Shown here: positions 1 to 64,000 of the stretch, in pieces
Position numbering within the stretch: the stretch's first letter is position 1
How the letters are laid out: each line of letters opens with the position of its first letter
Source: Moniliella sp. 'wahieum'
Lineage: Eukaryota
Direction: 5' to 3'
Assembly (NCBI GenBank): GCA_003971905.1
Contig: RSEE01000006.1
Location: 248,001 to 312,000 of the forward strand
Length of the DNA stretch: 64,000 nucleotides
Notes under the pieces: generated by a model
What the model was told of the DNA's origin: nothing
The model's input: only the letters and a program-made list of their open reading frames with translations
Database searches by the model: none
Program-made: the position numbers and the translations under genes

Positions 1-148
1 GGGGGGGCGAATGCACGGGGCCCGGCGCCGGCCACTGGGCATAGGCGGCCGCGGCACCGTGGTGGCTGTCGGTGCGGCGGGGCGGGTAGGCGGCGGGGTA
101 GGCAGGCGCGCCGCCGTAGACGGCGCCCATGGCGGGGAAGTAGCTCAT
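1..148 (-). CDS. 5' end of a Pro/Ala/Tyr-rich hypothetical protein running off the left edge
   Basis: ATG at 148 opens MSYFPAMGAVYGGAPAYPAAYPPRRTDSHHG... to the window edge, preceded on the minus strand by a CT-rich leader. No recognisable domain. Confidence 0.4.
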   Translation of the reverse strand, partial: MSYFPAMGAVYGGAPAYPAAYPPRRTDSHHGAAAAYAQWPAPGPVHSPP

Positions 149-1213
149 GGCCAGCGGCACAGGCACGGAGACGCAGGGGCGGGCGAGCGCAGAGGCAGGC
201 AGCCGGACAACGCACCAACACGGGGAACACGGGGCGAACACGCAGGAGCTGCAATTAAGGCGTCTGTGCGTTCTGGGGGTGGGGGTGGGGGGGGGGGGGG
301 GGGGGGAGGAGAAGGGGAGGGGGCGGGCAAGGAGCGCGGGTCGAGCGAGAGAGAAGAGACGGCGGGCTGAGCGTCGCGGGGCACTCAGAGGCTCATCAGC
401 TCTGGGCTCGAGTCAGAGGGCTGCAGAGGGGCTGGCAGGCAAGCACGCCGGCACCAAGCGCAGTGCCAAGGCCAGGGCCGAGGGGGGGGGGGGAAGCGAG
501 GAAGGTAGGCCGGTGGAGTGAGCAGGCGAGGGAGGGGGGGCAGCGAGGCGGGGGGGGGGGGGGAGGGCGCGCGGAGGAGGTGGTGGCGGGGACGCAGCTG
601 TGCATCGCCGCGACGGCCTCCGACTTGGCCACGCCGGCGCATCGGGGTCGGGCGGGCGTGGCGGGGGGGGTTGCTGCCGCCTGGGGCCCAGGGGAGAGTG
701 CTGCCTACTGCGTGCTGCCTACTGCGACTGCTCCTGCGGCCCCTGCGGGCATCGCTCATCCTCCAGCTCAGCTCACCCACCGCGCTGCCTGAATGCCGCC
801 GCAGCACAGCACAGCACAGCACCGCCCATGCCCCCTGCGTTTCGCCACCACCCGGGCAGCACGGCGCCTGTGCTGCACGCGGTTTGTTCTGCACGTTCCC
901 AGGGGTAGGGTTGGGGGACGGGCGGCACGCGGGACGCTGCGCTGGTTTCTTTCTTTTTTTTTCAGGTGCAGCCACACGCGCGCCGTGGGGGGCGGGGCGG
1001 CGCGGCTGCCCACTGGGTGGTTGGGCCATCGTGCAGAGTGGCAGGCGAGTGGCCACGCGCACTGCGCCTGCGCCCGTGCTGCGCCAGCCTGCTTCGGCCG
1101 TCTTCTGTGTATGTAAGCTGCATCGTGGCCTCGGCTGCTGGTGCGATTACGTACGCGTATGCTGCAGCTGAACGTTCAACACGTGCATGTCATTATCATT
1201 GCCAGTAGGAATA

Positions 1214-2237
1214 CTACAGCGCCGTCCATCCCTTGGGCTCGGTCGCCAGCGACTGGCGCACGGACGTGGGGTAATCCACCAGCGCATCCCGCCCAATCAG
1301 GTCCACAAAGCGGCCGTTGTGCACCTCGTTCAGGTCCTCCTTGTCCAGCTCCGCCTCCTTCTCCCACGCCGTGTGCGCCAGCGGCGCATCCGGCCGCACA
1401 GCGAGGATGTTGTGGATGAGGCTGCGGTACGTGTACGGCGCCGTGAACGCCAGGATCCGCTCCCCGCCCACATCCGCCCGCGTCAGCGCCGCCACGTGCA
1501 CCTGCGCCGTGTTCACCACATTCACCATCCACTGCGGGCCCTCGTACTTGAGCCGGCTCAGGTCCCCCGCCGCCGCGTCTGGTACACGATCAGGTTGGTG
1601 TTGAACGACGTGGCTGCCGGGTGCGTCGGCCCCCAGTTGACATTGGGCAGGATCGTCGTCAGCGTGAACCCAGGCTGGGTCGTCTGCACAAACTTCCATG
1701 CCGCCTGCTCCGACAGCACCTTGCTCGCGGCGTAAATGTCCTTCTTGTTGCCGTTCGTTTGCGCCGGCACGACACCTCCTCGTTCCACGACGCGGTCGTC
1801 ACCTCCTTGCCCTGCGTAAACTGCGAATACGTCGCGGCAAACGAGCTGGAGGTGACCACCACCCGCCGCACCGACGGCGTCGCAGCGGCCACCTTGAGGA
1901 TACCCAGCGTGCCCTCCACACTCGGAGGCACCACCTCCTCCCACTTGTCGGAAAACGTCAGCACGGCAGCCACATGTGCCACGCCGGCCACGCCTTGGAT
2001 CGCCTTGGTATACGCATCCGCCGCCATCATGTCGGGCACCAGCACCGTTTCAAACTGGCCCGGGTACAGCGCGTCAAAGTACGCGTGCAGGCCAGCGGCC
2101 TTGGCGTCGGTGCGCGCGGTGGCGCGCACGCGCAGACCGGCCTTGAGTGCTTGCTCCACAATGTGCGCACCGATAAAGCCGGTGGCGCCAGTGACGAGCA
2201 CCAGCTCGCCAGGCTTCAAGGGCGGGGTAGGAGTCAT
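1214..2237 (-). CDS. NADPH-dependent aldehyde reductase II-like extended SDR (epimerase/dehydratase family), frameshifted in assembly
   Basis: MTPTPPLKPGELVLVTGATGFIGAHIV (TGxxGxxG), VAHVAA, RRVVVTSS, catalytic YAASK, TILPNVNWGP, stop at 1214. Pieces lie in ORFs 1659-2627, 1558-1944 and 1214-1699. Confidence 0.88.
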
Positions 2238-2901
2238 AGTAGCAGCAGTGGTGGGGGTGGGGTGGGGATGGGAAGGGGGTAGAGAGAGGGCAGGCAGAAG
2301 CACGTGGGAAGGAGGTATAAGTACGCGCTGGGCTGGCAGCTGCGCGCAGCATGGCGCGGCGGGTGCGGTGCAACGCCGACGCACAGACCACGCTCGCCGT
2401 GCTGGGGGCGGCTGCGGGGCTGCTGAGGGTGCTGGGGGCGCTTGGATGTGTGATGGGGGGCGCATGATCTGTGCAATGGGAAGCTTTTGTGCCTGTTGCC
2501 TGTGCTGTGTGCCGCAGGACGCACTCCATCTCCCCCTCCTCCGTGCCGACCAGCCCGGCGCAACGCACCCACAGTATTGGACAAGTATGTGTCGCCTGCC
2601 AGCATCCCTGGGATTCCAATTCTGCATCAGTACTCAGTCGGCCGTGGGGCCCCGCGCTGGCATGGCCAGTGCCTGCTCCGCTTTTGGCCGCTGCTCCAGA
2701 ACACTTTAGAAAGCGGTGCCTGCGCACGCTGGAACTCCCACCCCCACACACAAGGCAGCCTATGCGACTCGACCCCAATCCACGTTCCACCCAGCCCCCG
2801 TCCAAACGCTACGTGCTGTGCTTCCGCTTCCGTCGCTTGCATCCATTTCGACGCCGTTCATCTACAGTGTACGCCCCTCCCCCCCGCCCCTCCTTCCGCT
2901 C

Positions 2902-5900
2902 CTACCCCACCGCGGGGTCGACCGCGTCGGCCGGCTGCTGCGCCCACTCGGTGCTCGCCTGCGCCGCCGTGGCCTGCGCCGCCTCAGCCTCGGCCTCGGC
3001 CTCGGCACCTGCGTGGCCGGTCGCCCTGGCCGGCGCGGGCTCTGGCACGGCTGGGGGGGGAACCGGTGCGCGGGGTACGTCGTGGACCAATGTGGAGACC
3101 TTCGGCGACCAGGCCAGCATGGCGCAACTGGGTCCGTTCCAAGTCGCGCGCACGTACCACCCTCTCTGCCCTTCCGGCCGATCCGCGCGGGCGGTCTTTC
3201 TTGCTTGGTGGCTGTGCCTGCGGCGGCGGCGGCACAGGCGGCGGTCGGACAGCCCCGCAAGCAGCAGGTACTGCATCGACCCCCACTCGCTGATCTTGCG
3301 CCGGAGCCATTCGTGGTCGACGGGTTTGTTGAGGAAATCGTTGCAGCCCGCAGCGAGGGCTGCGACGCGGTCCGAGTCGAACGACGAGGCGGTCAGAGCG
3401 ACAATGATTACTGCCGGACGGTACTCGCCGTACTTGGCGCCAGCGGGCGGCTTGGCTTCGCCCCCGATACCGTGCCGGCTGCCGTGGCGACCGCTTGGGC
3501 CAGCAGCGCCGGGTCACACCCTTCCTTCTCCCCGTCCAGTGGCGGTAGGTCCCGCGCCGTCGGCGTGCTCGGCGGTGGGTACTTGCCAATCCCACTAATC
3601 TTCTCTTGCCGCCGGATCACCTTGGTCGCCACAATCCCGTCCAGCACGGGTAATTGAATGTCCATCTACCGCACCATCCCGTAGGGGGTCACGTCAGCCT
3701 CCGCATCCGACCGTCGGGCGCACCCACTCACCCATGCACAGCGGCGCAGCGCCGGGCAAGGAGAGAAACAAAGAACGAGAAAAAGAGACAAGGAGAGAGA
3801 AAGAGAGAGACGTACAAAAATGATGTGGAAACTACCGTCACGCCATTTCGCAATGGCCTCCATTCCGTTCTTGGCCACGTCAATTGGATTTGGTTACGGG
3901 TGAGCAGCCGACTGAGAATCTGCACGTTGATGTGGTTATCTTCGACGAGCAGGACCTTGATGGGAGGTAAGACGACTTTGGTCTTGGGGTCGTCCGATGC
4001 CTTGGCCACCGCCTTGGGCTTCTTGGTTTTGGCCTTGGCTTTGGCCTTGGTTTTGGCTTTGCCTTGGCCTTGAGAAGCGAGCCTTGCCGCGACGGCCCCG
4101 CCGACGCAGTCGCATCCTCATTCCCATTCCCATTCGCAGTCGCATTCGCATCCGTATTCGCATCCGTATTCGCATCCGTATTCGCATTCGCATTCGCATC
4201 CGCATTCGCATTCGCATTCGCATTCGAATTCTCATTCGCATTGTGATTCACAGTTGGATTCGCATTCGCATTCGCGTCCGCCTCGGCGTGCGCCGCGTTC
4301 GCCGCCGCAGCGGGAGTGGCCTGGCTGCTCGCATCGTCCTGGGTCGCAGCAGCGAGCGCAGCCGAAGGCGCGTTGGCCACAGCCTCCCCGGCCGTACCCA
4401 ACGACCGTCCGCCCGGCCTGGGCTGGCTCGCCTCCCTCCCTGGCACGGGCACGGGCACGGGCACAGGGACCGTACTGGTCGGAGCGGGAGTGCGCGCGCC
4501 AGCACTGGCGCTGGGGCTTGTCCTGGTCTCGTTCGAGCCCGACGGGGGCGGGAGGAGAGTCGCTTGGCGGTCGAGCGTGGGCGGGGTGACTTCCGGGTCA
4601 GTAGGGTCGTGCGGCGGCTCGGTCTCAGCTGCCTCGGCCAAGGGCGCGGGGCGGAGCAGAGGCCAAGAGCGGGTCCTTTTGGTGAGCGACGAGGTTGCTG
4701 GCATGCCTGGATCGGCCGAAACGTGCCCCAGGGAAAGAATAGCCCGGCCGGACGGCCTTGCGGATCTTGCAGTACCAGCCCGGCGCGCGCAGCGGATTCA
4801 GGTACCTGCCCGGACTGGAGGAAAGCTGTCGCGGGCAAGTCCATGCCCATGCTCTACCTATGCCGGCCAGGGCGTGCTCGGCGCATCGGATTTCGCATCC
4901 ACACCAGCCGAAGCCGACGCTGACGTCGAAGCTAACGCCGAGCCAAAGTAATCAATCGCTTCTCGCAACGGCGTCGCCGGCCCCGAGCGTGGCACGGCTT
5001 GCAACAGCGTGTACCGCGGACTGAGCCGAAGCGTGTCCAATCCGGCCTCGGGCTCGGGCGGGGCAACGACCGAGGAGGCACGGCCGTGCCCGCCGCCCTC
5101 GTCGCCGCTGACGACGCTCCCCTGAAGCAGGAGCCGGATGGGCAACGGGGCCCCTTCGTGCGGGTCGGGCGGGACGGGGCAAGGGAGCGCCCGTGCCGGT
5201 ACTGGGTGTGGGCGGGGCTGGCCTGCCCGCTCCATCGCTGCATCAGCCAAATTCACAGTCGTGGGCGGCCCTGAGTGCGGGGCCGAGACCGGCGTGCCAA
5301 GCCATAGGAGACGGCGCATGGTACGTCTGTGAGCGGGGGTACAGTTCCGGTCGTTGGGGTTTGGGGGGAGCAATGCAAAGAGGTCATACGCGCTTCGCGC
5401 GTAGTAGCAAAGCTGTCCCCTTGCGCCTCCTCGCCACGCGGCAAGGATGAGGCAAGGAGAGCGGAAGAGAAAGCGACAGCACGGCCGATCCCGGCGGGGC
5501 GCCAACGAGCGAGCTGCCGCAGCTAGCACGCGCGGACCGTTGACCCGCATCTTCCACCTCGTCGTGCACCGTCAGCGACGCAGATGGGATGGAAGCAGTA
5601 ACTGTGACCTGGACCGGGTCGCCCGCAGGAGCGTGGGCTGGAGCTGGAGCTGGAACTCGCACTTCGACTGGTGTGCGATCGAGGCCAGTCGGACCGTAAC
5701 TACTTCCCCACCGCGAACGTGGGTCGCCGCATCGGTCAGGACGTAGAGGATGGCAAAGGCCAACGCGGCGGATCGGCACAGAGAACAGTTAGCGGCTCGG
5801 CAGGATCAAAAACGACGTGCACAGGCGCTCGGGCGCCGCACTTTGTGCTGCCCGTTTCCGCCGAGGCGACCACCTGAGCCGCTTGGGCCAGGCGGGAAGT

Positions 5901-6211
5901 GAGCGTGACCACGTCCACGGCCACCGCAGCCGGGCTGGACGGGCTGGCGCCCGTGCCGCGCGCATCGTCGCCAGGGAGAAAAGGCAGGTCACCAGCAGGG
6001 TAGGCTGTTGCCGCCGCATCGGACGGACTGACGCGCGTGGTAGCCAAGACGCGACGCGGAGGACCTCTGTGAGCGCAGGTAAGTTCCGGCTGGCGACAGG
6101 AACGCCCGGCTGGGCGCCTGTCAACGAACGCGCGGCCCCGACCACACTGGCCAGAATTACAGCACGCACGGCGCTGCCGGAAGACTCGGCGCTGCCCGTC
6201 AGGCGCTCCAT
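2902..6211 (-). CDS. SSK1: Ssk1/Mcs4-type response regulator (HOG pathway); intron 3666-3815; start approximate
   Basis: Receiver domain [22 protein letters not shown]...[32 protein letters not shown]...[49 protein letters not shown]. Intron GTACGT...GCTGAC...TAG. Confidence 0.88.
4110..4275 (-). repeat. Hexanucleotide (GCATTC/GCATCC/GTATTC) repeat encoding an Asn-Ala/Thr-Asp low-complexity tract in Ssk1
   Basis: Tandem cgcatt units translate as [22 protein letters not shown] in ORF 3880-4704. Confidence 0.85.
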
Positions 6212-6257
6212 CACGGCCGGAAAGTGAGGAGGGGCAGGGGGAGCGCAAGGGGGAGAA

Positions 6258-6516
6258 GTAGTGGTAGTGGTAGTGGTAGTGGTAGTGGTGCGGAGGGTGG
6301 TGGTGGTGGTGGTGATGGTGGGGAGCGTGGCGGTGGCGGGGGGATAAGAGGCCCAAGGACAGCGATCAGCAGCAGCTGTGCTCCTCAATGCACCTGCCCC
6401 TATTCCGCTCCTCCCCATCTCCGCCCTGATTAAATAACAGCGGCCAGATTTTGTTTTTGGCTTTTGCTTTGCACTCCCACTCCCACTCCCCACTCCCACT
6501 TCCACTCCCACTCCCA
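6258..6516. repeat. Microsatellites (GTAGTG)n, (GGT)n and (ACTCCC)n in the SSK1/MPP6 divergent intergenic region
   Basis: Directly visible at about 6258-6320 and 6473-6516. Confidence 0.8.
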
Positions 6517-6536
6517 CCGCGGCTGCATCGCGCCCC

Positions 6537-7278
6537 ATGTCGCTCCCGCCCTCCACCGCCCGCCCCGCTCGGGGCGGGTTGAGCAGCAAGATCGCCGGGC
6601 TCAAGTTCATGCAGCGTGCGGCCGCCCGGGCTCCCTCCACGCCTGCCTCAGGCGCTGCCTCCGCCTCGCCTGCCACCGCGTCAGGTCACGCCAGCACCAG
6701 CGCCAGCGGCGGGTGCTGCGCCCGCATCGCATCCTCTTCCCCCCGCTGCAACCGGACGAGTGGGTGCTGCCCTCGGCTGCGGCGGCGATTGCGCGCGCGA
6801 GGAGAACCATGCACGCACGCGCGCCCAGGCCGTGGTGCAGTACGATGACCAGTGGCGCTCGTGGGAGCTGGACAGCGACCAGGACGACGCGCCGTCCAGC
6901 ACGCGCGCCGTGGGCCGCACACGGTTTGGCCAGCCTGAACCTCACGCACAGGAGGCGGAGGCGGAGGCGGATTCGGACCAAGGGCTGGAGCCCAAGTTGG
7001 TCTCGGACTCGGGATCGGACGTGGGCTCGGACTCGGACTCGGACTCGGACTCGGACTCGGCCCGTTTTCATCCCAATTCTCTTTCTAGCTCGGAGGAAGA
7101 GGAGAGGCCAAGCCGCCTCCCCGACTGCAAAAGCAATGTGTCAGGCTCGTTGGGCACAGCCCGTGCGCGCAACGTATCCGCTTCGTCGACCACCCAACCC
7201 AAGCGGCCTTCGGACGCGTCGGACTTGGCCGCTCCAACCGCCAGGAAACGGGTACGGAAGGATGTGAAGAAGAGGTGA
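6537..7278 (+). CDS. Mpp6-like nuclear exosome cofactor, frameshifted
   Basis: LSSKIAGLKFMQR (MPP6 N-terminal motif), DEWVL, GRTRFG (compare GRxSFG), acidic DS repeat, basic C-terminus RKRVRKDVKKR. Confidence 0.7.
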
Positions 7279-8288
7279 TGCATGGTGCGAGCAGACGTGT
7301 GTGTGGTGCATCTGGGTTGGCCGGAACATCCTGAACGCCGGCGGACTGGTTTGTAAGGATCAGTTGTACGATCTACGTCCCGAAAGGTTGGGCTGGTGAG
7401 GGTGTTGGGTGTGGGAAACGCGTGACAAATACTACGTCACAGCCCCGCCCGCCCCCCAGCCGCACTCAGCAGAGATACGCTCTGTGGCGGGGCGATTGCA
7501 AGCTAAGGCCTATGGCCGCTGGTTCTGTGGCTCGCAGCGTCTCTACAGCTGAATGCACTGTACAAGTGGAGTGGAGAGGACGGGGTAAGCATAGGATGGC
7601 CACTCCCCACATGACTCTGAACTCCGACAACAGGCCAAACAGGGCGTACGTAGCAAGAAGGTAATCGGCCCAGGCCGATCAGTATATAGGGCAGAAGAGG
7701 AGAAAGACTCGTTCTGCATTGCGAGAAGCGCTGGCATGGCGTGTGACAAGAGGTCCATACGATGCGTGACATGACACGAAGGTCCACGACAATGAGATGA
7801 AAACGGCGGGGCTAATGGTGGAAGATGAGATGGAGGACAGAAGGGAGACGGTGCATTTTGTGGGCGTGTGGCGATGAGTGATACGGCGGCGATTGGCGAG
7901 AAAGCGGTGCGACGGAGAGGGAGATAGCGTGTTGTGTTTGGAAAGACGGCTGTGGAGAGGGCGGAGAAGAAGCGTGCCGGGGCGGATGTGTGGTAGGGAT
8001 GGATGGAGGGCACAGCACAGCACAACGCAGGGCAGAGAGCAGGGGTGCTTTAGCGAGTGGCGCCTGCCGCACAGCGCCAGTTGCCAGCCCCGCGCCCCCT
8101 TGCTCCGCCCCAGCGGCGGCAGAGCGGCGCACTGCGGCGCACAGCTCAGAGTCACCGCCACTGCGAGCAGCATTAATAATACGCTCGAGCCTAGCAGCTC
8201 CCCTGCCCGTGGATCTCCGGCAGACGCCGCAAAGAAGCAGACAGCCGTGTTCTCCTCTCCCCTCCTCTCCCCTCCTCTCTGCGCCGCC

Positions 8289-11001
8289 ATGCCCCCCCGC
8301 CCCCGTCCCCGCGCCCGCCCTGTCCGCCGCCGCCCCGCACACCTCCTCATGGCCCCTCCCGCCGAGCCACAGCCGCCCCTCCTCGCCCCCACCCCCGCCC
8401 CCGCCCCCACAGGCTCCACCCCGTCGACGCCGTCCGCCAGCTGGTGCGCCGCCTCTCGTCCCGCGCCGCCCCCGCGCCCCCGCCGTCCCGCCCGCCATCC
8501 CAGCCGCCATCCCGCCCACCATCCCACCAGCCGCCCCCCCCACCCGCACCCGCCTGGCGCTCCTTTGTCAGACCGACTCGGTCGGCGAGGACACGCTCCA
8601 TCCCAGCTTCTCCTACAGGAGCCAGAGCAGCTTCTCCTCCGCCCCCAAGTGGCTCGACAAGGACGCCTCCCTTGCCTCCCTCAGCCTGCCTCCCTTGGAC
8701 ACCCTCACCCGCTCCACCTCCATCCTCAACCGGCCCTCGCCCCTTTCCGCACTGGCACGCGACCCCTTTGCCCAGTCCCTGCCGCTTCCAGGCAGCAGTA
8801 CGCCTCTTCCCACCACCGTCACTCCACCCCCACCTCCCCGCTTCCCTCCCCACCTCCGTCCCCTCCGCCCGCAACACTGTGGGAGATGGGTCGCTTCTTA
8901 CTCTCCCATACGGCATGGGCTCTGGCACGCTCGACCTTGATCTTCGCAGCGAAAGCAGTCAAAGCTCTCTTGCCACTGCACCGATGCGCCCACCTCCACG
9001 GTCGCCTGCCCCGCTCGCATCCGCCTATATCCTATCATCCGCCCGCACGCGCACAACAGTTTGACACTTCCTCTTCCGTTCGTTCCGCCTGGTCCCCTCC
9101 AGCTCGAGCGATGACCCCCCCGTCCGACGCTCGCATCGCCCCTTCGCACCGCAGTCGGCCAACGCGGACGCGGTAGACCCCCGCTTCCGTCTTCACCGTT
9201 CCTCCTCCTTTGGTACTGCGTCGGGTGTGGAGCTGCGCCGTTCTTCCTCGTTACGAAGGCGATCTCGCTCAGGCTCGGGCTCGGGCTCGGGCTCTCACCG
9301 CGTGTCTGATCCAAGTGCGCACGAGACCCGACGCGACTCGGCCTTACGTCGGCTGGTGTCCTGGACCTCCTCCTCGAGCGCCTCGCGTCGTCGACAAGCA
9401 CCTTTGCCCGCATGTCCTCCTTCCCCCGCCCCTCCTCCCCTCCTCCCCTGTCGCACCCCGTCCTGCTAGTCCCCCCTGCCCCCGCCCCATCCGGGCACAG
9501 CGCTCCAAGATGCAGCCCGCACCTTCCGCACCTCCCTCACTCGTACTGCTTCCATAGTCAGTTCAACAGTAGGCCGCATCTTGGGTCGCGCACCCGACCG
9601 CACCCCACCCCCTCCACACGACACCCACAGCCTCCCCACCCCGCCCGCACCACCGCCCAAACGGTGGTCCTTGGCCCGGCTGCGTACGTTTTCCCACCCT
9701 CCCGCCCTCCACCACCACCACCTTCCCCTGCCCGGGCGGGACCGTCGAGGCAAGCGAGCCAAACGCGCATTTGGTACATACCTCCCACAAAGAACGCAGT
9801 ATCAAATTGGGCCTGGCCTGTGCCGGCGCAACCGTGACAGCCACCCAGCTTTCCCACCGCCTCTTCGCCACCGCCGGCAGCGGCATCGTTGCTCTCTCCT
9901 TCGCTCCTACCTGTGCCAACAGCGGACGCAACCGCCGCGCGGGCGTAGGCGTAGGGGAAACTGCTACAGGACCATCCCCCACCCCACCAGCGACCCATGG
10001 CACATCTGCCCCCCCGATCCAGCGCCACGGTTGGTCTCTGACTGACATCCAAGCTTTTCTCCTCCGCCCGTGGAGCACGAGGCCGCCGCTGAGAACACTA
10101 CCTCCCCACCTCCGCCGCCTCCACCTTCTCATTCTCATCCTCCTGAACGGCCAAGGCCCCTGCCACCTACCAGGTCCCTACCGCCGCCGCCCGTGGCCAG
10201 GCCAAAGACCCCGCTGAACCGCTTGCTCCACCGTCTGCCCAGCGAGATGGAGCATACGGGTCATGCGACGTTTGGATTTTCGAGCGGGTACGTTGACCTT
10301 GATCGCTCTGGTTCTGGCTCGGGAGTGGGAGTGGGCACAAGCACCGGGGGTGGGCTGGCACCCGCACCAGATCCCCCGGTGGAGCACGTAGCGTCGACGG
10401 CCAGACGCACTGGTCTGCGCGCACTGGGCGAGTGGGCCCACGCGCTGCGCGCCAGCTCGCACACGGGCTCGGTGCTACGCGAGGACCTGGGCGAGGGGGA
10501 TGTGGTGTGGCAAAAGTACATGCGCTGGGCGCTGAGCATCGAGATCCTACCTCGTGCATCGGGTACGTCGCCCTGCCAGCACCTGCGTCGCCTGCGTCGC
10601 CTGCCTCGTCTACTTTGCCTACTTCGCCAGTGTGGGGCGTGCGGTGCGGACCGAGTCCCGGCCCGGTGCGGGGCCTGCTCCTGCCCCTCCCGTCTTTCCC
10701 CGCGCCATCCCGGCGGTACTGCGCGTGGGTGCTGCGCGTTCGGCGCGCTCGTGAGGCCGTCGGAGTATTATGCAGGGTTAGGTGGAATTATCGAAGCGCC
10801 CCCGGTGGCCTCACGCTGTTGGGTCCACAAAAAAGCAGAGAGAAGGGTTGTTGGCAGGTGGCGGCCTCTTCCTCTCCTCTCTGTTCTCCCAACCCCCGCG
10901 CGCCTCTGGCCCGCATGGAGGCACTGCGCTCTTCGGTCTTCCACGAAGAAAGAGGGTTAGAGGGGCTTGTCGGACGGACTAGGATGGATGGATTGTATTG
11001 A
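8289..11001 (+). CDS. Large Pro/Ser-rich hypothetical protein, multiple frameshifts
   Basis: Chain of overlapping plus-strand ORFs with protein-like segments (TDSVGEDTLHPSFSYRSQSSF, KTPLNRLLHRLPSEMEHTGH, RMEALRSSVFHEERGLEGLVGRTRMDGLY*). AT-rich element near 8172 and a CT-rich leader. Confidence 0.5.
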
Positions 11002-12354
11002 TTCGACGGTGGGTACTGAGTGGCGAACATGACTCATGATGATGTACACGAACGCGAACGCCGCCATGCATGCGATACCTGCCACGGTTATGCGGGTAGA
11101 AGGAAGAAATGGATCAACGATCATGTCGAATGGCAGATGGAGATGGTGGCGTCCGACAGGCTGACATGTAGATGTCAGATCACTAGCACTAGTAGTCACT
11201 CATCTGAGATCTCTGAGATCTGCGAGGAGGGAGGACAAGACAGGCCCTAGTTGATGACGTTTTGATGATGCATTGCTGACATTGCATCTTCCCAGTGTGG
11301 GGACGAACGAAAGGCTACAGGCGATCGAACGCAGCCACTGGAGGCTAAACTGAGCATCATCTGCAGCATCAATGGGCCAGGCGTGGGAGTGAGTGCAAGG
11401 CAGGGGCGACGGGGGCAGCGGGGGCACTCGGTATGGCCCGGTCCGCGTTGGAGGGGGGGAGGCGACCACGACGCAGGGGGCCTCGCTTGGCCTCCCACGC
11501 TCCTCGCTTCGTCCCGGAGCTGGCCGGACCCGCCCGGCTCGGCCCGGCAGGGCCGAGCAGCGGGCGGTGCGCGACGAGTGATGCATGCATGATTGACGGC
11601 AGCGCGCCTGAAAAGGTGTGGGGCCCCGGGCCAAGGCGGGCGTGGCGGAGCGCGTGGGCGGCCGGGATGGTCCGGGTGGGGGGTGGGCGGGTTTAGCGGG
11701 ACGGCGCTGGGTCGACGTCTATATGGGTGCGAGGGGCGTGGAGAGGGTTACGATGGACGGGGGGGGGGAATTGGGTTCATCTGGGACGCAGGATCGATGG
11801 ATTGGGGCGTGGAGGGGATGGATTGGGGGAGGGGTCGGGCGCCTGGCCCGCAGAAAGACCTCGATGCCCCCAGACGGCTGGGCGGATGCGTGGCCGGCGG
11901 GCTAAGTTTCTCCATGCGCGGCGTCCAAACCATCCACGCCCTTCGCCTCCCGTCCACCCGCTCCACGCCCCAGTGGAGGCCAGCGCACGCGAGCGCGCTG
12001 CTGGGCCGCACGGCGCCAGTGTGCCCCCCGCCGCAGTTCTTCTGAGCCCAGGGCGCATCCCGAAGCGCCGCTGTTTTCCCCCGCCGCGCACAGCAGCAGT
12101 GTCGCGCGCGCGGCCACTGGCGCCGTACGCCCGCGTCGCCCGCAGCGCAGCGCGGCGCCGGCGCCCCACGCTGCCCCTGTGCGGTGCAGGACCCTCCCCA
12201 GCGTTAATCCCACTGCGCCGCAGCCCACGCTCCTGAGCCCCCCAGCGCCAGTGGGCGGCCGCACCACACTCGTCCCGTGCGCATCGTGGTGCGCACTCAT
12301 ATCCTCGGGAAGGTCCGTGCGGCAGTAGCCGGACGCGGGAAGAGCGGCGTGGAA

Positions 12355-12360
12355 TATAAG
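12355..12360 (+). promoter_or_regulatory. TATA box of GAPDH
   Basis: TATAAG 120 bp upstream of the ATG, followed by a CT-rich leader and CACCATGG start context. Confidence 0.6.
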
Positions 12361-12474
12361 GCCCCGTCCTGCGTCCTTGCCAGCCGGCGTCTCCTCTCCT
12401 CTCCACCCTTCCCTCCCACCCCACTCTTCCCACCACACCGCCTCCTCGGTATTCTCCCCACCACCCCATCCACC

Positions 12475-13595
<1,121 letters not shown>

Positions 13596-15182
13596 GCTCT
13601 ACACTCTAAGCTCTAAGCTGCTGCCATTGCGCTGCCCATACGGCCCTGGAATGGCCTCGACACAAGGCTCAGGTCCAGCATGATGTCCCTGCCCTACAGG
13701 ACACATTGAATACCGTATCCATCATCAAGACCAAGTGGCGATCGTTGTATAGCCAGGGAGACGTGCAGATAGGTTGGTAGGTTGCCTAGCGTTGGCGCGC
13801 ACGGCCACGGCAAGGTCATCGATCATCGATCGACGATCGTTCAGCGAGGGAATGTGGATCTAAGCTCTAGGGTATGTACGAATCATGTTTACGTACGGAA
13901 AGCGCTAACGCTCCAAACAGTGGGGCTTAGCGGCTGAGCGCTTGGGCATCGCTGCTACGGACCCCTGGTTTGAGTCCATAGTTAGGCCTACGCAATGGTA
14001 ATGCCTGATGCTCCGGCCTGATGCACTGATGGGTGGTGTGCGCTCCGGCGGGGAGAAGCCAGCGCACTGTTCCATGCCGATCGCGCCCATTGCATGCGAG
14101 GGCACGGAGACAGGTCCCTGCGCAGTGTCCCATGTCACATGGGCGCGTCCAAACTGGCGCCGAGGATCCGCACCCGTTGGGCCTGCGCTGCTTGACCGCC
14201 GCGGGAAGCCACCACTGCATCGACAGCACCGTTACCACTACCAATCCTGGTCCATCTGCACCGCGTTGTGCGAGGCGGCCCCGGTCCGCTTCTGTTCCGC
14301 CCCTTTTCCTGTTGCTCTGCGGCTCCGCACTGGCTTCCCCTGGTTGTATCACCACCTCTCCCCCGCCTTGCTCGTTTTCCATAAGCGTCCTGCCATTCCA
14401 CAGGACCACTGAATATGTACACCGCTGCGAACGGTCAAGCAGTTGAATGGCGCCACCAAACACATGACTTGAAGCTTGACGAGCTTGACGTTTGAGTGAT
14501 CGAGGATTGATGATGTTACACTACAACGTCCTAGTATATAGCCAACGTAACACTAGTAACACCCGCTCTTGGGCTTATCACCAGCCGCATCGCTTTCTCT
14601 CGTGCGGCATGAACACCGAGCCGCAAGGCTTGAACGCCGAACGCCCCGCTCGACAAAGAGGTCTGTGCTGGGAGTCTGATTCCTACGCAGCCTTCAGTTT
14701 AGTGTTTCTTGTACAACACATCCAGCGTCCCCGTCTGGCATATCGTAGTGCACGCGGGCACCACGGCGGCGGTCAGCAGCTCATTAGCCGTGGGGTTATA
14801 GGACGAATCGCTAAGCCGCCACAGCACCACTGCAACAGCCACTAACATCTCGACCGTCGAGTTGTGGAGCACAGTGGATTGACCTCACAGAGGCTCGCAG
14901 ACAGAAGGCGCTGTGGAGGAGAGGAAACAACATGAAAAGAATGCACAACTGAATAGGGATAATAGGATAAAAGGGAGAATAAAAAACGGAGAGAGAGCCC
15001 AGTGAAGGAAAGCGAGGATGGGGCGACCCCCAAACGACAGGTAGACTGTGACATCACAGCCCTCAGACCAGCTGAAAAACATCAACGTAACCAGAGAGAG
15101 GACGAAAAGACCCAGAAAACAAAAGAAAGCAAAACAAACAAAAATGAGGCAGGTACTGGAGTCGACTGGACGTGTCCGGTTC

Positions 15183-15849
15183 CTAGGCGATTTGGAAGAG
15201 CTGGTACGTTTCGTTCGAACCCAACCGGGCACCCAAGCTCTGGTGTGTGTTGTTCATTGGCTTGAACATGTACCGCGACGTGGGGTTGGATTCCACCGGC
15301 CCACAGCAAAGTAGAGTTGGTAGGTTGAGTTGCTCGACGACGCAACCAGTTGCCATACTTGGTTGGAAATCGTAGAGATGTCATCGGTCAAACAGGGGCG
15401 TTGCAAGAAATGGGACAGGGCACGCGTCTCGTTTTGCGCGTGGATCTCGACACAGGTTATTGGCATCCGAAGCGAGGGTAAGTTGACCGTACACCGTCTG
15501 GGTCCCCGACGCGTCGGTGGTACCGGCAGCGTTGGAACCAAGGTACGAAGACGTCAGACCGAAAAAGGTCATGTCCTGAGCAGGCGCGGCGGTACCGTTG
15601 GGTGCCATCTCCAACACCGGCTCACCGGTCTGGTCACGATCGTTGTTAAAGGAGACAGTCTTGTTGAACCCGATGGTGTTGCCGATGAGGTAGAGCGGCA
15701 TGGCTGGCCAGGCATCGCCCCGGGTCACGCTACCCAACGCGTGGAAGAAGAGAGGAGTGGGCACGACGGTGCCCTGGGCTGTGGCCAGCCAGCACGCCAG
15801 CCGCGCTGCTGAGCGCAGCCACCATCGACACGAGGGGCAGAGCAAGCAT
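15183..15849 (-). CDS. Small secreted protein with a ricin-B/beta-trefoil-like repeat, frameshifted
   Basis: Signal-like MLALPLVSMVAALSSAAGVLA, then YGQLTLASDANNLCVEIH...PCLTDDISTISNQVWQLV (C...C...QxW). Several N-glycosylation sequons. Putative end ...NETYQLFQIA* at 15183. Confidence 0.55.
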
Positions 15850-18800
15850 GACGAAAAGAACGTGGAGGTGGGGGTGGAGGAGACAAGGGCTAACGAGGGG
15901 CAGGCACGGGAGTGAGCAGTGAGTGAGGTGGGAGGGGTAGGGGATGGGTCAGAGAAGGAAAAGGAAGAGACGCTGTGGAGGGGAATCGGGAAGCGGGGGG
16001 ACCGGGGTACCCTGTAAGGAAGCAGGATTGTGGCTATACTGCTCAATCACTAGGCACTCACCTTGGTTCGCAAGCCACGCCACAGCTTGCTCTTGCCACG
16101 GGCTGCTCGCTGGGCGCAGCTCTCTTGTCCTGGTCCGACACTCGCTCCTTGCCTGCCGCGCCGGGCCGCGCTCCTCTGTGCCCCGCACCAGCCTCGGCTG
16201 GGAGCAGCGCCAGTGTCGATCCGTTTGGGATGATCCGGAGGCGAGCACCCACGGCGCCAGTGACCGATTATGGAACACAGGCGCCGTTGCCCTCGCGGTC
16301 CCCCGCCATGGGGCTGCGGCAGGCTGCTGCCTGTTGCTGCACAGCCGCTCAGCTGACCACGTGCTACAGCGACGATCCGTCAAGCGCTCGCCTCTCCGAT
16401 CTCCAGGCCCCTCGCTGCGTTCCGACTGAGCAGCAGCTGAGCTCCTAAGCGCCTACGCCCTGGGACCTTCGGCCTCTGGCCCGCCGGCCTCAGGCGCAGG
16501 ATTCAACGTGTCCAACATTCAACTTGAAGTTCCTGCTTCAAGCTGCACTTGAAGAGCTTGAGGCACAGGTTGAGCGAAGCCCTGCGATGCTGCTCAGTGC
16601 TGGCGGTGAGCCCCTCTGGGGCTCTTGAATCCTCTGGCATGTGAGGCCATGTGAGGGCCTCATCCTGAGGATACCCCGGCGACCTCAGCGGTCACAGGTG
16701 ACCGGTGAGCATTGGCCACAGCCAACTGAAGAGACGAGTGGGGGATCGACCTGATTGAGTACATACTTCTCCAACATGTGCATGATCTGGAATGGAACAA
16801 TCATGTTACGTATCAATATCAAAAGGCAGGTGATGAGATCATGAGACCTGGAGTCCTGATGATCCTCGAGGGTGATGCAATCGCACTGGTGGTGGTGGTG
16901 TGGCAACCTGCAATGCCTACAGAGGAACATCAAGCTTCAAGCAGCGAGTTGCCATCAGGCCTCAGGGGCTAAGCTGCGGGACAAGGAAGACAACAGGAGA
17001 GGGGACAGCGGAACTCCTAGGCCTGAGGAGGAACTGAAGGGACATTGGCCAAAGCACGAGCCACCTAGCTCAAGCTCAACAGTAGGGACAGAGAAGACGC
17101 TTCGCTCATCAGACCCTCGTCAGGCTCCCTGCCTCAGACCTGAGCTCAGGCCGATCTCCTCATCGATCTGATCCAGCATATTTGGTCATCTCTCGGGCTC
17201 ACCGCTGCCGGCCTCGCTACTGCCACAGGATGTGAGCACTGAACCTCGTATTGGTCGAAGGAGCTTCCGCGACAGAATCGTCCAGAAGACTCCATGACTC
17301 AGGACCCGCGCGGTCCTAGGACGGACGTCAACAACCACAAACACTGCAGAAGCCAATGGCGTCGTCACATGTCACAGCGGATCAGGGCCTATATTCCCCC
17401 CGCCAGTCGTCTTCAATCGGATGCGGTGTTAGTGAAGCGAACCATTGGCACATTGGTAGTGTACAATAGCAAAACATGTATATAGTTGCGGATTACACTG
17501 GCAAAGTGTGGTGTGCTTGGCCAAAATTTGCATCCGTAGTCGTATATGCTTTTTGTGTCACTACCCAGCGCCCCTCATTCATCATCGCGTCTTTTTTGCG
17601 AGAACGATTCCATCGGCGTGAAGAGCCCTCGGGTTCAACGTCTAGCAAAGAGGTAGTAATGATAAGATGGTCTTTGACCTTGATGACTGGTGCGGGTATA
17701 TGACGGGGGGCACATGATATAAGTACTAGGCCGCGGCAGCCGCAACCTCCTCAACAAACCCAACGGGTATAGAGTTATGAACTTGTCCCAATCACCTTAA
17801 TCATCGCCCTTCCTTTTATCCCACATGGGTCAATATGCCCCCACGGATCCACGGCTAGCATTCGCACCCCTCTCACACATGGCTTGCTTTCACGTTAGAT
17901 ATGGAGAGAAGTATGTGGTGGCCACGTCTTATCTGATGAGAGTAAACGGCGAGAGCCGACATGTCAGTGTGAATTCCATCGAATAATGAAAAGGTCTCTT
18001 GCCTCTGTCCCGCAACATCATGTCCAATATATGTCCTCACATTCGGCGGTATCAAAGCAAAATGTTGCTAGTTTCTCCGTCACATGCAGATGTCCAGGAC
18101 CCGAATCCTTCTTCACGATTCCGGCCTTGGGTTCTTCTTTAAAATCATCGCACCTGCCCGGTATGACCCGCTGTGCTTCACAAAAAAAACAGAGATGTCA
18201 CGGGCGGGCTCCGCCAGCAGGCACACCCAACAGGTTTGTGGGGTATAAATGATTCCTTACGACACGCTGGGATGACTCACGGCAGTTTCGGGCTTGGGCT
18301 AATAGTTGGTAGATCCGAGCGGAGCTAGGGACGAGGTGAGGCCTTTGGGCATGAAGCCGAGGCGGCTGCACGTGTGCAAGGCTGCTGTGTGTGGACCGGC
18401 TTGGACCGTATGACGTGTCTGAAGCTTCCGGGGCTTAGGGACGGGTAGGGCAATGGAGAGGAAAACGCTGCCAGTGCTGAGAATGGGGACGACTGTCGAC
18501 GTGGCTGGAAAGGAACCCACGTGATACGCTGGTACGGGGAATCGACGCGGTTGAAGGAAGGCTCGCGCGACTGTGCGGGACAGATGGAGAGCTGGAGGGC
18601 GAGGCTGGAAGAGGCTGAGGGAGCTAAGTGGAGAGGAGGCTACCTTTATTGAATCAATTGCCCGGAAAACGGGCAGGAGTTGTATAGGATAGGCCGGGAG
18701 GGACGAGAATGGAAGGTGGATAAAAGGATCCCCACCAACCAGGGGTATAGGCTAGATCAAAGGGGAAACGGATACAATAGAAGGGGGTGTAGAAAGTAAT

Positions 18801-19373
18801 CAAGATGTGTCAAAATAGGGGTTGGTTGCCGCAAGCGCAACCGAGAAAGGAAAAGTCAGTAGTGACGGGTCCACAGTCGTCGGAAAGATACTGGAAAATT
18901 GGTGGCCTTATTCTTAGGCCGACCGACTGGGACTTGGGCGGGGGGCGACTGGCCTATGTTGTCGCGCGTCGGGCGCATGGCCACTCCGGTCCTCGTACAT
19001 ATGGTTTAACCAACTATCGTCGAATTTGGTTGGACTTCGGAGCGCGCTCTACTGGGCATATGTGCAGAGCAGGTGGGCCTTAGCTTGGATCGGATCATCT
19101 CATCTGATCCAACGCAGCCCATCACAAAAGAACAAAAGAAAGAAACGGTCGAATGAGAGTTGAGAACCTTCTTTTTGCCTTCGCTGAGTGTCATTGGCAA
19201 AGCAGGTTTACGCCTTACTATATACTTTCGAAATGGCATGGCAGCAACTGTTGGTTTGTTGGCAGCATCGTATAGGGGGATTAGAGGATGCAGTTTTATA
19301 AGGGCAAGCACTGGGAATACTGATCTTTTGTGTCATATGGATGAAGGAAGAAATGATAGAGAAGGAAGCACAA

Positions 19374-19468
19374 GGTCGATTAGCTCAGTTGGTCAGAGCG
19401 TGGTACTAATATGTCCTCCAGGAGTGTTGGTGATGCCAAGGTCATGAGTTCAAGCCTCATATTGACCA
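19374..19468 (+). tRNA. tRNA-Ile (anticodon AAT) with a 21-nt intron at 19412-19432
   Basis: Acceptor stem GGTCGAT/ATTGACC, D arm GCTC-AGTTGGTCA-GAGC, anticodon stem TGGTA/TGCCA with loop CT-AAT-A^A, T arm ATGAG-TTCAAGC-CTCAT, discriminator A. Confidence 0.95.
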
Positions 19469-19469
19469 C

Positions 19470-19476
19470 TTTTTTT
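19470..19476 (+). terminator. RNA polymerase III terminator (T7)
   Basis: Run of seven T immediately after the tRNA. Confidence 0.85.
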
Positions 19477-19483
19477 GGCCTGC

Positions 19484-19670
19484 GTTGAACGTTGATCGAT
19501 GATCGAAGAAGCTTCAAATTTCAAAATGCTTTCGAAGAAAGATCGAAATAGGATCTCGTGACGCGTGAAGCTTGAAGCTTGTGAAGCTTAAAGCTTGCAG
19601 CTTGATTAATGGTTTTGATGATTGGCCAACAGCTGTCACATGTCAAGCTTCAAGCTTCAAGCTTGTCAAG
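19484..19670. repeat. Cluster of chained TSA-palindrome-TSA units (7-bp period)
   Basis: TGA-ACGT-TGA-TCGA-TGA; TCA-AATT-TCA; TGA-CGCG-TGA-AGCT-TGA-AGCT; TCA-CATG-TCA-AGCT-TCA-AGCT-TCA-AGCT. Confidence 0.9.
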
Positions 19671-20568
19671 TGCCCTAGTGATATGTATGACAGTGATCTG
19701 GTGGCTACTAGCTACTGCGATGCGAAAAGTTTAACCGAGCGGACAGAGAAGGGTTTTATTCGTTTCTGGATGTTGGATGGGAAAACAGCCGCCAGGCACC
19801 GCAGCTGAACTGCAGGTGGGGCCGGTGGGGCTGTGGCGTCAGCACAGTTGGGCCGTTGACGCGGTTGACGTGTTGCTGCCATTGCCATTGATGCGGATTC
19901 GCTGATTCATGAATCGATTGCGATGAATACAGGAGCTTGGATAGGCTCGGAGGCGCCTGGAAAGAGGGTATATGCAGCAGATTGCAGCTGGCTGCGTCCA
20001 GCCGACTGGGTTTGCTGCTGGGTCGATGTACGATGCGAACGTGCTAGACTGGGCCTGGACGACGGAGACAGGCAGGTACCCGAATGATCGATGATCGATG
20101 GTTACTGATTCACGCTCTCATCGATCTCTCATCGATCTCATCGATCGTTGATAATCGATAACGGGTAACGTTTTGCTGTTTAGTACACTGAATCGGACAA
20201 CCGACACGCCACGCGCTGGGCAGGGCAGTGGGCCACAGTGTCCGTCCCATTGCACCTGTCTCATCTTCTTCGTCTGCTCCACCCGCCTGCATCATATCCG
20301 ACACCCAAGGGCAGCGGAGGGGCAGTGTGCGGGATGCATGATCAGAGTTGTGTGCTGGTGTGCTGGGCAGACTAGATGCATGATGTGGTGCACAAGGGCA
20401 CAGAGCCGCGCTGCGAAATCCGTGCCTCCTCCCCTCCGCCGCACTAGCCAGCACTCGCCCCCAGGATCCATTCCTCTGTGGCGTGCCGTTCGTGATGGTC
20501 ACTGGTCGCTCGTCACGCGGCCTTAGTCACTAGTCACTAGCCATTCTCGACGTCTGCCGCTGGCGCCA

Positions 20569-20623
20569 TCATGCATCATGCATCATGCATCATGCATCAT
20601 GCATCATGCATCATGCATCATGC
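20569..20623. repeat. (TCATGCA)7 heptamer tandem repeat
   Basis: Seven perfect copies plus a partial copy, about 200 bp upstream of the G-alpha ATG. Confidence 0.95.
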
Positions 20624-20820
20624 GTCCACAGCACCCTTGCGCCTCGCTAGTTACGAGTTACTAGGAACGAGTTTACATGTCCCAGCCACACAACGTGCTT
20701 CTGTCTGGCCGCAGCAGCCCCTCCCTGCCGCCACCACCACCACCACCTCCACCTCTACCACCTCCTCCTGCTCCTCATCCTCCTTCCTGCTCCTCTCCCT
20801 CTGCCCCCACCATTGCATCC

Positions 20821-21889
20821 ATGGGCTGCGCTCCCTCCCGTCCCACCGACCAGCTCGCCGCCCTCACCCGCAGCGAAGCGATCGATGCCGAGCTCAAGGC
20901 GACCCGACTTGCGCAGCGAAACGAGGTCAAGCTCCTGCTCCTCGGTGCCGGTGAGTCCGGCAAGAGCACACTGCTCAAGCAGATGAAGCTCATCCACCAC
21001 GGGCCCTATTCTCAGGCCGAGCGCGAATCCTACAAGGAGATCATCTTCTCCAATACTGTTCAGAGCATGAAGGTTCTCCTCGAGGCTATGGATGTGCTGC
21101 AACTACCGTTGGGCCAAGCTCGGAGCGTTGCCGCTGCCCAATGCGTTGTTGCTGCACCCGATGAGGCCATTACTGGCTTCTTGCCCCCCGAGCTTGTCGC
21201 GGCCATTGGGGTTCTGTGGTCTGATGCAGGCGTACAGGCCTGCTTTGCCCGCTCGCGCGAGTTTCAGCTCAACGACTCTGCACCCTACTACTTTGACGCG
21301 ATTCACCGCATCGGCTCCGCACCTATATACCCACTGACCAAGATGTCCTCCGTTCCCGCGTCAAGACGACAGGCATTACCGAAACACGCTTTGAAATCGG
21401 CCGGCTGAATTACAGCATTGTCGATGTGGGAGGACAACGATCGGAACGGAAAAAATGGATCCATTGCTTTGACAGCGTTACTGCCCTTATCTTTTTGGTC
21501 GCGGTAAGCGAATACGACCAAATGCTCTACGAGGACGCCAACAAACCAACCGCATGACTGAGGCTTTGACCTTGTTTGAGTCCATCTGCAACTCTCGCTG
21601 GTTTCTCTCCGCAGCTCCATCCTTCTCTTCCTCAACAAAACCGACCTGTTCCGTGCCAAGCTTGCCATCTCACCTCTTGGCAACTACTTCGCCGACTACA
21701 ATGGGCCCGCCAGCTACGGCCCGGCAATTGAATTTCTAGAGGCCAAGTTCGTCGGCCTCAACCAGAGCAAGTCCAAACAAATCTACCCCCATACCACTTG
21801 TGCCACCGACACCACAGATCAAGTTTGTCATGTCGGCCGTGAACGACATCATTGTCGGCAACAACTTGAGCAGTGTCGGCCTTCTCTAG
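20821..21889 (+). CDS. Heterotrimeric G-protein alpha subunit, apparently intronless, frameshifted in assembly
   Basis: MGC lipidation motif, [51 protein letters not shown]-terminus NNLSSVGLL*. Confidence 0.96.
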
Positions 21890-24800
21890 CTCCGTTCCCT
21901 CCTCCCCTATTTCTTCACAACAAGCGCGTCGATCTCTGCTGCCTTGATTCCACAACAAGGTTATCGCGCGTACCTTTACTCTCCTGCCCTTTTTTGCCGC
22001 TGGCACACACATCATGTTTTACATACCCAACCCCTTCCCTCCACACGGTCCCTCTTCAAGATTCACTCTTACTTCATCCGTTTGCTTTGTGTGTCCTGGT
22101 TCCATGCCCCCTTGCTACACCCCTTTCGGCCTGATTGTCACCCCTTCACCGCCCCTCCTCCCCCCACCCCTGACTCTCATCTGCCTGCCCCTAACACCAT
22201 TCGTGTACATTATTGTCACTTGGACCTGGCTGTTGTGGGCCATGAATGCGATCTGTGGCCATCGCAAGTTATGGTAGGAAACCCAAGTAATGATGCAGGT
22301 GGCTTTTCATATGACATCTGATCCCTTCCCTTCCTCCTCGCCGTCACCAACCATCTCGTCAGCGGTCTCATTGGAGGAATTGATGCTGGAGAAAGTGAGA
22401 GATTCGAGTCATTGTCTCACTCACGTGCCCATATGGACTCCATGGCATGCTTCGTATCAGTTGGGAGGTCCTGTGTCCACCTCTCAAATGCGCCCCCCTT
22501 CCTTCCGTAGGTACATGCGCCTTTAGTCCGTTCCTAGATGGATCCAGTCCATTCTTCTCCCCTTTCCTGCATCACACGTCTCCTGACGGCCGTATTTTAA
22601 ACGGGAATAAGACCGACAGCGGCAGAGCCATCGAGGAGAGCCACACGCGGATGTGGACTGATACTAGCACCAGCTCTTCAACCCCTCACCACGACTCGCA
22701 CCCGTGGATCCGACGAAAGCAAAGGCACATTGGCATCCAGCGGGGGCGGGGGAACAATCCTTATGTTGGCCCCGATGCGTTTGGGGCGCGTCTCACGTCT
22801 TTCCCCACCAGGTGATCCTGCAACGGATATATGCATCGTGATAACAGCGTCTTTCACGGTCAAAGGGATGGGTGCAGTTAGTTTTGCTGTGTGCATTCTT
22901 CGTGACCAACAGGACCCTGAATCACTCCATGCGACTAGTGCCGTCACGTCCACAGATCAAGTGTGTGCGATTGTCCATGTTCGGGGTCGGGCGTTCAACT
23001 GTGGCCGTGCACGGAGGGAGCCATATGCGGCCAATCTCGACTCAGGAAGGTGAGTAGGTACCAGAGTATCACGTACACGTTTTCGAGAAATGAAGAAGGC
23101 CATCGTCTCCGTGTCCAGCGCCTGACTAGCTGTGAGGGGCACAACCAAGCCCTACAGGATCTTCCGGCACCCCCACAGGATCATCCTTTTTGTTTCGCCA
23201 GCAAATGAGGATTGGCATAGGTATCCCGTGCGGGGAGCGCTAGGTGGAGAAAGTCAGAGTTGCAGTCGAAATAGAGCCAGCGGAACCCCGGGCAGGGGTA
23301 AAACGTTTGATAAGCGGGGCATGAGCACAGCGAATGGGTGCGAAGGAGAGCGAAATCGGCATTGCGTTCCGCTTCGTACCTTGATCGTCAGGGATTGGTG
23401 ACATGGATGGCCTTTTGGACTGTCATCGCTGTCACATGTCATGGGCGGGACCCGAACTGGAGCCCAACCCACGGTTTGGGGATGCTCTCCTTTGAAAGAA
23501 GAGGGTTCACACGGGTTTCGAGCCTGACCGCTATTGGCGGATCCAAACAGCGCTGGAGACGAGGTGAGGCATCTCATTTGGGGATACGGCTCGCGTGGCG
23601 CAGAACCTTGAAGGAGTTTGGCCGGAAGGTTGACGCAAGAAAAGACAAGGTCAGACAGTTCCAGTCACAGAACAATCAACTCCTGTAGGATCTAATTGCA
23701 AGACCCGCGCAGAGAAGACTGAAAGCTGGAGGGGATCGACGGCAATGGATCATGTCTGGTCAAAAGGACTTGGAAAGGCCAAGGAGTGTGGTCACTGAGG
23801 CAGGTCGGGAGGTCTGCTGGTGAACTAGGGAGCATAACGCGGGTGTTGACTGGTGGCGGGGTCTCAAGGATGGATTCGCAAGGGGATATGTTGTTACATA
23901 ATGACCCGCTATTACTAAGAGAGGAAAGAACACAAAACAAAAGCTATACAGACAGAAGGAACTTCAAGAAATCAACATACAACGTAGAAAGTGGAAGGAG
24001 AATAACGGCAAATGACTCTCAAAAGGAGCGCAGATCAAGCCGGGAAAGGTTCACACAATCCTGAGTTGATGGTAACAGGAACAGTCAACAAGGAAAAAGG
24101 CCCAACAAAGTAATGGACAAGTTCTCCACACCCTCTGCAAGAGCGTACCAAAAGGCATGAGCATGTGAAAGAGGGGGTTGTGAAAGAGAAAAAGGTACAA
24201 GAAGACGCTAAAATGCGCAGTTACTAGCTATACAGATGAACACGAAGAGGGAACATGTGTGGGTGGATCGAGGGATTGTGCGAGGCGTCCCCGTTCCCCC
24301 CCTGTTCCGCCCTGATCTTGTTGCGCCTCTGGGTTGTCCTTCGCATGTTTGCATCTCCACCACATCCTACCCTGCCTTGTTTGCCTCCGACAGAGATGCA
24401 CATTACGATGGATGGTGGCTGAGCGCGCTGAGCTGAGCTCCGAAGCTCTGAGGAACGATGATTCATTCTTCTGCCATCCCGAGGTCTCTGAGGTGCCTCG
24501 GCTTGAGAAGCCGAAGTCGCCGAGGCCGACGGTCCCCCTCAGCCCTCTCGGTCTCTTACCATGCACATCCGGGGAGAGACGCTCTGAGACACTGTCTATA
24601 TCAGATCAGTTACTGACTACTACCTTAAGCATTGGAATGGATGACATGCACAACATGAGATGGGCATTGTGTGACCGGTGACAGTGACATGTGCCAGGCA
24701 GACGATGATCGATGATCCCATCTTACTTTGGTGGCCGCTGCGATGATCTTACTTCAACGTTCAACACCTCAGGCCTCAGTCTACTTCAGTAGCTTCCGTA

Positions 24801-27291
24801 CTTGATGGCATCTCTCCATTGCGCGCTACTCCGTACTCAGCACCCCACAGTCTGAACGAAGCGAGTGAAGCTAGTGAAGCGAAGAAGCGTCGTCCCACGA
24901 ACCCATCGATCATCGATTCTCGTTCTCCGTTCGGCTCGCCGGACTTTGGTGCGCTGGCGGCGATGTATGTGCCTGGCTTCCGCAGCAACCTAGTGACTAG
25001 ATGCAGGCCAGCAGCGCAGGGCGTGGCAGCGCGCGCTCTCGGCTCAACTTGGCTCAACTGAGCAGCGGATTGGGGTGTACGACACTGCCCCCGTGCGGTT
25101 CGGGACAACCGCCGCCAAAGTGCGGGGTAAGGTGGGGGAAGAGCATTATGCATTTTGGCCGAGAGCACGTGCCCGCACCGGGCAGTGCAGGACAGCGCAG
25201 CAGTGCTGCGGCCCAGGCGCGCGGGGACCCGCTGCGCCCGTTCCCACCCACGCACGCGCGTGTGCTACGAGTGCGTTGCCATTGTTCATTCAATCTCGGA
25301 TGGTGTCTTGCAGTGCTGGTGTACAATGGTATCCAGAGGCTAGAGCGAGAGCAGCAGACCAACCCGCCTCTCGGCTGGCACCGCATCTCTTTTTTTTTTT
25401 TTTTTTTTTTTTTTCTCGGCGCGCCGCATCTGGGTTTTGCACATGCGGTGTATCGCCTTGCCCGTTTGCCACATGTTTTCAGATCCACCTCCAACCACAT
25501 GGGCAGTGGGAAACGGGCGGACGTTGCAAGCCTCTGTGCCCACGTCCGGCCTTTCTCAAACAAGAGAGTGAGAGCCAAGTGGTCCCGCATTGCCGCAGCA
25601 ACTGCCAGCCCTGCCCAGGGACAGATGACCAGCAGCGGCGCCGTTGGACTCTGGTCGCAAGAGATGGCGGCTGTTGGGCGGGGGAATGGTGATCATCACA
25701 TGGCAAACGGTACAGAAGCCCCTGGAGCTACGCACCCACTCGGTACACTTGGGGCAGTAGTCGTAGCTGGCCATAATGAACCAATCACATCATCCGCACA
25801 CAATCAGAAAATGTCAGCCACACGCAGAAAGCCTCTCGCGATTTTTTCGCCCCCCCCCCCCTTCTCTGCCTTCTTCACAGAGCTTCCAGACGGAAGGCGC
25901 AGCCCATACATGCGCAACACCGCCAGAGGGGGGAGAAGAGCCAGGCAATGACAGCAGTACCGAACTTTTTGTAATCGCCCACGCTTTCGGAAGCTCACAC
26001 GTACCCCATGTCAGAGTCGTCTGGCTGAATTCGCGGTGGGATGATGGCCTTGGGGTGGACGATGTGCTGATGGCACCTGCTGCGGCCGCAAAAGGCGTAG
26101 AGTGGGACGGACGGAAGCGGGCCGATGTGGAGAGAGACCAGCGCGAGGGGTGGGCAGAGTGTGGTGCGGGTGCGGACAGTTGGTGGGGAAGAAGTGCAAT
26201 TATATGCGCAACTGGCCGTAGTGAGACCCAGGCGGCCGGGCGGGCGGAGCACATATCTAGCTGTGTTGGGTTACCGGTTACTAGGTTACTAGCATTACTA
26301 GCATTGCAGTGCCCACAAGTCAGACACGCGGACAGTCGGTGGCCTTCGAAGCTTGCTGTTGACGTTGACGCCAGAAAACAAAGGACCCGCTTGCTGTGTC
26401 CTGTGGGGGAGCTATCCGCTCAGGGCGCTCAGGTCCCGGGGTGGGCATGTTGGGTGTGGGGGGGCGTGCAGTGCAGCGCCCGCCCGCTTCCTGTTTCGCA
26501 GAGCCCCGAACATCGCTGGCGCAAAGCCCGGGGGCGTGCGCCTCGCACTGGCCGAGTGTGCGGACTGGAGGAAGAACCGGTACTACTGTAGCCCCTACTA
26601 GTAAGCCCGTATTGCACCAGCCAGCTGAGGCGCGGCCCCCAGTGCTGAGGCGGAGCACTGAGACTGACCACTGGGCTCAGGGGAGGCTCAGCCTCAGCTT
26701 CCGAGCGTGCTCGGCGCCGCTCGCACTCTCCACACAGGGGGCGGACAACCCATTGCAGCCGAAGACACCATCTCTTCCCGCACCTTCCCGTCCGGCCTTC
26801 GCCATTCCTTCACAACCCACCGGGTGGGGCACGCGCCTCCACCCATTGCACTCTCAGCGCCTCCAGTTGCACAGCACGTACCAGTGGCTAGCCGCTGTGC
26901 TAGCCCGGCAGATGACCAGATCATGCAGATCAACCACAGTCTGCTGTCATGTCCACGTTCAACGTTCAACGTCCAACGGTCGCACCATCGGCTCCTCTGC
27001 CGTCTGCATGCATCAAGGATCTCGATCACCTCACCCGTTGCCCCCCTCAGCCTCAGGTCTCTCCCCCGTCAGCTCAATCACCGGTCATCGTTACAGGCAC
27101 CACGGGCCAGCGCTGTATTTTGTCAGGTTGCCCACACTTGGAGTGGCTGCTCTTGGCAGCTGTCTTGCGTTGGTCCGTGGGAACAGGGCCCAGCCAGGCC
27201 CAACTCCATCCATTGTGGTTGGGAACGTGGTGGGCCAAGCCCAAAATTGTTTCAGGTTTACTGCCAATGGTACCCAATGCTGCCTGACTGG

Positions 27292-27562
27292 GTTTTACCA
27301 ACCTATGCTTGCTGTACACACCTGCATGGCCACGTTTCTCTTAAATCATGCGGTAGGCCTAAGGTCTAAAATCGTAGCTGTAATCCCCACCATTTAGCAT
27401 CAACACAATACCGTGGAGGTTATAACCGTTTTACCAACCTATGCTTGCTGTACACACTGCATGGCCACGTTTCTCTTAAATCATGCGGTAGGCCTAAGGT
27501 CTAAAATCGTAGCTGTAATCCCCACCATTTAGCATCAACACAATACCGTGGAGGTTATAACC
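27292..27562. repeat. Tandem duplication of a ~136-bp unit (2 copies)
   Basis: 27292-27427 and 27428-27562 are identical by eye except for one C indel. Confidence 0.95.
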
Positions 27563-27916
27563 TCTTTTGTCAACGTCGGGCGCCAGCCGTAAGCCACTCA
27601 GGGGCAGATTCAAGGACGAAGCTTCAAGCTTCAAGCTACGTCTTGCTTTAACCCTCGGTGTCATCATACTGTCCCCAGTCCCAACACAGGCAGCGGTGAA
27701 GCTTTGGCGGCAAGCATGGGCTTGCACATTCAATTTTGTGGAGGGGACACAAGGCATCTCCGCTGGGTGGGCCGGAAGCGCCCGTGCTCCAAACTGCCGA
27801 GCATGCTAACATGGACACGCAAGAACGGGCCGATGGATCCTGTCACAACGGGGTGAGACGAGGAAAGAGGCGGGCAAACATGACGGGGGCGGAAAGGCAA
27901 TGGGAAAAGGGCACCA

Positions 27917-28420
27917 TTATGAGCGGGGCTTCTCTCTTCTTCTCGCGGAAGAGGGCGTAGAGACCTAGAGGATGGCAGTCAGTACATGTAGATACAGACA
28001 CGGGCAAAATGCCAAAATCAGAAGAGAGGTACATACCCACACCCGATACCTTGATCACGCGGAAACGCACACCGGGGATGTCACCCTTGGCCTTGCCCTT
28101 GCGGCCAAAGCCCTCAATCAGAACCTCGTCGTTCTCGTCCACGAAGTTGAGGCAGCCGTCATGGGCACAAAGGCAGCAACCTTCTTGCCGTTCTTGATGA
28201 GCTGGACACGCACACACTTGCGAATAGCCGAGTTGGGCTGCTTGGCCTCCACACCCACCTTCTCCAGGACAATGCCCTTGGCTTGCGACGAGCCGGCGGT
28301 GGGGGAAGACTTGTAGAAGTTGCCGAGGGCGCGCTTCTTCCACGCCTTGTCGGCCCACTTGTTCTCACGACGGGTCGTATGCAGCTTGCGCGCTGCGTTG
28401 AGGCCACTGGGTTTGCCCAT
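27917..28420 (-). CDS. RPS23: 40S ribosomal protein S23 (uS12); intron 27965-28036
   Basis: [81 protein letters not shown]. Confidence 0.98.
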
Positions 28421-28496
28421 CTTGTTCGAGGTGGTGGGAAAGCTTTGCCCTGCCGCAGGGATTGCCACGCCCACTTGGCCCAGCCCTGGCCACGGC

Positions 28497-28639
28497 AAAA
28501 AACCCTAGCAGCGCAACACGCTGCGGCAGAGAGCCCTCAACCCTATTGTGGCACACTGGCGCCATGCTTCCAACCCATCCATTTGCCCAGCAAGTGCAGC
28601 ATGGCCCCACTTGGGTCCTCGGTTCGGGATGTTAGGGTT
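28497..28639. promoter_or_regulatory. Bidirectional ribosomal-protein-type promoter with two oppositely oriented telobox-like motifs
   Basis: AAAAAACCCTAG at 28497-28508 and TTAGGGTT at 28632-28639, between divergent RPS23 and RPL27-like starts. Confidence 0.5.
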
Positions 28640-28879
28640 GATCGATGATTGATGATCTCGATGATCCCCCAAATTCCTCCCGATCCACCCGCAATTTAGC
28701 TCGGTCGATCAGAGCGCAGGGGCAACCAACACCACAACACTCAGTGTACGTGCCAAGGAACAGGCGCGGTGCTGGCGGGGATGCTGCTGGTGCCTAGCCC
28801 CTCTGTCCCATTCCCTTCTGTGTAGCGCTGTATGGACGAGCAAGACTGATTGGCTGATTCCTGTGCCCGATCCAGGTCC

Positions 28880-29044
28880 ATGGCGCGCATTTACAAATCC
28901 GGTAAGGTCGCCCTTGTCCTCCACGGCCGTCAGGCCGGCAAGAAGGTTGTCGTCATCAAGCAGTACGACGACGGCACCAAAGAGCGCGCTTACCCTCACG
29001 TTCTCGTTGCTGGGATTGAGCGCTACCCACGTAAGGTGACCAAG
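28880..29044 (+). CDS. RPL27: N-terminal 55 codons of 60S ribosomal protein L27 (eL27, KOW motif), fused in frame to the downstream helicase; putative 5'-UTR intron 28746-28875
   Basis: [55 protein letters not shown] matches the eL27 N-terminus. The C-terminal part (KPFIKVVNYNH...) is absent. Confidence 0.9.
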
Positions 29045-32000
29045 GCGCCTCCTGGTATCAATCGTGGGTTTGCGACCACGTCGGTTCCCAAGCAGCTGCA
29101 CAACCCCCGTCCGCTGCGGCTCCGTCCCCATCTGCTCGCCTCAAGGCAAGGACACTGCCGCGCCCGTCTCAAGTGACAAGGACAAGGAAACGGACAAGGA
29201 CGCTCCCTCTTGCCGTGTTTATGGTTTCGATGAAGACGATACTGAGCAAGCTTCTGCAAGACTTGGTGAACCAGTACTGGGACAAAGCCGATAAGGAAAT
29301 TGCCAAGCTGTGGAAGGTGCGTTGGTCTCCCCTGGTTATGCTCTCTTCTCCCAACTGACCGGATTTGAACCTGCCGTACAGACACTGGAGTTTGACCTGC
29401 GTCAGGCCGATACGCTCTTGTCCTTTGACTTCGAGCCCGATCTGCGGGAGGAGCTGCTGGACCTTGTATCGTACTCCTATCGTGTGCCAGAAGCGGAGGA
29501 CAGGACAAGCCTGTTGAGGAGGAAAGGAAACATCTGCTAATGGGAACAATGACAAGCCCAAGCAAGACGGCACTCCGCTTTCAGCTGAAGCTGCCGAATT
29601 CGTTCCTGGTGCTGTCGTATCCACCGAGACTGTGGCTGTTGCTGCAGAGCCGGAGGCTGCAACTGTGCCTTCTCACCCCCCGGCACCCGAGTGGGAACGC
29701 TTCCTCCTCCACCGTTGAAGGATGCAACCCAGCCACTGGACAAGGCTTTGCCCCGTGCGCTTGTCACACGTGGCCTCTTGCTCAAGCTTGGTTACTCTCA
29801 AGAGCAGATCGAAATGGCGCTACGGAACGCACCCCGATTTGAGTTGGAGGACTGCCTGACCTACCTCGCCCTCCGTCTGTCCGAAGCGGAGCTGGAAGCA
29901 GCGACCAAAGCAATGGTAAGCGCCAGTCCAGGTGCTGGTACTGGGGAAGAAGATGAGACCGTGTTGGATCGCAGCATCCCACCCTCCCATCCGGCGTATA
30001 CGTTCCAGCGTACGATCACCAAGGCCAGTGAAGCGAATTTTGTGCCTTCCCCTGCCCCCGCAGTTGAGGGAGAGGGAGCACAAGAGCAGGAAGGAAAAAA
30101 GAAACGGACGATTCAGCCTCCTTCGGACGAGACGATCATCCTTCCGATGTTCCGGGTGAGGGAGCTGCTCAAGCATGCGCTTTCTCTTGCGAATGAGGCT
30201 CAAGCCCACCTCACTGATGAGGAGGGGGAGCTGGATGTAATCACTGCCGGCGCAATCAAAGCCTGGGTGGCAACCAAGATCTGGACCAATAAGGTGGAGG
30301 AGGTGTATGCCCAGATGAAGCGCGCGCTCGGCCAAGCCCACCTGCTCAATCCACAAGGAATTGGGTTCGAGACGGCCAAGGTTGTTCGGCAAGTCCATGG
30401 CAGTCTGTACGCGCGTATCGCCGAGGCGGAGAAGGTACCTCGCTTCAACGCTGCGGCAGCCGAGAGTGTCTTGACTGCCGCGCTGGGGAAGCAGCGTGCC
30501 AGTGACCGCCCTCGTGCCGGGAAGGAGAATTGGGAACAAATCATCGCACTCGCTGAGCAAGAGGCGGCGGAAAAGAAGAAACAGGCAGAGGAAGCGGCGG
30601 CGGCTAAGGCGGTTGCTGAGGCTGCTACGCAACCCCCCCGCTTCTGAGGAGGAGACGTCTTCCTCCTCCCAGGAGGAAGGGACAGCAAATCTAGCCCCGA
30701 TACCGTTGCACCCGCCTCCAAGCCGGAGGAGGATGAGGAGGGACTGGGAAGAATGTTCCAAGATCCCGGGGAAACAAGCAAGGACAGCGAGCCCCAAGCG
30801 ACAGTGACAGTACGCAAGTTGCCCCCCAAAACCAAGAATGGAGGAAACACACCCCAGAGTCTACTGCTACAGACCTTGCGCCGGCTTGATCCCACGGCGA
30901 CCGCAAAGTACGAGACGTTGAATGGACCTGGTCGCTTCTTCCGCAGTAAGTTGACGGTGCAGTGGACGGGCCCCCATGTGGCGTCGGCGCAAGCGGCCCT
31001 TCCAATCTCTCAACGGCGTGCTCCCGACATGGTTTTCATCGACACATTTACCATGACAGGCGAGTGTGCCGAGACCAAGGCACAAGCCCATGACTTGACC
31101 TCTACCCTGGCTCTCAACTGCATTGAACAAGACCGTCCAGTTCAGCGGATGCTCGGCGCAGGCTACCGTGAGTGGTGGGACCAGATTGAGAATTGTCGTT
31201 CGCGGGAGCGGAGCACGGCGGCGCGCCAGACCTTGGCCCGGGTCAAAGACTTGGTTGAACCGCGGTTGGTTGAGGCGCCTGCCCCTCCTCCATACTGCAA
31301 CCCCCCCAAAGCCAAGCCCGCGGCGGATGAGGGACAAACCACGCTTTCCCTTCAATCCAAGCGCCCAAGCGAGCGTACGACGGCACGTTTGCGCGAGGCT
31401 CTCGAGACGCGTCAAGCCTCCCCCGCGTACGAGGCGATGCGACCTGGCCGGGAGCAGTTGCCAATTTATGCGTATCGCGATCACATTCTCGACATTCTTG
31501 ATCACAACCAAGTGTTTGTCTTGTCCGGCGAAACGGGTTGCGGTAAGTCGACGCAAGTGCCTGCGTACATTCTCGAGCACTGCTTGAGCCGCTCCCAGCC
31601 ATGCAAGATTTACTGTACCGAGCCGCGTCGGATTTCGGCCATCTCTTTAGCCGAACGTGTCTCGGCCGAGTTGGGTGAGGCCAAGCATGCTGTGGGTACC
31701 GCAGAGAGTCTGGTAGGATATGCGATCCGTCTGGAGAGCAGTGTCGGGCGGGACGCCCGCTTGATCTACGCCACCAACGGTATTGTTCTCCGGATGCTTG
31801 AAGGTGACGGCTTCAAGGACATTACCCACATCATTATCGATGAGGTTCATGAGCGTTCGATCGAGTCGGATTTCCTCTTGATCATCCTCAAGAGCCTGAT
31901 GGCGGCCAAGCCCGAGCTCAAGGTTGTGCTCATGTCCGCAACGTTGGATGCGGAGCGGATTAGTGCCTACTTTGGTGGTTGTCCTACCCTCTCGGTTCCT

Positions 32001-33959
32001 GGACGCACATTCCCCGTGCAAGTGGAGCACCTCGAGGACGCGGTGGAATTGTGCAAATATGTGGTAGAGCCCAACTCGCAGTACGAGCGGAGGGACGTGA
32101 ACAAGAACGGAATGTCTGCCGCGCAGAAGAAGAGCAACCTGGCCAAACTGAAGCGCAGCAAGGATCTTGATGAAGACGTGGACGATGGAGAAGGAGACGG
32201 GGAAGAAGAGGAAGATGCAGCGGCACTGGCCTCCAGCTCAGGTTCGGGAGAAGGCCGCGTCTACTCGCCAAAGACGATTGAGATGATTGATCGGATGAAC
32301 CAGAATGTGGTCAACCACGAGCTGATCGTCAAGCTTCTGGAGCAGATCTGCTTTGATACGCCCGAGTACCAGCGGTTCAGCAAGGCCATCCTCGTTTTTA
32401 TGCCGGGGTTGGCCGACATTCGTGCCCTGCACGACGTGTTGATCGGGCATCCTCGCTTTGACCGCGGCTTCCGCATTTACCCGCTCCATTCGTCGCTCAG
32501 TAGTGACAGCCAGCAACAAGTGTTTGAAGTTCCGCCCGAAGGAACGCGCAAGATCGTCATCTCGACCAACATTGCTGAAACGGGTGTGACGATCCCGGAC
32601 GTGACGTGCGTTATTGACTCGGGGCGGCATCGGGAGATGCGGTTCGATGAGAAGCGCCAGATTTCGCGGTTGGTCGACTGCTTCATTGCCAAGTCGAACG
32701 CCAAGCAGCGCCGTGGCCGTGCGGGCCGTGTGCAGGAAGGGTTGTGCTTCCACCTATTTACCAAATTCCGTTATGAGCACCACATGGAGGAACACCCACT
32801 TCCCGAGATGCTACGCTTGTCGCTTCAAGATCTGGCACTCAAACTCAAGGTCATGAAATCAAGATTGGCACGTCGATTGAGAATGCCTTGTCGCAAGCGC
32901 TCGATCCCCCAACGGCTGTGAATGTGCAACGGGCTGTTGCCGCGCTGGTCGAAGTCAAAGCACTCACCACAACAGAGGAGATCACTCCGCTCGGCCGGCA
33001 CCTGAGCAAGCTTCCGCTCGACGTGCACATGGGCAAGTTCCTGCTTGTCGCCACGTCGATGCGATGCTTGGATGCGGCCCTGACCATCACAGCGGCGCTC
33101 AACGCCAAGTCGCCCTTTGTGGCGCCGCTGGGGAAGGAGAACCGTGCGGATGCGGCCAAGCAGGGCTTCAAAATTGCCGACTCGGACCTGTTGACGGTGG
33201 CGAATGCGTTTAACAGTTGGAAACGTGCGGTGGGGAACCACGTGGGTCGGCAATTCTGCCAAAAGAATTTCCTTTCGCCTCAAACGCTGGGCGAAATGGA
33301 AGAGCTACGGCAACAGTACTTGCTGTACCTGATCGACGCTGGATTCGTCTCGGTCCCGGGCGGCGCACGGAAAGAGCTGGCGCGAGTCCGGGTGCGCGGG
33401 TGGGGTCGGCCGCGGTTTACGGCGGTGCCAGCGGCATACAACGAGTATGGCTCCAGCGCCAGTATCATCCATGCGGCTGCGGCAGCAGGGCTGTACCCTA
33501 AGGTGGTGGCGCTCGAGAGAGCACGAATGCGATGCGCACGATTGGCAGCCAGCAACCGATCGCAATCCACCCAGCGTGAATGCACGCCGGCGGCTGGGGG
33601 ACGAGTTGCCGTCGAGCGTGCATCACTTGCTGTACTTTACGCTGCTGCGCAGCCGGCGCTTGTATGCGTGCGAGACGGCGCCGCTGGACGACCGGGCGCT
33701 GTTGCTGATGTGCGGGGAAGGGGAGCCACGGCTGGGGGCGCTGACGCTGGTGCTGGACAAGAAGGTGCGGGTGCGACTGGGCAGCCTGCGGTCGTTGGTG
33801 CTGCTCCTGGCGCTGCGCGAGCAGCTGGGACGCTTGCTCCGCAACTCGTTCCGCAATCCAGGCCAGGCCTGGAGTCCCCGCCAAGAATGGTTCTTTGCCG
33901 CTGCCATTCGCCTCCTCGGCATGGGCACCCCCGGCGACGCTCAGTTGCGTCCGGCATGA
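29045..33959 (+). CDS. DHX29/DHX57-like DExH-box RNA helicase (UBA-like, dsRBD-like, DEXH, HELICc, HA2, OB); intron 29317-29381; frameshifted
   Basis: N-terminal [26 protein letters not shown] (UBA-like), [62 protein letters not shown]. Confidence 0.93.
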
Positions 33960-34234
33960 GTGCTGGTGGGAGCGGCATGACGATCATACATACAGGCAGA
34001 GAGGTCACATCTTCACACTCCTCTCTCCCCCCATTCAAGTCTCGAATGCATTTTATCGCTTGCCAGTCTATGCACACAACATGGTGCTTTCCGTAGCCAG
34101 TTCCCTCCTCATTAACTTTCACTGGTTGAGGGGACGTACTATTCACGCACGATATATACATTTCCGGTACTTCTTGTAGACATATACTTGCTTTCGCTCA
34201 ACCCGACGTCGCCAGAGACTGTGGCTTCTGGTCT

Positions 34235-35846
34235 TCAAAATGTAATCTGGATCGATCCTAAGTCAGAGTGCAAGCGCGTCTGGGACGGCACCTTCTCGAT
34301 CTCACAGCGGGATGGCAACGAAGTGGTGTCGAGCCGAGGAGCCTCCGCTTGGAACTGGGCATCATCATGAGAAACAGTAAAGACACAGCCTTCGTATTTC
34401 TCACCCAACAATGACTTCTGATGGTTCCAAGCCCAATCACGCGAAGAGTTCGCTTTCTCCCAGGCCACATGTACGCTGCCAGTGTCCGAGGTGGCATTGA
34501 CGGTACCGGCAAACGAGGGAGGGTACACTGTATACACCGATCCCGTTTCGCTCTCCAAAGTGGAAATGACGTGCTCAGCAGGGGTCGTCTTCACATCGTC
34601 CTCCGATTCTTCGTACTCGTCCGTAAAGGCGGCCTTAACCCACCCGAGATTCGAGGTAAGAGAAACTGTGGCCTCGTCTTTGCTTTTCGGGAACAGAACG
34701 GGGGTGAGACCCGCGACAGAGACAGTGCCCGTGTTGCTGTGAAGCGTAAGATGCTGGACCACAGCGGCCCTGGTAATCTTTACTGATCCCACATCCGCCT
34801 TCAGTTCCACCTTCGGCGCATGAATCTTGTCCACTGTCACAGTGCCGCTTTGTGACTGGAACAGGGCATAGGCCGCCGCACTCACCTGCCCAAACTCGAT
34901 CGTGCCCACGTCCGACTTGGCCACGAGAGTTTCGGTCTTGACCGCTCCGGGTGCCTGGATCGAGCCAGTACTAGACCAGAGCTGCAGGAGCTTCGTAATG
35001 GGAACAACCTAGAAGCAAAAGTACCATACAAGGTCAGTGGGTTGCACTCCTGCACTTATATCCGTCTCTGACAGGTTGTGAACGTACCCCCAACAATTGG
35101 ATGTTGCCGACCTTGACATTGACGTCCATTGCACCCACATCCAATGCCACATCCTCCGCAGTGAAGCTGGCCGCATCACCACGAACGTCGATCCGCTTAA
35201 GGGCGCCCCGCTCCGCGTCGTTTGCTTGAGGTAACTGGGCCGTGAGATCGACGTGGATGTTGTGGTAGGACGAGTGGAAAGGGTGATGGTTGGAATAGAC
35301 ACCGACGCCATGGGTACCCTTGGACGAATTGAGGGCAACGATGGTCAACTCATTCTCCAGCACCCACGCCTCGTCTGCCCACGCCTCGACGTGTACGGCG
35401 ACCGATCCGTTACTGCCCTCACCGAGAAGAGAAAAGGAAGTGAAATGGCGTGCACCAAAGCTGTGGAAAAAGAGCTGGTCGGGCGCGTCAAACGTCAAGT
35501 CGGCCGTACGCACATAACGGCGTTTCAGCCCGTCTCCCACGCGACCGTGGCGCGGCCGACGCACGTCGCTCCACTGCGCGGTGGCAAGGATGGCACCCTC
35601 GTCGGTCGGCACCGCAGGCGGCTTGCTCCGGGGAACATCGTGCCCGCTGTGCGAGCCACCAAACCAGTGGCCGGACCAGGCGAGATAAAACGTAACCAGC
35701 ATGGCCAGGCCCACAGCGTAGCCCAAGATCCGTCCCAGAGAGCGCCGCTTGGCAAGGTTCCGCGTACTCCCCATCCAGCGCGGCATGGGGTGGGCGGAGG
35801 CCGCGGGCACCGGCTGAGGAAGCAGGCTGGTTTGCTCTGTGCTCAT
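34235..35846 (-). CDS. Type II membrane protein with DUF4097/adhesin-like beta-solenoid; intron 35009-35087
   Basis: MSTEQTSLLP, TM segment ILGYAVGLAMLVTFYLAW, repeated S(D/N/S/E)xGxI/V turns (SSTGSI, SDVGTI, SNTGTV, SETGSV, SDTGSV, SDLGSI). Confidence 0.75.
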
Positions 35847-36402
35847 TGGGGATGCTTGCAGCTCAAAGGCGTGATGGGCAAGCGGGGGGATCGAGTAGAG
35901 GGGGGAAGCTGCGTATATATAACCACGAGGGTGACGGACGCTGTGCCCGAGGATATAATGGTGACTACTGAACGATCGACTGCGAAGCAACCCTCGCAGC
36001 TGCGGACCGCCCAGGTTGTCGCGCCCTGGCCCAGGGGCAGTGTGGGCAGCGCACGGGCCGGCATCTGATATTTTTTTGGCGTCCGGGGCCTCCCCTGATC
36101 TCGGCTGCCTTCGCCATCGCATCCACGGCGGCCGAATTCTTGGTCTTCAGCGGAGGCAGTGGTCCCACCATTCATGCGCCTGGGATTCGTGCCACTTTCC
36201 CCACCCCGGAGCTCGTGCCGGAGAGCCAAGCGACGGCGCGAAGCGGAAACCACGGCACGCCCTCCGATGACAAGGAGGAGGCTCTGTGCACGTGAACTTA
36301 CGTAACCACTGCGTTCCGCTTGCTCGCACGCGCTGCCCGTTGGTCGTGTTGATGGACGTGGCCAGTACAATCCACCTCCACCACGACGCAGCGGGCGGGA
36401 GG

Positions 36403-36773
36403 ATGAAGGTGGATGTGACGGCGTGGCGCCGGTGGGGTACTGGGTATGGGACGTGAAGGATCCGGACGAAGTGTGCGGCATCTGTCAGAACAACTTTGAT
36501 GGCACTTGTGCCACTTGTCGCGTCCCGGGCGTCGACTGCCCCGTTTCGGTGGGGGTGTGTTCCCACGTGTTCCACACCCACTGCATCCAAACCTGGCTTC
36601 ACTCCAATGCGTTCTGCCCCATGTGCAAACGGTCTTGGCGTACGTCGGTTGCTGCCCCCTCCACTCCCCTCTTTTCCTCTCGTAGTATGCACCGCGCAGA
36701 GATTGACGTTAACTTGCCTCTGGCAGAGGATGACCCGGCTGCCACCCCCGGAGGGGCAGATATGCAACAGTAG
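36403..36773 (+). CDS. APC11: Anaphase-promoting complex subunit 11 (RING-H2); intron 36640-36726
   Basis: MKVDVTAW..WVWDVKDPDEVCGICQNNFDGTCATCRVPGVDCPVSVGVCSHVFHTHCIQTWL...CPMCKRSW. One frameshift near 36430. Confidence 0.92.
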
Positions 36774-37866
36774 TCCGATCGACGAGGGTGGCTTAGGAAG
36801 TCTTGTGTCGACCTTCTACTTCCTGTATCCGGAATCCTGCCTCAACCCAGTGGGCGTACAACTTCCTGGTTATTGATTGTTCCTGTCGCTTTTGTGGTAC
36901 TGCACATTACCCCATAATCACCATGTTGCTGGGGTGGAGGCAAAGCGGTCCTAACAAGCATGTTCAATGTGGTCCAGCGCTTCGAGGCAGGCATGGAGAA
37001 AGTATGGTGGGGGTAACACGGGTTGTCAAGAGTTGGGGCCCTGCGGTAAACGTTACCACCCACACTCCTTCAATCTTCGGCTTCTGTCACGCCTTACAGG
37101 CAATACCGATGGCTCGGACATGCCCAGTGGGGGTGCGGTCCTGACCGGAGAGGCCAGGAAGTGGATACATTTTGAGAAGGAGAGCCGGTGTGGATTCAGG
37201 AGGAACCCTTAAATGATTAACAGCCGATGCTGGTGATCACAGAGGCTCGAGCGCAACTCTGAATCCATGCGCCGAGAGAGAAACGCATGGTTCCGTTCCC
37301 AGGACAGCATGCATGGCTACTAGTCTGGACCACGTCTATGTCACCCAGATGGAACTTCCTGGAACGTCTGATCGTCGCTATATCGAACAAACATCGCATA
37401 GAATAGAGAGCCTGGTGCATATCGATCATCATTGACTTCAACCTACTCTACTAAAGAGAGACGGCTGAAACTGATGCAGGAGCGGAGCAGGGTGACTGGT
37501 AAGGGCGAATGGGAAGGATCGGGGGGGTCAAACGTACACAGATCATGAAGGATCGTAAGAAGCTTGATGCAGGCCTGAGGTGCCAGAGCGAAGGGGAGGG
37601 TGCGATCAGGTCGATCAGGGAGGCATGGTACAGCGAGCAGGTTGTGGTATACTGAAGATGGCGGAGGGACTGGAAAGACCGGAGAAGGTGTATGCAGGTG
37701 CGACCTGGTGCGACTAGGCGCCTAGCGCCCCCAACGCACACTTACGTGCACAGTCTCAGGCATCATCTTTCTTCTCATCCAACTGCTTGTCCAGCTTCTC
37801 GTCGCTGGGCCGGTCGCTGGGCGGGAGGCATCAACAGCCGGCGCCATAAACCGATCGCCCACGTGC

Positions 37867-39489
37867 TCACTCATCTTCGCCTTCGATTCGCTGGGTGCCC
37901 GAGGGTCTTGTGCCCACCACCGCATCCTCTTCAAACTTGGCTCCGTGCTCTTCCCTCCCAACCACAATCACGGCCAAAAGGTACGCACACACGACGCCCA
38001 GCAAGATGCCCGATACCGTGGCGTAATCGGGCAAGCGGGGTTTGTTGTCTGGCCCAGCGGGCTTACTGGGGTCAAAGCGGGGGTTGGCAATCGTAATGCC
38101 CTCACCACCGCGCGTCTCGATCTGCGCGGAGGAGGAGGAGACCATGTTACCCAGTTGGTAGGCCAGGCCACCATAGGTTGCCCGAAACCCAGGCGGTGAA
38201 ATCTCAGAGAGGTAGACCGGCACCACACCCCATGCGCCCTGCACGCCAAACTGGATCCAGAATGCGCCAGCAGCCAAACCACTAAAGCTGGTAGGCAGGA
38301 TCCAGGCAGGGATGAGTACACCCGAGAGTACGACAAAGATGGCCATGGTCAAACGACGGCCAAGCCATTGCGAAATGTATCCGGCCAGGGTACCGCCGAC
38401 AATGGCCCCGCAGTTGGAAATGATGGTGGCCTTGGAAGCCAGTTGGCTTGCCTCCTTGCTGGGCAGTGTGGCAAGCTTGACCTTCTCGATCATGGTAGGG
38501 TACAAGTCCTCTAATTACATAGTGGGACAGATCAGCCAAAAGTTGCATACAGAGAGATGTAGTGGGGAGGGAAAATGATATGAGACGTACGAGAAGAATG
38601 GCTGAGCCAGTTAAAGCCTGACATGAGGAGGATACCATAGATGCAGCGGATCCAGTGCTGCTTGAGCATGTCGCCCATGTCAGCGAGATACTTGCGGACC
38701 TTGGTCCGGGTCGAAGTATCGACACCCGCTTCGGCTGCTTCGCGCTGTGCCTTCTTGTGTTCAAGGAACAGTTCCGACTCCCACACGATCGCACGCACTC
38801 CAGCAGCAAAGAGTGAGAAAGCGGCGCCAAACCAGAAAAGGATCTTCCAGTTGCCTGTCCGGTTGACCACAGATACATTGACCGAGGCCGCCAAAAGGTA
38901 GCCCAGGGCGTAGCATTGCTGCAGCACGCCGCTGAACAGACCACGAGGGGCAGCGGGCATGTTCTCCAACGCAGTGGCTGTGGCCATGCCCCAAATTCCA
39001 CCTGGCAAGCGCGATCACATTAGTCTCGAGTCTTTTTTCGGGAAAGCAGAGGACCACGTACCCATAAAGATGCCAAAGAGCGAGCGCACAGCGAGGAAGG
39101 GCCCGTAAGATTTGCAGTAAGAGGTGGAGAGAGAGGAGCGGAAATGCAGAGAAGGTTGACAAAGAGGGGCCACTTGCGTCCAAAGCGGTCGGAGATGAGG
39201 CCAAAGATGACGGCACCAAGGGGGCGGAAGAGAAGGGTCAAGGTGATGGAGGTGGTAATGTCGTTGGTCGACTTGCCGTAGAGAGCGGAGAGGTGGGTGT
39301 TGGCGAGGCTCACAGAGAAGAAGTCAAGTGCGTCGCACGTCCAGGCGAGCATGCCGGTGATGAGGTAGATGTACTGCTTGAGGTTGAGCATACAGGCGAG
39401 CTTGATGAGGTTTTGGTCTCGCCGTGGCGGTCGGCGATGCGCTGGTCGCGCGTGGGCAGCTTGAAGAGCCCATGGGTGAAGTCGTACAT
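37867..39489 (-). CDS. JEN1: Jen1-like carboxylate:H+ symporter (MFS, SHS family); introns 38511-38590 and 39002-39061
   Basis: AWTCDALDFF, TLLFRPLGAVIFGLISDRFGRKWP, FMG|GIWG, RGLFSGVLQQCY, signature NWLSHSS|QDLYPT, GLAYQLGN. Confidence 0.93.
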
Positions 39490-40669
39490 GGCGGCGCTGG
39501 GGAGGGTGGTGGTGGTGGTGGTGTGTGGGGGGGGGGGCGCCGGTTGGGCCTTATAAAGCCGAGGGAGAGCGCAGAGAGCGCGCGGGCGATCTCTACGCAG
39601 TGGCAACCTATTCGACCCTATTCGACACGCAGGCGTGTTCCTACTCTGCCCTGCCCTGCCTTGCTCCCCCTTGGCGCTAGTCTCGCACCGCCTGGGCCCG
39701 CCCCGCTGCGGCCCCGTGCATCCTCTCCGCAGGGGGCCAGTCAACTACTATCTCCCAATCTCCGCACCCAGCCCCCGCAGCCCCCGCCCGCACGCGGGGA
39801 TCACACAGGACACTGCCCCCCCGCCGCTTGCAAGTGCGAAAAAGCCGCTCCGACGCATTCTGGCTCGGCCCGTCGGCAGCAGCTGCCGGCCCTCCCTCCT
39901 CGCGTGCGGGGAGCGCATGGCAGTAGCCCAGTCTCATGCACCGTGCCACACATTCATCATGCATCATACATCATGCATCACGCGCCCTCATCCATTCGCG
40001 CGCATCGAGGCCCTCGTCTGCGGACACTGCCCCCCGGCCCATCGTGCTCCAATCGGTGCTGTGCCAGGCCTTGCCCCGCTTTTGCCGGGCAGGGCAGTGG
40101 CATGCCGATCGAGGATCGGTAGCAGACCGGATGCGAGTGCGTGGCTACGCGAGGAGAACATCTGCATCACACATCATCCATCTCATCGGCTGCGCCGTTT
40201 TGCCTGCGTCTTTCTTTTTTGACTAAAGCGCACTAAAGCTACTCCGTACTCATCCCCATCCCACCGGCTCAGAAGGCCCACAGCTGAGGCCCTCAGCACT
40301 GTGTTTGCCCGCCCCGCCCCGCCCCGCTTCAAGCTTCAAGCTAGTCAAGCCTCACCGGCCCCACCCAACCCGACGGCGGCAGCGGCTGTTTCCTCCGCAG
40401 GTCTTTGCACCGGAGCTGGCACCCTGCGGAGAAAAAGGGTATAAATACCTCTCGATAGGTGCTTTTTGCTTCCCACGTCCTCTGGCGGCCCTTACTTGTC
40501 TTGGCGTCCTTTGCGTCCCTGATGGGGTCAAGGGGATGCCGACGACACTGGTGGAGCGATGCCGTGACAAATACGAAGCGCGTTTGACGTTTGCGCCTGC
40601 TAGTCCTTTTACCGCGGTTAGCGGCGAGAGCCTCCAAACGCAACACGTATGCATAACACCGATTGAGCC

Positions 40670-41062
40670 GCTGATGCATGATGCATGATGCATGATGCTC
40701 CAATAGCCCCCGAGTGCGACACTCCGCATCCGCTCGCCGTGCCCGCGGGGAATCACCCGGCATCGGGGGAGTGTCCGCACCGCCTTTCCTGTCCTGCCGT
40801 GCTCTGCCGTGCTACGCAGTGCTTCGCAGTGCCCGCTTGACCGATTGAGTGGCCAGTGACTAGATGACCGGTGACTAGAACTAGCTAGTAACTAGTAACT
40901 AGTAACTAGCTAGTAACTAGTAATCGAAGTAATCAATGATTAGTACTTAGTGATCGATGATCGCTAATCCAATCCAAGGGCTCTGGTGCGCGGATTTGCG
41001 TGGAGCACATGGCAGAGGCGAGGCAATAATCACTAATCATCGATCAGAGCTCACCGGTCACC
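40670..41062. repeat. Cluster of TNA-palindrome-TNA units between JEN1 and MLH3
   Basis: (TGATGCA)3TGA at 40672, TGA-CCGG-TGA at 40865, (TAACTAG)3 at 40889, TGA-TCGA-TGA at 40951, TCA-TCGA-TCA-GAGC-TCA-CCGG-TCA at 41037. Confidence 0.9.
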
Positions 41063-41309
41063 CAGTGCCGCTTGCCACAGGCTTCGTCGCGTAGAGCGGA
41101 ATGTGAACTGATTGCACCGAGTGCGGAATGGGATTCCCTCATTTAAGCGATTGCCGAGGCGCCTTCGCTTGTGTGCCACAGCCACTGGTCGCTGGAGTCC
41201 CTCCCCCGTCCACTGCCCGCGAGCGATGGGGATGGGATGACGCCCCCTTCTTGTCCCCATGGAGCGCTTCGTCTCTCCCTCGTCTGTTGCGCCCACCGCG
41301 CACGCGCCC

Positions 41310-43914
41310 ATGCCCGCGCCCAGCCCCATCGGCCCAGCACCAAGCCTGCGATTGCGCCCCTGCCCGCCGCCACTGCGGCCCTTGTCGCAGCCAGCACCGC
41401 CTCACCCACCTCGCCGACGTGGCCCAGGCCCTCCTCCACAACGCCCTGGCCGCCCACGCAACCCGTGTATGTATCACGGTCCACCTGCACGACTGGCGCG
41501 TCGATGCACCGACAATGGCCCGGCATGTCCCTGGATCCTACCCTCGCCCAGCTGCGGGAGGAAGTGGAGGCGAACGCAGCGCCCAACCACTTTGCTCGCC
41601 GCGGCTGTTCTAGCCAAGCTGGACATCTGGACCCGCCCGCTGGACGACACGGTGCACGCCTCCTTACTCTTCGTTCGGGAAGAACCACTTTTCATTCGGC
41701 TCCGCTAGGCGTCGATCCTCATGTGCGGACCAAGGTGGTGGTGCGCGACTTGTTCCACTCGCTTCCCATCCGCCGCAAGGCGTTTCCGCGCCCTGAGGAC
41801 AAGGCTGCACTGCGTGCCCAGTGGGAACAGATCAAAAACCGCATCGCGTTGGTCTGCGTCCCACTTGCCTCAGCACCAATCAAGGTAGAACTCGTTCAGG
41901 CGTTGTCCTCATCCAAGGAAGGGTCCTCTTCCGTTCCCCGGCAAGTGCGGGTCTGTCTGGGCGTTACCGCGCCCTGCTTCAGCTTTCTTCGCCCGGGATC
42001 GAACTCACTTGGCTTGAGACGGCGGTCCACCTCCGTTCCGCCCCCTCTTCCCTTCAGATGGAAGGATTGGTGACGTGGCCGTCGGTGAAAGCGCCTAGCC
42101 TCGTGTACCTTAATGGGGAACTAATTCAACCTGATGCGCTTCTGTCTCAGTGGCTTGCCGAACGAGAACTCCACTTGAAGCCACACGCTCCCGTTGCCTT
42201 GAAACCCAAATCCTCCCCCTCACCTGACGCAGGGGATGGTCACCCAACCGCTCACTGCCTTCCTCACCTCCCTCGCAGCCTCCGTGCTGACTAGGACAGC
42301 TCCTGTGGTCGTGATCAGTATTACGCTTGACTTGGCATCGATCCCTCAAGGACCGGGTCAAGCCCAATTTCTCCAAAAGGCTATTGGGGCCGAATGGTAT
42401 TCCCTCTTACGCCATCGCTCCCCACTCAAGCGCCGACGCGATGCCCAGGAGGCCCACACTACTCACACTACCCATCCTACTACCTCCACCCACCCTGTTC
42501 ACCCCTCCTCTCCTGCTGCGCCGAGACGCTCGGCGCGCCTGCAATGTCTTCGTGCCCCTTGCCTCCGTGCCCCCGGTTGCACTGGCGTGGAGGGACCCAA
42601 GTACTCATCAAGTACACCTGGTCGATGCACGGACCGGGAATCGAGTGGAGCTCGAACCCCCTCCTCACGCAGTCAGACGCTTCGTAAACGTCTGCGGGAA
42701 GGATCCATTTCAAGTACTCCTCACCCATCTTCCCGGCCGCGTTGGTTGGACGACAGCCTTGCGTCGGTTCGTCGTCCTGGGTCGGCACTTCGGCCCCGAA
42801 CGACGGCAGAGCGGCCGGAAGGGCAGGACGATCCGGAGCCTGAACAAGAGCGAGAACGCGTGGTGGCCGATGCACCCCTGGAACTTCCCTGCGCTAATAC
42901 AGATAGTACACCCGCTGATCCATCTGCCGCCGATGTGACTGAGCTCGCCGACTTGGCCATCACACGTGCCGCTCTTGCCCTCGGCACGGCTGGTGGGCCA
43001 ATTTGAACGGAAATGTCTGTTGGCCGTGTTGCCGGCCAAGGGGGGAAGCATCCTTGTGGCGGTAGACCAGCACGCCGCGGACGAACGGGTAAGGGTGGAA
43101 ACGTTTTTTCGTTCGTACCTGCATGATTGTCGGTGCGGAGCCAAGTGGGAGGCGGGTCGGATCGAATTGATGGGTGAGGGGAGGGGCGACGAGCCCATCC
43201 GAAGTCGCACCTCTCCTGGACGCGGGCAGGGGGGCATGCCCCCCTCTCCCCCCGCTCCCATTGGAAGCCCAACTGACACCTTCGGCCTTAACTCGCGTTT
43301 GCGCATTGTGCGAAGGCAAGGAGGATCCGGGCTTGGCGGCTGTGTTTCGGAGTATGCTTCTTTATGGGTTCCAGCTCCAGCATGCACGAAGGCGGCATAG
43401 GATGAGCTGGACCCCGGCCTTGGTGGCAGAACGCTGAAGCGCGACGCGTTCGCTCGCTGGTCCCACGCTACCCCGCAAGCAATATTGTGCTCTCCATCCC
43501 TCTTCGCCGAGGGCAGCGTAGGCACAGCGGGAAGGGTGTACAAGGCGGATGGGGGTGGATGGTTCGTGTGCTATCTACCCCGCCACATGTCGATGAAGAA
43601 CACGGGGGGGGGGTGAAAAGAGACGGAGGAAGAGTTAGCACGTTTCTTCGCTTCCTGCCGCCCCGCTGCGTCACATCCTGGAGAGCAAAGCGTGTCGCGG
43701 TGCGATCATGTTTAACGATCGGCTGGACGAGGTTGAGGCCACGGCTCTTCTCACCCGCTTGGCCCAGACTCAGTTCCCTTTCCAGTGTGCCCATGGCCGG
43801 CCTTCTCTCGTTCCGCTCCTCCAGCTCACAGGGTCTGTGGACAAACCCACGGACCTGCCGCCGGCGGAGGCGGAGGTGGACTGGGAGGCGTTTGCAAGGG
43901 AGGGCATGGATTGA
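41310..43914 (+). CDS. MLH3: MutL homologue Mlh3, heavily frameshifted; start approximate
   Basis: N-terminal LLHNALAAHATRV...TDNGPG, TKVVVRDLFHSLPIRRK. C-terminal GQFERK, endonuclease motif DQHAADERVRVE, AIMFNDRL, FPFQCAHGRPS. Confidence 0.9.
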
Positions 43915-44450
43915 GCTGTCGGCTGCAAAACTGGCATTGACGAAGCTTCCCGCCACAGCACCAAGTGGTAGTGCACCCAGTACTATACATCCCCATGTTC
44001 ATACCATCCCCATGTCCACGCAAGGAGGACCACGTTAGTCCCAAGTGGTGTTGGAAGGTTAACTACATGTTGTGTATGGGCCGGGTATATTCAGGGCCAA
44101 ACAGGGCTGCAGACCATATGCATACAGAGAAGCCGCGTCTACACAGTTGCCGTGCCTCGAACGTTGCAGATTGCAGATCCCGGGTAACGATCGGTGAGGC
44201 GGTCAAGTAAGGACGGGTATGGATCGATGATCTCCGGCGTTAGCGCGGGCGTAGCACGGGGTCTGTATCCCGAGGACTAAGACCGCGGTACTTAGTCCTT
44301 ATCCCAATGCTGTGGCTGTCAGCAACGGGACAGTTGGGACAGGCAATCGATCCTCTCTCTGTCTTGCGTGCGGTGGCAAGCTGTTTATTTAGCCTTAGTG
44401 ATCCGTCCGCCCAGCGTTTTTGCCTTCTCTTCTCACCGCCACCACCAGCC

Positions 44451-45187
44451 ATGCCCGCCACGCGTCCGATGCTGCACACGCTCAGCGTCCAGGTCACGTC
44501 CGACACCATCTGCCCCTTTTGCTTCATCGGCCTGCGCAAACTGGAGCAGGCGCTGCGTCTGTCGCCCTTCACCGCGCTCCACTCGTCCTCGCGGATCTTT
44601 GAGCCGGCGGTAGAGTACCTGCCGTACCAACTGGACCCTACCTTGCCGGACGCGCCCATCAACAAGCGCGAGCACTACGCCTCTCTCTTTGGTGCGGACC
44701 GCGTGGCGCCCATGGAAGCTTCGATGAAAGCCCGTGGGGAGGAGGTGGGCATCCACTTTTCCTATGGCGGCGTGCTGCGTAGCACTGTGCTCTCCCATCG
44801 CCTGTTGCTCCAGGCTTACAAGACGGGGGAGGGGCCAGTGCAACATGCGTTCCTGAACAAGGTTATGCCGTTTTACTTTGAGCAGGAGGGCGACCCGGGC
44901 GACCCCGTGGCGCTTGCCCAGCTCGCGGTCGAGGCGGGTGTATTCCCCTCTTCGAGTGAGGCCACGGCCTTTGTGAAATCGGACCAGCTCCTCGCCGAGG
45001 TGGAGAAGGGTTTGCGCGTGCTCGCAAGGCTGGCATTCGTGGTGTGCCCAACTTTGAAATCGTCGCGCAGCCCGTCAATCGGGATGCTCAACCACTTAAG
45101 GCGGAGATCCAGGGCGCACAAGATGTGGCAACATTCGTGTCTGTGTTTGAGGAAATGGGCAAGCGGGCTCAGGCTTGGAGCCGTTGA
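44451..45187 (+). CDS. DsbA/FrnE-like thioredoxin-fold protein
   Basis: VTSDTICPFCFIG, YLPYQLDP, STVLSHRLL, YFEQEGD and, after a frameshift, GIRGVPNF and IQGAQ. Confidence 0.9.
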
Positions 45188-45507
45188 GGGGCCGAGGGCT
45201 GGACATTTGCAATGGCTATTATTCATGGGCTGTTCCTATGCAGAATGCCGGATAGTTACGAGCACGAACACAACAGCAACCACACTGCTCATTGATAGGC
45301 CACCACTTTTGCGCGGATTGTTGATAGTTGATGCCTGATGCCCCATCTCCATTGCCCTCTATGCCTCGAATGGCCTTCTGAGACTTACTTGGCCTGGAGG
45401 AGGTATAACCACCATTTGGTGCGACAGGCTCAAATGGTTGATGATTGATTTTGAATGACGATGATAATAAGAATCTGGCTGATGGGTAGCATCAGTTGTG
45501 CATCGAA

Positions 45508-46255
45508 TTAGTCATTCTTGCGTGGTGCCGCGCGCGCAACAGGGGCGGGACCCGGCAAGGCCGACGACAGCACGCGCCAGGAATCGTACATGAGCCCAGC
45601 TGGGACACAACCCACACAGTGTTCATCACGACGAGGTAGATCCAGAAAAGCAGAACGTCTGTGGCGGGAGGTAAGCTGGGACTGCCAATCAACCACTCGG
45701 GCGCGAACGTCATCTGGACAAGAAGAGGCAGGTCAGGAGCCCGTTCTGATGGGTAGACATCCAGGCGACAGAGGCATACGTACCCAGCATCCATAAATCT
45801 CCCCGGTACCCAAGACCAAGTTACAAAGTGTGCCTGGCCCGTCTTGCCCCGCGCAAAGAGGTAGGCGGTGAGTAGCGCCAAGGGTCCGGCGCCCAGGACA
45901 GTGATGAGCTCAATCGATACCACACAGGGATCGGCATGCGCCCATCGGCTGTCCGCCCGAGAATAGTCGGACCACATGTGTGCGGTGAACCCAAGGGGGC
46001 CTCCATGGTTCAAGGAAGTGGCAACCGTCCGCCCACCCAGGCTCCAATAGACAAAGCTCGCCTCGAGAACAAGGTGGGTCAGCGCATCAAAGCTGTACCA
46101 TAGCCCGCGTAGTAGGCCCAGCGTGTCCGTTTCGTTCCACTTTGCGCAGCGATCCGGTCAAAGAGAAGGTTCAGCACCCAACCCCCGATAACGAGGAGCG
46201 CCACAAATGCCAGGCTACCCAGCGAGAGGGCCGAGATGAGGGGCGTGTCAGCCAT
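45508..46255 (-). CDS. EBP-like (EXPERA, emopamil-binding/sterol isomerase-like) membrane protein; intron 45714-45783
   Basis: FDALTHLVLEASFVY, MWSDYSRADSRW, VVSIELITV, GEIYGCW|MTFAPEWL, FWIYLVVMNTVW. Confidence 0.88.
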
Positions 46256-46712
46256 GGCGCCAAAAAGGGTGTCGTCGATGACAGCGCCGAACCAAATGCG
46301 GTCCCGACGATATTCGCGTGGCATGGCACGCGCGCATTTGGAATCCAATAAATGTTCAATTTGCTTATGCCCCCCCCTACTTCGCCTTTTCCCTTTCTCC
46401 TAATGCTAATGCTAACCTCTAAAGCCTACCTCTCGCCCATTGGCGATCGTTAACCATCCCCTCACCTCTTCCCTGGCCACGCATGCATTATGATGGGGGC
46501 ATAGGATACATGAAAAACCGTCTTTTTGAACACCAAGCCTCCTTCAGGCCCGTACCGGGAGTGAATCGCAAGGGAGAAGGGAAGGGTATGCCTCTCGGCC
46601 GGAGTGGCCAAAGTGCCCAGTCAGATTCGATCGAACGACTGGCATAGCAGCAGGGCGGACAACAAGGGATGGCAGCAGGGGCTTTGGAGCATGAGAGGAA
46701 AGGCGCTAAAGG

Positions 46713-47663
46713 TTATTCGTCTGGGAAGCGGAAGAGCGTGATCTCCTGCTGCTTAAAGTACCTTCTGTTCTCCTCATCAATCAGCACCAGGTTGAGATAG
46801 TACGCGTCGAGAACTTTTTGTTCACGTCGCGGAACGTTGGCGTCAACTCAAAGCCCCCCAAGAACAGGCGGATGGGAATTGTCTCCCCACGAACTGGTGC
46901 CCCATCCATAATCTCAAACTTGGTGATCGTCTCGCTCTCATTGTACTGGTTGGGCGCTGTCAAGGGGGTTAATACAAGGAAGAAAGCAACGAAAGCACAT
47001 CACGTACCCGTCCCTGTTGTCTCGCGGCGGATGATGGAGAGTTCCATGTTCTTGATCTTGATGCGAACAAGCAGGAAGTAGATCTTGCCGACAATGACGT
47101 CTTTGAGGTGGTACTTGGACTTGTTGTATTCAAATTCAATGTGAAACAGTCCTCGATGCCCACCTCCATCTTGATGGGTGCATTGGACTCAGGAGGGACG
47201 AGGAACTGATGGACCCACAACTCCTTCTCTTGTACCACGTCGGCCATCCTGCGCGAGACAGTGGCTCGCAGAAAGTAGCGAGCTTGACATTGATACCGTT
47301 GTAGCTCTCAAATTGCTTTTCCACTTGCTTGAACTCAAATGGCAGGGTTAGTGGTGACGCGGGCTTGACCTCGCCGGCGCCGGAAAGTTGCTGAACGAGG
47401 GAGATGAACTCGTAGTGATTCCCTCGGTCGTAGAAGAGCTCGAGAGATCCAATGAATTCAATCTTCACCCCTTCATGAACAAGCTTCTTGCCATCCTTGG
47501 CACGGAGGATGACGACGCCCTTGACACTCTCCCCATCCACATAGACGGGACACCGCTCCCGCCGGTCCCGTGCGACCTTGACCTCGACACCGGGACGCTC
47601 CTCCTCGCCATCAAGCCGGACCTCGATGTCCAAAGGCGCTCCAAAACCAAAAAAGGACGCCAT
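46713..47663 (-). CDS. VPS26: Retromer subunit Vps26; intron 46957-47007
   Basis: [85 protein letters not shown]. Confidence 0.97.
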
Positions 47664-48069
47664 GGCAGTCAAGAGTTGTTGGTGGAAGTGCTGGTGGCGG
47701 TTGTTGGCCGGATTTGCGGCGCGATTGTTGGTGGTGTGGCCGACGAGGCGAAGTACCCACTTGATAACTCCACGACGCCGACGCTGCGTCGCTTGACGCT
47801 GAGGTCAGCAGGAGAGGGTTTGCAACTTTCAATATTTGGAGTTGCTCCTCTCTCCTCCTTTGGGATATCGTGAACGGCATTCTTCCAAGTCCACTGGCCA
47901 TCAAGTCCCGGGGCTCTACTCCATCAACCTACTGGCGGGACGAACAGCATACTAGGCTGGGGTCTCATCCTTCATCGTCACCATGGCTGAGAGCCTGACC
48001 AATGTGGCATGGTCCTGGTAACTGTCCCTATCACCATAAGAGTTTTTGGGATAATTGCCCGAGTCCCTT

Positions 48070-48912
48070 TCAGACCCTTTGTCCCGCTTGCCTATTCCAT
48101 TCAACCAGCTCGGTCAACGTCACCCCGGATCCACCAAAGATGTCGAGCGCAGAACCAAATGTCAAGTCGACTGTGCCGTTGGACAGGCGGTCGACGAGCT
48201 CCATGTCACCCACGTGCCGCGCACCCCCTGCATAGGTCACGCCAAACTCGGGGCGCCTCCGGCGGTACTCGACAAGCCATGCGCCAACGTCGAGACCAGC
48301 TGCTCGTCAATCCCCCCACCAACCCTTCAACATCCGCAGCGTGAATGAGGAACTCGCTGCAGTGCTCAGCAAGGCGCGAGAGGCTTTCTCCTTCGATCGC
48401 TAGGTCGGTAAGGTCTTGCCACCGGTTCATCGCCACACACCACTCTGTCCCTTTGCCCGGCACACGACGGCAGCTCAGGTCGACCACCAGCTTGTCCCGC
48501 CCCACAGCCTGTTCCAGTGCCAGTAGACGTTCCATGGAAAACACTGCGCCGGGGAAGAGGTACGAAGTGACAATGACCTTACCGGCGCGCGCGTCCTTGT
48601 GGCTATCCACCCAGTCCGCTGCGTTTTCGAGTGTGATCCCCCCCCAACTTGGAGATGATCAGGCCACGCAGCGAGCGCCTCCTGGGCTGCTTCATCATTG
48701 CGGGATCCGAGCTTGATGACGTGGCCACCTTCAAGCCCATGCTGGGCATAGAGTCGCGCAAAGTGGGCTGGCGGTAAGGTGGATGTATGGTTGGTCTGCA
48801 AGGATTTGGAGACCGTGTCGTCGCGCAGGGTGCCGCCTACAATCTGCTTGACCACCCCGTCATGAAGATCGATGCAAGGGCGGAACAGGCTGCGGCGCGG
48901 TGGGGCAGCCAT
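48070..48912 (-). CDS. HIS6: ProFAR isomerase (histidine biosynthesis)
   Basis: [86 protein letters not shown]. Confidence 0.96.
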
Positions 48913-49280
48913 CGCGGAAACGGAGCGAGAGAAATGGTGGGGAGGGAACAGGTTGGTTGTCATCGCCAACAGCTTGATTAAGTCCGTCACTTGCACTCTG
49001 CGCAATGTATTTTTTGAGCGGTCGTATCTTGGACATCTTGTGCGAGGGCAAACCCCCCCCCGAGAAATCAAAAGGAAAAAGAAATTCAAACCCCTCTATG
49101 TCCGTTTACCTCCGTTGCGCGGCCAGATGTTGATGAGATGAAACTTTGACGCCATCGTTGACTTGTTCGGTGATCATCGATCGCCGCTATCCATCCAACC
49201 GGCTTTTAGGCGAAAAAAAATCGTACTGGTCTTGTCTGGCTCTCGACCACGAACGAACGACACGTACGCCAACGCTTGCG

Positions 49281-50672
49281 ATGGAGCCAGAGTACGAGAA
49301 CCACGGCAACGCGGCTCAGGATCACTCTGAGCAGGATGAGGTGGACGATGCTGCACCTTTCCGGCCAGAGGATGTTGAGGAGGTGGTGGAGCTAGACGAC
49401 GCCGAGCCCATGTCCGACGACGACGATGCTGCCCCCGCCTGGCCGGGGAGCAAATCGAATTCCCCGACACGTCCATTGCTGCGTTCCATGGCCATGGTGA
49501 CAAGTCCATGTTCACTCTCTCGCTTCACCCTCGCTTCCCCTCGCCTCCTCTTGCCATTTCTGGTGGCGAGGACGATGCGGGCTGGATTTGGTCGACGTTT
49601 GACGGGACGCCACTAGTGCGGCTCAGTGGACACACCGACTCGGTGGTGGCTGCTGCATTCTCTTCCGATGGAAAATTTGCTGCGACGGGTGGGATGGATG
49701 GTCAGGTGCGAGTGTGGTCGCAGGTAGGCGACTCGGTGGAGCGTTGGACGTTTGCTCATTCCTTTACGGGGCCCGATGAGGTGGTTTGGATCGCCTGGCA
49801 TCCTACTGCCCCAATTCTTGCCGCGGGCGCGACCGATTCACAGTGTGGATGTGGAACGTCCCCGCGGTGGCCACATGGGCACGTTTATTGGCCACACAGC
49901 AGCTGTCACCTGCGGCTGTTGGTTGCCCGATGGTACGTCCTTCTCTTTCGTGCGATAATGAGAAGAAGCTAATAATTTCTATCAGGTCGTCGGTTGGTGA
50001 CCGCATCCGAGGATGGATCGTTGATTGTATGGAACCCGCAGGTGCAGTCTGCGCTCGCCAAGCTGCAGGACACGGACCCACGCTTCAAGCTTCCCGGTGG
50101 TATCACCTCCCTCCGGGCCGCCGCCGATATGGGACGGTAGTGGTGGGTTCGGCCACCGGGGAAGTGAGGGTGGTGAGCCTTGCCCGAGCGGATGTGGAAG
50201 GTGTTTTGTCGGTCGTTGCCTCGCTCGAGGGCCATACATCCGGAGAGAGTGTAGAGGCCATCCAATTCATTCACCTCGGCCTTGTGCCAGAAGGGGTGCA
50301 AACACCTCCCTCGGGGCTGGTGACGGGAGCTTCGGATGGCCAAGTGCACATTTGGGATTTGACTACGGGCAAGGTGCGAACCACTGTATCTCATGAGGAC
50401 TCGATCACCTCCATCGCGGTGCATGGGGCGACGCCATACTTTACGACAACAGCCATGGACGGCCAGGTCAAGACGTGGGATGCGCGGTCAGGCGAGCAGC
50501 TGGCGGCACACCTGGGCTTTACAGCAGGTGTGCTGGCCGTGGCGGTGGGGCGGGACGATGGCTTGACCAGGGCGCCGACACAGGGGGTGTGGGTGCGTAT
50601 GCGACCCCTGGCCATGGATGGAAGGTCATCGCCGGTGGCGATGAGGGGGTGGGCCTGGTGTTCCGCTTCTAA
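49281..50672 (+). CDS. SQT1: Sqt1/AAMP-like WD40 chaperone of uL16; intron 49933-49985
   Basis: Acidic N-terminus, AISGGEDDAGWIW, GHTDSVVAAAFSSDGKFAATGGMDGQVRVW, EVVWIAWHP, C-terminal IAGGDEGVGLVFRF. Confidence 0.85.
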
Positions 50673-50930
50673 AAGGCGGGAAATGACATGCTGGCACCAA
50701 AGCAAGGGGAGGATAGAAGCGTAGTGTGGCTCGTCATCGGTTGGTAGCAAGTAATAGCCTCGCAAGCAGCAGGCGCGCCACACAACCCTACCGCTGCGCC
50801 TGATTGCTGCAATGTTAAAGCTGCCGCCGCAGATGGGCGCGGAGGCGGTCGGAGGGAGACGGGCAGCTCCATCTCCAGCCCATCCCCTCCCCTCATCTGC
50901 CTTGGCCGCCGCCTCGCCCGCAGGAGCAGG

Positions 50931-52218
50931 ATGAACAAGTTCAGCAACCTCCCTGACATCGACACTGCCCCTGACGTGTACGAGACAGAGGATGTGCCGT
51001 CGGCTCCTGAGCCGCCTCTCCACGAACCCTCCCTGCCCGCTGACATCAATGTCCTCCATATTTCGCCCGCCCAGGCCGCATCTGCTTTCCGGCAAGCCCG
51101 CTGGGGCCCAAGCGACTTTAGTGGTACGCTGCGTACACGAGAACGGGTGCGAGTGCGACCCGCGGTCGCGGTACCAGCCCCGGGCAAAAGGCACGTCGCA
51201 TTGCTCGCTTACGCGCCGAAATCGACACTCTCCGCCCGCGACGGCGATGGGGACGAAGACCAAAAGGAGATCGAGGCGCTATACCGGGCTCTTGCCCGAG
51301 CGGAAGGGAAATCTGCCTCGCACAAGTTACCTCGGCCATCCGAACTCCCTGTTGGCAAGCAACAACGTTGGAACGAGCGCACCCAACAGCTGCTCAACTC
51401 GGTCGCCCACTCCCCCGCGCCTGCTCCTGCTGTCCAGCCACCTGCCCATGCAACCGCCCAAACGGTGGAGGCAAGTCAAATAGAGGCTCAACTCACTCAG
51501 CTCGAGCGCGCTGTGGGTAGCACCCCCGGGAACATATCAGTCGAGGGCTTTGGTCCTGCTCTGTCCGTGGGCGAAGGACTAGCCCCCACTCTCGACAAGA
51601 TTGAGCACTGGCTCACGCTCCTGTCGCAGCCCAAGCACAGCGATGCAGTGGTGCGCCGGATCAAAGTTCTCAGCACCGAATTGGACCGGTGCATGAGGCT
51701 AGCCGTCGCACTGCCCCTTTGGCCGGGTCGCTCGGCCCCGCCCCTGTAGGCAGCGCAATGGCCACGGGTGTCCCGCGCGGTAATCTGGCCCACAGCGTGC
51801 AGGCGACCGACGGTTCGGCTAAGCCTCTTGCCGAGGGTCCAGACGCGGCAACGGCAGCCGCCCAGGTTTCGCGCCTCTGGCGTGTTCAGAGTGCCCTTGA
51901 GCCCATCCTGCCCATTGCAGCACCGCTGTTGACGCGCATGCGTGCCTTGGCTGCCCTTCACGATCAAGCAGCCACCTTTGCCCCGCGCCTGGGGTCAAGT
52001 CCGAAGCGGACCGACTGGCCAAAGCGCAGCAAACTACCCGCTCGTCCCTTGCGGATGTGAACAAGGAGGTGACGGATTTGTTGAGCAAGATGGATGAGTT
52101 AGCCGGCTTGGATCAACGTCTAAACCTCCTCTCTGCTCAGTTGAGCCAATGGGAGGGGCGGAGTGCCGCACGTCCCGCCGCCGCTGAGCCAGCCGAAGGA
52201 CAAGTGGTGTACGAATAG
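50931..52218 (+). CDS. Dynactin p50/dynamitin subunit
   Basis: Characteristic start MNKFSNLPDIDTAPDVYETED, LTQLERAVG, LTLLSQPKH, LEPILPIAAPLLTRMRALAALH, coiled-coil C-terminus. Confidence 0.85.
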
Positions 52219-52449
52219 ATCAGTCTAAGAGAATAGCTTACACCGTGTTGATGGATCTCTTCACCCTGTAGCCTCGCAGAACGTACTGTCGAACGAAGCA
52301 TATATACACTCTGCGGGACAAAGCACACACACACCCAGCTAACATGAAACATGCCCGACCTCACCCGGAGATACATTTGGAATATGGCGTTCTACCAAAA
52401 CGGGCAAGCAGCCGTGCTCATCACCAGTGAAAGGGCAAAGCGGGAAGTT

Positions 52450-55400
52450 CTAGGGGGCAAGTGAACGCACCAACGATGCCACATACGTTCGTGGTGCCTT
52501 GATCGCCAATACTCGCTTGCCATTTTGCCCCAGCTCGCCGCGCAACAAGCGCGTTTGATCGGCCTCTGACAGGGACAGGAAACGCTTCAGCAAGTTGTAG
52601 TCTAGCACGCCCATAGGACTCGGGTTCGGGTAGCGCCACTGGGCATACGTCTTGTTGCCGATGTGCGGCATCTGGGCCAGCGCATATTCCAATGCGCGCA
52701 GCAGCACCGTCCCTTCGCCATCCACTTTGCTCAGCATGCCCAGCGCCCCGCCAGCAGTGGAAAACAGGCTCAAGGTTTTGGTTTCCATCCACTCCAGCGG
52801 GAAAAGCGACCGAGGACCGAACTCGCGCACTTGTTTGCGCATGGCATGGGTATCTTGCAGCTCAATCTGAAGGCGGGAAAGGGTCCCCGTCAAAGTGTCA
52901 ACTTGCATCTCATCCAAGTCCATGTCACCCAGCGCAAACTGGGCCGGGCGCGGTAAAGAGTACTTGGAGTGAAGGAGAGGAAGGTCTATGTAGCATGCAC
53001 AAGTCAGTCCTCCGTTAAGTGGGTCCTCTGAGGTTACCAAAGCACGTACCTCGGGCAAAGGTGTTGACCACGTCGCCGTAGTTAAATCGGGAGATGTGCT
53101 GCACCGTCGAGTCGAACACCATGTTCTCCTCCAACGCACGCTGCCCGCGGTACTGCCAGCAATCGCGGCTATATGGCAGTTTCGGGCGGCACAAAGGGAT
53201 CTCCTCAAACTTGGCTTTTACGGGGCGGTGCGAGAGCAGCAGATTTCCCTCTGCATCCGAGGAAACGTACGTCTGCGTAAACAAGTCGGCGTGGCCCACT
53301 GCATTGGTCCATACGGGCTGGGAATCGGTAGCTTCTTGCGCAAGGAACCTGCCGACTCTACCCGCAGCACCGTCAACGACCGCATTGCGTCCCCGACCAA
53401 CACAGCAGTTGTATCCGCGTCATTCTCTCTCGATATCGTGGTCATAACCGTGGCTTCCATGCGAGCTTTGAGAAAACATTTCGTCCTCGTCGATCTCCGA
53501 GTCGTCCGACATGTCCTCAAAAGAGTACATATCTGACGTACGGCATTCGCCCGCAAGAATACGTCGGTATCGCCGCTTGGCCGCTCGGACACGAGTGGAA
53601 TGGATGTCTTCGTCGGATATGTCCGGACGTTTGTTGGACCGACTGTTGGTGTAAATGGGTGAGAGGCTGGTGGCCAGATAAGACGAGTACCATTTCCCCC
53701 GCACGACGGTCTGTTGCCACTATGCACCAGGATCGAGGAAACAGCGCCGTTGTGCGCGACCAACAGGTTTGTTCCCACTTGCGTCAGGGCAAACACGTTT
53801 CCCTCGATTGCATGACTGAACACAGAGGCATTCCGCCAATAAGGACCTTGGAAGGTAAGAAAGTGAGCCGGCCCTCAGTCACTTCGGTTTGGTGGGGGCG
53901 CATAAGGCCGTACCCACCACCAGATACCGTTCACCCGCTAGGCCTTTGAAGCGCAAAAGGGCATTGGGCCGCTCCCGGTGCCAAAGGAATCACCGTCGAG
54001 GGGGTAGTAATGTCACCATACCGGTTGGGCTGGAACAAACGCACGCTGCCATGAGGTCCTCCCGTTGGACGGGGTTTGAACGGTTTGTCGATCCGCTGTG
54101 GATGAGGCTGGGGTCGCCCTCGATCGGTGGGTTTCCGGATCGTGAGCCAAAGCGGAGGAAAGGCCAAGTACCGACAGCCAGCCCCTCGTCGGTGTATTGG
54201 AGACACACTGGTTGATTGTCGCCCAATGGCAATGTGTGCACACTCCATGGCTCTACATTACCCCACCGGATAAAGACACAACAGTCCGTGGTAAAGATCG
54301 CTGCCACTGGATCAACCTCGTTGGACACCATCGTAGCATATTCGGCTTCGGAATCGACCGCGTGGACATTGAGTGCCGGCACACCCGTCCAGCCTTGGTC
54401 GTTCACCGTGGGAGGGTGCGAGGCCAGGGTGAGCATATGCGGCGATAGGTCGGTTTGACCAATAAACACTCCACTTCTCCCGCCCGGAAGAAGGAGTGAG
54501 CTCAATTGGACCTCACGCTTTCCGATTGGGACTGAGGTCCAGTACGCACTCGCTTCCTCCAAGCAGGGAAGGCCAGGTGCAGCGGGGCGTAGTGTACCAT
54601 CCCATCCGGCCCGGCCGTGAGGAGAACAAGACCATTGCCGTCCTGAAACTGATGTAGCAGCAGGCTCGTTGGCCGCATAGGTGTACAATCTAGCGGGCAA
54701 TCGTCCGCGTCATCCACATAATTCATGGAGACACGTGAAGGCGGAGCGAGGAAAAAGTCACGAACGTGGGGTGGCGTCCTGTCTTCGCCCGCCGCAAAGT
54801 TGATGATCTTTACTTGTTCCGTCTCAGCCCATGTGCCGATGACCACCAGGCCTTCCTCTTGACCTGGAGGAGAGAGAGCGAGGGCACTGACGGGAGCAGA
54901 TGTGAGGGAGGCCACTGGGACAAATCCCTCTTGCCAAGTCCATTTCAGAGTCTGCACTTGGGACTGATACCGGGAATCGGCACCGCTTGAGGCCAACACG
55001 ATCCGCCCATCTTCACTGACAGTGGCGACCGAGACGTACGCTTGCGATCCAAAGGGCATGTAACTCTGGAGCACCGCTGGCTTCCTCGTTGAAATGCTGT
55101 CCACGTCCACCACGCAGACCAGCTTCCGAGTCACGAGCATGGCCAATTGCTGATCGGGGTGATCAGGATGCGAGTTTGGCTGAAGCTGAGCAACCGTGAG
55201 GAAGGGATCGGCCCCCAAAGGTCCCATGAACGGGGTCACGTTGCGCGCCCCATCCGTGCCAAGGAGGAACCAGGCAGCAATCCCTTGAGTGTTGCGCACG
55301 AGAATCTTCTCCGGCTTTGATTGGTGCAAGAGCCACTGCTGCCTACTCGGTTGGTCGGTAAAGTCCACTCGGTAAATAGGGAGGACCGAAAGGCCACGCC

Positions 55401-57053
55401 GGATGGTACGAATGGACCCGGACGATTCCGTACCGGAAGCGGTGATGATCCGCTCCATGTCAAATCCCTTCCTATAGGCTCGGCCACTTTTGCCCGTGGG
55501 CTCTTCTCGTGACCCCGCCACGGTCATATCTATCACCGGACCAATCTGGGGCCAGCGCTGCACTACTGTGCACGTATACTTCTCGAGGGAAGTGCCAGCC
55601 TTTTGCTTCCCCTTTGTTGCAGGTGTAGGTGTAAGGGGTGCAATCGCAAGCTGCACCACCATCACATCTCCCGATACAGAAGCATGTGGACAAACCCGTC
55701 TCCCAAATGCGTAAGGCCATCGGGACCGCGGGTTTGCTCCCACTTCCTGCCCACGAGACATCCATCGAACGTACTTGGCCCGTCCATATGAAGGCGAATA
55801 ATATAAAGGTCTCCCGCACGACTGGAGAAGACAACGTGCCCTGGAGCAGTCCCCAGATCAAGCGGAGTGGCAGCAACGACCTGCACTGGAGAGCTGAGGG
55901 CTGCCTTGATCACTGTTGGCTTTTGCTGGCCGCGGCCGCTAGGATCTTTCCCTTTCCCACCCCGTTTCCGTTCTTTCGCGTGCAGGAGAAGAGGAATGTC
56001 CCTCGGGAGGCGAGACGTACAACACGGCCGATTCCGTAAATACTGCAACTCCGCCGCCCATTTCAAGTGGAGGGATAGGACCAAGTGGGCGGTCAGCGCT
56101 TCAGAGCGTTCCAGAGGTACATGCGCCTCGTTCCATGCCACTTGTTCGGGATCCAGCGGGGCAGGTTCTTTGCCCTTGTTCTTCTGGGACTGGTTCCCAT
56201 TCTTTGGCTTGAATCCGGCCATTAGTGATTCCTTTGGGCCGGACATGTTGGGGACTCCTCGAGCGAGCCACCCCAGCGTTCAGGAACAACAATGGCGCTC
56301 GCGTCTTTTTTGGATTTGCCTTCCTCAGGACGAAGAGTGATGAAGAAGAGGACAGGCAGGCCTTGTGGTCCAGTGCCAATGGGATTGTCGTCAATGCGAG
56401 AGGAAATGCCAAGCACCGCGTACATCGCCGGTTCCTCCAGAGAAGAGCGGTAGAGCGGAGTAATGGAGATCACATCCGCATGGGGAAAGGCGAACTCGAC
56501 TTTGCCCTCGGGTCCCAGCAATCGGTCGGATCCCAGTTGGAGCGGCAGGAAACGCAAGATGCGCGATCGGGTGTAGACGGCCACGTGGGCATGGTCATGG
56601 GCGGCATTCCCACCACGCAGGGAATAAGGTTCCTGTCGATCCACATGCCCACCGCTGATTGCGCCGGCACTGACGAGGCAAGCTGAGGTCGACATTGGAT
56701 TGGACGTTGAACCGGTAGCCAGTCGGCACTTCCGCCCGCTCGGCTGTCACGACCAAGATGCTCCTCCCCTGGGTCGACGAGGAGAAGCAGAGCGCTGCTG
56801 GCCATGCCGGGGCCCAAGACCGGACGGAAGGAGATTATGGAGCCAACGACGGGGATTGTCGTGACGAGGGAGAGAAGCGCAGGAGCAGGGTCGGCGGGAG
56901 TGGGGCGGGGGGACAGAGCATCGGGCAGGGCCAGCAGATCGATCTGGTCTTTTTTGGCCACGGCCAGGACGGCGGGGCGGCCGGCAGGAAGTCGAGCACG
57001 ACGGCGGACGAGTGCGCCGCCTGGGACTCGAACACATCAGCTACCACGAACAT
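52450..57053 (-). CDS. DDB1: DDB1-family triple beta-propeller (CUL4 adaptor; MMS1_N/CPSF_A domains); intron 52986-53049; frameshifted
   Basis: LAVAKKDQIDL, QIGPVIDM, IITASGTESSGSIRTIRRG, VLVGDAMRSLTVL, SDAEGNL, SRFNYGDVVNTFARG, FSTAGGALG, GVLDYNLLKRFL. Confidence 0.8.
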
Positions 57054-57271
57054 GGCGGGTAGGGGGCGAAGGAGAGGGGCGGCGGTGGAAACGGCGGATG
57101 GGCGTGTGCACCTCCGCTGGAAGGTGTCCAGTGCCCGACGGTTGCGGTGCCGGTCAGACAGGCGGTTGCGTATTATGTCAGCGGCGCTGGATGGTGGGCG
57201 TCGCTGCTGGGGCCATGGGAGGCGGGTGGATGGGCTTTATCGCGCTCCCTCGCTCCTCCCGGCCCACCACC

Positions 57272-57797
57272 ATGTCCACCACCGTCGACATCCCCGAGTC
57301 GGTCAAGGCTGAGCTCAAGAAGTTCCGCTACCGCAAAGCCAGTGCTGGCGATACCGCTGTGGTGCTCAAGATCGACAAGAAGACCCTCACGCTCGACATT
57401 GAGGATACACTGGATGGTGTTACGCCTGACGAGCTTGCGGAGGAGCTACCCGAGGTACGTTTTCCGTTTTGGGTGCACTAACTGCCGACACTGACCGCAT
57501 TCAAGAACTCGCCGCGCTTCGTCGTATACTCTTACAAACTCAACCACAAGGACGGGCGTGTATCTTTTGTATGTCCTATTTCCTTGGTCATGACGCATAG
57601 CTGACGCCAAGCAGCCTCTGGTGCTGATCAACTGGCAACCGACCACGTCGCCTGTGGCGCTGTCGACGCTGTACGCATCGGCCTTGTCCCAGTTCGCGAC
57701 TACGTCCGACGTTCACAAGGTGGTGGATGTACGTGGGGAAGAAGACGCCGAGGCGCTGTTGACGAAAGAGGGGTTGGACCAGAAACTGGGAGCGTAA
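57272..57797 (+). CDS. GMF: Glia maturation factor / Aim7 (ADF-H domain); introns 57455-57505 and 57569-57614
   Basis: Spliced product MSTTVDIPESVKAELKKFRYRK...ELAEELPE|NSPRFVVYSYKLNHKDGRVSF|PLVLINWQP...STLYASA...KLGA* is intact. Confidence 0.93.
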
Positions 57798-57922
57798 AGG
57801 GCAATCTACAGCACAACTTTTCCTTGTGATTTCTCAGATTAGAAGGGGGCAGAGCGTGCATTTACATTCACTACCTTTGCCCGGCCAGGGGAAGCGGAGA
57901 AAAAAAGGTATGACGCTATGTC

Positions 57923-58998
57923 TTAGGGAGCCGAAAGCGCTGTCCCAACCAGTCGAGTTAGCAAAAGTCAGGGAAGGGGGACAGAAAGACGCACCCAATT
58001 CAAGGAACTGTTGGTACGACAGCGTTGCAGACCCGCGCCGCTCAGGATCGTACTTCTGGAAGCCCTGGGTAAGGGAGCGGATGGCGACGCACGTGCGAAC
58101 AAAATGATCAAAAGTGATGCCCTGCTGGGCCGAGGCGCCAGCAGGTCCATTCTTCGCGTACTTGGCTACAACCAGGTGCAGCAGCTGCGGCGAGAGGAAG
58201 AAACCAAATTTGTTCAACGCATTGCCCAGCTCGGCTGGTCAATAGCCCCACTGCCATCGCGGTCCGACTGGCGGAAATAGCTTGCCATTGTTCGATATAC
58301 CTGCATCCGAGTCGTGGTTAGCCGGTGTCGAACGAGGCGAGAAGAGAGAGGGAACATACTGGAAAAGGCTGACAAACTCTTGGAACGACAGCACCCCCGA
58401 CCGATCCGCATCGTGCATCGTCAGAAGAAGCTTGACCGTGTCCAAGTCAAACGGGCTCCAGTCACCGTTGACAAGCGCCTGTTGCAGCTCCGTTGCACCA
58501 ATCGTCCCACTGTGGTCTCGGTCGACTGCAGAAAACCAGCCCCTGCGACAAGTTAGCTGGGTGGTACAAGAGAAGGAAAGTCGACAGAGACATACCAGAG
58601 CTTAGGGTCGGCGCCGGGAGGAGGACCGGATTGCGCATTAAACACCTGCGGACGACCAGCTGGAGACGGAAAGAGGGGTTAGGGCCGAACATACCGCACT
58701 CGTTCGCGCGGAGCGTGTACAAGAGTTGAACTTACCACCATAGCCTGAAGGGGCTCCATAACCTTGAGTTTGCGAAGGAGCACCGTAGCCTTGAGTGGGC
58801 GGGGGAGCGCCATAGCCTTGTTGTTGCGGAGCGCCATAGCCCTGCTGTTGCGGAGCGCCGTAGCCCTGTGTGCGGAGCGCCATAGCCCTGTTGTTGCGGG
58901 GCGCCATAGCCCTGCTGCTGCGGGGCGCCGTAGCCCTGTTGCGGCGCACCGCCATAGCCGCCGTAGCCCTGAGGAGCACCGTAGCCGCCGTAGCTCAT
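57923..58998 (-). CDS. PEF1: Penta-EF-hand protein (Pef1/peflin/ALG-2 family); introns 57940-57994, 58301-58359, 58543-58595, 58660-58735
   Basis: Gly/Pro/Tyr-rich N-terminus, PPPGADPKLW|GWFSAVDRDHSGTI..ELQQALVNGDW, DADRSGVLSFQEF, ITFDHFVRTC, LTQGFQKYDPER. Confidence 0.93.
58740..58995 (-). repeat. Coding ~24-bp minisatellite encoding (GYGAPQQQ)n
   Basis: About 9 imperfect units in the PEF1 N-terminus. Confidence 0.9.
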
Positions 58999-59398
58999 GA
59001 GGATGGAGGCAGTTGGTGGGGAGGGGTAGGCACCACGCGCTCCGAATCAGACGAGTGCTGGCCTGGCTTGGACGAGGGGCTGCGGGGCGCTGCCTTCTCG
59101 TGCCCAGCACAACGTCTACAGCGCGCCGCCAGCCTTATCACGCATCACGCCACAGCATTGATTGATGGTCCATGGCTACTGGACACGTACGTCCACCGGA
59201 TGGAAGCACGTGACTGGGCATGGCATCCAACTTCCATTTCAGATTTCAGATTGAGCTGCAATCTGTTCTTGCATCTGATCTCGGATCTACGCTCTGGAGG
59301 CAAGAAGGCATCCAGGCATGCCTCCTGCTCTTTCTGCCGGCAGACACCTCGTCACACGCTATATAACAGCACACTCCCATTGTAACATACACGGAATT

Positions 59399-61200
59399 TT
59401 ACGCATGGCCGTCGCTGCGACCGAGGCATGCTCGAGGAGGACGTAGGTGGATGGTCTGGGGACAGGGCGGGGGAAGGGGGCCGCGACGACGAAGGCAAAG
59501 CCGAGACGATGGCAATGGCAATGGCGATGCGGACGACAAGGGGACGGAGGAAGCAGGGTGCGGATGCGTATGCGGCTCGCCCAGTTCCGGTACGAGACCT
59601 TGATGATCAATCGGTTCGAGCAACACGCGGACCTCCTTGACGCCCTTGACCGAATCGATACAGGCCTGCTGCACTGCGCTCTGCACCTCCCACGCGCGCT
59701 GCAAGCAAATTTCACCCGCCAACTGCAGACGCAGATCCACAAACGTCGACACACCGCTCCTGGTCGCACGCAAATCGTGCCATCCCTTGACCAGAGCGTT
59801 CTCGGGCTGCCGCGCCACCCGCGCCACGGCCTCTTCCAACGAGCTCAGCACTGGTTGGGGTACGCTGCGGTCCGACAACTCGGCCATCGAAACCAGGAAC
59901 AGGTCAAACCCTTGCTTGCCAATCAACCCGGCCACCAACAGCCTCCGAGCGGATCCAGGACAGGGAACCCGGCCCACGATCCAAAGATGCAAGCGCCGTG
60001 ATGCCGCTGGAAAGCGAGTCGGAGCGATGGTGCATCGCATTGGCCTCGAGCACATTCGAGTTCTCCTCCTTGCCACCTTGAGCGTCGCATAGTACAACCA
60101 CTCTTTCACGCCAATGCTGGCCAGGGCAAACCAGATAGCACGTGGGTCAGCACTCCGTGCTCGTGCCCGTGCGCATGGTCGTGCGCTGCGATTGAGGCCA
60201 GGTCGCCAGTGAAGAACCAACGCCTGCAATGCCGCTGGTGCATGCTCAATGGTGGGCAAATGGCATCAAGCAAGAGGGTGTAACTGTGTGCCCCAATGCC
60301 CACTGCGCCAGCGACGAGCGAAAGGGACACGCCCAGCGATCCAAACGTTTCGTACTTGCCATACCCGTGCGGGTACATCTCGTTCGGAGGCCGTTGCGAT
60401 AGTTTCCAGAAAAACAGCGTGGCCACATCGGCAAACATATCGCTCATCGAGTGACCTGCATCGGCCAGCAACGCAGCCGAGTGCAGATACAACCCTGCCA
60501 CCCCCTTGGCTGCACAGAGCACCACATTCGAAAGCAGGCCCAGCAACGTAATCCGCGATCCTCGATCTTGGCTCCCCTTGAGAGCACCCAGAAGCTGATC
60601 TGCCTCTGCATCCGAGGGTGCATGGTGGTGGTGGTGCATCAATCCGCTCAGACCTGAATGATGGTGGTGGTCATGGCCATGGTCATGGGTCATGGTCATG
60701 GTCATGGCCATGTTCGTGTGCGTGTTCGAGGCTGTGACCGTGTTTGTGGCTGGGGCCATGGCCATCGTCAAGGCCAGGTGACGCAGAGATAGGAGCAGGC
60801 TTGAGTGACGTGGTAGGCTCCACATCCAGCTCCAGGCGGGGGTGGATTCCGTGTGAGATGGTGGCGGAAGCGTGCGGGACGGAGTGAGGGGATGGGCATG
60901 GGCCAAGGCATTGACAGTGGCGGCCGGGAAGAGACCAAAGAGCCCTCCCGAGGCGGTGGGGCGACCACGGTCGACGACCGAGCGCACCAACGACGAGGAA
61001 GACGAGCTGAGCGCGTCGTGGCGGACCAGGCGGGGCGGGCCGTCGCGTCGGTAGACGGGCGGTGGGGGGACGTCCTTCTCCCGCGTGGGGACGGGGCAGG
61101 GGCGGTGGCCGGCGGATGGTGGGTGGACTTGGCCCGGAGGGAGAGAGGGGAGGCGTGTGTGTCTGTGGATGCGGCAGAAGGTGGGGGCTGGCCTGAGCAT
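59399..61200 (-). CDS. MMT1: Mmt1/Mmt2-like mitochondrial cation diffusion facilitator; ends approximate
   Basis: Basic presequence-like start, His-rich tract, DRGSRITLLGL, SAALLADAGHSMSD, YPHGYGKYE, ASIGVKEWLY, ANAMHHRSD, C-terminal dimerisation domain. Confidence 0.9.
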
Positions 61201-61318
61201 GGCGGGCGGTGGCGGTGGGAAGGCGGGCGCGTGATGGGACGGGTGGTCCCCCAGCGCCCAGCTCGCTCGCTCGCGACTGGCCCGGCCCGGTGCGCATCAT
61301 TGTGTTGTGAGAAGCCAA

Positions 61319-64000
61319 TCATCGATGGATGAAAAATCGCCATCGGCTATCGGAGTTATGACTGCCTGCGGCCATCTGCAATGTTTCAACCATGCTTTCA
61401 CCACCGCTGCTCCCCGCGTCTACTAGGCGCGGCGAGGCGGGCGAGGCGGGCGAGGCGGGCGGGGCGGGCGCGCGTCTTCGCCATCGGCTTGTCGCCCGAG
61501 GCCAGCACCTCCTCCAGCCCCTTCTCGCCCTTCCGCACCGCCTCCCCACCGCCCACGTATGGCGCGCCCACATCGGCGCAGCGGCCTGGCCACCGCGCTG
61601 GACCAGCGTCTCCTGCAGCGCCCGCACCCAGCTAGCCCGCTCCGCCTCCGAATCAGCCAGGAACTGCACCGTCTCGCCCGCTGCTGTCACGCGGAAGGCG
61701 CCCTCTAGCCCAGCCTCCTCTTCGTCCCCCACCTCCACCCGCCCGCTTCGAGACTCATGTCCAGCACCGTGCGCTGCGTCACTTCGTTCCGCGCCACCAA
61801 TCGGCCCCGCGCAGTTCCACCCGTCTGCGCCGCCATGGCGCCCCACCCGTGCCTCCTTGAGTCAAAATGCCACTGAGCGTGACCTTGCTCTCCCTCTCGG
61901 CCGCGCGCATCCCGGCTTCGCACTCGCTTATCCGTCCAGGCGTGCGCGCCCCCACCCCCGGCGCAGAAGGCACAAAGAACACACTTAGCTGCAAACGTTC
62001 CCCGTGGCTCGGTCGGTGCCCTGGTTCCTGCGCCTGCACCATCAGTTTTTACCCAGGCAGCGTCACTTGCTTCTGTACCTTTTCCCAACCCTCGCCCGCC
62101 CACGGATCAAAGGCCACCTCACTTGGCCCACGTGCCCTGTTGGGCCAAGAAGTGTTCGGAGCGGAGAAGCCGTGGTGTGGACGGGGCGACGCGACTTGGA
62201 GCCGGAGGGGGCGTCGCGGCCTTGGCAGCAACGGGAGCGGGACGGACAGGCACGGTACGTCCCTCCCGTTCTTCCTCCTTATCCTTCTTCTTAGGGCTGC
62301 GCAAGAGACGGGAAAGGAACTTTCTTTCTTGGGGGAGCCGGGAGCCGTATGGGGTGGGGTAGCCGGCCGAACGGGGGCCGACCGAACGGGACTAGCAGGC
62401 CGGTGCGGTGAAGGTGTCCGTGTGGGTGCGGCTGCGATGCTGGTGGCGGTGCCAGCGGCGGTTGCCGCACATAGGCAGGCGGATTGGTCGGGGGAAGTAT
62501 TTGCAGTCCTACCCGGAACGTTAGGTCACGGGCGTATTGCATCTCAAACTCTTGGCCCAAGAGCGTGGTCTGCCGAAGGGGAAAACGACGGTTGGTCTGT
62601 ACCTTGTTCTTACCATTGTCGAGCCGAAGCTCAAAGTAGGTTTCAGCCTCGATCGGCAGCGATGCAGCCGCGGTAAAAAATCGACACGGAGAAACACTTT
62701 GCCTGGGGGAAGCGGCGCCGACACGAGAGCCGAAGTCGAAACTGCAGCTGAAGCCGTAGACGGAGAGGCGGTGGCATCAGGCGATTCGGCGATTCCCATC
62801 TGTCCCGTAAAAGTCAGTTCCTGCCACAAGGCAGGGGATCTCAACACGTACCATTTTGGTCGGGCTTCTCGCACGTGCAGGTGGACGGTAGGTATCGCGG
62901 ATGGAGATCGTCTTTCGTTGGTGCATCTTATACTTGGGTCCTTGTTTCTGGATGCGGCTCAGCTCGCGTTGCAGGCCAAAGCCAAACTCTTTCTCAGCTG
63001 CGTCACCCAAACGGGGGAGGCTCGGTAGCTCGGCAACTGGTATCTGCCTTGTTTGTGTCTCAGGCAGTTGGACCTCGTCCATTTCGCCCTCCTCCAAATG
63101 AGCCGCTTCAGCTGGCATTTCGACCGTTTGAGGCGCCACTGTCGGTGGCTTGGCCGCGATTGGGGTCAACAACTCGGCCGAGCGGCTACACGGTGCCCGC
63201 CCTGCCTCCCGATGTGCCTCGGTGGGTTCATCAGCACGTCTGACACGAAAGAAGTGATAGAGGGAAGACAAAACTGGATGCGTCCTCGTCACCGTGCGCC
63301 CAGGGCAAGTCCAACCCTTTCCCAGCGTGCCCAAGCCCACCGATACACGCGGCGGGCGCGGGATCATGCGCTCGAGCGGACTGACGGGCGGTTCAAAGTG
63401 AGACACGCGGGAGGGACTAGGTTGGGGCGACCGTGTTTCCTCCCGCAGCTCGGGGACACGAGGGCGGGCCAGCATCGCGTGTGGCGTCCATACTGGTGTC
63501 CAAGGGAGGTGGCATGGGGCGACTGGGGGAATGGATGGGACGCAAGGGAGGGAAGAGGTCATGCGGGCAGCTTCTTCGTCAGCGGGTGTGCCATCGTCGT
63601 GGGACGCATCCAGTTGAGAGGAGAGGGAGGCGGTGCGATGAGGACGCCGTTGGCAGACCGAATGGGGGGTGGAGAAGTGGTAATGGACTGGGAAGAAGCA
63701 GTGGCAGAAGTGGCACAGCTGGACTCGAGATGGTACTCTTGCACGTCGTGTGTTTCGTCAAAAGTAACCGTCTTGCGACGGACCAGCGGGCGGTTGGTGC
63801 GGCGGCGGCGGCAAGGCAATGCCCAGGCCGATGCCGCGGGCTTGCGGGGGAGCCTGGCGCACCTGGAGCGCAGTCGGGTGGGTGGCCATGGGGATGGTGG
63901 GTGTGCAAGGGTGGTGTGTTCGCCCAAAGAAAAAGGAGGTACAGAAGTTTAGGATGGTGGCCGTGGGTTGGCGTAGACTCTACCAGGGGGTGGACTCCTG
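61319..64000 (-). CDS. Bud4/anillin-like septin organiser (DUF1709 + PH), 5'-truncated by the window edge
   Basis: RRKTVTFDETHDVQEY, FGFGLQRELSRI, GKVFLRV, GQEFE, C-terminal PH-like AFRVTAAGETVQFLADSEAERASWVRAL..APMW. Confidence 0.75.

Follow-up and report, generated by a model that had tools for sequence, protein, structure and literature searches.

The intergenic DNA of the window (the whole 64-kb stretch of DNA analysed here) contains 49 units of the form TNA-N4-TNA, each 10 bp in length, in which the four-base spacer is a palindrome that mirrors an outer two-base flank of the unit in 44 cases. The cores are TSA in 43 units, where the sequence-only reading of this DNA had counted approximately 40, and TWA in the remaining six. 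The pattern is genuine and greatly exceeds chance, and the unit is a mutational scar, not a motif made by design. At a site xy-TNA-zw exactly 7 bp have been gained, to give either xy-TNA-zw-w'z'-TNA-zw or xy-TNA-y'x'-xy-TNA-zw, the gain being a direct copy of the TNA and two flank bases plus a 2-base inverted copy of those bases. The best available interpretation, unproven and to which we would give an even chance, is that the scars belong to a known class, the footprints left by transposon excision.

The enrichment of palindromic over non-palindromic spacers that the sequence-only reading had put forward is borne out by simulation. Against the 49 units observed, 30 simulated sequences per Markov order averaged 2.0 units at order 1, 0.9 at order 3 and 3.8 at order 5, and none held more than nine. 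Within the window, the spacer is palindromic in 43 of the 76 TSA-N4-TSA occurrences that have the same middle base on both sides, compared with one of 15 in which the middle bases are unlike. By class, the palindromic shares are 28/47 for TCA..TCA, 15/29 for TGA..TGA, 4/12 for TAA..TAA and 2/5 for TTA..TTA; with unlike middle bases they are 0/12 for TCA..TGA and 1/3 for TGA..TCA, the middle base being always a direct copy and never complemented in the TCA..TGA sense. All 64 trinucleotides pooled gave 150 palindromic spacers among 1744 in the window, and the effect is limited to TNA among the cores compared. A spacer of four is the only one enriched, with 76 same-S and 15 unlike-S pairs, compared with 23–51 and 10–38, respectively, at other spacings. 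Nothing comparable was found in the window for TSA pairs with a spacer of 2 or 6, the TSATSA outcome class showed no clear enrichment (39 same-S versus 29 unlike-S), and two palindromes between TNAs were found in only three cases in the window. Eleven spacers are used, namely the ten listed in the sequence-only reading together with GTAC, whereas ATAT, TATA, TTAA, GATC and GCGC are unused as spacers among the units in the window.

For comparison, we retrieved 80 eukaryotic metagenome loci with a G-alpha exon (513,416 bp). The best G-alpha relative among them is 65% identical, so they provide no orthologous intergenic DNA and serve as a negative control only. The palindromic share in these contigs was 21 of 334, which equals chance; they held 28 TNA units in total, seven with a flank match and some on near-identical contigs.

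The dependence of the spacer on its flanks, claimed previously, is also upheld. Among the 49 units the match is to both sides in 17, to the right only in 15, to the left only in 12 and to neither in five. Isolated units obey the rule in 20 of 24 cases, compared with 12% by chance (binomial tail 3e-15). Direct repeats of five bases (TNA plus two flank bases) spaced 7 bp apart number 42 with the TNA on the left and 42 with the TNA on the right, from which we infer an original 7-bp duplication. In TNAzw-NN-TNAzw the two bases NN are the reverse complement of zw in 32/42, compared with 27/336 for non-TNA cores, and in xyTNA-NN-xyTNA they are the reverse complement of xy in 29/42, compared with 23/336; the values for non-TNA cores (about 7–8%) are near the 1/16 chance rate. 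The units thus carry direct duplication on both sides of the joint as well as P nucleotides reverse-complementary to the flank they adjoin, and both features are expected of a generic hairpin excision footprint.

The 49 units, TWA cores included, are grouped in 33 chains. When chains were rebuilt from their outer flanks, 31 of 36 were explained, comprising 12 of the right-mirror type, nine of the left-mirror type, seven that are ambiguous and three that are mixed, and in all three mixed chains the left-mirror spacers come before the right-mirror spacers. The four chains and units that had been quoted as examples from positions 19484–19670 read as described, and this segment of 187 bp holds eight units. 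In the chain at 19486..19502 the ancestral site would have been gtTGAtc, struck twice. Five of the 36 chains break the flank rule. The five units concerned (24672, 27078, 28639, 40865 and 41037) all have CpG spacers, CCGG in three and TCGA in two, and in the heptamer following unit 28639 TTGA stands for TCGA, a CpG-to-TpG change. Half-palindromic spacers are present in excess (29 with one pair versus 15 with none, where the expectation is 6:9), which looks like point-mutation decay of older units.

The window has about 60% G+C and is eukaryotic nuclear DNA with split genes. Coding maps based on GC3 periodicity and codon usage were weak, and coding DNA was therefore defined by Pfam-supported ORFs. 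The genes supported in this way are those for an epimerase, GAPDH (ending at 13597), G-alpha (from 20677), RPS23, a helicase, a sugar transporter, DSBA, EBP, Vps26, a WD40 protein, dynamitin and a cation-efflux protein. None of the 49 units lies inside the 14,513 bp of Pfam-supported coding DNA, compared with six of 44 non-palindromic TNA-N4-TNA occurrences, which gives, for the window, the intergenic-versus-coding comparison that the sequence-only reading had called for. As shown in Table 1, units are found 5' of genes as well as 3' of GAPDH and of a tRNA gene, with 34 in the region 13.6–29 kb, 14 in the region 39.9–41.1 kb and one elsewhere. The unit-rich non-coding DNA amounts to 15.3 kb, in which 48 units are found among 707 TNA sites, so that about 7% of the sites are scarred. 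The densest cluster begins 17 bp beyond the 3' end of the tRNA as given by Rfam, close to the earlier estimate of about 16 bp. With one tRNA in the window, the targeting by Pol III or open chromatin that the sequence-only reading had suggested from this proximity is conjectural. ARAGORN run with introns places this tRNA at approximately 19374–19469 and assigns it as Thr(AGT) with a 21-nt intron, the intron placement and isotype being uncertain; its bacterial mode found no tRNA in the window. The unit that lies outside both unit-rich stretches directly adjoins the epimerase ORF (1659–2627, minus strand) at its first ATG.

Table 1. Units, chains and arrays in the window, with the neighbouring tRNA gene.
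Feature	Position	Strand	Remarks
TCA-GTAC-TCA then gt	2627..2636	.	Sole unit outside the two unit-rich stretches
Six isolated units 3' of GAPDH	13816..17374	.	Starts 13816, 14470, 16699, 16930, 16955, 17365
Intron-bearing tRNA gene	19374..19468	+	Rfam RF00005, 52.6 bits; neighbour, outside the scars
Chain gt-TGA-ACGT-TGA-TCGA-TGA-tc	19486..19502	.	Left spacer mirrors left flank, right spacer mirrors right flank
Single unit TCA-AATT-TCA, then aa	19514..19523	.	Right-mirror type
Chain cg-TGA-CGCG-TGA-AGCT-TGA-ag	19559..19575	.	Left-mirror then right-mirror
Decayed (TGAAGCT)n array	Continues chain 19559–19575, to 19605	.	Period 7, 5.4 copies, 77% matches
Chain tg-TCA-CATG-TCA-AGCT-TCA-AGCT-TCA-ag	19636..19659	.	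One left-mirror and two right-mirror units
Units 5' of G-alpha gene (ATG 20677)	20085..20620	.	Next four lines
TGA-TCGA-TGA	20085	.	Upstream of G-alpha
TAA-TCGA-TAA	20152	.	Upstream of G-alpha
TCA-CTAG-TCA	20527	.	Upstream of G-alpha
Array of seven overlapping TCA-TGCA-TCA units	About 20569–20620	.	Upstream of G-alpha; about 8 heptamers, 8.1 copies over 20567–20623
Five isolated units	23432..24778	.	Starts 23432, 24672, 24706, 24754, 24769; upstream of ORF starting 25001
Five isolated units	26271..28648	.	Starts 26271 (TTA-CCGG-TTA), 26959, 27078, 27624, 28639
Last of these five, upstream of RPS23 gene (minus strand)	28639		
Group of fourteen units	39957..41060	.	Two arrays and single units
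TCATGCA array	39957–39980	.	In 39957..41060 group
TGATGCA array	About 40672–40695	.	In 39957..41060 group
Other units of 39957..41060 group	40329, 40865, 40889–40905 (TAA-CTAG), 40914, 40940 (TTA-GTAC), 40951, 41037, 41051		

Other repeats were noted in the same DNA. A (CTAAGCT)n array at 13585–13619 begins in the last codons and stop codon of GAPDH; it has a CTA core where the units have TNA, does not follow the flank rule, and could be either an ordinary heptamer repeat or a relative of the units altered by mutation. Heptamer arrays that share one unit in opposite orientation are found at 39955–39980 and 40672–40697, 691 nt apart, and at 19563–19581 and 19644–19662, 62 nt apart; these opposed pairs form inverted repeats of 19–26 nt that are 95–96% complementary and could extrude hairpins or cruciforms. 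Between two units, at 27292–27562, there is a non-coding tandem duplication of 135 bp (2.0 copies, 99% identity). The region 1–13000 has 59–74% G+C per kb, many low-complexity repeats, such as (CGCATT) x28 at 4105–4275, and many long ORFs on both strands, of which the epimerase ORF gave the only Pfam match; it contains one unit. Tandem repeats of 24–27 and 70 bp (up to 6.6 copies, 78–93% matches) lie at 58747–58994, near the cation-efflux gene region.

The simplest mechanism, on which our confidence is evenly divided, is transposon insertion followed by excision via flank hairpins. A cut-and-paste DNA transposon would insert at NN-TNA-NN and duplicate 7 bp; the direct copy points to a target cut with a stagger and subsequent fill-in. 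At excision the transposase would leave both flanks as covalently closed hairpins, as is the case for hAT, Transib/RAG and Muta1. The inverted copy is joined to its template, which suggests a hairpin end opened off-centre, and a host nuclease would open each hairpin 2 nt from the tip to give the self-complementary 4-nt 3' overhangs zww'z' and y'x'xy. The ends would then be joined with one overhang beside the other and without trimming, each overhang being ligated to the opposite recessed 5' end, so that the right-mirror product would be carried by the top strand and the left-mirror product by the bottom strand. Which mirror side is fixed would depend on the strand ligated first or on which daughter duplex results when the mismatched joint is replicated. 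One intact 7-mer would survive, and the site could therefore be struck again to produce mixed chains, while repeat strikes together with slippage would give rise to the heptamer arrays. We derived this geometry of 7 bp and 2 nt by hand from the sequence format. The gain is always +7, left-mirror chains (9) are about as numerous as right-mirror chains (12), the middle base is not complemented, a copy of the target is intact and left precedes right in the mixed chains, all as the model predicts. The earlier proposal of serial insertion and excision scars at a self-regenerating, TNA-centred target of about 7 bp survives the tests run here, and continues to stand as an interpretation of the sequence.

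Other geometries were also worked by hand. The duplication of 9 bp less one base, which had been suggested as a fit to a MULE, does not reproduce the observed sequence, whereas an exact duplication of 7 bp with a 2-nt offset fits untrimmed. Neither the hAT geometry (8 bp, 1-nt offset) nor the Transib geometry (5 bp) reproduces it, and the offset of 1 nt that characterizes Hermes-type hairpins does not give the observed sequence. P nucleotides derived from a 3-bp duplication would place TN'A beside TNA, and fold-back template switching, which had been offered as an alternative, would give a complementary middle base (TCA..TGA); the count for this arrangement is the 0/12 reported above. Remnants of element ends between 3-bp duplications are ruled out by the fact that the spacer follows the flank.

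Several observations count against the transposon model. Hairpin footprints elsewhere are heterogeneous, but one format is dominant here, and this needs either a very stereotyped host process of opening and joining or a different enzyme. The five rule-breaking chains also count against it, as does the very high density of units with no element left. Pfam scans of 140 window ORFs found no transposase domain, and no element with TIRs bounded by the same TNA within 6 kb was found in the 64-kb window. The TIR search gave 15 candidates, of which 11 lie inside heptamer arrays, one pairs two CATG units and three have 8-nt terminal matches, where approximately two such matches are expected by chance according to our own arithmetic.

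Comparison of the units with known systems indicates partial likeness to several of them. Coding-end hairpins in V(D)J recombination are usually opened with an offset of 2 nt. The V(D)J and Transib systems share with our model hairpin opening some 2 nt off the tip, which leaves a self-complementary 4-nt 3' overhang and at most two P nucleotides and is the intermediate that the grammar requires. Transib and RAG transposition, however, produces 5-bp duplications, which with a 2-nt offset would leave a core of one base and not TNA, and the window showed no gene of the RAG/Transib type. The PIF/Harbinger and IS5-type elements make 3-bp duplications of the T-N-A type and are similar in preferring targets centred on a T-x-A trinucleotide, but a 3-bp duplication cannot put a copy of zw after the left TNA. 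We know of no flank hairpins in P-type excision and of no superfamily that combines a 7-bp TNA-centred duplication with flank hairpins.

According to PMC5499845, hAT, Transib, RAG1 and Muta1 form hairpins in the flanking DNA, which are opened by host enzymes such as Artemis and leave footprints on end joining; hAT elements make 8-bp duplications, those of MULEs are 8–10 bp and Muta1 excision in yeast is more than 90% precise. PMC5873905 describes P-nucleotide palindromes in the footprints of Ac/Ds in Candida albicans, with 28 footprint types among 128 excisions (the two commonest accounting for 53), and hAT footprints centred on the complement of the base adjoining the element. The window units share with the footprints of hAT and Ac/Ds short flank-mirroring palindromic additions next to target duplications that have been kept (PMC5873905), and a hairpin opened near its tip by a host nuclease and followed by end joining is what we would propose for them as well. 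They differ from hAT footprints in their 7-bp duplication and net gain of 7 bp, in the lack of a complemented central base and in their one dominant format, and from MULE footprints in a gain of 7 rather than 8–10 bp. Galileo, of the P superfamily, duplicates 7 bp of its target around a central base that is free, as proposed here, with the quasi-palindromic consensus GTAGTAC (PMC2775673); this corresponds to GTA-N-TAC and not to NN-TNA-NN, and Galileo and its relatives are animal elements. Excision sites of mPing are repaired precisely and carry no scar (PMC4561436).

Break and repair independent of any transposon could also be considered, in which a host or domesticated nuclease, or replication-linked templated insertion, acts at NN-TNA-NN and stereotyped repair adds 7 bases. 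We consider this explanation unlikely, although it accounts for certain features well: the format is extremely uniform, with the four-base spacer alone enriched, both the element and its transposase are absent from the window, and the clustering of units in few intergenic stretches with repeat strikes at one site would fit a targeted enzyme. A nuclease alone, however, does not give a direct duplication of 5–7 bases plus an inverted copy of two, since the direct copy needs staggered strand transfer or fill-in and the inverted copy needs a hairpin or strand switch. Simple fold-back copying predicts TCA..TGA, which does not occur among the units, and the insertions templated during end joining are heterogeneous in length.

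Selection of the units as cis-regulatory or protein-binding sites, for example as direct TCA/TGA half-sites at 7-bp spacing, is improbable. The use of eleven different spacers and the presence of units downstream of GAPDH and the tRNA speak against it, and the fact that the neighbouring two bases dictate the spacer is a signature of origin and not of a binder. It does agree with the location of the units, which are intergenic and often just 5' of genes (G-alpha, with units at 20085–20620, the ORF at 25001 and RPS23), and with the excess of 49 perfect units over 29 half-decayed spacers with one pair. It is possible that some units were later co-opted as regulatory sites.

A third explanation, which we regard as very improbable, is that the units are ordinary heptanucleotide microsatellites formed by slippage of 7-bp units that happen to hold a palindrome. 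True arrays do exist, at 20569–20620 (seven TCA-TGCA-TCA), 40672–40698 (TGATGCA) and 19643–19664 (TCAAGCT), and period-7 identity is at least 7 nt in eight of the 24 isolated units. In the other 16 it is below 7 nt, with a mode of 5–6, so these did not arise by tandem copying of a palindrome that was already there; two full head-to-tail 7-bp copies are found in the arrays alone. Slippage also leaves the palindrome, the flank mirroring, the TNA cores and the mixed chains with two spacers unexplained, and it probably does no more than lengthen arrays that were already seeded. An artefact of assembly or sequencing is hardly credible, given that the units, each short and in a unique context, follow rules, keep to non-coding DNA and recur at many loci, and that no known artefact writes flank-dependent palindromes.

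Returning to excision footprints, the sequence-only reading had known of no description of the grammar. No description of the TNA-palindrome-TNA grammar, the flank rule or the model of 7 bp and 2 nt was found in the literature searched, which covers few subscription papers, and a literal text search for six of the 10-mers returned shRNA loops and primers only. There is one possible qualification. Ali et al. (2014), citing Laurie et al. (2012) and Schirawski et al. (2010), refer to 10-bp repeats in Ustilago maydis that were proposed to be transposon footprints, 26 of which lie between the effector genes of one cluster (PMC4081816). This is the only paper among the literature searched that mentions the U. 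maydis 10-bp repeats, and 11 of its 15 supplement files contain no mention of them. Compared by this citing description only, the repeats resemble the units in their 10-bp length, their number, their intergenic location and their reading as footprints (PMC4081816), and the fungal subphylum matches that of the nearest named relatives of the window (Ustilaginomycotina). For the DEAH helicase ORF at 30753–32921 the best named matches are from Sporisorium scitamineum (54%) and Ceraceosorus bombacis (52%), with further basidiomycetes ranking next, and the source is therefore a basidiomycete that probably falls within or close to Ustilaginomycotina. The organism of the window is nevertheless a distant lineage, this one helicase being 52–57% identical to smut and Ceraceosorus proteins. 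Since length, location and fungal group fit, the U. maydis repeats may well be the same phenomenon in a distant relative.

A more far-reaching possibility, which we advance tentatively, is that the scars are the work of a new DNA transposon lineage or its domesticated descendant, possibly still active, within this group of fungi. Such an element would combine a 7-bp NN-TNA-NN duplication with RAG/Transib-like hairpin excision and would hop locally at a very high rate without nearby copies, constantly rewriting promoters and 3' flanks through the addition of 7-bp blocks that contain a palindrome and seeding heptamer arrays, and the 10-bp repeats of U. maydis would be its trace.

The grammar is unusually clean and specifies the element to look for. 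If the units are excision scars, it provides a precise search image (a duplication of 7 bp centred on TNA, with symmetric flank hairpins opened at an offset of 2 nt) and also shows how this fungus opens hairpins and joins ends. It may also offer a mechanism for the 10-bp repeats of U. maydis and carry them over to a distant relative. Should the units instead be conserved, they would represent an unusual family of regulatory sites of mutational origin. In this compact fungal genome, short stretches between genes have been struck repeatedly, and with about 7% of TNA sites scarred in the unit-rich stretches this process would be a major source of variation in promoters and UTRs and of heptamer microsatellites.

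Follow-up and report, generated by a model that had tools for sequence, protein, structure and literature searches.

In a draft genome of Moniliella sp. 'wahieum', the first 55 codons of the ribosomal protein gene RPL27 run in frame into a gene for a DHX29-type helicase, and this apparent fusion is probably an artefact of assembly, in which an unpolished, error-rich draft either lost sequence or joined two regions falsely. The window analysed here is a 64-kb stretch of fungal DNA (RSEE01000006.1:248001-312000, GCA_003971905.1) with 60% GC and no N. We propose that the assembly would have set the native RPL27 locus, up to codon 55, directly against a Dhx29 (Ylr419w-type) gene without its first ~10 codons. 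In the organism itself eL27 would then be normal, with 136 residues, as would the helicase, complete with a Met and Lys-rich start, and no fusion protein would exist.

The read-through from eL27 into the helicase, which the sequence-only reading had reported, was confirmed. When the DNA was re-read over 28880-29100, the two parts were found to share one frame with neither a stop nor a frame change at 29044/29045, and the only in-frame Met 5' of the helicase motif is that of eL27. That observation carries a caveat, namely that the fused frame closes 43 codons beyond the junction and the helicase carries on in other frames. At least 276 coding bases are missing at the join (81 eL27 codons, the stop codon and ~10 helicase codons), plus any intergenic DNA. 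The 20-mer that crosses the junction occurs once in the window, no run of N in the window marks the site, and the search for direct or inverted repeats within 28400-29700 found none of note, the longest being 21 nt at 71% identity. Repeat-mediated collapse was ruled out on the grounds of the unique 20-mer and the lack of such a repeat. That the site has neither an N run nor a repeat is an observation that speaks against an artefact. The features discussed below are collected in Table 1.

Table 1. Features of the window around the eL27-helicase junction. Positions are counted from the first base of the window.
Feature	Position	Strand	Details
G-alpha subunit gene	20821..21886	+	Pfam G-alpha in two ORFs; tblastn with P0241 and P0242
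RPS23 (uS12)	27917..28420	-	ATG at 28420, intron 28036-27965, stop 27919-27917
Intergenic region common to RPS23 and RPL27	28421..28879	.	459 nt, between divergent start codons
RPL27 codons 1-55, KOW-containing part	28880..29044	+	tblastn and HMM; no intron, frameshift or unusual residue
Junction	29044..29045	+	Last base of AAG (eL27 codon 55), then helicase from about residue 11
Stop closing the fused frame as assembled	29174..29176	+	98 codons from the eL27 ATG
DHX29/Ylr419w-type DEAH helicase, from about codon 11	29045..33959	+	Stop 33957-33959; Pfam, orthologue alignment
Helicase segment	29033-29101	+	Frame 2
Helicase segment	29248-29316	+	Frame 1
Helicase intron	29317-29381	+	
Helicase segment, after intron	29379-29480	+	Frame 3
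Helicase segments	29706-30611, 30717-32867	+	Frame 3
Helicase segment	32855-33523	+	Frame 2
Helicase segment	33520-33576	+	Frame 1
Helicase segment	33561-33941	+	Frame 3
DUF4097 ORF, right flank	34238-35008	-	

To the left of the junction lies a well-preserved piece of eL27. Five full-length eL27 relatives searched against the window by tblastn matched over residues 1-55/56 (E 3e-24 to 2e-27), and an HMM profile trained on 89 relatives (120-140 aa) matched over positions 1-56 (E 4e-30). Each of the 55 residues is present among the 89 relatives, and identity to basidiomycete eL27 over residues 1-55 is 73-87%. The KOW motif scores under the Pfam cut-off in the fragment (E 0.0065), as it does in full-length relatives. 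The observation that the window lacks the remainder of eL27 also held. In six frames the next tblastn match has E >= 0.55 and the next HMM match E 6.4, so that residues 56-136 are not encoded on either strand of the 64 kb by either method. Compared with the 136-residue 60S protein seen in structures (6uz7 chain AZ, 3j6x chain 67), the copy in the window lacks precisely these residues. The Ribosomal_L27e domain (PF01777) spans residues 52-136 in one relative (P0004) and 52-128 in another (P0003), and the fragment keeps 4 of 85 domain positions, with no Pfam match in the ORF of the window that holds it. The fragment thus has the N-terminal segment of the family and not its defining domain, and it is probably an incomplete fold. 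Since it is undecayed, the event that truncated it was either very recent or never biological.

The right side belongs to the DHX29 helicase family, as seen from its DEAH core, its HA2 winged-helix and ratchet domains and its nearest relatives. Pfam matches cover the core (DEAD, 1.5e-11; Helicase_C, 2.6e-15; HA2_C, 1.8e-9; HA2_N, 4.3e-5), while UBA_DHX29 (E 0.0062) and DSRM_DHX29 (E 0.0011) both fall under the Pfam curated cut-offs in a region broken by frameshifts. The best match among those listed is a Tilletiaria protein (P0121, 58% identity over 98% of the core), and several matches carry the JGI name DHX29. The RGFATTS motif, which the sequence-only reading had placed near the very start of such helicases, proved genuine. 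RG[FY]AxxS begins at residue 8-17 in 105 of the 120 helicase orthologues listed, from which it follows that the helicase in the window is entered at about residue 11. All motif-bearing orthologues except one (104/105, among the 120 listed) open with a Met and a Lys-rich leader; in metagenome helicase loci the motif was present in 52 of 80, with an in-frame Met no more than 20 codons upstream in 49 of those 52. Such a leader has no match in any of the six frames of the window, which leaves this helicase without a start of its own. The gene resembles yeast Dhx29/Ylr419w in its DEAH core, its HA2 and ratchet domains and its RGFATTS motif, and perhaps also in the UBA_DHX29 and DSRM_DHX29 regions, where the matches are weak. 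It differs from Dhx29 orthologues in that 55 residues of eL27 stand in place of the Met and Lys-rich leader.

The quality of the draft was judged from the reading frames of three genes. A map of the helicase made with a profile from 12 orthologues shows ~9 frame changes in 4.9 kb. Those at ~32860, ~33520 and ~33565 are unambiguous, since no gap interrupts the profile and orthologue coordinates there. At least one further change lies between 29101 and 29248, and changes at ~29500, 29680, 30635 and 30690 are probable. In-frame stops at ~29535 and ~30645 lie beside runs of A3, C6 and C7 in places where an alternative frame is coding-like, and the frameshift contexts, where readable, are runs of A3-4, C3-4, C6 and C7. 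RPS23 is affected in the same way. Its Ribosom_S12_S23 profile is split over two overlapping frames (Pfam, positions 4-56 and 50-96) with a one-base loss at ~28160, where a related contig in sequencing run X1 has an extra base, and a one-base gain at ~27928-27935 leaves the conserved C-terminal end and stop only in another frame. This amounts to two one-base indels in ~440 nt of coding sequence. Since RPS23 is essential and universally conserved, it cannot truly be frameshifted twice, and these frameshifts are sequence errors and not biology. In the G-alpha gene, four frame changes fall within 1.07 kb (~21325, 21543, 21608 and 21815), with contiguous query coordinates passing through frames 1, 3, 2, 1 and 2 in tblastn with P0241 and P0242. 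One-base errors number two to four per kb, and at the base level the draft is unpolished and rich in errors.

PMC8812927 describes errors of homopolymer length as the most frequent kind left in assemblies made from long reads only. Set against such drafts as PMC8812927 and PMC12007338 describe them, the window has the same homopolymer indels, which break RPS23, G-alpha and the helicase. As in those unpolished drafts, a conserved essential gene looks truncated. The junction is unlike a homopolymer-length error, as it amounts to at least 276 coding bases lost or to a false join. The errors documented in the window are one-base indels, and this difference in kind is an observation against an artefact.

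Gene order was examined to ask which side of the junction is in its original place. The left flank reads G-alpha, RPS23, RPL27, with RPS23 divergent from RPL27, and the intergenic region between these two may be a bidirectional promoter region. Among named relatives Tilletiaria anomala is the nearest, whether judged by the helicase (58% identity) or by G-alpha (62%); in it, G-alpha (KDN41431) and eL27 (KDN41433) lie on one 87459-base contig with one gene between them. The match of the left flank to this order marks the DNA left of the junction as the native locus of RPL27 rather than a duplicated piece of it. In Jaminaea pallidilutea, too, eL27 and G-alpha are on a common contig. The Tilletiaria helicase (KDN44394) is on a separate contig of 117880 bases; the two Tilletiaria scaffolds could adjoin in the real chromosome. 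In Sympodiomycopsis kandeliae (4.50 vs 5.78 Mb) and Parajaminaea phylloscopi (9.86 vs 3.85 Mb), eL27 and the helicase are on different chromosome-scale contigs. Overall, the two genes lie on contigs of unequal size in 9 of the 9 species for which the pair was listed. Contig size tests synteny indirectly, and for clusters with several members the listed size may be that of another member. Judged by these arrangements, the helicase does not appear to be the ancestral neighbour of RPL27.

Two further observations concern the flanks. In Pseudozyma flocculosa, the tags of G-alpha (PFL1_03232) and the helicase (PFL1_03258) are 26 apart, which hints at linkage; the protein accessions run in reverse order and the longest contigs are of 959883 and 919919 bases. 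In the right flank of the window, the DUF4097 ORF has 45 relatives at E <= 0.001 and 4 at E <= 1e-10, with no named fungal protein among them; the first named are proteins of bacterial MAGs.

The sequence-only reading had offered as one possibility a true chimera in which a helicase carries a KOW module, and we searched relatives for such a fusion. The 55 eL27 residues were compared with proteins of 98-2000 aa, giving 232 significant matches, of which 120 were inspected. Helicase domains were found in 0 of these 120 listed matches; 116 are no longer than 200 aa, and the four longer ones (234, 267, 692 and 699 aa) are all without a helicase domain. In the reverse direction, PF01777 was present in 0 of the 120 helicase orthologues listed among 2478 significant matches, as judged from precomputed domains, and an eL27 HMM gave no match to the same 120 (best E 1.9). 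In metagenome helicase loci, eL27 or RPS23 was present in 0 of 80 with flanks of up to 10 kb per side. Words of five residues common to the eL27 fragment and seven helicase orthologues were scattered single words and were dismissed as not indicating homology. Among the relatives examined, then, the fusion does not recur. As assembled it also lacks one open frame, a point that is weak alone because the downstream shifts may be sequencing errors.

If the chimera were functional, the KOW-containing module of eL27 would have been recruited to the N-terminus of Dhx29 as a new domain, and sequencing errors would explain the downstream frameshifts. In its favour, the frame is continuous over the junction and the fragment is well conserved. 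The helicase family binds ribosomes, yeast Dhx29/Ylr419w being a homologue of mammalian DHX29, according to two reports (PMC10997966; bioRxiv 10.64898/2026.08.24.746666). Besides the lack of a counterpart in the relatives (0/120, 0/120 and 0/80 among the listed matches), several points weigh against such a protein. The fragment ends at residue 55, with 81 of 85 Ribosomal_L27e positions gone. As the left flank is native and not a duplicate, the organism's own RPL27 would have been sacrificed to make the chimera. The site of action is a further difficulty. eL27 sits on the 60S subunit, far from the 40S A-site. In yeast, the N-terminus of Dhx29 enters the 40S A-site and touches uS12 and eS30, according to the second report (bioRxiv 10.64898/2026.08.24.746666). 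With no continuous ORF as assembled and no fusion in the relatives examined, we consider a functional chimera highly improbable. It is very unlikely, too, that the junction is real, an intact RPL27 lies elsewhere and a strong promoter drives Dhx29 with the first 55 residues of eL27 as its N-terminus.

Another reading would leave RPL27 intact and merely interrupted, the junction being an exon boundary with the remainder of the gene reached through a long intron or held in a split gene. The junction is immediately preceded by AG, and three relatives (L013, L014 and L020) have introns near the helicase start. In these relatives, however, the intron lies 3 codons before the RGF motif and not 6, and the bases 3' of the junction are not a splice donor. 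Neither upstream (28.9 kb) nor downstream (35 kb) does either strand encode the eL27 C-terminus. In P0003, the nearest of the relatives that come with a genomic contig (87% identical, 21 kb), codons 1-128 form one ORF, and another relative (P0363) is uninterrupted over codons 55/56. A splice-type join, a long intron and a split gene were discarded given the ORFs of the relatives and the absent eL27 C-terminus, and the probability of any of them is close to nil.

The only sequencing run found, X1, has a word share of 0.06 and was compared over 19000-38999; no RNA run matching the window was present among the runs listed. X1 contains near-identical contigs (records 2 and 4-8, with 0-3 differing letters each) together with more distant ones. 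No listed piece spans 29044, and none of those listed covers 29047-29958. A 219-base contig of X1 is ~90% identical to 28910-29046; the match ends at the junction and is followed by 81 unlike bases. Its depth is 3.0, compared with 2.3-4.5 for the near-identical contigs. This contig could be a second copy of RPL27 or, equally, could come from another species.

These data bear on the possibility that the junction is a real structural variant, an incidental deletion or rearrangement with breakpoints at RPL27 codon 55/56 and helicase codon ~10. It would be tolerated through a second intact RPL27, which could be a paralogue or, in a diploid or dikaryon, the copy of the other haplotype, and eL27(1-55)-Dhx29, made from the RPL27 promoter, would be a by-product without a selected function. 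Several features agree with this possibility: the join is clean and in frame, with the sole upstream in-frame Met belonging to eL27; neither a repeat nor N marks an assembly gap; the undecayed fragment suits a very recent event; and the X1 contig that diverges exactly at the junction could be the second RPL27 copy, though it could equally be from another species. Against it, eL27 is an essential core protein of the 60S subunit, so that a haploid with the truncated copy alone should be inviable. Since RPL27 and the helicase are not neighbours in the 9 species with both listed, a reciprocal event would disrupt both together. As assembled, the fused frame is closed, and in a draft of this kind errors of assembly would far outnumber viable truncations of the gene for a core ribosomal protein. 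We therefore regard a real structural variant as unlikely.

An assembly artefact would account for these observations together. The poor base-level quality of the draft, the closed fused frame, the absence of the missing parts from the 64 kb, the undecayed state of the fragment, the lack of a fusion in the relatives examined, the synteny and the essential role of eL27 all support it. A truncated essential gene at its native locus, joined to a gene that is not its neighbour in an error-rich draft and with no counterpart elsewhere, is most economically explained by a structural error of assembly. The sequence-only reading had also considered a deletion, biological or in assembly, that removed the 3' part of RPL27, the intergenic region and the helicase start. 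The loss of the two gene parts fits what we found, and we favour its assembly-level version given how many one-base errors the draft contains. The adjacency of RPL27 and the helicase that it assumed did not stand, as the genes are on different contigs in 9/9 species with both listed. The Lys-codon microhomology that it had suggested for the breakpoint found no support either, and the junction has no repeat. The join is clean, on one strand and in frame, and keeps nearly the whole helicase with its RGFATTS motif; a selected real fusion would look like this, which is an observation against an artefact. The in-frame, same-strand look of the join weighs little, because the finding was picked for such properties.

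Natural fusions of ribosomal proteins exist. In ubiquitin-eL40 and ubiquitin-eS31, which are conserved in eukaryotes, the ribosomal protein is complete and the product is cleaved after translation. The junction studied here resembles them in having the coding sequence of a ribosomal protein in frame with another protein. It differs in having a truncated ribosomal protein and in being present in no relative examined. Taken at face value, the assembly would add a false ribosomal-protein/helicase chimera to catalogues and make the organism seem to be without an essential ribosomal protein. An indel-rich draft, a break in conserved gene order and the absence of a counterpart in relatives, considered together, guard against such a false entry, and the assembly needs polishing and structural validation before claims are made at the level of genes. 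If the fusion were true, it would be a rare and very young joining of a module of a 60S protein to a translation helicase bound to the 40S subunit, with the eL27 module tethered to a helicase that acts at the 40S mRNA entry and A-site.

The start of the helicase gene was compared among metagenome loci that encode relatives carrying the RGF motif. In three of these loci (L013:2430-2860, L014:9590-10020 and L020:640-1070), the helicase begins with a tiny exon 1 that encodes a Met and a Lys-rich stretch in 9 codons plus one base. This exon is followed by a phase-1 intron situated three codons 5' of the motif. The leader is uninterrupted in the remaining 49 motif-bearing helicase loci.

The public mixed-sample sequencing run X1 yielded short contigs with 0-3 differences from the window at a depth of 2-4.5; the sample therefore contains, at low abundance, either the window organism or a strain very close to it. 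Another contig from the same run, 219 bases long, is ~90% identical to window positions 28910-29046, and its match ends at the junction between the eL27 and helicase sequences.

Genes and matching contigs in the window
Feature	Position	Strand	Remarks
G-alpha subunit gene	20821-21886	+	no introns; four frame changes required
RPS23/uS12	27917-28420	-	one intron (28036-27965); two one-base indels
DUF4097 'toastrack' ORF	34238-35008	-	immediately 3' of helicase gene, convergent
Sugar-transporter gene	37870-38514	-	partial Pfam profile match within single ORF
Vps26 gene	47139-47804	-	partial Pfam profile match within single ORF
Cation-efflux gene	59402-61296	-	partial Pfam profile match within single ORF
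X1 near-identical contigs	28200-28393, 29959-30184, 30307-30549, 34390-34540, 34688-34916, 38218-38487

The closest relative of the G-alpha subunit is the Logan protein P0241 (78% identity), followed by Tilletiaria G-alpha-1 (62%). The DUF4097 ORF has just 4 relatives at E <= 1e-10 among the 1.84 billion representatives searched; after these best four matches, which are contigs, the first relatives with a taxonomic label are MAG proteins from bacteria (Clostridia, Anaerolineaceae). This ORF is either evolving fast or a candidate for an origin in bacteria.

In the window, 0.6 kb separates the helicase gene from the uS12 gene (27917-29100). According to a preprint, the N-terminal dsRBD of yeast Dhx29 touches uS12 on the 40S subunit (bioRxiv 10.64898/2026.08.24.746666). 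The nearness of the two genes is probably a coincidence, and an artefactual join would make that likelier still.

The partial Vps26, cation-efflux and sugar-transporter matches are consistent with window-wide fragmentation by indels or introns. In RPS23/uS12, one base was lost near 28160 and one gained near 27928-27935, and with these two indels the gene offers a convenient internal measure of the assembly error rate.
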